64,000 bases of DNA from Guillardia theta CCMP2712 (lineage: Eukaryota > Protista > Cryptophyta). Below the pieces are notes generated by a model. That model was not told the DNA's origin and did no database searches. It was given only the letters and a program-made list of their open reading frames with translations. Below, in pieces: positions 1-64,000 of the stretch (its first letter is position 1; every line of letters begins with the position of its first letter). The stretch is taken from positions 3,767-67,766 of the forward strand of contig NW_005434458.1 in NCBI RefSeq assembly GCF_000315625.1, read 5' to 3'. The translations under genes and the position numbers were made by a program.

Positions 1-967
1 AGCCCTGCCAACAGCTTCTGGCTCGCGAGGTACGAGAGCCCGGAATCCACCGCCAAGGTTTGCCAGTGGTTCTGCAGGCAGGGCTACTACTCCTTCCCCA
101 TGCATGCCGACCAGAGCGGGGGGCCCGGGTCGGAGGGCGCCACCTGCCTCCCCCCTCCCTCCCTCGGCGTCGCTGTCGGGTACACCTTCTGGCTGATCCT
201 CAACACGACGGAGCTCTCGCAGCAGTTTGGGGTTCCGGTGGTGCCGCAGAACCTGACGCTCCAGTCCGCCCCCGGGGTGGGGGCCTGGGTGGACAGCCTG
301 TCGTCCAACCTGAGCCTGGCTCTGGGCAACAGCCTCGTTGTGATCCATGGGAGCAGGACACCCGTGCGGACGGTGGCCCAGCTCCACAACAGCCAGTACG
401 CGAGGGAGTGGAGGGTCTACATGCAGACTCTCCCGTCGATCTACCTTCCTCCGGCAGCAGGTCTCTACCCCCTACCGCTTTCCCGAGTGGCTGCAGCGCC
501 TGGGGGTGTTCAATCAGGAGGGGGTGATCGACGTCCGGACTGCGGCCGCCTACCCCGTCGTGAGGAGGTCGGGGGGCAGGGTCAGGGTGCCGATGGACTC
601 GAGAAGGCAGATGGCCCCGCCGCCGGTGGACGCGGTGGCCCTGGAGGTGGTTTCGTACCTTGACGCGCAGGGCCTGACGCTCACGGACGTTGTGAACGCG
701 ATCTTCGAGTCTACTGTGTCCCTAGTCAACAGCACCTCGGTGAAGGGTGTGTGGGGGGCGGACATCTTCATCCGTGACATGACGGTGAGGGTGCAGAACG
801 TCGGGCCCGGCTTCAGCTCCGCCTTCCTCCTGCTTCTCGCCTGCATGATCTTCGCCGGCTGTCTCGTGTGTGGGCTGCTGATCCAGGCCTTCGTGGTGCC
901 GGCCAGCTCCGGGGGGTACGCGGACATCACCCAGACGGGGCACGTCATCGAGGAGCTTGCCATCTGA
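1..967 (+). CDS. 5'-truncated, intronless single-pass membrane protein with Cys-rich ectodomain; one frameshift near 425-460
   Basis: Frame 1 is open from base 1 (PANSFW...CQWFCRQGYY...) and continues best in the 347..967 frame (QQVSTPYRFPEW...). The C-terminal hydrophobic segment FSSAFLLLLACMIFAGCLVCGLLIQAFVV is followed by a short tail. High GC3, no introns. Confidence 0.5.
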
Positions 968-972
968 GGGCC

Positions 973-1000
973 TGTGTGTGTGTGTGTATGTGTATGTGTG
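973..1000. repeat. (TG)n microsatellite
   Basis: tgtgtgtgtgtgtgtatgtgtatgtgtg. Confidence 0.9.
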
Positions 1001-1104
1001 GAAATGTGGAAAGTAAAAGATTCAGACCCTGCCCGGCCACTCCCGCCCCAGCGCTGTGGTGTGCCGCATCATCTCTATTTAGGTCGGAACCGAGACGGGA
1101 CGGC

Positions 1105-1990
1105 ATGGTAGCACTGGGATACATGTCTTCGAACCGACCGTCGGCGCAGCGCCCCGTGATTGCCAAGGACAGCTCGCAAGCTGCCAGCACCGGCCCCAAC
1201 AGCACACACAGCTATCACAACCTGCAGACCTTCCAGAATGAGGCGGTCGCGACCACGATCAACGCGGTGCTGAAGGACGGCCTGCTGACGCCCATGAGGT
1301 CGTTGAAGCCCTCGGAGTGCCAAACCCTCATCAAGTGCGTCCTGAGCAAGGAGGAGCCCGAGGCGGCGCTCATCGGCACCGCGATGGTGAAGATCCCGAA
1401 GGGCCTACCAAAGGGCGGGGACTGGTGTGCCTACGGTTCCAGCGCTTCCATCGTTCTATCCCCCTGCAACACACTCTTCGAGGACCTCCAGCAGCTCAGG
1501 GAGGCGATGCTGACCCACGTTCGAGCCCTGCACGCCAAGGACAGCAAAGCCGAGAGGCCGGAGGATCACTCGCCGGTGGACGAGCGGATCTCCAGCACTC
1601 TCCTCCCCTGCTCGGTCTTCCACGGCTTGAGCAAGGTGAGTGACAAGGTCGGGGGTTACCAGATCACCTCCCGCTTCGGCAGCGTCTTGCTCTCGGCCAG
1701 GGACATGGTGAGGTGCAACGCCGCTCCCCCGAGCTCGAGTGGACGACGCAGGCACAGGCCGTCAAGGCCGTCTCGAAGAGCATGGAGGAGTCCGGCCTCT
1801 CCACGAGCAGGCACTGCATCCGCGCCAAGGGCAAGGACGGTACCTACGTGCTGGACCTGCTCTACATGCCCTCCCCGGAGGGATCGTCGCAGGCCCTGGC
1901 GGCCAGCGTGGTGCTGCTTAATCATGCGTCGAGCATCCTCCGTGGAGTCAAGGAAGATGCATATCTTGGACCCGTTCCACGAATCGGTGT
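1105..1990 (+). pseudogene. Intronless hypothetical protein, frameshifted at a C5 run (~1726-1730), running into low-complexity DNA
   Basis: MVALGYMSSNRPSAQ...RCNAAP continues as PELEWTTQAQAVKAVSK...YVLDLLYMP if one C is added to gctccccc. No family recognised; right boundary uncertain. Confidence 0.4.
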
Positions 1991-1994
1991 TTTC

Positions 1995-2150
1995 CTCCCT
2001 CCCTCCCTCCCTCCCTCCCTCCCTCCCTCCCTCCCTCCCTCCCTCCCAGGCTGTCTCTGTCTCTGTCTCTGTCTCTGTCTCTGTCTCTCACATAAACACA
2101 CTGCTTGCTCTCTCTCACTCTCTCTGTCTTTCTGTCTCTGTCTCCCTGTC
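1995..2150. repeat. (CCTC)n followed by (TGTCTC)n low-complexity tract
   Basis: Directly visible tandem units. Confidence 0.9.
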
Positions 2151-2363
2151 TCAGTCATCATCAGCTGTGGTCTCCGGATTTGGGGTTTAGGGCCAAAGGA
2201 CGATGGCAACAGCTGCATGGTGAGAGTCAGCGCCGGGCCCGGCAGCCTCAGGCGATCACAGACTGTCAGAGTCTGACTCATTGGGAACTTTTGAAGGGAC
2301 AGAAGGGATCGGATCGGATCGCTGCTCTCGGATAAGAGGGTTTTGTTTTCTCGAGTGCTGCCG

Positions 2364-5300
2364 CTACACAGTGACAGTAACAGGAGAAGGGCAGCTGGAC
2401 GAGGAGCTGCAGGCGCCGGTAAGAGTGGAGAGAGGTACAGAGAACTTGAGGAGAGGAGAGGGTTGCTGCTCCGCCAGCCTGTAGGGAACAGGAAGGAACG
2501 CGAGGAGACCTGTGCAGGCGGGTGAATCAGCCAGAGAGGAAGAGCAGGAGGGAAGTAAGGGAGGCTGGGCAGGAGTGACTGGAGCAGGAGGAGGGGAGCA
2601 GGAGGGCTTGGAGTAGGAAAACGAGGACATCGAACAACTGATGGCAATCAGCGAATGAGGATCACGACCTGGACTGAGGTAGACGAGGAGGACGAGGGGG
2701 AGGAAGAGAGGAGAAAGTGGAGGAACCGAGGAGGGGTAAACCTCTCACCTCTCCGGCGGTAGCAGAAGGTCATTGTGCTGGTAGAGTTGTCCGTCAGGAG
2801 CAGCTGGAAGGTGGAGATCGACGTTGATCCTCGCGAGTATCGCTGGGTGAGGGAGAAACCCCCCGTTTGCACCTCCAGCACCTCCGTGCCGGGCACCATC
2901 TGAGAATACTTGCACCGATCGACAGGCTGGGCTGTCCCGTCGTCCACCACCATCTTCAGCTGGTCACCTGTTGAGAGCAAGCCGCGCATGGTAGCGAGCA
3001 CGGGTGCGCCGAGCGGGAGAGGAGCGACGGGTAGCTCCACCACAGCCTGCGACAGCGGGAAGCTGAGCCCCCTCTCCGGTGCCCAGGGGACGACCCGGAG
3101 AGTCCTGTCAAGCAGGCTGCCGCTGAGGATGCAGAGCTGGGCTTGCTGCTCGTCGGTGAAGTCAAGTGCGAAATCTTGGGTGTGGAGCTCTGGAGTTCTG
3201 ATGAGGAAGGGACCACCCCCGGGCAGCACTGACTGACAGTCTCCAACGCGCGTGATCTGCATGCTGTCGTTCACTCGCACCCCCGAGCCCAGCAGGGTGA
3301 GGGAGAAGTACACCCCGCGAACAAAGGATCCTGGGCTGATGGGCAGGCTCTCCGGCAGCCCCAGCACGGTGATGTTGTCGTCCCACACTGAGAATTGAAC
3401 GTCGTCAAACATGTCCACTTTGCGGGCCACCTGGAACGGCACGAGTTCAAGCCAGTACCAGCTTGTCTGAGGCTGGGGTATCCCCAGGCCCTGAAGGTTG
3501 AAGGGGGCGAGGAAGGAGACGGCGCCGGAGGTCAGGTCAATAAGGACGAGGCGGGTGCTGTAGAGGAGGAGGTAAAGCTTGTTTTCGCTCAAGCACGAGG
3601 GTCCTCCCACAAGGTCTGCCTCCTGCTCCGCCTCCATGACTTTAAGAACCTTGGTTGCCCTCCCGCTGTACGAGTTCAGGCTGAAGAGCGCGACTTCCGT
3701 CCCTCCTAGCGTGCTGAGCCCTAGCAGGCCATCGTCGCCGCTAGCCTTGAGGCTGCTGTGTCCCGCAAACTGCAGGGAGAAGAATCCGTCGAAGTTTGAC
3801 ACGTCGGGCTGCCAGCTGGCATGGGAGAGGGTCTGTCCCGTGGTGGAGTCAAGTGTGAGGAGGGCAAGGAAAGAGGCGCTGAAGTAGAGGCCAAAGGTTG
3901 GACTGAAGGCTGAGAGTCCTCGCTGGAGAGAGCACTCGATCGAACCGCAGCTGGGAATCACAGCGAGCCGTGTGACGTTTCCAGAAAACCTGTTGGAAGG
4001 AGAAAGCAAGAGGATATTGAAAGGAGGAAGGAGGAGAAGAAAGCGAGCGAGAGGACAGCAAGAGGAGCAGAACAAGAAGGGAAAGAGACAAGGAAGAAAG
4101 ATTCGTGAATGGAGAAAAAGAGGAAAAGGAGAGAAAGATAGAAGGAGGTTGAGAGGAAGATGAGGAGAAATAAAGTCAAGCATTCTCAAAACACAACTGT
4201 GCATTTGCTGCTCACCTGTCAATGGCGCAGTAGTAGGAGCCATCGTCCATGATCGCTATTCCCACCAGTCTCTCACGCTCGACATCCCAGCGCATGGAGA
4301 CGAGCTCGTTGACGAGAGAAGCGCCGCTCTTGAGGAGCACGGTGGTAATCTCATGGGTGTTGAGGTCAAAAGAGACCAGGGATATGCTGTCGACGAAGAA
4401 GACAGAAGAGAAGGAGGCATCGACTGCTGAGATCTGCTGCGCAACCTCCTGCTGGCTGATGTTGGCAACCTGTACAGCCTGCAAACATCCAAGTCACCAT
4501 GCAAGACATTCGGGATCTTTATGTTGCTGGTGAATTTCGCCAGGTCTTGACAAACCCGTTGTCCTTCTCTCCTCCTCTCGTCCTCTCCTGCTCTCCTTGT
4601 CTTCACTTTCGCTCTTCTCTCCATTTGCCTTCCTCCCCTTCTTCCCTCCCCTACTCCCCTGCTCCCCTCTTTTTTCTCGTCTCGCGTCCTCCATTTCTTA
4701 CCTTATCGGGACTTGAAGCGTCCAGGGCCACCAGGATCCCATTGACCAGCGCCAGCGCAAACTGATGAGAGTCGCTGCTGGGGCTGGTGAAGTCGCTCTG
4801 GTCGATCAGCTGGTTGTCCTGACTTGAGATGGTCTGCACGACAAATTCCTGCAGAAGCCCAGCTGTAAGACCACGAAAACAGGTCAAACAGGTCGTCAGG
4901 ACTTACGGGGAGCATCGGTGTAGTCTGTAGGAACGTGAGGCCGTCCAGTCTCATGGCGGCAGTGAACGGCTGGTCGAGGCCCCTAACGCCTTGTGGCTTG
5001 AGCTTGAGGATCTTATTACCTCCGACCGAGATCGAAGTGCCGGCGATGACAAGGTTGTCAAAGGGCCCGTCGAAGAAGCCGATGCTCGCCTGCTCGAGGT
5101 TTGCTGGGGTGCTGTAGAACTCGATGCGGACCTCAGAGTCAGGAAGCAGCGGGTTGCTGGAGCTGAAGCTGACGAGCAGGGAGCTGGGCACAGGAGAGAT
5201 GAAGGAGGGGAGACTGAAGACAACGTCGGACATCGTGCCAGGGAGCAGGTGGACTCCGTTGACCTGCATGTTCATCTCGATCATCTCGTAGCTACTCACA

Positions 5301-8300
5301 AGGGTTAGCAGCTGGAAGGTGCCGCTGAATCCGCTGAAGCGTCTTGACCGCACGCGGGGAATGGTGAGGTCAATGGTGTCTAGCTTTCTGTACTCCTTCC
5401 CTCCGTATCTCTTGAGCAGCAGCGTCGTGCTTTGCTGCTGGGCAGGGAGGCTCGATGGGTCGGGGAGGAAGACGCAGTTGTAGGGGGAGAGGTAACCTTC
5501 GGCAAGCCGTTGCGGATCGCATGCTCCTAACTGGCTAGGGGAGGAGGAAATCTCGACAGGGTATCCATCCAGCTCGGTGTAACGAGGAAGATCCGGAGAA
5601 AAGAAACCAGCTGGGAGTCTGACAACGATCCAGGCGTCAGGAGGGAGGAACGAGCGAGTGGTGAAGGTGAGTGTAATGTCTGACTCGCTGCCGCAGCGGA
5701 GACTGGCGAGCTTGTACTGGGCGTTGGCAATGACCGTCGCAAGCATGTACATGTTGTTGCTCAAGCCATGGTCAATCTCATAGCCGTCCTTAGTCAGAGT
5801 TGTCACCTGGACTGCTGGGACTCGACCGGAAAAGAGCTGGGAACCGAAGCCATGGAAGGTCAAGTTTACCCACGACTGCGCGGGCATGGCTGAACAATTC
5901 GACTCCCTGCTGGGGACCCGTTGGAGGCGGATGCTTAGACCGACGACGTCAGTGATGGCGATGGAGCAGTCAGGCCCCGAGAGGTTGGAGGTCGCAAACG
6001 AGGAGAGGACGGAAAAGGTGCTCGGAAGGTCGATGGAAAGTCGCGCGTCCCTCGGGAGTGGGTTGCGGATCTGGACCGCAAGGTTCAGCTGGGGTTGACT
6101 AGCAACGACATAGTTGTCAAGATTGGACTCCACCCTCAGGAGTGCATTGGGCTTGTACGCGATGACGTAGTTTGACCTGTGCGAGCTCTTTGCGGTAACG
6201 GTTGAGTTGAGGGACACAATGTAGTTGACGCTGAAGGCCCCGGCCGGGTTCAAGACATTGAGGAGTTCAACCGTGTTGACTGTGCTCTCCGGAATAGTCT
6301 GTGGGGCCACATACTTGACAAGCAGCAACCCCACCTCGTACAAGACTTCCCAGCCAGCTGTGGCTGAGCTGGGCGGGAGGTAATCGGAGAACTCCAGCCT
6401 CTCCTCGGTGATGTTGATGGTAAGGACGGCTCCGGTGTGGACTGGGCCGCTGACGGAGAACACGACAGTCATGTTTGACTTGGCGCCTGACAGCAGGCTT
6501 GACTTGATCATTCTGATCAGAACAAAGTTTGCAGCGTGGACAGACAGCTGGGGGATTAGGGAGAGGTCGACCTCCTGGTTGTCACCGTTCAACGTCCTGA
6601 TTGTCGCTGGCCCCGTCCCTCCCTCGTACAGCTGAACTATCACGTCCGTGATCTTTAGTTGGAGCACGTGGCCCAGCTCGACCTCCCTGCCATTCCCTTG
6701 TCGCTGGATCCTGAGAAGGTTACTCTTCATGTACGTCGAGAAGTTCCCGTCCAAAATGCCAGTAGCAGCGCGAGCTGCGAGGTCAGAGCCGATGAGGCTG
6801 ACGGGAAAGACTTGCGAGGACGGAGAGAGCGCGAAGTCGTGGTAGAGGTCCAGGTAGATCCTCCCATCAACTGGGAGGGGGTTGGAGAGGATGAAAGTCA
6901 AGGTCGCCTCCACGACCTCGCCAGCTCCGGAGGACGTGAGGGAGATGCTAGGACTGACGCAAAACGGGGGGCACGCGCCGCTCATGGTGCCATGGACGAC
7001 TTGAACGCCCTCGACGCTCAGGTCCTGGTCGATCGCGACATTGTCAGCGGTCAAAGTTCGGACTTGGAAGGTCCCAGACTTGCCGACGTAGGGCTGCGAC
7101 TTGACGCGATCGACGACCATGGAGAAGGGGCGGAGAGGCTGGACAGTGTAAAGGCTGTCTAGAATCTTAACGGTCAGGACGTTTCTCTTAAGTACGCGGA
7201 CTGCCAGGCCCCGGCCGAGCTGGTGCGAGTGGAGAGCCGTAGGAGAGTAGACGTTGAGAAACTCGATGACCGAGGAGTTGTCAAGTACTTCGAACCCGCC
7301 GGGCAGGACGATCGCGATGGAGGAGGAGGGAGGGAGCAAGTTGGCGGGGGTGAAGGAGATGTGGAGCTGGGACGAGGAACCAGCGGTCGTCTCACTCATG
7401 GCAGCACGCACAAGAATGGTGGCGGGTTTGAACTGGAAGCGAGCTAGCTCGACGTTCTGGTCCAGGATGAGGCCGTCCGGGTTCTCAGTGAACAGCTGGA
7501 AGAATCCTGAAGGCCCGGAGAACATCTGGTTGCGGACGAGATTGAAGGTGAGGGAGAAGCAGCCCACTGAGTTGTCATGCAAGCGCATTTCGATCACGTT
7601 GCCGTTGCCTGAGACGTTCCCTGCCACCTCCCTCGCCAGCACGTTGACCTGCTGCGAGGAGGAGGCGTTCAGCTCCTCGCAGAACTGTAGGGAGTGAGAC
7701 GATACCAGCTGGAGGAAGGTGTAGTCCTGCTCTAGTTCGACCGAAAATGACAATGGCATCACCAGTCTAACTCGGCCTCCAGCTGGAATGACGTTGTCAA
7801 CCCCGAACAGCAACAGCAGGGTCGAGTTGTCCCCAGCTACGTCCGAGCTCAGGGACATGATGGAGCGGAGGAAGCGGTTGGGGCGGATGTCGAACCCGGG
7901 ATCTCGAGCTTCGTCGACCACCTGGAGGTTCGGGTTTAGAGTCGAGACGTTGAAACTTCCGCTGGTTCCACTCAGTCGGGGGACTCGAACGTTGCTGAAC
8001 ATCATCAGCAGCAGAGCATGAGGGCGGAGGGGCGGTAGCTTGACCCTGAGGAGGAGACTGTCCGTCTGAGAGGCAGAAAAGAGCTGGAGGGGAGAGGAGT
8101 AGTTAACGGCGCACGAACAGCTCGTGCAGACCGCCTGACATCTCCGGGCGTCGCAAGAGGCGTTGAGGAGACATGCGGAATCGTTCGCCTCCCTTATCGT
8201 CAGAGACGTCAGGAACGGGTCGCTGACTATAAAGGTTGGAGGTAGCTCAACTTGCGCCCAGGAGCCGTCCACAAGCGCGTTCTTGACCTGCATCTCGACC

Positions 8301-11300
8301 GTCAGCCCGTCACTGCCCGCCAGGGCCTCCTTTGCTCGCACTGCAGCCCGGAGCAGCTGGTCTGGGACCAGCAAGCTTGGCAGGAAGGTGGAGGAGGGAG
8401 CAGGGCACTTGGAGGAGGAGGGAAAGCATTCCATAAGCACGGGGCCTTGGATGGTGCAGAGCTCGAAGGAGCCCGAGGGGCCAGAACGAGCTGGAAGCCG
8501 GACACCCTCCAGCTGCATGGCCAGCTGACCCTGATAGAACTGTGGGAAGTTTGCGGCGGGGGTGAGGACGGGGTTCAGGTAGATGTACATGTTGTCATGT
8601 GTCACGGCGATGAGGTCAGTCGAGGTTCCCCTCCACCTGGCCGTCAGCTGCTCTTGGATCGGCATGTAGTCTCCCGGAAGCTTCAGCCGCACTGTGCTGC
8701 CGGCAGGCAGTGGGAAGGAGGGGGAGAAGTCGATGAGAAGGTCCGTCAGCCCTCCGGCCACCGAGTTCCGGAGACTGACCACCGAGTCGGAGAGGCAGGA
8801 GGGGAGGAAGATTACAGCTGGAATGCTCCAGTTCGCGTCGACCTGGACACCGTTACTGCGGGTGGTGACTTGGTAACGCCCTCCCGAGCCGCTCACGAGG
8901 GGATTTCTGACGTTGCTGAACGTCAGTTTGACTTCCGCATTGCTGCTGATGTTGAGCTGGCTGGCACCAACAGTCACCTCGTTAACGTCAAGTCCAATCA
9001 GCTTGAAGGAAGCGACTTGGCTGCCGTCAACCGTCACGTCAAGTAGCGAGAGTTGGTTGATGTCCATGGACGACGGGAAGATGATCTTGAAGGAAGGGAA
9101 GTTCCATAGAGAGTTTCTAGTCGTGAATGAGAGGCTGACGTTGCTCAGATCGCCGACAAAGGACGAGGAATGGGCAGCAACAGCATCCAAAAGAGCCGCC
9201 GGTACGATCGAAGGACCTCTTACCATTGTCTCGTCGATGACTCTGTTTGCTGCGTCCAGCGTTCGCAGTCGAACGTCGCCGGTGCTGCCTGCCAACGGTC
9301 GATTGAGGAGCAGGCCCTGGAGGGAAATGGAGAAGGAGCAGGAGAGAGCTGTTCTCCGCGAGATCGCTTTCTCCGATGGGAAAGAGAACAACTTGAGATC
9401 CCCTGCTAGCTCGCAGAATGTCGCGCTGGAACAGTCTGAGGAGTGGGTGATGGTGAGGCGGACATGCCTGAACTCAAGGCAGTAGCTCAAAGCTCTCACG
9501 TAACTTTGATTGTACGCGATCACTTCCTGGTAGACTGGGACGAAGTCAACGCCGTCGGCCGAGGCTGAGAGTTGAAACCTGAGGGTCGTCGGAGCGCTGG
9601 CACACTGGGATAGGGAAGAAGGATTCATGTCCATGGCGAACCCACAGATCAAGATTCGCGCCCCGAAGTCTCTCGTGATATTCTGCTGGACGACAGGCGT
9701 GCAGGACGAAAGGCAGAAGTAGTCAGGAAGAGTCGCCAGCACTCGAGCCCGGGTCGTCGCTCCTTCTCCAAGCTCGACGAGGCTGTTTACCTCCACCCCC
9801 TCCTTGCAGGGCGTGTAGACCGTGTCCGTGAACCCCCCGACCGTCACTGTGTGATCAGCGACGTTGGCAGAGAGACTTAGAGGCTGCAGCTGGGGCAAAG
9901 CTGGATCGAAGAACTTGAAGGAGGAAGCGTTGGCTGCTTCGACCGCTCCCCAGTCGAAGTCCGCGGCTGGGAGGGTCAGGACGATATGACCATCAGAAGG
10001 CAATGGGTTGGAGATGATGAAGTGAACGAGCAGGCTGGTGGACATGCCAGCCTGCGGATCTTGAAGGTGGAGGTAGGGGAAGAAGAGATTGCCGGGAAGA
10101 AGGAGGACGGGAGGGACGTTGAGGTCTTCTTCGAAGACGATCTCCTCCGACAGGATCGTCCTAAGCTGGAAGGTGCCAGTGGCTCCCGAGACCTGAGGGT
10201 TCCTGACGCCGTAGTAGGAGAAAATGCTTTCCTTCCATGCCGGAATCCTCAGCCTGACCTGCGTCCGGCTGTCGAGCACAGGAGCTGATGTCACGGTCAC
10301 GTCGATAGCCATCCGCCTCGCCCCCCGCATGCTGACGCTGCAGTTGCCTGCTAGCAGCGCGTCGACCACCAAGCACGTCGGAGCGGAAGAGAAGGGGGGG
10401 GGAAGGCTGTTGGAGAAGGAGAAGCCGTCTGGGAGGGCGAGCTCCACGGTGAAAGTAGCAGGGAAGGGGTTGAAGTTGGAGAAGGCGAAGTCGAAATCAG
10501 TGATGTCTCCTGCTTTACGGGACGCAGGGAGGATTGCAGTGTCCAGCAGGCGGCCTGCCGTCAAGCGGACAGTTGGGAGTGTCACGTTGTCGTTGATGTC
10601 GATAAGGTTGACGTCCTGGTCAGACGATCGGATCTTGAAGGTGTTGCCGCACCTTACGGAAGGTACGAAGGTCTCGAAGGGGAACTGTACTCCCTGCAAT
10701 GTGAAAGAGAAAGGAGTGAAGGCAGGGAGCGTCTCGCCCACGTTCTTGAGCGAGATCGCGAGCTTGGCACCGGGAAACATGTCCGTATTCTTCGAGCTGA
10801 GCTCGAGCTGAAGTTGGCCCTGCTGGGATACCACCTGGAGACCTGTCTTGATGTAGACCGAGTTTCTCCTGCTCTCGTCCAGCAGCTCCGTGTCAAGTCT
10901 GAACCCGTCGGGGAAGGCAAGGAAGAGGTACCCTCCGTGAGGGATCGGGTTGGAGGTCGCGACCTCGATCTTCACTTCTCCTCTTGCCCCGACAATGAGA
11001 GGGTGAAGGGCAACAGAGGCGTTCAGGAACGAGGGCTCCAGCAGCGAGCCAGCGATCGCGGAGCTCTCACTGATGGTCAAGTTCCCCCTTGTGGCTGTGA
11101 TCAGATAATTGCCGGTCAGGCCGTCATGTTGCGGCAACCGGATGTTCGAGACATAGAGGTTTACCGGCAGCTCTCCAGCATAGAGCTCAGCTGAAGTAGC
11201 TGACACCGACCGCAGCTGAACTGTCTGCCCGGTGGTCGACAGCTCCAGGTCCTGCTGAGTTTGGAGGGGCAGGTTCTCTATGATAACCTGCAATCTTGCT

Positions 11301-14300
11301 CCATACGCGTCTGCTTGCCACTTGTTGCGCATTTTGAAGGTGATCCTGAGCTGGGCCCTGGCCATGACGACGTCTGTACACGTCAGCACCAGCCTGCTGT
11401 ACTCCTGGAAGTCGACGCGTATGTTTCCGACTGTCTCCACCATTTCCAGCGAGTTGTTGGAAGAGGAGAACCCGTCGAAGATCCCGGAGAGAGTGATGGT
11501 TGTTGAGTTTGCAATGACAAAGTTGGGTTCCATGTCAATGGTGACTGTCGCGATCGCCCCGATGACATCTGAGCTTGAGGAAGCAGAAAAGCTTGTCAGG
11601 CCAGGCACGCGGGCTGCATGGAGGAGGCAAGGGCCGTTCATGAGCTCCTGCTGCTCTTGGTTGACTTGGATGCTTGCAAGCTGCGAACACTGAGACGCGT
11701 GGGAGGGGTTGCGGAGGAGGAAAGAAAGGACTGTCTTGTTGCTAGATCTCATCGCCTCTGAAAGAGTGAACAGCATGCAGCCGGAACCTGTCGTCTCCTG
11801 CTTGACCCACTCAGCACTTGTGACCTCGATGTTCGACCAGAGACGGAACGGGAACGATTGGTCGGCGGAGAACGAATGGGAGGACGTTTGTGAGAACTGG
11901 ATGTCGCAGATGGAGATGTTGGACGCTGGTTGGAGGTCCTTTCTTGGCTGGAGAGTAACTGAGATCAAACTGAGCGATCCGAAGGCGTCAGAGGAGGAGG
12001 AGATGGTCTTGACCGTCCACGAAGAGGCGTTGTCCATCTTGGCGACGGTGGTCACTGCCAGCTTCTCGCAGGAGAACACGTAGGGCGTTCGGATCAGAAC
12101 CGTCGCAGCCTCCAGCGCCCTCAGGTCTTGAATGTCAAAAGAGACAACTGTCAGAGCATCGCAAGGGAGTTTCCTCCCTGCCAAGAGGGTCAGCGACACT
12201 TTTCCCTGCTCCTCGTCAAACGTTCCTGTCTCCCCAAACTTCTCTGCGTCCTTGTTGTACAGCTGCAGCGTCCTCGTCCCCACCCCCCCCGTGACGTTTG
12301 TACCGTTCCCGACGAGCAGCTCGATCACGACTGGGGAGTCGATGTCGATAAATGGGAGCAACTTGACAGTGAAGCTCTTCCAGCTAGACGACAGCTGGAC
12401 ATTTAGGTCCTTGACCTGCCAGGATGACAAGTCCGGGTTGACCTCCACTCGCTGATTATCCACCAACGTCGCCACCGTCCGGCTGCACTTGCGGATCACG
12501 TGGTACGCCGGGCCTACCAGCGAGACAGGAGGGAAGGTCGCCCAGTTGTGCGGCTCCTCCAGCACAAGGACCGGTCCCTGGTAGGTGTTGGCCCAGGGGT
12601 TCCCCTCGCACGTCACGTTGCCGCAGGTCAACACCCGCGGGTTGTAGGGCCTGTGCATGAGGGCGATGAACTCGTAGTCGGAGAGGTTGACCCTGACGTT
12701 GCTGTCCGCGTTCCGAATCTCATAACTGAAATCAACTTTCACGTTGGCGCTGACCCTCTTCCCCGCTATGACCGTGAGGCTCATCAGGTTCAGCGTTGGG
12801 TCCCAAATGGCGTCGTTGAAGATCGAGGCGCTGGGCCCCCACAGCTGCTTCACCTGCTTCTCGCACGTGCAGTAGTCCCACAGGGACCCGCGAGACTGGC
12901 TGATCCAGACCGCCTCGTCCCCATCTGCTACAGCCTGTGCTTGCTCCGAGAAGAGCTCGCTGGTGGCACACCAGGCGCGTCCAGGGATGAAGGGATAGTC
13001 TGTTCCCATGTACGCCTCGCTCACGCAGCTCGTGTGGTTTTTGCCGCGGAAGAAGAAGGGGAAGACGCACGGCGATCCGGTCAAGCTCGTCCCGTTGCAC
13101 GTGCTAGGAGCAGAGAAGTCAGCTGGGAGCTGGTAGAGGAGGATCTTGGAGCCCTCGAGCAGGTTGACGTTGACTGTGAAGCTGATGCTGACCGAGTTGT
13201 TGCCAAGCGCTATCAGCGAGCTAAATGTGATGCTGGGAGAGCTAAGCTTCGCCTCCTCGGACACCCGCAGGACAACTCCTTCCATCTCTCTCCAGCTGTC
13301 AAAGCCCGTCGCTGCTGCCATCACCCGCGGTCTCACACCCTCGGACAAGCCGGGGGGATTGCGAAGGTTGAAAGAGAAGATGAGGTCAGCATCGTGCAGA
13401 GTGAGCTGGGAAACTGTCGGAGACACTCTGACGGTCAGCTGGCCACTCGAGGCGTTCCAGGTGGCCGATGGGTCGAGGAGGTTGGATGGCTGATCGAGAG
13501 TGACGTCACCGTCGGGGGTGAGGGAAGACGTCAAGTTGCCAATGTGAATGTAAGTGCCTGGCCGGAGGGCGAAGGTTGACCGCAGGGTGACTGTGATGAC
13601 GTTGGTGACGTTGCCGACGTCGCAGTTCTGTGAGATGGTCCTAGTGATGAAGGTGAACGGTTGAGCCTGGCAAGTGCCGTTGATGCATGTGGCTGCTGGC
13701 GCTGCCAGCGAAATCAGACTATCCCATGAGGTCGAGCTCGGCCTGACAGTGACGTTCAAGGGAGAGGAAAGGAAAGGAACATCTGCTGCTAGAATGAAAG
13801 AGAAGGACAGCGTAGTCGCGGGATCCAGAGAATCTGGGAGGATCGCTAGCGAAATGCTGCCGGCTTCTGGGTCAACAGACTTCACCGTCAGCTGTCCAGC
13901 TGTAGCGACGAAGTCGGAGATGTTGGCAGCTGGTCTGACATTCAGGCCCGAGAGGACAATTTCATGTCTGGATGTCAGCAGGAAGTTCACTTGGATCCAG
14001 ACTTTGACCTCGAACAACTCGGCTGGTTGTACGGTCCGATACATCACTGAGTTCTGGTAGAAGGAAGGCGGTCTCGTGACCGACAGCTCTCGACCTGACA
14101 GCCTGCTAACTGGCAAGCAAAGACCTTCAAGGCAAGACGGCAAAGCCACTTCCATGAGGGGCTGACAGAGGGCCGTTGAGAGTTGACTGGAGACGAGGAG
14201 GTAGAAGGAGAAAGAGAGTGGTTGTCGTGCCGAGATGACGTCATTAACAAGAAGGGACAAGGTTCCTTCGTCTCGAGACCAACTAGAAGTCGCGGAGAGT

Positions 14301-17300
14301 GCTGGCTGGAAGACTGTGGTGAAGTTGGTCGAGGAAGGTGTCTTGCTGAAGTTCATGCATGAGATGCGGACGCTTGTTCCCTTCTCGATCTCGAAATTCG
14401 TCGAGAACCTGACGACTATTTTTAGCTGATCTCCAGCTACGAGATCACTCTGACTCTCCGATGACGACTCGAAGTAGAAGTCAACGACGGCAGGAGGAGT
14501 CAGCGAGCGGCCGAGGAGTCCATTAGCAACGTTGGTGCTCATAGGACTTACGTCGAGCATCGCTTGCGACACGTCAAACCCTTCAGGGAAGTTGAGGTTG
14601 AAGGTTGTGTCCCAGCCCATGGAGTGCGGAGGAATGAAACTGACAAACACCGGTGTAATCTCCCCAGCTGACCTCCCGACTGGGTCGATGATCGCCGACG
14701 ACAACCTGCTGGCAGTAAAGCCTGACAGATTGCGTACCGCAAAGTCAACAATAGGGCCGTCAGGCAGTCTCGTCCGCACTGAGAATGTGAAGCCCTCTGA
14801 CCTGACCTTGGGCATGCGGAGGCCGAGTAGGGAGATCGTTGTCTTGCAGGCGGAGGGCTCCTGGAGGAGAGGAAAGGAGCAGCGAGGAGTTATTGCCTCT
14901 CGGGTCGCCTCGGTCTCAGGCATCGACACGTTGCACGGATGCAGAGAGGAGTCGAGAACCCACGTGACCGTGTTGTTCACGACAGCTCGGACCTTCTCGA
15001 CCCCGTTCATCTCCAAGGAGAACGATGCGGGCTCAATAATGAAGCCGAGCGGAACGTCAATCTCAATGGATCCGTTGACGGGGATCGGGTTGACAACCAT
15101 GAGCTCGACCGTGATATCTCCAATAGTCCAGGACTGGCTTGAGCTGGTCCTGATATAGCAGTTGTGCAAGTTGGCCGGCTCAATGAAGACTCTGGTGTCA
15201 AGCTCACCTATGTCGATAAGCTGGTCACCGGCTGAGGTCTGAAGGCGGTGAACTCCGTTGACCCCCGAGAACCTCTGGTTGCGTACTCCCGACAGGTTGA
15301 ACCGAGCAACCACCCCAGCAGGGATCGAGCTGCCACCAATCCTGACGAGCTCCAGCACGTGGGCGCTCAAGTTGCTCCAGTAGACTAGCAGGTCGCCGTC
15401 CAAGTTGTGAATGCCGTGAGCGAGAAAGGGAGGAGTCAGTTCCTCCTCAGCTGGAAATTCCAGGCGAATCCTCGCACTGCCGGGGAGAGGGTTGGCAGTC
15501 CGGAACGATACGATCGTCTCCCCCAGAACTCCAGCAGAAGGATCGACGGGTCTGACCTCGAACTCCTCGATGACCCCTGGATGGATGCAGGGCACATGTA
15601 TCGTCGCCGTGACTTGCAGCACGTCTGAGTCCGAGAACACCCGCAGCGAGCTGGATGAGGGGATCAAATAGTTCTCAGCTGGCTGACAGTCGGAGATCGG
15701 CTTGTTCTTCAGCCCCGCCAGGCCAATCCCCACCTGAGCATTAGCTGGAATATCAGAGCCGCCCTTCCTGCGAATGACAAGGGAGCTTCCGCGGAACGAA
15801 GGGACCAAGACGCCATCGATGCCAAAGTTGAGGCCCGAGAGAGGGGCAAACCTGTTGATCTCAAAACCTCCTGGGATGTCGAGGACGAAGTATGAAGAGT
15901 TCTGAAGGATCGTGGTGGTGGTGAAGGTGAGAACGGCCCGCCCCACTGAGCCAGCTGTCAACCTCTCCAGGTTCAGCTGAAGGTTATGGAAGTGAGAAGC
16001 ATTGATCAGGAAGGACTGATCGCTCTGGTGGGCACAAGCAAGGGCTGAGAATGACGAGAGAGGATCGCATCCCTCCATCAGCTCACCGTCAGTTGACAAC
16101 TTGGTGTTGACAAGAAACAATCCAGTCCTGCCGCTTTCGACCTGAACCCTCAGCCGCGGGATCTCGATGCCGATGGTGGAGTACTCAGGAATGCTGTGCT
16201 GGAAGGATGTCACGACAATCTTCTGGCAGGAGGAAGAGGAGAAAGACGAGGTTTGGTTGCAGATTTGTACCCTCGAGTAACTCGCAGTGACTCTCTGACC
16301 CGTCTCGTACAGCAAGACTGAAGTACTCGAGGACGGTGGCCAGTCGAGTGTCTGGAACCCGTCGGGGATGACGATCTCCACCGTCCCGTCGGGAGGGATC
16401 GCGTTGGTGATGGTGAGGTTGACGAGGAGAGACGTCTCGTCTCCTGCGTACAGGCTGCTGAGCGTCAGGGAGATGCCTCGAAACTCGTGGGAGAGGACTC
16501 GGAGGAAGAGCTGCCCCAAATCCACCCGAGCCCCAGCAGGATTGAAGGACGTGACAGTCACAGTGACAGTCTCCTTCACGAACTGCTGGGCTCGGAAACC
16601 CTCGCAGTCCACCTGGACCAGCGAGTCAGGAGGGATGTCGACGACGATAAGCACGCGCGATCCTTGAAAGACGTTGGAGGAGGCAAAGGCAGGGAGAAGC
16701 ACACGACACCCCATGCTCGAGACGTTGAAGGACTCCGGGAAGTCAACCTGTATGGCTCCATCCTGCGGGACCATGTTGGTCGTGTAGAACTTGATGGTCA
16801 GATTTTGTACAGCTCCCGCAAACAGATCGAGTGGAGAGCCCAGCACGAGCCCAGGTCCCTCCTGAACATCGAGGATGTTGCTGGCCGCCTGGAGGCGCTC
16901 GAAGAGGAGAGCAGCTGGGACGATCTGGATGGAAGAGCACGAGGAGCTCAGGAAGACTTGACTTCTCCCCATCTCCTCTCCCACCAGCTCCAGCAAGAAG
17001 CCAGCTGAGGCCTCGCCGTGATTGGAAACTTCGTACTGAGGGACACGAACGTTGACGACATTGGTGGTGAAGCGCAAGGGAGAGGAAGGGGAGGAGAGAA
17101 AGCGTTCGTCGATCTCCATCACCTGCTGCGACACGACGGCCTTGCAGTCCTCACGATTACACGACGAGCGGGAGATGTCGTAGCCCTGAGGAAAGTGAAG
17201 CCTGACCGAGCTGAGGTTTAGCTGGAGGGTGTCGGAGTAGAAGGAGAAGGACATGTCTCGCCACTCCCCTGCTGTGGCTCTGTCTGGGGATATAGTAGCA

Positions 17301-20300
17301 ACACATTCTTTGAACGGCCTGATCGCTACTGCTGTCTCTCCCATGGCTGCCACGTCATCGTTCCATGCTGACATGTTGTTCAGCTGTCTGCTGCTGTCTT
17401 TGATCCGCACAAGGACGGGGTAGAAGCCCTGCAGATGGCAGTTGACGATGCCATGCACCTGTAACAAGAAGTGCCGGCCTGACTGCAAGCTAAGCTGAGA
17501 AACTACTTGGAGGTAGTCCCCTGTCACCTTAACTGTTGTAGAACGGTTGACACAAGCGGAGGAGTCGCAGGACTGCGCGATGACAGGCTCGACGGCCCTG
17601 AAGCAAAGTGGAAGGAGCAAGACAAGAGAGCAGTCGCAGTTGAGCTGATAGTCGAGGAAGAACGAGATGTTGTAGGTCGTCTTGACGCCGATGCGGTCGT
17701 CAAGGGGGATGACACTGACGTTTGCAATCACACGCGCGAGGTAGTCCTGAGTGAACCATGCAGCCTCGATGACTGATGAAGCTGAGACAGACGATGTCTC
17801 GATGAGGAAACGTGCAACTCCCGAGGCGTTTCTGCCAACGAGACCACGGCAGGCAAGAGATACGAGCTCCCTCGCGCCCAGAGGCTCCTGAAAGTGCAGA
17901 ACGAGGACGGTGGGGGATGTCAGCGAGGACGAGACGTTCCGCCCGTCGCTAGAGCAGCTGGCATCATCCAGCATATACGACTCAGGTGACAGACAAGTCA
18001 GAACAAGAAAATCTCTCGAGATGTCAAGTCGGCCAGTGTAGAACGACAAACTGACACCTACTACATCCCCGACTTGGTCCGAGCTGAAGCTGAACAAGAA
18101 CTCTCCGAGAGAGTCGGGCCTGGCGATTGATAGGCTAGCAGCCCCCAGTTCGATCATACCTTGGGAGACAATCGTTGCTATCGTCACGTTGGAACTGTTT
18201 GCAAGAAATCCAACGACGTCAACGTTATGAATCTCCACCTCGATTCTAGTCATCGCTGGGATCACTTTGACCTTCCTCCTTACCACATGCAGTACCCCCT
18301 CCTCCAGCAGCGAACAGGACCCCCCCGCTTCGTACACCACGTTCGAGTTCGGCAAAGTTCCCACTTTGACAGAAGAAGAGACAACTTTCCCCACCTGCAC
18401 GAATGGAGGAAGAACAACCTTGAAGGAGCCGTCAGCTGGGATCAAGTTGAGGTTGCGGAAGGAAAACTTGAGAGGCCCGTGATAGCCGTTGACCAAGCTG
18501 GAGGGTGTGACGAGCAACCCCAGCAGAGAGGACGGAGACGACGAGACTACAAAGCTCACACTGTCGAGCAGAAAAAAACCAGCTTGACTGAAGTCAATCG
18601 AGCTTAACCTGAGCTTGAACTGCCCCGCAAAATTGGGGTTGACCAGGCCCGAGATTTTCAAGCTGACCTCCTGCTGAGGAGGCACATCGAAAGCGCTTCG
18701 GACTCGTCGCAGCAGTACCGTGCTGTTGGGCTCCAAGTCGACATCTCCATCCATCCCGGATATGACGGTAGCATGCGACTGATCGAGCGTCGCAAACTCA
18801 GGCGGCAGCTCAAGCTCGAAGCCTCCCCCTTCCGCTAAAACCTTGCTCTGAAATCTGACGCGCACGACGAGCTCGGACGTCGCTCCTGCATGGCTGGGGA
18901 TCAGCTGGGCAGAGAGGAGCGACGCCTGTCCTGGAAGGATGTCGATGCCTGGGAGCGAAGACTGCAAGCGCAAGAGTCCCTGATGCTCCTCCGCCTTCAC
19001 TTCAATGGCTTGACTAAGTCCAGCTCGGGTCGGAAGCAGCACGATTGAGACGTTGATGACATCAGAAGAAGAGACAGACTCAGCAGAAGGAAGCAATGTC
19101 AGTCTCCTGCCGTCCCCAGAGGCCTCGCCGAAGGCAAAACTAGAGCAGCAATCAGGAGGAGCCATGAGGGAGGGAGGCAGAGTGATGGAGATATTGCAGG
19201 AAGAGAGGTTGCGAGCTCGAATTAAGAATCGGAATCTCGCCGACTGATTCACTCTGATCTCACTCTCAGGAATGAGTTTTGCATATGCGAGATGCTCCTC
19301 CCTCAGCGCGACACCAGCAACCACATGCTGGGCATCGATCGAGGTGCCGTCTTCCATGAACGTCGAGATGTCGAACGAGTCCAGCTCCACCCCCTTGAAC
19401 GGTTCCTTCTTCAAGTTTGTCACAATAAATGAGATTGAAAGGTCGGGAGGGATGCGATCGCCCAACACCTTGAGGACGAGGAAGCAGCCCCCCGAGCACA
19501 CCCCATTTGCATCCTGAGGGTAGAAGTCGTCCACCAGCAGCTCTGCCGACATCCCTCTTGTGTTTCCACTGCAGGTCGGTTGATACAGCTGGACGTCAGC
19601 TGGGAATTTGATCATAATCAGCCCGTTCTGCGGGACCTCGTTGGACAGTCGCAAGCGCATGGAGGCAGAGGAGCGGAATCCTTTCTCGGCTACCATGATC
19701 TCCATGTCCGCCTCGGGGATTGGTCCAGCTGTGATGGAAGAGAAGTTGAAGAGTTCACTAGCATCGATCTCCTGTTCGAGGCCCGTCAGGGTCCGAACGG
19801 TCAAGGCCAGCAAGGGCCCAGCATGAGGTGGGAGAACAACGCCGGGAACAAGCAAATGCAAAGTTCTCCCTCCAGCGAGTCCCTCCAGCTTGTCAAGGCC
19901 AAGGAGGGAAACCACAGCTCGGCTCGTGCTCGAGGTGACCAGGAGCTGCTTAAAGAAGATGTTGACGCCAGAAGTGTTGACACAGACGTCAGACCGTTGC
20001 AGCTGGGGGACGATCCCAACGCCCTCAGGCATCTCCAGCCTGATGCTTCCTCCAGCTGGTAGAGGGTTGGTGAGCTCGAGGCTGAGCTGGAGGGAAGCGA
20101 CTGCCCCCGCAACGTTGGGCGTCAGAATTGCATCGAGGTTGTTGAGGACGTTCGAAACGACCTGCAGCGTCTGAGAGAAGCAGTCGACTGGACGGCTGGT
20201 GGAGCTCCAGTGGTAGGACGTGCAAACATGCAGGCTGACAGTCTCGATGAAGGGAGAGAGCTTGACTGCCGACATCAGCACTGACAAGCTCTCGGCAGGC

Positions 20301-23300
20301 TCAAGAGTCCGGGTGCCCGTGGGGACAAGTCGGATAGAATTCTGACCGGCGAGGAGCAAAGAGAAGTTAGAGGGGTTGCTGGAGGAGAGCTCCAAGATTG
20401 AAATGTTGAAATTTGGCGGGAAAGTGATGTCGATGCTGCCGTTGCAAGGAATGGGGTTGAAGAGAGTCATGTTGAGCGCTACCTCAGTTGTGTCTCCTGC
20501 TCTGAGACTGCCGAAAGTGAAGAAGGATTCGTTCAGCACGTGCCTGCCCACCAAGATCGAATGACCCACTGAGGAAGATACAACGAGGTCGGTGAGTTCC
20601 GTCGAGCGGTAGAAGAAGACGTCAAGCTGGTATGACCCTGAGATGGGAGGCAGTCTGGTGTCTTGAAATAGCACGTCAAACTCCAAGATCTCGATCAAAT
20701 TCTTGCACCTCTTGGTGATTGGACAGATTTCGCACCCTGTCAGATCCTCCCAGGACTGCAAGAGCGAGAGGTTGTGGAAAGTCACCACTGAGTCCTGCAC
20801 TGAGACGAGCCCGGGGCTCACCAGCATGTCTGCCCGTCTGACTGCAATCATGCTGACGTCAACTTGCGCCTCCACTGGGAAAGTCACGACGAGAGCAACG
20901 GGGAAGGGATGCGAGCGGCTTATCCGCAGATGCAGCCCAACTGTTAGGGGTTACGTAAGCGGTTACGAATACTTCAGTCAACTAGCTGTCTTATCCGGTC
21001 GGTTTGGTTGGTTTGGTAGGTTTTGGTCGAATAAAATGGATCCGAACTTTCTATACGTTCAGTGAGCGCGATTGTGTTGAGGTTCCTGTTCGCTTGTTAA
21101 CGCAAGTTATCAAGTTGGTTCAAGTTCACAGAGTCAAAGCACATCATCAGGATTGTCAATCCCTAACATTGGTAGCGTAAGGTTTGGTTTTTGTTCGAAG
21201 TAATTGCGGATTGCGACAATTTGATTTGATTTGATCGACAAGGAGCTTGAAAGGTAACCTCTGGATATGCAATCGGATGTAGAAAGGATAAGAAGGTCTC
21301 CTGGAGATGGTCCTCTTGGAAGTTCAGGCTTGGCAGTCATGCTTGACAACTTTAGAAGGAGTTTCGATGAGGAAACGTCTGAAGACAAGACGATGAGGGA
21401 AGTTACGACGGTACCTTCTACCTCAGAAGAGGATTCGAACGGAAATCAGCGAGACGTCGCGGGATTTTCGAGGATTAATATACCTTCTTATGATGGATCG
21501 GTCACGCAACAAGTGCGCGACAGGGAGGGCGCAGTGGACTTGGAAATTTCCAGGATTGCGTCTCCGGCAGGTTCGACCCGGCCGAGGTTCGAATCAGTGC
21601 AGTTTGAAGAATTGGTCGCTGCAAACAAGAAGTTGCGAGAAGAATTGCAACTCGCAATGGACATGCAAGTAAAGTATGAAGCTTTCGTCAAGGAAGTGAT
21701 GTTTCGTAAGGAAAGAGAGCTCGTCGAGACAAAACAGGAAATCTCTGTCCTTAGGGAAGAAAATAAAAAAAATGTTCGAGGAAATGATGCAACGGTTCAG
21801 ATTAAATGAATCAGGAGCAGTTCAATACCTTCCGATCAAGGAACCAAGAGGGGCTGATGCAACGTGCAAGCAAAATGATACGAGCATGTCGAATGACATG
21901 TCAAGTCAGCATGTCAAGCAGCAGTCTTCCCTTGTGAAGTTTCATTCCAAGGATATTTCTCGATTTAATGGAGAAATGACTCTAGAATATTCCGTTGCAA
22001 GTTGGTTTGGGGAGCTTGAGTTTCAATTCCAGCGTCAAAGAATTCCTCCAGATCAAAAGGTTGACATCGCTGCAACATTAGTTGGTAATCGTGTGAGGAA
22101 TTGGTTGCAAACATTGCGTGGCGAGGATAGATTAATTTCCACACAAGGTACTTGGGAATCATTCAAATCGTTGCTGGTGAAGGAATATTTGTCGTTGTCG
22201 CACTTGCAGTATATTCTGGGTGAGATTCAACGTACGATACAAGGGTCAGAGGAAAAGACTTCGGATTTTGTCAACAGGTTTTCAGCTTTAGCAAATCATT
22301 TTATTGCTTGTTGCATGGTATTATTTCATGGACAAGGACAAGTCGAGACAGCTTGCACGAGGTTTGGTCTTGAACGGTATTTCGCACAGAATTTGTTCGA
22401 TGAGGTGACCGCGAGTTTCGTCATGAAGTTGTTGATTGACTTGGAAAAGCAAAATGTGAACAAGACTTTGAGTATTGGGAGTTTGTTGCCAGCATTGTAT
22501 CGAGAAGCTAAGTCCATGGATTTGACAACCGATGCGTATAGGAATGACAGGTCAACGCATCATGAGGTTTCGTACGATGATGAGTCAGTGGAGGATACCG
22601 ACGAAGATTCTCAGCATTCATCTTCGACTCAGGATGAGCAGGACTTACGTGAATAACATTGGCCCAATGCACTTCGCGCTACTCAATTGAAATGACTTGA
22701 GTTGGCTGCCGTTTTCTTGTTATGCAGTATTTTAATGATCAGCGAAGTTCATAGAGATGTTTCTCAGATGATAATGCGCTTGGGAGCGTATGTTAGGGGT
22801 TACGTAAGCGGTTACGAATACTTCAGTCAACTAGCTGTCTTATCCGGTCGGTTTGGTTGGTTTGGTAGGTTTTGGTCGAATAAAATGGATCCGAACTTTC
22901 TATACGTTCAGTGAGCGCGATTGTGTTGAGGTTCCTGTTCGCTTGTTAACGCAAGTTATCAAGTTGGTTCAAGTTCACAGAGTCAAAGCACATCATCAGG
23001 ATTGTCAATCCCTAACACCAACCGTCCTGGTATCCCCAGCCGAAGCGTTGGTAACCTGGAAGCTAGCTTCCATGCTCAGTAGGCCTCTAGTAGAAGGAGA
23101 CTGCTCGCTCGCGTGGGGGTCGACAGGCACGAAGTTGTCGAGGGAGGAAGACTGGAAGTTGGTGAAGCGAGAAGGACAAAGTTGATCGTAAACAATGTCA
23201 ACGAGCATCAGCCGGTCCAGACCCGCGAAACGACCAGCGAGCAGCGAAACATGGACGTCCATCAAGACTGACAGGAAGCTCGTGACGCCTTCACCTCTTG

Positions 23301-26300
23301 GCACGTCGAGCAGCGTCAAGGAGGCCGTTGGACCCGCCAGACTTACCTGAACCTCAAAAGAGCTGGTGATGTTGTTGACTGAGACGTTGCCAATGGTGAC
23401 GTTGTCAAGTCGGATCACAACCTTGGTTCCGATCGGAATCGTCTGGTTGAACTTGAGGTCAACCTGCAAACTGGCATGGGCAGAGTTGCCCACGAGCGGA
23501 CGGGAAACAGGTCGCTGACAAGCGTCCAAAGTTCCTTTGTGGCTCAAAGAGAAGTTGCCCTGCACAACAGCGGGAGGAAGGAGCAGAGCATCGAAAACAA
23601 CCTTCAGCCTGGTGTTGAGCTGGTGGTTGTCGAAGGAGATTGCGAATTGAAAGGAATCCTGACATGACTCCTTCTGAAGGTACCTCAGGTCTAGCTGAAA
23701 CCATGAATCAGCCTCGATGGAACCTAAGAAAGTGCACTGCAAGCTGAGGAGCTGGGAAGAGACGTTGGAACTTTGACAAGTCTGCGGTTGACCGTCGATG
23801 TGAAGAACGACCTCGGTCTGTCCGAGGAACAAGAGCGGGCTGAGAGACTCTATGAGGATGATGGAGGATGGCTGGACTGGTTGGCTGATGCGCCCGCTAA
23901 CGTGAGCATGGATGAGCGAGGGCTCCATGGCTGGAGTGAGAGCAGCTGAGACGTTGATGCAGCAACTCTCTTCCATCTGCAGCTGCACATCCTGACAGAG
24001 AACAGCTTCTGAGCCGCAAGAGAGAGATGGAAGAACTTCTGTCATGAGCTGTCGACCTTCCAGTCTAGGGTCGAAGTTTGTAAAGTTGTACACATTCATC
24101 ATGACAGCAGTGTCGCCGTCGCAAGGGATCTGTGTCAAGCTCCAGTCACTCTGTGAGGAGTTCCCAGGGTAACGAACTCGCAGCGACTGATTGCCGCAGC
24201 ATCGACTCAACTTGCAGGCATCGATCAATAGGGAGAAATTGTTCCGAGCAAAAGGCAAGAGGATGCTAGGAGAAGTTTCGAAACAGTTCTGATGCAGGAA
24301 TGGCCCGGAAACGCTCAGGTTCCAAGACACTATCCCATCCACTGACGTTTTGCTGTACGTGTGCTCATGCAGAATGACTTGAAAGTCTCCAGCATATCCA
24401 GTGCACAGACTGTTACGGATGTCAAACAATGCGAACGAGAAGGGAAGGTCGGACTGAATGTCCTTTGACACCTTGAGGCTGACGTGACCATCGTTAGCCT
24501 CAACCAGCTCTAAGGCATTTGTGTTGTTGGCGAAAGCCCCTCGAGCATTGAAACCAGTAGGAAAGTAGATCGAGAACGTCTCGTTAGCTCTCAGATCAGG
24601 TTTGGTGATTGTAACCCACATAGAACCCGTCTCGTTCACTATAGGATTGTCAAAATGCAACTGACATGTCAAATTCCGCGGCCAAACCCTCAGCTCCCCA
24701 CTTGACCTGCCCCGTCCAACGATCTTAGAAGTCTGATCAAAGATGGTGAAAGAAAAAGGATCAAGAAGTTGCGAGCTCCTGGGATTCAGAAAGCCACATA
24801 CGGCAAAGGAAAGATTGAAAGGTCTCAGATCACTGTACCTCTTGACGTAGTTGATCTCTATCGCAAAACTTCTGGGAGATGACAAGTTGGAGGAAGGAGT
24901 CATGGAGCAATTATCGTCCATCATCATGTTTGAACAAGAGATATTCTTTGCACCAGTTTCGGTTCCGTCCACATTCGCAGTAAAGAAGAGATTCGAATCC
25001 GACAGACATAGATCCGATAGTTCCAACAGCCTGAACCAGAAAAACTGTAAACCGACAGGAAATTCGAGCCGAATTTTCGAAACGACGAACAAATCTTTCA
25101 GAAAGAATGAAAACTTGGTCTCTGAGTCCACCAATAAGTTCGACCAGCGAGTAGAAACGTTGTATGTTCGAGTTGCCAGCGAAGCACTTTCTACTCTAGA
25201 ACCGAAACATCCCAGATTCGGGTAGCATGCAAAGACCCTAAAAAAATACTGTTTGCCTAACTTGAGATTGCAGCTCACGACACCGTCCAGGTTGCTGCCG
25301 TAAGAGTTCCCAAAGAACATATGAAAAGTTGCGTTGGATAGGTTATATTGCCTGATGAAACCACCCGACGAAACGCCCTTGCTGTCCAAGAAGGTTTTCG
25401 GGTCGTAGGATACAATGAATGAATTTGGATCGAATTTACAGTAAGTGTCGTTTGTTGAAACATTACAAGAGTCCAGGATAGCTTGATTGGGAGAGATAGA
25501 ATTACATAGACTTGAATTGCACACCGTGTCGTTGAAAGAATATAAATTTTGTTTGCACATTTCGCGGAAGTTTTGAATCTCCTTGGATGACGAGCATCCA
25601 TGGAGAAGGTGCGATTCTCCCTGTCGTGATACGCTCTGAATGCTCACACAGGAATCTCCAGCGGGACATATTTCAACCCCGCACGTGCGACATCCCTCCG
25701 GAAGGAAAATTCCTCTGGTCGTGTAACATCTCAACGCGAGCATTCCCGGGTCAAACGAACTTTCACTGTCTGCAAACTGCAACATGAAGTGCGAGGGCTC
25801 TTCGAGAAACAATGGCCTACTCCATGCCAACTGCAATAAAGACACGCCATACTGCGAGAGCATTGGCTGGTAGGGAGGATTAGGGTTGATGGTGAACGGG
25901 CCGACGGAGAACTTGGCTCCAACTCTTGTCTCATGAAACGCAAATAATGATACCTCGTAAAGCGTAGTGTCTAGCAAAGAATCGAAGACATATTCCGTGA
26001 CATTCAAGGTCAGTTGTACCGTCGAACAATTCTCAGTAGCCAACCCCTCACAGCGCATACTTCCTTTGCCGGTCCCCACGTATAGAGTCAAGCTGAAGCC
26101 TCTTGCAGACCCGCATGGGTCGCAAGCACAAGAAGAGTTTGGCAAACCATCCAAGGATGCGGGACAATCCCATCGCACCGAGAGTGAGCTGTTGTCCAAC
26201 CGATACAACCTCACACGCTGCGGAATCGTTGGAGCATTCAACATTTGAAAAGCGACATGATTTGATCGTTTTGTGATCAAGTGAGAGATGTTCTGGTTAA

Positions 26301-26652
26301 CACTCCTTACAAGTGCGACTGAAAGATTGTAGAACTGACCGAGCTCCAAGTCTGCCAATTCGAAAGTGACATCATTGCATTGACAAGATTCTAACCATTG
26401 AATCTGGGTAGATAGCAGAGGAAAACTTTGAAACGATGAGTTTGAACCTTGCGAGGCATCATTGTAAATGTGAACAAGTGTATCGTTATAATCCCAGACT
26501 GTCAAGTTCTCCAGCTGAAAATTCAGTACGACGGCAAGATCCTTGTACTGTTTCACTCGTAGATTGACGGAATCGAAAGATATCGTCCTCTGTGACCAAG
26601 ACACTTGCAGGGACAATAGGAGACAGAGGAACGTCGAAACCCCGTGTTTCAT
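2364..26652 (-). CDS. Giant probably secreted multi-domain repeat protein (~7,200 aa), interrupted by the LTR element at 20942-23017
   Basis: ATG at 26652 with a signal-peptide-like start MKHGVSTFLCLLLSLQVSWSQ (in-frame upstream ATG at 26742). Removing the LTR element plus one CCAAC joins ORF 23005..26742 and ORF 4703..20887 in frame (AGDTRTVG|LHLRISRSHPFPVALVVTFP). Manually phased exons: 26652-4907 (minus insert), 4848-4702, 4478-4216, 3989-2749, 2668-2364; all GT-AG, frame preserved to a TAG. About 34 type-A ~120-150 aa repeats (AG...F...NPLP..G.I.L.FP..F...N....G..G.F...T...ID), 7 type-B repeats and many N-x-S/T sequons. No C-terminal TM seen. Confidence 0.85.
9395..9810 (-). other. Discoidin/F5-8 type C (galactose-binding-like) module inside the giant protein
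   Basis: NITRDFGARILICGFAM...APTTLRFQLSASADGVDF...FRHVRLTITHS...FCEL matches the (L/I)xxDFG..I..F / F.L..S.DG..F / RxVRL.I pattern. Confidence 0.6.
11250..14490 (-). other. Block of 7 type-B beta-sandwich repeats inside the giant protein
   Basis: Units such as TISQNCDVGNVTNVITVTLRSTFALRPGTYIHIGNL...SATWNASSGQLTVRV...FSFNLRNP, with a conserved W and FSF.L.N; distinct from the flanking type-A units. Confidence 0.7.
12865..13100 (-). other. Fibronectin type II domain inside the giant protein
   Basis: GSPCVFPFFFRGKNHTSC...GRAWCATS...WDYC matches the FN2 consensus C-x-F-P-F-x-(F/Y)-x-G...C...W-C-x-T...W-x-Y-C. Confidence 0.85.
20942..21168 (+). repeat. 5' LTR (227 bp)
   Basis: TG...CA ends, internal AATAAA, base-for-base identical to 22791-23017. 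Confidence 0.97.
21170..21182 (+). promoter_or_regulatory. Primer-binding site TGGTAGCGTAAGG
   Basis: Begins 1 nt after the LTR with TGG, complementary to a tRNA CCA end; TGGTAGC fits an initiator-Met-type acceptor end. Confidence 0.7.
21267..22656 (+). CDS. gag: Gag (N-terminal coiled coil + Ty3/gypsy-type capsid), split by a +1 frameshift at the A8 run 21765-21772
   Basis: WFGELEFQF...QKVDIAATLVGNRVRNWLQTL...TWESFKSLLVKEYL...IQGSEEKTSDFVNRFSALA resembles the Retrotrans_gag capsid and major homology region. Deleting one A fuses the two ORFs (EENKK|MFEEMMQRF). No CCHC knuckle; acidic tail. Confidence 0.8.
22791..23017 (+). repeat. 3' LTR (227 bp)
   Basis: Identical to 20942-21168. Confidence 0.97.
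25200..26240 (-). other. Two fibronectin type III domains near the N-terminus of the giant protein
   Basis: APTIPQRVRLYRLDNSSLSVRWDCP...SLLDTTLYEVSLFA and PPYQPMLSQYGVSLLQLAWSRP...NLKLGKQYFFRVFAC: P..P, W..P and L..g..Y.f.V.A signatures. Confidence 0.8.
25501..25734 (-). other. Ly6/uPAR (three-finger)-like Cys-rich module inserted in the second FN3 domain
   Basis: LRCY...C..C...ICPAGDSCV...HGCSS...C...VCNSSLCN: LxCY start, GC and terminal C-x4-C-N. Confidence 0.6.
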
Positions 26653-27059
26653 GCAAGATCCTCTCCTTGTGCTACTCCTCGCGTCTTGATCCCTTTGATT
26701 TGCTTGATGACAACTCATACTTTGACTCGACGCTGATTTCATTGCTGCAGAGCAGTCTCCCTTACCTTCCCTCCACCCTCGTTTTTGAAAGCTGTGTCCT
26801 CCCTATCTCCGTTAAGCTTGCTCCCTCTGGATGAGTTCGCTCTTGCTACCTCTCGTAGCTGCCCCAAAGCTTCGTTCGCTGCACTGAACGTGTCACTCCC
26901 TGAAACAATTTCGGTCTAGTCTTTTACCTTAGACACACTCAAGCTTCGACTATTCCTGCAGATGCATAAGTCATGGATGCTTTATCTGCTCGTCTTTCTG
27001 CATGGATTCCTCGTCTCTTTCTTCCTTCGCCCCTCCTCTCCATCGCGCCGCTCGTCCCC

Positions 27060-27790
27060 AACAGCCATTCCACCGACTCGGAAATCCACTATCTATCACC
27101 CCCCATCCCGCCTTGCTAATTGTACCACCCCATCAGCGGGTACCCACTCACCCAGTGCATTGAACATTTCATCATCTTTGTAGTGGGGGTGGGGGTAGTG
27201 ACCCCCGGTGAGTCAATGACAATCGTGAAGGAAGAGCCGTCAAAATTATGTAGCCCTCATCTCCCCAGTGACCCGGGCCCGGCGGCGAGAGCAGGGCGAG
27301 AGCAACTGCGAGAGCAACTTGAGTCCAAACTTAGGTGACACGGCCTCAGACTGCTGAGTGACTGAGCCCGGCCCGGGCTCCAGCCGGCCCCGCGAGCCGG
27401 CGGTCAGTCAGGCTCAGCGGCAAGTTACGGGGGAGGCACAGTGGACCGGGCCACCCTATTAAACTTGTGACAGTGTTTAACACTGAGTCTCGGACACTGG
27501 CCGTCACTGGCACCGTCAGTGTCAGTCACCCGGCCCGATCATCGGATGCCATGATCGGCCCGCCGCGCCGGCATCGTAAGGGCGGAGCGGCAGCCGCCGC
27601 CGTCGGGGCCCGCCGCGCCAGCCTGCCTGGCTGTCACGCCGGCCGGGCTGCCACCCGTGACCCGGCGTCACGGATCTCGGACCCACCGCCGACGGTCATG
27701 AGGCGAAGTTGGCCGCAGCGTTAAAGTTGCCGGGGCCGGGCCCTACTACGGTACAGCTGTGAGTATCGGGACTTTAGGCCTTCACAATAC
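27060..27790. other. Non-coding patchwork tract (ACCC-rich, then GC-rich micro-palindromic)
   Basis: Dense CCGG/GGCC/GTCAC/CAGTG/GAGTC words and short hairpins (ccgatcatcgg, cccgggcccggc); no credible ORF; upstream of the giant gene. Confidence 0.7.
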
Positions 27791-27888
27791 TAAGAATTAC
27801 TCAATCTTTTGACGAGTAAAAATATGAAGAAGACTGAAGTGACGCTACTACGGATAGCAACACGGCCGGGGGGGCATGAGGGAGTTCG

Positions 27889-28075
27889 GAGGGAGAGGGA
27901 GGGAGAGGGAGGGAGAGGGAGGGAGATCGGAGGGAGATCGGAGGGAGAGGGAGGGAGGCCGACGGCGGGAGAGGGCGAGAGAGGGACGGAAAGGGAGGGA
28001 GAGGGCGGGAGAGGGAGGGAGAGAGCGGGAGAGGGAGGGAGAGGGAGGGAGAGGGAGGGAGAGGGAGGGAGAGGC
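27889..28075. repeat. Polypurine (GGGAGA)n-type low-complexity tract
   Basis: Directly visible. Confidence 0.9.
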
Positions 28076-28449
28076 TGAGCCTGGAGAGGAAGTATACAGG
28101 AACATGGAAGCTCGAGAAGGTCAGACCGGACCTGAAGAAGAAAGAGTCCAGGAGGCGAAGAAAGTGCATGGAAGCCCTCAAGGGGGAAGAAAGTGGGAGT
28201 AAAAGGGACGAAGAGGAGGAGGCTGAGGCAGTGCGATGATGGTCTTCAGGGCGGAAGGGAGCAGAAACAAATGCAAACTAGAGGAACGAAGGAAAGACGT
28301 TGATGGAAAGTGACGTGAATAGGAGAAGGAGCTAGAGGGAATGGAAAGAGTCAAAATCAGGAGGAGCACGCAGGGAAGAGAAGTGAACAGGCGGGTGTTG
28401 ATATATGGAGACAAGACAGATGGAGATGCAGTGAAATGGGCTGCGACAC

Positions 28450-31400
28450 ATGTCTAGCAACCTTACGTCATCTCACCTAATTTCAAGTCAATCTGCTTTG
28501 ACGTTGTCAACTCTGTTCTTGTTGCTGTTTTCTGGTGAGAGAATCACTGTCAGGGTTCGACGTGCTTGGATTGAGTCGAACTGAATCAGCAGCCATTGGG
28601 GAAATGACTTCCTTCCTCTCGTGCTGCGTCAGGTGATGCTTTTGACTATCATCCTTCTACTCACTTGACTTCGTCATCATCTGCTGACCTCATCTTTCAC
28701 AGCTCGCGGTCGTCAAACAGTTTTATTTCTTCACAGGTGACTTGTTTCCTTCTTGATGTGTCAGACCTAAAGGGAGTGCGGAGAAGGGCCTCGACGTGGA
28801 GGAGAAGAGCAAGAAGTGTGGAGTCGGGCTGGTGTTTCGACCTACCCGAGCTGCAGGTGGGCCCGGGCAAGTTTGTGCTGCCGTGACGCTTGTCAGATGG
28901 TCGGGTTGAGCTCAAGGTGTTCTCGCTTATCCCCAAGAGCCCAGCTGACATGTGCGGGATGATCCGACCCGACGACACGCTGACACGTGAGAACTTTTGA
29001 CGCCCTCGAGGTCGCGAGGCTCACAGGACGCGCAGACGTTGATAACATCGACGTGAGTGACTTCACGGTGAACGAAGGTGACGGATCTCCTCCCTCCCCG
29101 TCCTCCTCCTCCTCACCCCTTGCAGTCGCGCCGCTCGTGGTCGGAGAGCGAGGATCGGAAGTTCGTTTGACCTTCAGTCGTGGCGAGGAGGTAGAGGAGG
29201 CGAGGACGATTGACTGAGACTGACCTGCTCACTCTAGGAGTTTCAAGTGACAATCTTGAGGGTGTGGGGGGGTAAGTGAGGGCGACGATGCTGAGAGAGC
29301 GAGCACGAGGGCATGAGATGTAGGCGAGCGAGGAAGAGGTTGCGGGTACACCCGTCCTGCTTCCAGCAGGCGTTTGATGGCATTTGACAAGTTCAAAAAG
29401 TAGGTTGTACACAAAAAATAATGAACAGGAAAAGAGCAGGCGGGCAACCCGACACCTGCGGTCAAACAATGATCTAGTGTTTGCCGAAGAACTCCAGCGA
29501 GTCTGTCACGTGACTTCTCAGCTCCTGGGCCCCTCTTGCACCCAATTCACCTGCTGCTTCCTTGTACTGGCTAGCGCGAGCCGCGAGGGTCTTGACTGGC
29601 CTCTCAATGGTCGGCAGGTTGGGATCCTGAGGTTAAGTCAGACAGACGGCAGGGTGAGAGCGCAAACTCACCTTGCCGAAGATTATCTTCTCTCTGTCCA
29701 TCACCTGCCCAGCACGTCAGGACGCTGGAGAGTAGAGATCGTCACATACAGGATGTAGCGCTTGCTGGGAAGGCTGAGGAGCGAAGTGATAGCCCTCCTG
29801 CCTCAGGTGCTTCTCCATGGTAAGGAAATCGTTGAGTTGCCCGACCACTCTCCTGCCCGACTGTGAGAACAGCTCCACAAAGATCTTCTCTTCTTCACCC
29901 TCCGTCGCGCTTCCTCCCTGCAGCCTTCTGCTCCAACTGTCAGCACATGGAAGAAGAATGAGAAAGTCGCACCATCTGCTCATTCGTCATGGGGCCACTC
30001 GATCCCTGTGCACGAGGCTGAGCTGAGACGGGAGGGAGGACGTGAAAACCCACCATGCTCTGAAGCGGCTGGGAAGTTTGCTTCGTGATAGGCCCGCTCG
30101 AACTCTGGCGAGGAACGTGAGAAGACCAAAGAGGGGAGCAGGACGACAAGTACCAGGTGAGAGGAGGGCTGAGAAGTCTGGAGGGTGATCGGTCCACTAG
30201 AAGCCTGTCAGGCAGGATGAGATCGGCTTCTCCAAGACTCCAAGAAGCTCAGCCGTTGAACTTACGTCACTTCCCAATGGCTGACTTGTCTGACGAGTTA
30301 TCGGCCCACTGGAGCTCTGAGTAGGAAGTCACGGCCGGACAAGAGACGCCCACAAGCGTCAACCTCACTGTCAAATGGCTGCGACGTCTGCTGAGTGATG
30401 GGCCCCCCACTGCAGGCTGTCAGACCACATGGAAGGAGAACTACAAGCGAACCTGCTCATGCTGTCCAATGGCATCTTAGTGTCCTTCGACGCCGGTCCT
30501 CCCCAGCCTGCAAGAATCCGACGGTCAGTCCGCGCGTTCACTGGACAGTCGATCCTCCTTCTCACCCGCTTCGTTATCTCCTGGGCCGGCATCTACCGTC
30601 TGCACTGACGCTGGTCCACCCCAGCCTGTTGACCTAGTGAGTAGCGACTTGAGACGCGTATCTCTTGCACCAGCTTCGTTGTCTCCCGGACCCGCTTCCA
30701 CAGTCTGTACAGATACAGGGCCACCCCATCCTGACCCTCCAACGTCATCCACTTCGGCTTCCGAGCACAAGCATCACCTGCTTCGTTGTCGCCTGGCCCG
30801 GCGTCCATGGTCTGAACCGAGGCGGGCCCTCCCCACCCTGCGATGAACAAGGGAAACACGAAACGAGTCAGCCCAAGAGATGCGACAAGATGCACGTCAA
30901 GCTTCCGAAAGCTCTCTTTGACTTTATGCTCACCAGCTTCATTGTCGCCAGGACCTTTGTCAATCGTCCGAGTTGAGGCTGGACCCCCCCATTCGACCTG
31001 AAAGCATCGTCAGGAATTGGTTGAGATCGACTTGAATACTCTACCTCCATGCTTGAGCTAGCAAGCTTCTGTGGCCGAATGCTCTTGCTCACCCTCCTGC
31101 TCCGACCCATCAGACTCAGTGGCACTGCAGCGACTTCTTGTCACTTGAGTATCTTCCCCTCAATCTGCTTGCAGTTTGGCGTGTTGCAGTCCAGCAGGGC
31201 CTGCAGATAAACTTGACGAGAGAACAGACGAGGGGCAAAGGCACATACCTGGCTCAAGGTGGAGTCCATTCCTGGTATAGCTTCTCTCAAAGACTTCTGC
31301 TTCTGCTGTGCCGATTGATTCGCAGTGCCAGCCTGTGGGGGGTGAAGGCATCAAGACATACTCAATCTGTACTTTTTGATCATTCACACCTTCTGTTTCG

Positions 31401-33233
31401 ATGCTTGTTTTAACATCTGCAGGGGAAGTCAAACGTTTTGATCTCAGACTTACAACTCCACCTTGAGCTGCCTCTCCTTCGCCAGAGCATTCTTCGCCTT
31501 CAACACAGAGAAGTTTGGAAAGTACGGCTTCTTCACTTCATCCCATCTGGGGGCAGCGGCTAAGAAAGGAACAGGAAGGAATCAGGTACCTTTTCGCTCC
31601 ATTGTCGCCAACATAATAATATCGCATGCTGACTGGGTCGTAGTGCCTGGTCCACTTGACCTGGAGGTCGTCAAGAGACTCAAGATGATCGGGAGACCTT
31701 ACTGGTATGCTTTGTGCCTCAGGTTGTGCCCGAGGCAGCTGAGACTGACTGTCAGGCCTCGTGACCAGCTGCTTCGATTCATCATGCTCCACTTCCTGCG
31801 CCTGTTGTGCTTCTTCCTGATGAACCTGCTCGGCGTGGGCCACTTGGACAGCTCTGTGTGCCGCGTGGCGGTGTAAGGACTTCGTGATCGAGACGGCACC
31901 ATGAGGACGCTTCACTTCATGTTTCATAGGCATGGTTGACTGCCTGCAAGTCCTACAGTTCACCACCACATGTCGCGGACGAGCCACAAGCGCCCACCTG
32001 CGTGATAGCTTGTTCTCAGCTCCGCTGCTGCCCAGGGAATCAAAGAACGAGTCGAAATCCTTGGAAGCCTAGTGGCACATAAGCGGCGCATCCACAAACG
32101 TCACCTACGACAACCTCCTGGGATGACAAGGCTCCCTGATCCCCGAGGTAGTACTGCGACAACTCTTGGAGTCTCCCAGGGGTCTGCAACGTCAAACTGA
32201 GGTCAGCTTTGCGGAGCCGCGTCACCACCATCACCTTGGATCTGTAGTTTGCTGGAATGAAGCTGGGCTCACCGTTGAAGGCGATGGGATACCTACCAAG
32301 CTCTCCCTGCAAGAACGTTGAGCAGCGTCTTCCACCATATCCGTCTGCCAACCTGGGCAGGACCAGAAACAGAGCTCGGCCAGACGTCGGGGCCTCGGGC
32401 TGTCTCTGCCTCAGCTCTCCTTCAACATACCAAGACCTTTACCTGGATACGCATTGAGACTTGCTGGTCCCGGGCCATTGTAGATCGCAGTTGACTGCAC
32501 ATCAGTGTCATATCCAACTCTCGGTGGTTTCTGTTCCCCTTACCTTGGCCCCTCCCTCGTCCTCAGCCCTCGAGTTTTCCTCCAATGCTTTCGCCGCACA
32601 CATGAGAGGATCTGCTCACGGATAAGAGAATACACTAAGAGAGCAGCTGGATCAATCGGCAACCTTGCATGCACTCCTTTGTCGGCGGAGTCTGCTCGTT
32701 CAAGTATCCATGCAGACATTCAGGGCTCTGTGTGTGTGTCAGACATCAAGTTACATTCAAATGACGTTCTCTTCTCCATCATACCTCCGCGTCCCAATCT
32801 CTCCAAGACCCAAAGACAGGTTTGCACTTGCTTGCTAACGAAGTCTACCAGGAGTGAGATTGATCAACCAAGACACCATTTTCACCTTAGAGCTTGCAGA
32901 AGATAAGCTTCGGGATAGAAGGATAAGGCCAAGCGCAGACAAAGCGAGGCAGCAGATGATCTTGTGCTGTATATTGAATCACGTCATCTCAATTGCCAGG
33001 ATCCTTTCAACATCCCACAGCATCGAGACTCACACATAGCAATTCACTGCCCCAACTCCGATACCGTGTTGAATTCGTTTCTGCTCTCCTTCCTGCTGAC
33101 AGCATCTTTCTTGTCTTATCCTCCCTCTTCTCTTCTATCCATCTCCTCCTCTGAATTCTTCTTCCATCCTTCTTCTCCATCCTCGTCGCTCACTTACCAT
33201 CATCTTGTTCCTCGCCATGCCGCGAAGAGCCAT
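28450..33233 (-). CDS. Multi-exon host gene, largely low-complexity, with a WW-like domain and tandem 20-aa repeats (boundaries approximate)
   Basis: Many short GT-AG introns on the minus strand; possible start MALRGMARNKMM at 33233. Spliced KWTRHYDPVSMRYYYVGDNGAK..CPRWDEVKKP (~31530-31660) fits WW W-x9-YYY...W. GWGGPASVQT repeats at 30480-30837. Confidence 0.55.
30480..30837 (-). repeat. Three tandem 60-nt duplicated exons plus a partial fourth
   Basis: Exons 30837-30778, 30730-30671 and 30625-30566, each cag|...|gt, encode GWGGP(A/V)SVQT(M/V)(D/E)AGPGDNEA; the next exon starts GWGGPASKDT at 30507. Confidence 0.85.
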
Positions 33234-33239
33234 AGCGCT

Positions 33240-34310
33240 CAACCCCCCGCCTCAGTCAACCTTCGCTCAGTCTCCTCAGGTTCACCTTGATCATCTGGAG
33301 ACAACCTACCCCATCATTTGAAGCTCTTTTTGAGTATATAGTACCCCTACTTGATACAACCCACCCCTGATCTGTCCTCAACTGATCGCTGCCCAATCAA
33401 ATTTCTTTGATGCTTCCTAATACATCAAAGAAAACCTTCTTAGACCTCTGAGGTCAGCCCAGAAAACTCTCTTCTGAGGCGAGCTGGTGAAGTTAAAACA
33501 TTATTGAATAAATCATTTTTGATTATACATCTGTTTTAACTTCACCAGCTCGCCTCAATGAAGCGATAGCAATAAGCAATGAACTACCCACCATCTCCAA
33601 CAATCGAACATGCAAAAGTACCCCTTCTTCTCTATTCCTCAACCCCCACATTTCATACCACCCCACTGTACACCACCACTCTTGTCCCCCAAGACCCTCT
33701 AAGTGTCGCAAACGGCATTTTTTTTTAAATGACCCTACACGCCAACGACAACCCTACGGTAGCAAGTACCACCCCCTTTTTCTCTTTTGCCTACCCCGTG
33801 GTCTCGCTTTCCCCAACAGATAAAGTCTTTGTTGGTAAAAAAGAAACACCCACCCTTGCTATTGGGGAAAACAACCCCTACAAGTACCCCTGATGTAAAA
33901 GCTATGGCGGTGACCCCCCATCCCCTCTCGATCTCTGGTAGTTTTTCCCTATTTCTGAACGAATGTGGATACCTACCCCACCCCGTGGTTTGATGGGCTG
34001 GACGCACCCGTCTTCAACTGCACCAATAGAAGAACTCTCCAGATTCCATTCTGCCGTTCCAAAGGCAGTTGGCGTCCCATTCTCACCATGATTTACTCAA
34101 CTGTAAAAGGTAAAATGATCTTCTTCGGAAACTGTATCAAAATTTAACACATTTTATAACTTGACTGAAAAAGGTCGGAGTGATATGATACACACTCTCT
34201 CTATATATTTGAAATTAAGTATTTATTTGATACTAATATAAGTCAATATACACTCAAATATTTCATCTATATTGAATCCTACAATACTTGTATAATCCGC
34301 CAACTGGACG
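33240..34310. other. Intergenic ACCC/TACCC-rich patchwork tract followed by an AT-rich segment
   Basis: Top-strand C-rich non-periodic sequence (caagtacc, ctaccccaccccg, tgacccccca), then AT-rich 34130-34300; lies between divergent genes. Confidence 0.6.
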
Positions 34311-35189
34311 TGTATGAGTTCTGCAATGCCGGGTTGTGTGTCAGTCCGAACGGATGGAGGGAGAACGAGAGCAGGAGGAGGAGGATGTGGGGAGGAGAGG
34401 GAGCAGGATAGAAGAGACGAGCGGAGCAGAGTGCTGGAGTGATACAAGAACAGCTGTCAGACTTCGTCCTGAGCTTGAGAAGCGCTTGTCATGTGGTTGG
34501 ATGAAAACGTGTGTCGCATGAGTCGCATCCGTTGCTGTCACGAGGAATGGCGGAAGGGACAGTGAGGCGAGGAGTGGAAATGAACTTGATTACGATCTCT
34601 ATTATGTTCTTGCATCAAGTTTTGGTGTTCGCGAAGGTGTTATCCACGCAACGCACCATTGTTGCATCCACAAAGTACATTACTACGTTGTTCTGCTGAG
34701 GATGATCTATAGCTAGATAAGCAGCAGATAATTCTCAAGGTCGCCTTGCACTGAAGCGTCTTAGTTTAGCCCAGTTCCTTGCCATAGACTTGATATCATC
34801 GCGCTATGCTCTTCTGCATTGATCGCCTTATGGCCTCCGCAGCTGCCACAGTTTGTGATGGTTTCTTGCAGGGTAGCCCACTTGTTGACACCAGAGGCTC
34901 TCGGTGTGCAGATGGAAATGGCCAGCGACTCGTCCAGGTGATGTTCTAGCACTACATTGACCCTGGATAGCATGTCAAGAAGCTGACATGGCTCGTAGTG
35001 TTCTAGACGACTCAGTCTGCAACAGCAGCCCGGAAACAGCCAACAACACTATGTTTTCTTCATTGAGCCAACGTTTGCAAAGGGGAAAGGTAAGATAATC
35101 AGTCATACATGTTGAACTGCTGGATCTCTTTGCGGATGTTGCGGCCTGATGACTTGTGAATGAGCAGGATGAGCTCTCTGCCTACCTCA

Positions 35190-47572: not shown

Positions 47573-48935
47573 TCAACGACTTGATGCAGACGAGCCTGAG
47601 TTCCTCTTGAATTTTTTCCTTAACTTCTTCACGAATGTATTCCATTTCAATTGCCCTCTGCGGAAACTGTAGCCCGAGTCTACATTGATCCAACTGTAGA
47701 AAGACGACTCATACTTGACAAAAATCTCCTGCGATTCCCTGAACATGCGCCTGACTCCGGTTCCTCTTTTCAACTCTTCAAACCTCCTTAGTTCTGTATC
47801 CCTCTCGTCTGCATCCTTGTCAGCTAGCACGTTGTTCATATGCTGCTCAAAACATTTCACGAGAAACTTCACGTCTGAACGTCGCTTTGTATTGCTTTCT
47901 CCAGGCTTCAACTCCCCTGCAGAAACATTTTTCAGAGGGGAATTTGTTTTTTCTCGTTTCCACAGAACCACAACTTCCATGCCGATAATGGGGTTTCCAG
48001 CTCTTGTTTCAAAAGGACTTCTTCCAGAGCCGACGCGCTTGCCCCAACTGCTGCATCAATAGGACCACCCGGGTCTCTGCTCTCATTCACTCCAACAGTG
48101 TCCGAGGCTGCCGGTATTACGGTGCTCCCCTCTCTCCTGCGACCAGACTCAACAACACTCTGACCTGAAGCCTCGGGGTCCCTTTGCTGAACATCTCTCT
48201 GTGATCCACTTGCTTCCCCTCCCGTCTCCATAATCACCTCCCGTATCATAGCTTCCAACTCATCTCGATTCTCTAGCAAGCCTTGCCGAAGGAAATCCTT
48301 CGCTGATTGTCCAGACTCATTTGGTATGAAACCAACTTGTCGCCTCTCCGAACTTGAAACTCCTTCTGCCAATGCCTGGTTGCCCCGGCTAGATTGCTTG
48401 AACTCCAGAACTTCTCTTTGTATTTTTTCTAGGGACGCAACAACCTTGTCATTGTGGACATATTGATGAACGTGTGGAGGAATGCCTGTCGCTTCCATTC
48501 TGCCCCTTGCTTCCTTTGGCATGCAGCAAACAACCTTTGATTTCAAAGTATTCAGCATAGCTTCGTCCTGAAACAAGGTTGACTTCCAAAGAGGATGATT
48601 CCTCTGCAAATTCGTTCTGAGGAAGTCTGCATGGTATGACACGGATGCGAGTGCAAACTCCGCAACTCCATACATGCACATTGGTAATGTTGGGAACAGC
48701 ATCTCAATCGCACTTGTGACCATCCCTGACGAGTCAGGCTTCTTTGAAATGCGGCGGAAGAATTGCAAACTCTGATGAGTCGATGGGAAGCCCTGTTATA
48801 GTCACGGCACTGCTCGAGGGACAGTGAGTACTGACAGTGAGGGCCCGGATGAACAATAAGTTGCTGCCCCCTTCCTAATAGAGTGACTTCCAAGATCCTC
48901 TGCCAGTTGTAAACCGAGTGAACGCAGATGGGCAG
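47573..48935 (-). pseudogene. Crypton-type (CryptonS/oomycete-like) tyrosine-recombinase transposon fragment
   Basis: DLGSHSIRKGAATYCSSG (YR HxxR motif, ~48845-48900), ITGLPIDSSEFAILPPHF (~48745-48798), FALASVSYHADFL..NHPL...LF, MEATGIPPHV, AWKLWFCGN..PLK..KRRSDVKFLV and RRGQLKWNT. Two frameshifts; the N-terminal half and catalytic Tyr segment are missing. Confidence 0.8.
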
Positions 48936-49360
48936 TCACTGTACACATCAGTGACTCGGATGCCCCCGTGCGGCGTGCTGAGTCACGTCCGGCCATCCGA
49001 TCAGCATGTGACGCCGCCCGGTCAGTAATGCCCGGGGCCGGGGATGATCCGCCGGGGCCGAGTCGTGGCACCCAGTGGCACGGCACCGACAACGTCCGAT
49101 CACGGTCCCGGCGACCGCCCCGGCCCGAAGTCCGGCGGCCTGGCCCGGCCGCCGGGCCGCGGCCGCGTCCGAGTCAGTGACAGTGCGGCGGCGGCGGGCG
49201 TACCGTGCTGGTCACCGGGTGACCTGACGGTCACCGTCCCGGGCCCGGGTCACCAAGTTGTGCCGGCGGCCCTCAGAGTGACGGTGTCCGCCGTGACTCA
49301 TCAGACGGTGAGGCCGCTCCCACCGGGGCCGGAGCAACTTGAGTCACTGGGCCCGGATGA
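48930..49360. other. GC-rich micro-palindromic patchwork tract
   Basis: ggtcaccgggtgacc, gacggtcaccgtc, cccgggcccggg; repeated GTCAC/CAGTG/GAGTCA words; shares GAGCAACTTGAGTC with 27312-27325. Confidence 0.75.
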
Positions 49361-51100
49361 AACTTGAAAACCACCCCTCACTCCGGTCACTGTACCCCAC
49401 TTTACAACTCACCCCTCAGTCGTTTACACAATTCCATCTTGTCTGCATCACCCCTCTTTTTCTGCTTCAAACCACCCGTCCTGGAATTCATCACCGAACC
49501 ACCTGGACCACCCTCAGACCCCTCCACTACCCACCCCACCCGTTCAAACGACCTTTTAGTCAGTTGTTTTTGCTACAGCGTCACCCGGAGTCCTTGAGGG
49601 CGACTGTACCCCACCCCTGGGGTTAAAACGACCTCAAACACCACCCCCCTGAATTTAAAACGTATCCCTACCCCATTTGTCAACTTCAGTACAATCTTCG
49701 CACTTTCACCCCCATATTTCTCCACCACCCCCTCCTACTCCTCTTGAATGTCCTACCGGTGGTGGTAGCTAAATCAAACATTTCACTCAACTTTTTTTCT
49801 TTTTAACTCAAATTTTCCCGGGAACAACATCACTACCCCGTCTACTTCCCAATCGATGGCGTACCAAGTACCCCACCCTTCAAATGATAGTCATCCACCC
49901 CGGTATGTCCCCAGAGAAAATCCATCCCCGTGATACCCACCCAGTCTCTGAGCTGTACTTTGTACCCACTACCCTACCCACCCTCAGATTGGGTCTTCCC
50001 GGGAACTAGTGAACTACCACAGTCGCAACGCTGTATCCCACCACCCTACCTAGGACGTTGAGAGTTTCCCTCGAATACCCCCTCTGACTCTGTCATACTA
50101 CCCGTACTGTTGAAGTACCCTCCGGCCGTCCTCCACCCCATCTTTGCAGCACTCTACCATACCACTCCCGTCGTCCTTCAGTTCAAGTACCCCTACATCA
50201 TCTAAAAACACCCCACCCCCGGTCAAACTCTTATATATATTATCTACCCCTGACCCAGCGGCATCTCCTCCGACAGATCTTTTCATTCCTCTCCTCTCTC
50301 GATGACCCCACCCTTGCATTTAGTACCCACCCTACTCATCCTACACACCCCTCCCAATTCGGTTCACTTATCACTATTGTGTACCCGTCCTATTCAATTT
50401 TTTCTGCACCCTACCTACGGCTAGGAATGTCAACCCCCCGGTTAACAATAACCATTCTCATCACGAGGGTGGGGTGAACATTGACAGTACAAGGTTGGGG
50501 TGGTTTTTGAGAGAATGAGGTAGGGTAGGGTGGGTCTCTCGGATTAAATTTCCGTAGGAGGACGGGGTCATTGGTCGTACTTGAGTATTCCGATTGTGGG
50601 TGGGTGTTGACCTTAGGTAGGGTGAAATTCGATAAGGGGATTAGGGGGTAGGGTGGAGTTGATGACATTGGAGACGGGGTACTTCGGAGATGGGACCAAA
50701 AGGGTGGTAGTTCAGCCCAAGACTGGCTTGATTGGTGGAGGGGGGGGGTGAGAAGGGGGGTACGAATAATGTTGTGCTCAGGGGTGGGTTCTACAAATCA
50801 CCTCCGGGTGAGCAAGTTTAGACCAGGGGTGGTGGTACATGGTTGTAGGTGTCGCAGTGGAATAGGAAATGGGGGGTAGTCCGAGACAGGAATCCATGGG
50901 GGGTGGTGAAGTTTTGAGGGTGGATGTACTAAAGATAGGGGGTGGGGTGTCCCGCAAATCACAGGTGGGTAGGTGGAAGGCGTAGGGATAAGGGGGAAGG
51001 CGTACAGGTTGGGGGGTCAAATTTTTGGGTGGTTTTCCCCATGATTTCGGTGGTGGGGTGGCAGTGGGATTAGGGTTGGGTGGGGGTAGGGGGTCCAATC
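49360..51100. other. Strand-polarised ACCC (left) / GGGT (right) patchwork tract with a GC-skew switch at ~50430-50470
   Basis: Top strand C-rich 49360-50420 (accaccc, taccc), G-rich 50465-51095 (gggtgg, ggggt, gggta); non-periodic, no credible ORF. Confidence 0.8.
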
Positions 51101-52469
51101 CTTGCTATGCAATGGCGCCGAGGGTTCCAATGGAAGGAGCGACGGGGCATGAGTGGAGGGGAGTCGGAAAGAGAAGCTTGTCTTCATGAAACCGTCCCAC
51201 CTTTCTTACACTCTTCTCCTGCCCTTCTCTCTACTTCTAGAGTCTCCTGGTAGATTGAGCGGGACGAATGTTTGTCTTCGGCTTTGTTGGAATGTAGGTA
51301 GTTTCAGGAGTGAGATTCAGAGCAGGTGGATTTGAAACCCGCAAGTAGGAAGGGAGCAATGTTTTAATTGCAATTGGAATTCGATGTCAGACTGTCTCTG
51401 GTGCGGGTTTCCGATGATTCCTCTGCCTTTTAACGACAGTCGCGTTCTTATAGCCGTGTTGCATTCTATTTGTAGTTATGAGAATTCTGTCTTCATCTCT
51501 GGAGAAATATCGAGAAATATTTGTGATTTTATCTTTGCATAGTCAAACATCGTCTGTCATGATGGTTTTTATAGCATGTCCTACACAAGTTTGATCTAGA
51601 TTGACATAAGACTCAAAGCTCTGCTCTGCAATAGTTTTCAGCTGAAGGTCCTATTTGTCCTCCTATATGGCGAGCGAGAACTCCTCGAATGCTTGATTTG
51701 ACACATGTTTTGTTATGCAGATCAGCTGCAGCAACAAAAGAGCTTTCTGTTGCTTCATCCATTCCTGGCAATCTAATTTGTCCAGGGTCAACGCAGTCAA
51801 GAGATTATGAGGAATTGTTCTCGATCTTGAACTGTTGATCCAGAAGCAATCTACTGCATTTCTTGTGCATCTATGCCAGGATATTAAGCAAACGAAGTCA
51901 GGAGGGATCCGTCGGAGCGTTTCAGTTGATTGTGATAGTAGTATGCTCCACAGGGCGTTGTGAGGTGAATCTGGTGGAAGGTGAACTTCGAGAGTCGTCG
52001 AGATTCAGATAGACGCGCTAGCGTCAGATTCTGTGTGGCTTCATCATGGAGACGTTCGGAAACGATTTACTACATGGTCTCTCTGAGATCTCAGCCACGG
52101 ATAAATCCGTAGTCATTCAAGACAACACAAAGGATAACGGGTACAAGAGCAACGAAAGTTGCGACGTTGTTTGATGACAGGTCCGCAGTTTGCCGAGATC
52201 TTTGCAGCAAGATCCAAAGGAGAATCATGATAACCAACCCACAGAAGCGACTTCCCATATGTTTTCGGGCAAAGGTGATCTCCACTTTGCATGCGACCCG
52301 TAGACTGATCCAACCCATTGCAACAGATGCCTCATTTCCGGACTCAGGCAATGTGCCCGCAAGCTTCAGTGAAGTGGAGAGCGTAGATGCAGATGAGCTG
52401 TCGAGAGGTGTGTGAAAGTCTGATGAGAGGATGAGGAATGGGGTTATGATTGTCCGAGGAATGAGGGTG

Positions 52470-53929
52470 ATGTCAGGAACCAACGTCGATGACGGTTGCG
52501 ATGGATCCGACAGCAACTCGAGGGATGGCCGTCCAGCTGGGGACACGACCTACAGAAAGTTATTTGTTGGTGGGCTAGCATGGCAGGTGATGGGCAGTGG
52601 CAGGGTGAGGTTGAGCCATGACGTCTTGATGTCCAGACAACAACCGAGACCCTGCAAAACCATTTCCATGTCTATGGAGAGCTGCAGGAGGTAATGAAGT
52701 TGATGACAGGGAGAGTTCATTGTTGTCTCATTTCAGTTTCTTTTGTGCAGGCGGTTGTCATATGTGACAAAACAACTGGTAGATCGAAAGGATACGGATT
52801 TGTAATTATCTCGATGCTTTCCTCTCATCGACTCTGACTGGCCGGTTTTCTTTCCTTTCCAGGTTACATACAAAAGGGATGAAGATGCGCAACGGGCTGT
52901 GGCCAACAAATCTCCGATCATGTACGTCAACCCTCTACTTGTTGTGGTCGATGCATTGTGAATCCTTGAGGGTGAAAGAAATCATTCATCATCCCTGGTT
53001 ACCTTCGCTCCCCCTGTTGTCTTCATTCTGTGTCAGATGAACTATTCCTTCAATGTGATTGGGCCCCTCGCAGAGATGGAAGAAAAACGAACTGCAATTT
53101 GGCTGCGCTAGGGGTCAAGAAAGGTATGTAAGATTGCTCTTCGAGCCAACGTCTCAAGCTCCGTTCGTAGAAGGCAAGCGAGGCAAGAGGAATCACAACG
53201 GGCATGGGATGGGACAAGAGAGAGCGATGGGTTATCCCAACCCGATGATGCCCAACGATATGAAGTATCTTCCTCCTCCTGCCTTGTCTTCTTCCTCTTG
53301 CACTGTCCCTGACCCCTCCCTCCCTCCTCCATCGCTGTGAGCTGACCCAGAGGACTCAGCATGCAGATGATGTATCCTATGTACCTCAGAGACGGCGGCT
53401 ACCCTGTTCCTCCCTCTTTCGTCGCCCCTGCTGGGCAGGCAGGCTACCCGGGCATGCAGGGATACTACTTCCCTCCCAACTTTGCCTACCCGATGATGAT
53501 GCCGGGCCATGTAGGACGTCTGAACTGAACTGGCTGTCGATCCCCTGACAGTCTGGCAGTTTCCAGCGCAAGGGTGGAACGGAAACCCCAACATGCAGGG
53601 CGGCAACGTGCCGCGGAATCAGCCGGCACCAGGAACGATAGTTTTCCCGGGGATGATGTATCCGAGTGCGTTGGAGCTGTGGGTGAGGTAGTCTGTGACC
53701 TGACGCTGCCGCAGACAACGATATGATGTTCAACATGAGCCAACAGCCCCCTTCTGCTCCAGGTGAGGACGATACGGCACATCTAGAGTCTCATGCTGGT
53801 CCTGGTCCTGTCAGAGGCTCAGCCGCCGGGAGCAACGATCAACGAGCTGAGCGAGGAGCAGGAGTAGAGCTGGGGATATCAATCGTATCTACTAACACCC
53901 AAGATGTCGGCGCAAATTACTGCGAGTAA
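52470..53929 (+). CDS. Single-RRM RNA-binding protein (RBM24/RBM38-like) with a Pro/Met/Gly/Tyr-rich tail; multi-exon
   Basis: Spliced DTTYRKLFVGGLAWQ|TTTETLQNHFHVYGELQE|AVVICDKTTGRSKGYGF|VTYKRDEDAQRAVANKSPI|.DGRKTNCNLAALG contains RNP2 and RNP1; termini approximate. Confidence 0.9.
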
Positions 53930-54039
53930 AAATCGGATGTCACGAGCCCCTTCCAGGCTTCGGGCCTACGAAGATGAAGTAGGTACGTTGGCGCTGGCCA
54001 CCTCGTACTTGCCGGAGAGATCTGCAGGAGACTTCTCAG

Positions 54040-56400
54040 CTCAGGCAGAGCGAAATGGGCATGCCTCACAGCTCTGGTAGGGGACAGAAGAGGTCGAGTA
54101 ACGGCCGGAGGTGTGGATGCTGGAGCTGCGCGAGTGAGCGGCGGAGAGGGGAGGGGAGGGGAAGGGGAACCTGGTGGCGATGGAGCTGGTGTAGCTGGAG
54201 AGCTGCGTGGTCAGGCTCTTGATCTGTGACTCGCAGCTGATGTGGCGAGCGCTGCGGAGAGCATGAGGGGGGACAAGGGAACATCGGAAGTCCCAGCTCA
54301 CCGGAACTGCTCGTACTCGCTCTCGAGCTTGATGCGTCTCTCCCTTTCCTGCCAAGAGGGTCAGCTTGACCCCAGCTCACGAACCAGCCGGCAGAACCTG
54401 CTGGAACTGGTTGCTCAACTCGACGTTCTCATGCCGCAGGTTCTCCACCTGGACAGGAATAAGACAGACCTATCAGAAGTAGGGAGGGAAGAGGAGAGGA
54501 GAGGAGAGGAGAGGAGATGGAATGGGGTAGGAGGACTCACTTGGCCGGTCAAAGTCCTCACGCGCACTTCTTGCTCACGAAGCTGCAAGGCAACAACGAT
54601 GATCAGGGAGCGATAGAACTGAACGGAGGAGGTGGGCTGCCTCTGCTCTGGCGGTGGCGAGGTGCGACTCAAGCATGCTCCTGTCAGCAGAGATCTGGGA
54701 GATGGTGTCCGAGAGCTCAGAGTTCCTCTGCAGCTCCACTCAGTTCCTTGATGGCTGCGCAAGTCCCCTCCTCCTCCATCCCTCTCTTCCTCCTCCTTTA
54801 CTCTCCCCCTCCTCACCTTCTCGTACTGGTCGCACTTGTAAATGATGGGCTCCAGCTGCCTGGTCGTTTCTTCGTACTGGCAATGCATGTCAACATTCCC
54901 CTCCTTTCACGTGAATCCATCCCTCCCTCTCCCTCTCCCACTCCAATCTCCCGCTACCCCTCCTCCTGCTCAGACCTTGGTGATAGTCTGTAGAGACTGA
55001 GCCTGGATCATCTCGCGCTCCTGGAAGACCTGGTTCAACCTGGGTAGGACTGTCATGCACAGAGATGCGACGAGCAGCTGCTACCTGTTGAGAAGATCTG
55101 CCTTCTCAGCCTTGAGATTTCCGTTCTCCTGCTGCAGCACCTCCACGCTGGCGATCTGGATCATCATGTTCTTGGTTTGGTCCTCGAGCTCAGCAACACG
55201 GATGCGGTAGCGATCCATCTATAGGTCCGCATCAGCGAAACATTGTCCTCCTTCTCCTCCTCCTCCTACCTGGTAGCGGATGGTTCCGTGCTCCTTGCGC
55301 AAGGCCTGAAGGTGAGAATCCTGCATGACAGAGTAAGTTGGCGGCGGCGGCAAATGCTCACGTCATGCCATGGGCTCCATGCCGCTCGGCTCCTGCTCAG
55401 CAACGAGTCAGAGAAGCCCCGGCTAGCTCAGAACCCCTTGACCTGGTTGACACGGATGGCAGAGCTGCTGGCGTACATGCTGGGGAGAAGGTGAGGAGAG
55501 AGGGTCTCGAGTGGGGCACGAGGATAGGAGGAACCTGCCAGTTGACAGAGCGTCTGTGGAGCGGTACATCATGGAGACGTTGCCATACTGGACCTGAGCA
55601 GCACGACAGTCAGCCTGACTGCAGCGGACAGAGGCACAAAGTTCTCACCGGCATGGAGACGAACTCTTGCGAGACAGGGATCACTGCAGATCACAAGCAT
55701 GTCACGAGGGGGGCAGGGCTGCGTGCTGGGTGCAGGTCTTACTGCTGGGCTGAGGGAACATGGCTGACTGAACGTTGTACGCTCCTCCGCCATAGCTGAT
55801 GACTTGAGGGATGGCGAAAGCGCCAGGGCCCATGGCCTGCAGCTCCTGTCAGATGCCCCGAGCAGCAGGCAGCCTGGACGGTACCTGCGAGCTGACAACC
55901 GGCTGGCTCACAAGGATCTGCTGTCCCGACATGACAGGGCTGACAGGAACTGGAGCCTTGCCGGAGGACGGAGGAGAAACAAGCGCGCTGGTAGCATTCA
56001 CGGCCGGGGACGTGGCAGACGTCAGAGGGACGATGACGGGGGAGCTGCCTGATGCGAGCGATGAGAGGGAGAGGAGCGGACAGGAGTGGACCTTTGGCGG
56101 CGTTCAAGGCGGGGGAGTTCTTGGCTGACATCCTGTAGAGCTACATGTCAGAAGGAAGCTTTCAGTTGAGGAAGAGAAGCGTTGAGACAAACACGCAGAG
56201 GAAAAGGCAAGAGAATGGATAGAAGAGGGGGAGGAGGGTGCGAGGAGAATGGAATGAGTAGATTAGGAGGTGATACGTTCGGAGAGGATTATGGCAAGAA
56301 TGCATTAGAATATGTTCACAAGAAATCAGCGCTCCGAGCACCAGCCGTTGAACAGCAATAGGACAGAAGCAAGGCACAAACGCTTCCCTCTCTCCTTTGT
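54040..56400 (-). CDS. Multi-exon coiled-coil protein (boundaries approximate)
   Basis: Exons such as MDRYRIRVAELEDQTKNMMIQIASVEVLQQENGNLKAEKADLLN, LNQVFQEREMIQAQSLQTITK and LQLREQEVRVRTLTGQ with GT-AG introns. Confidence 0.65.
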
Positions 56401-56466
56401 ATTCTCCTCGAGCCCCCGTCTACTCTCATCATGATTGCAATAGCACCTGTTCTGCGCCAAGTTGTT

Positions 56467-56540
56467 CTGCCCTGCCCTGCCCTGCCCTGCCCTGCCCTGC
56501 CCTGCCCTGCCCTGCCCTGCCCTGCCCTGCCCTGTCCCTG
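56467..56540. repeat. (CTGCC)n microsatellite
   Basis: About 13 perfect units. Confidence 0.95.
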
Positions 56541-56649
56541 TCTTGTCCTCTGCTAGTGCAGTTCTCTCCTTGAGGTCTCCTCCGGCTCCCCCTCCTCTCC
56601 TGGACTTGCGCGTCACAACTTGCCCGGCACGCGGCATTGACTAGACTAG

Positions 56650-57330
56650 CCGTTATAAGGGCACGCGAACTTGGTACAAAGTTTAGAATACCTTTTAGAG
56701 TTTACAATTATTTAAACGTTGAACTGTCCGAGTAATATTTCATAATACTTACACAACATTTCAAAACAAATAAAGAAGAAATCAAATGTCTGCAGGAAGT
56801 GGCCTTCAGCATTTCACCAAGGACGATACCAAGAAATATTATTAAATAGTACCATATCTCTATCTTCTCTATTCATCTGTTCACAAACTACGGAAATTAG
56901 TACTGGATCATTTCGAATTTATAATATTTATAGTTTAATATAAATATAGATACAGTAATTTTAAAACTCGTCGGATCGCATTGCCGACACGGTGCCACCC
57001 GGTTCCCCACCCCACCCCAAGTACTCGAATACAATAGACCCCTACCACCTCTTAATCCCTGTTTTAACCTATTTTATGGGGTTTCTGGTGGTCATTGGCT
57101 CACTACCCTACCCCCCATATTGCTCTAACAGTTCCTGGCAGCGCTTCCGGGGGGAAGCGACGCTAAAACTCTCACAAAAGATCAAAATATTTCATAATTA
57201 CACCTATAATTTCAAATTTGAGAAAGGAATTCGAGGCTCCCGAGAGCAGCATTTCATCTCACTCAGCAAACCCGGGGCCGTGGAGGAACATCAGGCCGCA
57301 CGGCCCGAGTCTAGGCCCGGATATGAGGGG
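56650..57330. other. AT-rich segment plus short ACCC and GC patchwork tracts between divergent genes
   Basis: AT-rich 56680-56965, then gtgccacccggttccccaccccaccccaagtac..., then cccggggccg...cggcccgagtctaggcccgg. Confidence 0.55.
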
Positions 57331-57691
57331 GATGATCAGTGGATGAGGGGGATGATGAGTGTATGAGGGGGATGATGAGCATGATGAGTGGATGAGGGGG
57401 ATGAAGAGGAGATGAGGGGGGATGAGGCAGGGAGAAACTCGATGCGATGAGACATGCGGGAGGTAGGAGAGCGGCGAGGAGGGGGAGGGGGAGTAGGTGA
57501 GGAGAGAGAGAGAGAGAGAAGAGGAGCGTAGCAGAGCAGAGAATAGTGCAGAGGTGATAGAGAGGGGAGGAGGAGGGGAGCGTCGCGAATAGAAGAGGTG
57601 CGGAGTGAGCAGGCACACGAAGAAGGTCTAGTTGCAAGCAGAAGGCTCTCACCATCCGCGAGGAAGCATCGAGGAGGTTCGAGGGCTGAGC

Positions 57692-58825
57692 ATGAACATG
57701 AATATGCACTCAAGTGCGATGAGCGGTGGAATGGGTGGAGGACTCGGAGGAGGTATGGGCAACGTGGGCAATGTAGTCAGCGGCATCCACAGCATCGGCC
57801 TGCATAGCGGGGGAGGAGGGTTATCGGGAGCGTTTCACAACGGGATGCACGGTGTAGGGAACCTTCAGCATGCATCAGGAGCGAACATCCAGAGCTTCCA
57901 TGGCTCGGGCTTCGTGGGGAGCTCCAGTGCGGTGCACGGCATGGGCCAAGTCGATATCCCCCACAACCTGTCGAGCATTCTTGATTCGGTGGCTGCCGGG
58001 GTTAAACGGCCCACAAGGAAGACTTGGACGGATAGCGAGAAGAAGGCTGTGCTGGAGCTGCTGAGCTTCAACGGGGGGAGTAAGAAGAAGACGCTGGACG
58101 CCCTTCAGGCCAAGTACGGAAGCGCCTTCCAAACCATCAGCCTGCAGACCCTCAAGCGATGGCAGAACGCGATGCACCGTGCGGACCTGCAGGCGGCAGA
58201 GACGGGCGAGCCGGTGAAGCTGAACAGGAAGAGGGGGAAGAAGACTTGCACCCCCTTCGAAGAGGACCTGTTGAACCGTCTCCTCCAGGAGAACCTGGGC
58301 GATGTGTCGCAGATAGCAGGGCACATCCCGTACGCCACCGTCATCAACGCTGCGAACGCTCTGAGAGCTGATCCTGCATGGAGGGAGGATGAGAAGGTCA
58401 AGAAGCTCAGGTTCAGCAACACTTGGGTGCGCTCCTTCCTGCTGCGGAACAACCTGAAGCCCCCAGAGACCGTGGAGGTCCCGCGGTATGGAGGTGGGAG
58501 GATGGAGGAGAGGGGGAGACTGGCGGGGACGAGGAGGAAGAGGAGCGAGATCAGCAGCGCGAGAGGAAGGCATATGATGGAAGGTTCTCCTCCTCCGTTG
58601 CGTGAGCGAGGAGTGAAGATGCGTCGACTAGAGAATCAGGTGTCGGTGCTCAAAATGCAGCTCGAGGAGGAGCGGAGGCGGAACTCGTTGCTAGAGCAGC
58701 AGCTGTTCCAGTGCCAGCGAGGAGGAGAAGGCGTGGGGAGGATGGAGAGGTTGTGGAGCGGGCAGGGGATAGGGGGAGTCGCTCCCCAGTGGAGCTCCGA
58801 CATGATCAACCAGAGACCGATCTGA
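57692..58825 (+). CDS. Intronless CENP-B/pogo(Tc5)-type DNA-binding protein without a DDE domain, with a C-terminal coiled coil
   Basis: G/H/M-rich N-terminus; HTH1 RKTWTDSEKKAVL...ISLQTLKRW; CENP-B HTH FEEDLL...YATVINAANAL...KLRFSNTWVRSFLLRNNL; basic region, then LENQVSVLKMQLEEERRRNSLLEQQL. Confidence 0.8.
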   Translation: MNMNMHSSAMSGGMGGGLGGGMGNVGNVVSGIHSIGLHSGGGGLSGAFHNGMHGVGNLQHASGANIQSFHGSGFVGSSSAVHGMGQVDIPHNLSSILDSVAAGVKRPTRKTWTDSEKKAVLELLSFNGGSKKKTLDALQAKYGSAFQTISLQTLKRWQNAMHRADLQAAETGEPVKLNRKRGKKTCTPFEEDLLNRLLQENLGDVSQIAGHIPYATVINAANALRADPAWREDEKVKKLRFSNTWVRSFLLRNNLKPPETVEVPRYGGGRMEERGRLAGTRRKRSEISSARGRHMMEGSPPPLRERGVKMRRLENQVSVLKMQLEEERRRNSLLEQQLFQCQRGGEGVGRMERLWSGQGIGGVAPQWSSDMINQRPI

Positions 58826-59240
58826 AGTAGTTTGAGATCCGAACTGAAGTAGTTTGAGATCAGGGGGAGGACAGGAAGCAAGAGAGTAAGCAAGCGAGGA
58901 AGACAGGAAGCAAGGAAGCGAGCTGAGAAGGTCGAGGGGAATGAGATGATGCCAACTGTGATCATTTCTTTCTCGTCCATGCACAAGTACAGCATGAGAA
59001 GCAGCAGCAGCTACTTACTCTTGTAATGAAGGTTCAACAATAAACATGGAAGAAGCGCAAACGATGTACAAGGAGGGAAGGAAAAGGCGAGGCAAGGTAT
59101 TTGACGCATGATGCAAACTTGCGAATGACACTGAATAGGATCGAGTGATGGAGAGGGTGGAGGGGGAGGGGGGAGGATTCAGTGAAGGGCAAGGAGATTG
59201 AAACGAGAAAGAGAAGGAGGAAGAGCATGGAAGGATGGGA

Positions 59241-59340
59241 NNNNNNNNNNNNNNNNNNNNNNNNNNNNNNNNNNNNNNNNNNNNNNNNNNNNNNNNNNNN
59301 NNNNNNNNNNNNNNNNNNNNNNNNNNNNNNNNNNNNNNNN
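59241..59340. other. Assembly gap (100 N)
   Basis: N run. Confidence 1.
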
Positions 59341-59591
59341 AAAAAATTTCAAAATCCACAAGAGAGAGCGGGAGAGGAACAATATTGGCGGGGTGAAGTA
59401 CAAGGAGAGAGAGAGGAGAAGAGAGAAGGAGAATGAGAGGAGAGAGGAGGGAAGAGGGAACAAGCCAGAGTACAGAGGAGAAGATAGAGGAGGGGAGGGG
59501 AGGAGAGAGGAGAGAGGTTGTTGATTGAGTCAAGCAGTCAGGAAGGAGAAGAGCCAGGGAGGGAGAGAGCGAGGGGAGGGAGAGAGCGAGG

Positions 59592-62460
59592 GCATGTGGA
59601 GGAGCTTGGAAGCAGCCTGGGAGCAGGACGAGTCTGAGGGCCTTCACGCCCGATGTCCCTCAACCTGCAAACTGCAATCCCTGAAGCCTCCCTGCGGAGC
59701 TTGCAGAGAGTACGTGGAGCACCTCCTCTGCCTCCTTCACGACGACGTCCACAGCTGCAAGCAGTACCTGGACGACTCAGACGCGTCTCGGTCCTCGACG
59801 CTGGAGCGCAGATCGGAGGAGTCGGTGGGGATCCGAGATTTCCGGCAGCTGGTAGAGGAACTTCGAATGAGGGCACAGGAGAGCTCGCTGGTGTGCAGGA
59901 GGCTCGGGGAAGAGAACGAGGCGCTTCAGAGCATCGTGTTGATGGAGAAGAGTGCGAGGGAGGAGGCGCTGCTGGAGTTTGTTCGGGCGCACGAGGAGCT
60001 TGCGAGGTGAGAGAGGAGCCGCCGGTGGAGCGATCTGATGGCGGGTTGAAGGGAGAGCAAGAGGAGGAGCGACGCTGAGCTGGAGCTGATGGAGGTCAAG
60101 AGCGAGCTTGCGGCTCTGCGGCGGGAGCAAGAGGAGCAGTCGAGAGAGTTGGAAGGGATGAAGCGACAGGTAGAGCAAGGAGAGGAGGTGAGATCGATCG
60201 GCAGGTTGTACATTCCTGTCACTGACTGATGAATCTTTCAAGAGCATGAGGGCTTGGCAAAGCAAGGTGAGCAAGAGGAGGAAGAGGAGGGGCAGGGTTG
60301 TTGTGCTCTCCTCTCATACGAGATGAGCAGGTGGCAATGGCGATGATGGATATGGCGGAGGAGCTGGAGGCGATTAAGAAGGACCATGAAGAAGAAGTCA
60401 GAGAAGTTTGACAACCTCCTGCCCATGTGACTTGCTGGCCCAGGTGGGAGAGGCGAGGAGGCGGCTGGAGGAGCTGGAGGGTGTGGTGGAAGAGGAAGCT
60501 GAGCAGTCCCGCCGCCTTCAGGGTGAGTTGAGAGAGCTCGCAATGAGCTGCGAACGATCGCTGGAGGACATGGAGACGCGCCGTAGGGAGGAAGCGGCCA
60601 GGGCAGACTTCCAACTCCAGCAGATGGTTCGGCTGATACAGGCGTGCGAGGAAAGGAGCAGAGATGCAGAGCTCGAGCTCGAGAGGTGCGAGAGGGAGAC
60701 GAGGAGAGGGAGGGAGGAGCGTGTGCGGGCAGTCAGCATGTTCGTGATGTCTGCCTTGCCCGGACTGTTGGGGTCTGTGGAGGAGTTGGTGAGGAGAGAA
60801 CTGATGGAAGCAGAGGAAGAGCTGGAGAGGGAGAGGGGAAAGGGAGAGAACGGTCGAGATCGTGCGAGGCGAGCCAAGGCCAGCTGGAGATGCTGCTGGT
60901 CGAAATGGTTGGGGACGTGGAAGCGCTGGAGAGTATGGTGGAAGAGATCGCAGCTGAGAATGTGACGAGGAGGAGAGAGCATGAACAGCTGGCGAGAAGG
61001 CAGGAGGAGAAGGTGGAGCAGGTGGAACGTCTTGAACGGTGTTTGGTGTGGTCTTGCGAGGAGTTGCAAGCGCTGCTGGCAGAGGCTCAGGGAGTAAGGG
61101 AGGAGATCAGCCTCATACAGGACGATCGTGACCGCAACTGCCGTCGTGCGGAGGAGCTGGAGCGAGGCTGGAGCGAGAGTCAGCAGCTGGTGCGAGCGCA
61201 GGAGGAGGAAAAGGAGAGGCTGACTCGAGAGGTCGAGACGCTGAGGGGGATAGTGGCAAAGATGGACGAGAACTACGGCGACCTTTACGAGGCTGCAAAC
61301 CGAAAGTTTGACGAGCACGAGGAGGAGATGTCGGAGATCTTCAGGATCCTGCAGAGAATGAACGGGAGCTGGGAAGGCACGAGAGGACTTTGACTGACGT
61401 CATCGCTCATTTGCTCTTTGCGCACGAGAAGAACCGGATGGACGAGGAAGTCATCCGTTCTCTCCAAGGTTCTCTCGATCGGGCGGAGGTGAGGGAGGAG
61501 GAGAAGAGAAAGGAGGAAGAGGAGAAGGCGGAGAGGAGGAAGAAGGAGGAGGTGGAGATGACAGCGCTCAAGTCAACTTGCGGACAGCTGGAACAAGTCG
61601 TCGCCTGCTCCCAGCAGGTTTCAGATCTCGTGGCGCAGTGCCTGGAGATTTTCTTGTGCAGGAGAATCGTGGAGATGGAGGAGGAGGTGCTGTGGAGGAT
61701 GAGGAGGACTGCAGAGAAGGAGAAGAAGGTAAGGCTGCTGCTGCTGCTGCTGCTGCTGCGAAGGGGGAGTGACGCGCTGGTTGTCTGCAGAGGAGCGAGG
61801 AGGAGGCGAAGATGAGAAGAGTCTACCTGCTGTGGACTGACCGGCACATACACCGGCAGCTCCTCGTCTCCTCCTTCTCAGCTTGGAGGGACTTGTGCTC
61901 GGGCAGGATCTGCAAGACGGCCTTACAGCACAGGAGGGTCAGGTCGAGGTACCTCCAGCTTCATAGCTCGTTCCTCTCCCTGTCGTCCCACGCGCGGCTG
62001 AGGAGGGGGAGGAGGAGGACTCTCGTGCTGGTCGAGGACTCGCGAGAGAGGAGGACGGTAAGAAGCTTCTTCGCGGTCCTGGCCACCTCCTGCCGCCATC
62101 ATCGTCTTGTTGCTAACTTCTCCTCCTTCCTCCTGTCGAGATCCGCTCGAGCCATGAACAAGCTCCTCCTCTCCGTCTGGTCCGCCTCCTGCAGAGGAAG
62201 AGGACGGGAGGAGGAGGGCACACAGACGGAGGACAGCTTCCTAAGGATAGAGGAGGAGAGGAGCAGGAGCAGGAGACGCGACGAGGGGCTGAAGAGGAAG
62301 ACTCTCTCCCTTCTGCTCCGCCACGAGCTGGCGGGTGCCATGATGCTTCTCAAGGAGGGGACCAGCCGAGCCAAGGAGGAGAGGAGAATGACGAGGAGGA
62401 GACAGCTGAGGATCACCAAGGCCTGCTGGGCCAGGCTCCGAGACAGCGCAAAGGAAGACG
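59592..62460 (+). CDS. Multi-exon Glu/Arg-rich coiled-coil protein with weak Sfi1-like (F..W) segments at the C-terminus (boundaries approximate)
   Basis: Long heptad exons (ORFs 59525..60010, 60408..60965, 60644..61393, 61390..61815); SSFSAWRDL / LLLSVW / KACWARL. Confidence 0.6.
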
Positions 62461-62574
62461 ATCTCCTGCTGCTGCTCCGCCTGCTCCTCCTGCCCCAGCT
62501 CACCATCCTCTCCCTTCCCCAGCATCTAGCTTTCCACCTGTGGGCTTTCTCAGCTGTTGGAGGGGCGGGCCATG

Positions 62575-63292
62575 TCCGCAAGCTAGTCAAGATCTGTCAA
62601 CTTTCAGCGGTGCTGACTTTGCGGGGTTCGGGGAACTCTCGCCATCCCCTGCTGGGCGCGGGCTGCCAGAGCGATCAGCTGGGGCCTGAGCTGACGAGCC
62701 TGCACGAGCAGGTGAAACAGTCGCTCCAGAAGCTGGCGGTCAGGGTGACCACCCCACCCTCCCTGCCAGCAGGCAGCGATCTGACGAGCAAGGTGACCAC
62801 CCCCTAGCCAACAGAAGGCGAGCTGACGAGCTCGTGGCAGGTGCAATGCAGCTGGGGAAGTGCCGGGGGCCTGCGAGGCGACGCACTGGAGGCCTACAGT
62901 AACGTGGAGGAGAAGGTGCAGACGTCGCTGCGAGAGCAGCTGATGGCCATCGACCTGATCCTCAACGACGTGCAGCGACGGTTCAAGTTTGACAACGTCA
63001 GGTCAAACATCGAGCTGTTCCCCAGCATTGAGGACAGCGGGTCAGCTCGAAGAGAGGGGGGACCTGACAGTGGGGGAGGAGACGAGCTGGGCATGGCGAT
63101 GAGCTGGAGGAGAGCTGGCGGTGCTGGCAGGAACGACCGGCAGCGGGGCATCATGGCGGAGGCTGTGAAGCAGCTGGAGGTTGACTTGTCCTCGGTGCGA
63201 GCAGCTTCCCAGCAGCTGATGAAGAGATGCGACGACAAGTTGTCTCGGCTGGAGGCGAGGGTTTCCAGCACAGCAGCCGCCGCAGCAGCGGG

Positions 63293-63388
<96 letters not shown>

Positions 63389-64000
63389 AGTTGCTGACCT
63401 GAAGGCAAGAGCTTTCTTCCTCTCCCTGTCCCTCCTCCGTCGCAGGTATCACCACTTCCTCCTCCTCAGATCCCTCCAGGTCTGGCTCGGAGCCCAGGAA
63501 GCCCCGGCCGACGTTCCCAGCAGGGCGAGACGGGAGGGGTCACTCCTTATCGAAGACTCTAGAGCCACAAGGGGAGCTGACGGATACCCAGACGCTCCTC
63601 TCCTCTCTCCTCCTCCTAGGAGCAGCCGCAGGGCGGAGGGAGGAGCTTCTCCTCCCTCTCCAGCTGCCAGGGCAGGCGGAACAGCAGGAGATCTCAACTC
63701 GCAGCTCTCTCGCTTCCTCCACGCCACAGAGGACAGCCTCTCCTCCACCGAGATGCTCCTGCTAGACACTAAGGCGGCCGTCAGCTGGAGGAGATCCAGT
63801 AGCGTCTCGTCTCCCAGCCAGTCTCCGACCTGGAGCAGCAGCGGCTTCATGCTGGGAGGTGTTGGGATCAAGATCTCCGGCTCCTCCCCCTTCCGCGTCA
63901 CTTCCCTCCTCCCTGGTGGACCCGCCGAAACCTCGGGCCTGCTCAAGGTTGGCGACATGATCACCAAGATCGACGGGATAGAGGTTCTCCTCCTCCTCCT
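62575..64000 (+). CDS. Coiled-coil + PDZ-domain protein, running off the window (may be the 3' part of the preceding gene)
   Basis: 63855-63983 encodes GGVGIKISGSSPFRVTSLLPGGPAETSGLLKVGDMITKIDGIE, a canonical PDZ pattern (G-h-G-h...GGPA..SG.L.VGD.I..IDG). Confidence 0.75.
63293..63389. repeat. (GAGCAG)n microsatellite
   Basis: About 15 perfect units. Confidence 0.95.

Follow-up and report, generated by a model that had tools for sequence, protein, structure and literature searches.

Palindromic islands and G-run arrays beside gene starts: a candidate two-component promoter-side DNA architecture in the nuclear genome of Guillardia theta

We present evidence that the start sides of many genes in Guillardia theta CCMP2712 carry tracts of two kinds, and we judge, at a probability of roughly 55%, that these tracts form a two-component, lineage-specific promoter-side DNA architecture of the nuclear genome in which GC-rich palindromic islands (type A) are built by insertion and strand-pure swarms of G-runs (type B) are promoter G-arrays. 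The window, by which we mean the whole 64,000-nucleotide stretch of DNA that was analysed, comes from scaffold JH993180.1. An earlier sequence-only reading had described tracts upstream of genes that share two vocabularies, one of GC-rich micro-palindromes and one of strand-biased ACCC words. Both types prove to be real; two of the tracts named in that reading do not stand as described. The patch at 43490-43710, to which no strand can be given, holds few vocabulary words and, over 43490-43700, shows no palindrome enrichment and is statistically not distinct (z 0.4), while the short patch at 46940-47110 (G-words followed by C-words, again without a strand) adjoins the 3' end of a repeat element at 47158 and, by public gene calls, sits in a convergent gap rather than 5' of a gene. 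We note that a further patch of G-words (GGGGGGTGGAAGG...) at 39460-39600 is absent from the list given by that reading.

The type A islands were analysed by counting S-centred odd palindromes, five-base words of the form NN-S-N'N' with C or G at the centre, against dinucleotide shuffles. Island A1 (27200-27760), which is tiled with such words, contains 88 where 27.3 are expected (z 12.5) and island A2 (48930-49370) contains 93 where 25.6 are expected (z 12.9), an excess of 3.2 to 3.6 times the shuffle count that places 60% of the bases of A1 and 71% of those of A2 within S-centred words. A mini island at 57240-57330 has nine against 3.3 (z 3.4), and two islands on another scaffold have the same S-centred and arm-extension properties; none of the window's three islands has a strand. 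The commonest words are CCSGG, GGSCC, CGSCG, GCSGC, GTSAC, CASTG, AASTT, GASTC and ACSGT. Enrichment of at least 2-fold extends to 14 of the 16 arm pairs in these islands, which is a sequence-independent symmetry rule and not the work of a few motifs. At the first two arm positions a palindrome extends with a chance of 0.45-0.58, as against 0.28, and this falls off beyond. The S-centred excess is absent from GC-matched coding controls, and A/T-centred palindromes are at or slightly above expectation (z 3.4 in A1). The micro-palindromes of the earlier vocabulary are present, but even ones such as CCGG show no excess over shuffles in the islands. All four combinations of centres are used about equally in n-S-n'-S-n chains. 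This counts against the explanation we favour, and simple back-and-forth copying, which predicts C/G and G/C centre pairs only, was rejected. A1 (561 bp, GC 0.66) and A2 (441 bp, GC 0.71) also qualify by sequence as CpG islands (at least 200 bp, GC at least 0.5-0.55, observed/expected CpG at least 0.6), with observed/expected CpG of 0.94 and 1.03, respectively, versus 0.57-0.85 in genes. Repeated 7-9-mers no more than 20 bp apart are in excess 10- to 25-fold in direct and 6- to 8-fold in inverted orientation, an excess that is underlain by a shared island vocabulary enriched 3- to 7-fold irrespective of distance. The islands have words of up to 15 bases in common despite their lack of colinearity, among them 14-15-mers of mixed composition such as GAGCAACTTGAGTC, which occurs in both A1 and A2.

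Type B tracts take up the second vocabulary. Tract B1 (33240-34000, minus strand) is C-rich on the plus strand, that is, it presents G-words on the sense strand of a minus-strand gene with its start codon at 33233. B2 (49371-50450, minus strand) carries ACCC words on the plus strand, B3 (50451-51100, plus strand) carries GGGT words on it, and the patch B4 (56990-57140, minus strand), within the divergent gap at 56638-57691, again has ACCC words on the plus strand. A short patch at 27060-27199, of no single strand, has ACCC words on the plus strand at 27060-27160 and then GGGGT words on the same strand at 27170-27200; it lies in the divergent gap between coding sequences that start at 26244 (minus) and 28450 (plus). 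Runs of at least three G number 133 in 2743 bp of type B sequence, 82% of them with T as the next base. GGGTGG, GGGGTA and similar words are enriched 27- to 80-fold, their reverse complements are nearly absent from the same strand, and GGGT occurs at 1.6 to 2.1 times its shuffle count, so that the strand-biased ACCC words reported earlier are borne out as strand-pure swarms of G-runs ending in T. Tract length reaches about 1 kb, G-run density is roughly one per 20 bp, and G-run starts show neither periodicity nor fixed spacing. Canonical G-quadruplex motifs (four runs of at least three G, loops of 1-7 nt) are predicted four times each in B2 and B3, twice in B4 and nowhere in B1. Separately, B1 contains a perfect 26-nt hairpin, an inverted repeat at 33475-33557. 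Telomere-like addition was rejected as a source of type B, as TTAGGG occurs 0-2 times per tract, no more than in shuffles, although the telomere unit of this species may differ; TAGGG is raised only 1.4- to 2.9-fold in the three long tracts. The promoter-proximal 254 bp of B3 are about 96% identical in a diverged relative, and conservation there is not lower than in the transcribed DNA beside them. Given the missing periodicity, the missing telomere-like units and this conservation, the suggestion that a terminal-transferase-like activity wrote type B is not upheld, and untemplated end addition is probably not how type B tracts arose. Most likely they act as promoter DNA, which may operate by nucleosome exclusion, G-quadruplex formation or factor binding.

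The distribution of the tracts follows the orientation of the genes. Tracts occupy four of the five divergent gaps in the window and none of its four convergent gaps; with two further loci added, the counts become 7 of 11 and 0 of 10 (P = 0.004). This agrees with the earlier claim that tracts lie between divergent genes and are missing between convergent ones, except that a 420-bp divergent gap in the window (40354-40773) is empty, as are three of the six in the two extra loci, and we count these tract-free gaps against the explanation we favour. No order or orientation of tracts is fixed in the window or in the extra loci (L001 and L002). In six of the seven window patches the nearest gene has the G-words on its sense strand; as a strict rule this was rejected, being broken at 39460-39600, where the plus-strand G-word patch gives the minus-strand gene downstream a C-rich sense strand, as well as in L001 (13801-14100) and in L002, and the varying orientation at 39460-39600 and at L001 13801-14100 also counts against our explanation. 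In the one tract stretch that was checked for transcription, spliced RNA contigs leave 48900-51118 at zero depth, B2 included, and the spliced contig of the gene for an RRM protein begins at 51119, with B3 stopping 19 bp short of its first base. A raw RNA run (X21) has almost no reads anywhere on the stretch and is uninformative on starts or strand.

Evidence for how type A sequence arises comes from the repeat element beside A2, a minus-strand copy (47158-48941) of a multi-copy, transcribed family that is 5'-truncated at the island. This copy has six short insertions of its own, five called against two other element copies and the sixth only with a third, outgroup copy, together with an 83-nt deletion; other copies have zero to three short insertions. 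All six form S-centred odd pentamer palindromes with their flanks. The five that were simulated create nine new S-centred words (simulation P = 0.0008), and four of the seven indels fall within the 242 bp nearest A2 (P = 0.008). One insertion, of 11 nt, repeats in direct orientation 9 nt of a sequence that lies 4 nt away. At the junction of element and island a palindrome centre is flipped, CAGT[C>G]ACTG, the sequence being CAGTGACTG in the window and CAGTCACTG in two other copies. We have one instance of such a flip, and an inverted 8-mer lies 7 nt from it. The same signature appears in two of three indels of an unrelated 555-bp duplicate away from islands. The sample is small (six plus two events), and the insertions at 48833-48905, which lie outside the contig of an independent DNA run, are taken from the reference assembly alone. 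Insertion plus flanks find no longer-than-chance match in the window, and templating in trans from nearby islands was rejected. Since insertions in the nearby repeat copy write the same palindromic words as the islands, type A is probably subject to an unusual, local process of mutation. To this extent the idea of a sequence-writing process holds for type A, while its terminal-transferase part for type B falls.

We suggest that type A islands could be built, at least largely, by local insertions of a few bases, each of which would repeat the neighbouring 2-4 bases in inverted form on the other side of a single C or G. The rule may be written n -> n.C.n', often n.C.n'.G.n, with very short direct duplications as well. 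Such insertions might accumulate in unconstrained, untranscribed DNA beside gene starts until it is tiled with S-centred palindromes, and we infer a process, at work in repair or replication, of the class of short template switching or fold-back synthesis; short template switching and spacer inversion are established classes of mutation (PMC5453318, PMC8604942). The preference for a C or G centre, the cause of which is so far hypothetical, counts against this explanation, and the 14-15-mers common to islands go against purely local copying and could be selected motifs. A stronger version, in which a very active small-insertion process n -> n.C.n'(.G.n) prefers gene-start DNA and writes new GC-rich promoter islands from scratch, we offer tentatively and expect to fail rather than to hold. 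Our literature search found no paper describing palindrome-writing promoter islands.

It is also possible, though we find it doubtful, that the tracts are a selected promoter code, dense arrays of binding sites in which dyad sites for dimeric factors stand with G-box or CACCC-like sites and palindromy reflects protein recognition. The position of tracts at the start side of genes, the end of B3 just before a transcript start with its conserved proximal part, and the 14-15-mers and distance-independent vocabulary common to islands on different scaffolds would all suit such a code. The breadth of arm-pair enrichment speaks for a symmetry rule instead, the signature recurs both in new insertions within a repeat element and in a duplicate that lies away from islands, order and orientation are not fixed, and several promoters have no tract. 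The mechanism originally put forward, break-and-fill cycles in open promoter chromatin in which snap-back synthesis by polymerase theta accounts for type A and addition by a terminal-transferase-like enzyme for type B, is in our view unlikely. Polymerase theta does switch among untemplated extension, snap-back extension and extension templated in trans (PMC4912351), junctions of synthesis-dependent microhomology-mediated end joining (SD-MMEJ) do hold short direct and inverted templated inserts (PMC2943611, PMC5728401), and the 11-nt insertion with its nearby direct copy is of this kind. A one-base centre, however, is too small for a free hairpin loop, and the end-addition part meets the lack of periodicity and telomere-like units in type B and the conservation of its proximal part; a literature search on POLQ in Guillardia found nothing. 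Furthermore, contig 48912-53299, A2 included, from an independent DNA run (X1, recorded in 2021) is identical to the reference with 0 differences. This argues against break-and-fill and against ongoing hypermutation, as had been envisaged, and any writing must therefore have taken place on an evolutionary timescale.

That contig also bears on whether the tracts are repeats or artefacts. Hairpin-based excision, as by hAT-type elements, can leave short palindromic footprints. Such footprints, accumulated from promoter-preferring cut-and-paste elements, or else degraded transposon or MITE copies, might account for the tracts, and both the repeat element adjoining A2 and the perfect inverted repeat within B1 are in keeping with this; we nevertheless regard it as very unlikely. 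Searches with blastn between tracts and across the rest of the window gave no matches, and the 9-mers that four islands share follow no common order (longest colinear chains of 2-7 versus a null of 2.8-5.2), which upholds the earlier observation of a shared vocabulary without colinearity. No terminal repeats or target duplications were seen at tracts, the element's upstream part has left no remnants in the island (overlapping 8-mers inflate the chain of 10, for which the null is 6.9), and the contig has a single-copy read depth of 66 against 170-650 for the adjoining element. Hairpin footprints moreover predict even palindromes, which are not in excess. The tracts are thus, as had been stated, neither transposon copies nor tandem repeats, and a satellite origin was rejected likewise, TRF giving only micro-arrays of two to three copies of 11-24 bp and G-runs having no periodicity. 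Two further candidates were dropped: structured RNA, with no Rfam match in 26500-58000, and a larger repeated unit that would surround the element and include the islands, the neighbouring 394- and 395-aa proteins being unrelated. Pfam searches of the window's open reading frames were uninformative. Although polymerase artefacts are common on GC-rich palindromic DNA, an artefact of assembly or amplification is hardly credible given the independent contig, with its identity and single-copy depth, and the recurrence of the same architecture on other scaffolds.

Several known systems resemble parts of this architecture. The islands are like promoter CpG islands in composition, in their length of 440-560 bp, in their position beside gene starts and in having no assembled RNA where tested, but CpG islands, whose definition is compositional, lack any palindrome grammar, and only some Guillardia promoters have an island. 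G-rich promoter elements include GT/CACCC boxes and G-quadruplex motifs, and there are also origin G-rich repeated elements. Type B likewise consists of strand-specific G-run arrays (GGGGTGGGG-like words) upstream of genes, differing in its length of up to about 1 kb, its density and unfixed spacing of G-runs and its 82% of runs ending in T, and being known from sequence alone. Template-switch mutations (PMC5453318) and spacer inversion (PMC8604942) are local events that create or perfect short inverted repeats or invert a spacer, as do the inserted inverted copies of 2-4 adjacent bases and the C>G flip at the element-island junction; the known events are rare and scattered with arms usually of 5-30 bases, whereas in Guillardia the arms are 2-4 bases, the centre is nearly always one C or G, and events seem to pile up into islands of 440-560 bp beside gene starts. 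Polymerase theta end joining and SD-MMEJ (PMC4912351, PMC2943611, PMC5728401) likewise make short insertions copied directly or inverted from within a few bases, but one-base-centred symmetry and a C/G centre are not described in the papers found, and the Guillardia insertions, recognised from sequence, show no flanking deletion signature. Yeast mitochondrial GC clusters (PMC4478555) and algal and fungal mitochondrial palindromic repeats (PMC4524435, PMC7218506) consist of short palindromic units, rich in GC, that multiply between genes; these form consensus families, some of them mobile, whereas the Guillardia islands are nuclear, single-copy and without an alignable consensus.

If short palindrome-forming insertions do build the islands, one mutational mechanism would be seen to produce new GC-rich sequence at gene starts that is non-homologous and hundreds of bases long, with a bearing on the origin of CpG-island-like regions and regulatory DNA, and G. 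theta would offer a natural setting in which to study template switching or fold-back synthesis at an unmatched density. Under the stronger, tentative version, a large share of regulatory DNA would be the cumulative product of a single repair or replication error mode and not of substitution, transposition or duplication. We also note that neither alignment-based repeat finders nor searches for promoter motifs can cope with the tracts. In the closest relative, Hanusia phi, the CFAP45 protein is 94% identical in amino acids. Lastly, gene models beside tracts are often wrong, as seen from the CFAP45 model, which is short at its N-terminus, and from the RRM gene, with its leader of 930 nt.

We have found that the two GC-rich islands of the window that we call type A, A1 (27200-27760) and A2 (48930-49370), are dense in one class of short odd palindrome. 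The word counted was the pentamer NN-S-N'N', where S is C or G and N' the complement of N, and the null was dinucleotide-preserving shuffles; A1 holds 88 such words against 27.3 in shuffles (z 12.5) and A2 holds 93 against 25.6 (z 12.9). In a 200-bp profile of the window, C/G-centred odd palindromes are dense at 27201-27800, 48801-49400 and 57201-57400, where a mini island (57240-57330) is weakly positive (z 3.4), and two islands on another scaffold (locus L001, 3201-3720 and 12701-13220) behave in the same way as A1 and A2. A/T-centred odd palindromes are at or slightly over expectation (z 3.4 in A1, -1.7 in A2), and the S-centred excess is absent from three coding stretches with similar GC content. 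The GC-rich micro-palindrome vocabulary proposed in the sequence-only reading therefore holds for odd, S-centred palindromes but not for even ones, which show no excess over shuffles in A1 and A2. The four main tracts of that reading are real, while the one placed at 43490-43700 was overstated (43490-43710 gives z 0.4). S-centred words cover 60% of A1 and 71% of A2, with at least 2-fold enrichment for 14 of the 16 possible arm pairs (CCSGG, CGSCG, GCSGC, GTSAC, GGSCC and CASTG leading). The probability that a palindrome extends is 0.45-0.58 at arm positions 1-2 versus 0.28 in shuffles and falls further out, and this drop after two arm positions indicates that the basic unit is a word of 5-7 bases. 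Such words are also linked, n-S-n'-S-n chains occurring at about 10 times the shuffle frequency and in all four centre combinations.

The islands share words without sharing an order. 7-9-mers common to the four islands are 3-7 times as frequent as in shuffles, even across scaffolds (z 15-26), and mixed-composition 14-15-mers are shared as well, GAGCAACTTGAGTC being present in A1 and A2, and GGACGGTGACCGTCA and ATCCGATCAGCATG being common to the window and L001. The longest colinear chains of shared words between islands equal the permutation null, so that their order is random, and the common vocabulary without colinearity that had been claimed is borne out. By blastn the tracts have no similarity to each other or to the rest of the window, except for a hairpin within 33475-33557; Rfam gave no match; and TRF found nothing in the tracts beyond tiny 2-3-copy arrays, in agreement with the claim that they are not tandem repeats. 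At distances of up to 20 bp, 7-9-mers recur in direct orientation with a 10-25 fold and in inverted orientation with a 6-8 fold excess, which is the trace expected from local copying.

We note that insertion events can be read directly in a repeat that adjoins A2. This element is multi-copy (depth 170-650) and expressed, its ORFs have no Pfam match, and its copies lie at 47158-48941 (-) in the window and, in other loci, at L001 9112-10944, L005 825-2873 and L006 972-1924; the window copy is 5'-truncated at the island by at least ~197 bp. When compared with two or three others, the window copy shows specific insertions of TGG (48903-48905), CCCTCACTGTC (11 nt, 48833-48843), C (48738), TTCAAG (48353-48358), GCCTCG (near 48105) and GATCCGAT (47220-47227), and a specific deletion of 83 nt (48802/48803); the two insertions nearest the island are known from the reference assembly alone, as 48803-48911 has no contig from the independent DNA run. 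Copy-specific insertions elsewhere amount to none in L001, one of 2 nt in L006, and two single bases and one long insert in L005. Each of the six window-specific insertions gives rise, together with its flanks, to one or more new odd pentamer palindromes centred on S, and the five found first add nine S-centred words, a result matched by 0.08% of 20,000 simulations of random insertions with the lengths and composition of the five real ones. Some take the form n.C.n'.G.n (TT.C.AA.G.TT, ATC.C.GAT.G.ATC) or n.S.n' (CTG.G.CAG); the single C divides the even palindrome AG|CT, and the 11-nt insertion brings together CCC following GGG and a stretch of 9 nt that directly repeats a sequence lying 4 nt downstream. 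Of the seven window-specific indels, four fall within the 242 bp next to A2 (binomial P = 0.008), where indels and substitutions stand at 4:4 versus 3:35 in the rest of the copy (P = 0.012). At the element-island junction the element's CAGTCACTG has become CAGTGACTG, with the centre flipped and an inverted 8-mer lying 7 nt from it. An unrelated 555-bp dispersed duplicate (41982-42530 and 45750-46304; 96% identity, 15 substitutions, 3 indels) carries the palindrome signature at two of its three indels (CTTG, forming AA.C.TT, and C, forming CT.C.AG), the direction of change being unpolarised.

These insertion events, direct although few, support the proposal that a local process in the window, and not transposition, writes the short palindromic sequence of type A. 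Copying in trans from the islands was rejected, since no other part of the window matches the inserted letters with their flanks better than chance would. We class type A as putative template-switch or fold-back micro-insertion that, at unprecedented density, would build CpG-island-like promoter islands. Short template switching is a documented class of mutation (PMC5453318), as are spacer inversion (PMC8604942), the three extension modes of Pol theta (PMC4912351), synthesis-dependent microhomology-mediated end joining (PMC2943611, PMC5728401) and, in organelles, GC-rich palindromic clusters (PMC4478555, PMC4524435). No description of such tracts was found in the literature on Guillardia or cryptophyte nuclear genomes that we could cover, most subscription papers, possibly including the genome paper, lying outside it.

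The strand-pure tracts that we call type B (27060-27199; B1, 33240-34000; B2, 49371-50450; B3, 50451-51100; B4, 56990-57140) are of another kind. Read on the G-rich strand, these five tracts (2743 bp in total) contain 133 G-runs of at least three, 109 of them followed by T; GGGTGG, GGGGTG, GGGGTA, GGGTAG and GGGTAC are enriched 27-80 fold relative to the rest of the window, and their reverse complements are nearly missing from the same strand. The number of G-runs is about that predicted by dinucleotide content, and in the three long tracts T follows a G-run 1.6-2.1 times as often as expected (z 3.8-6.8, computed from shuffle means and standard deviations). The tracts, 4.7% of the window's length, hold 46% of its GGGGT/ACCCC words; no periodicity of G-run starts and no enrichment of TTAGGG was seen in them. 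Terminal-transferase-like addition, suggested earlier for these tracts, finds no support, and type B is better read as putative promoter DNA. Within B1, 33475-33557 is the one long hairpin of the 64 kb, a perfect inverted repeat of 26 nt whose arms stand 31 nt apart; it may be a small hairpin RNA gene or the product of a recent inverted duplication on a larger scale.

Over 48912-53299 the window agrees at every base with one contig (depth 66) from an independent DNA run of 2021, and the tract within that interval is real and single-copy. A transcript-derived run gave a contig over 51119-53299 that skips eight GT..AG introns and begins 19 bp past the end of B3, with zero depth at 48900-51118; the compound tract 48930-51100 is therefore missing from assembled RNA, contigs of which may overlook rare RNAs; raw reads of another RNA run fell almost nowhere in the window. 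A freshwater metagenome contains a diverged relative, in which the 254 bases of 50848-51101 show 11 differences and 2 gaps, versus 18 differences in 235 bases in the adjoining 51077-51311; promoter-proximal B3 is thus conserved no less than neighbouring transcribed DNA, a comparison that covers 50848-51311, the gap at 49100-50700 being uninformative at that depth. The same metagenome holds the element, ~96% identical, besides the diverged region of the RRM-domain gene (window 47300-53299), which suggests a Guillardia-like relative in the sample. The RRM gene itself has a leader of ~930 nt (51119-52046) ahead of its annotated start codon, and its RNA skips 51 nt with non-canonical GG..CA ends at 51668/51720 and runs on beyond the annotated stop at 52961.

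Gene calls were those of the public annotation of Guillardia theta CCMP2712 scaffold JH993180.1 (assembly GCA_000315625.1), converted to window coordinates; one annotated locus corresponds to 37573-58105 (100% identity) and another to 13005-36244 (placed by record coordinates, its protein 100% identical to the window ORF). A tract is present in the divergent gaps 26245-28449, 33234-34917, 48703-52045 and 56638-57691. In the convergent gaps 22657-23004, 29218-29473 and 45992-47572 no bin exceeds the thresholds, and 52962-53965 has a single weak GGGT bin, within the continuation of the RRM gene according to spliced RNA. When L001 and L002 are counted with the window, 7 of 11 divergent gaps contain a tract and none of 10 convergent gaps does (Fisher P = 0.004); including the weak bin makes the convergent figure 1 of 10 (P = 0.024). 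The claim that tracts lie mostly between divergent genes and not in convergent gaps thus holds as a tendency, although the divergent gap 40354-40773 is empty and the patch 46940-47110, claimed as promoter-side, was misplaced: by public calls it is in a convergent gap, adjoining the 3' end of the element. One possibility is that the element inserted into a pre-existing tract there. G-words are on the sense strand of the nearest gene at most window patches, but the exceptions at 39460-39600 and at the L001 and L002 sites mean that their orientation is no rule.

Five contigs from TARA and other marine metagenomes are syntenic with L001, sharing CFA20, CFAP45 and the gene of an ARM protein; the CFAP45 on them is 62-69% identical, the level of Hemiselmis. 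They come from a cryptophyte-like organism and are compact (GC 0.58, spacers of just 100-400 bp, called genes without evident introns). Neither palindrome island nor G-word swarm occurs in an estimated 17 kb of their non-redundant sequence, so that, as far as these loci show, not all cryptophyte-like genomes have the architecture. The public Guillardia CFAP45 model (L001 14573-15757, 395 aa) is ~115 residues short at its N terminus compared with homologues of ~510 aa, the full-length ones including that of Hanusia phi (94% identity); judged by these homologues, the true start would have to lie in annotated intergenic DNA, beside an ACCC tract.

Elsewhere in the window, identical 227-bp direct repeats (20942-21168 and 22791-23017) stand on either side of gag-like ORFs, an arrangement that fits a very recent LTR element. 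An uninterrupted ORF of 5394 codons (4703-20887, -) has one fibronectin type II match; the adjoining ORF of 1245 codons appears from its sequence to encode a surface protein that is secreted and heavily N-glycosylated; a large protein search found no relatives of it. Tandem arrays lie inside two gene calls, 26 bp x 13.9 (97% matches) at 38775-39136 in 38170-39316 and 72 bp x 5.7 (91% matches) at 44220-44634 in 44074-44703.
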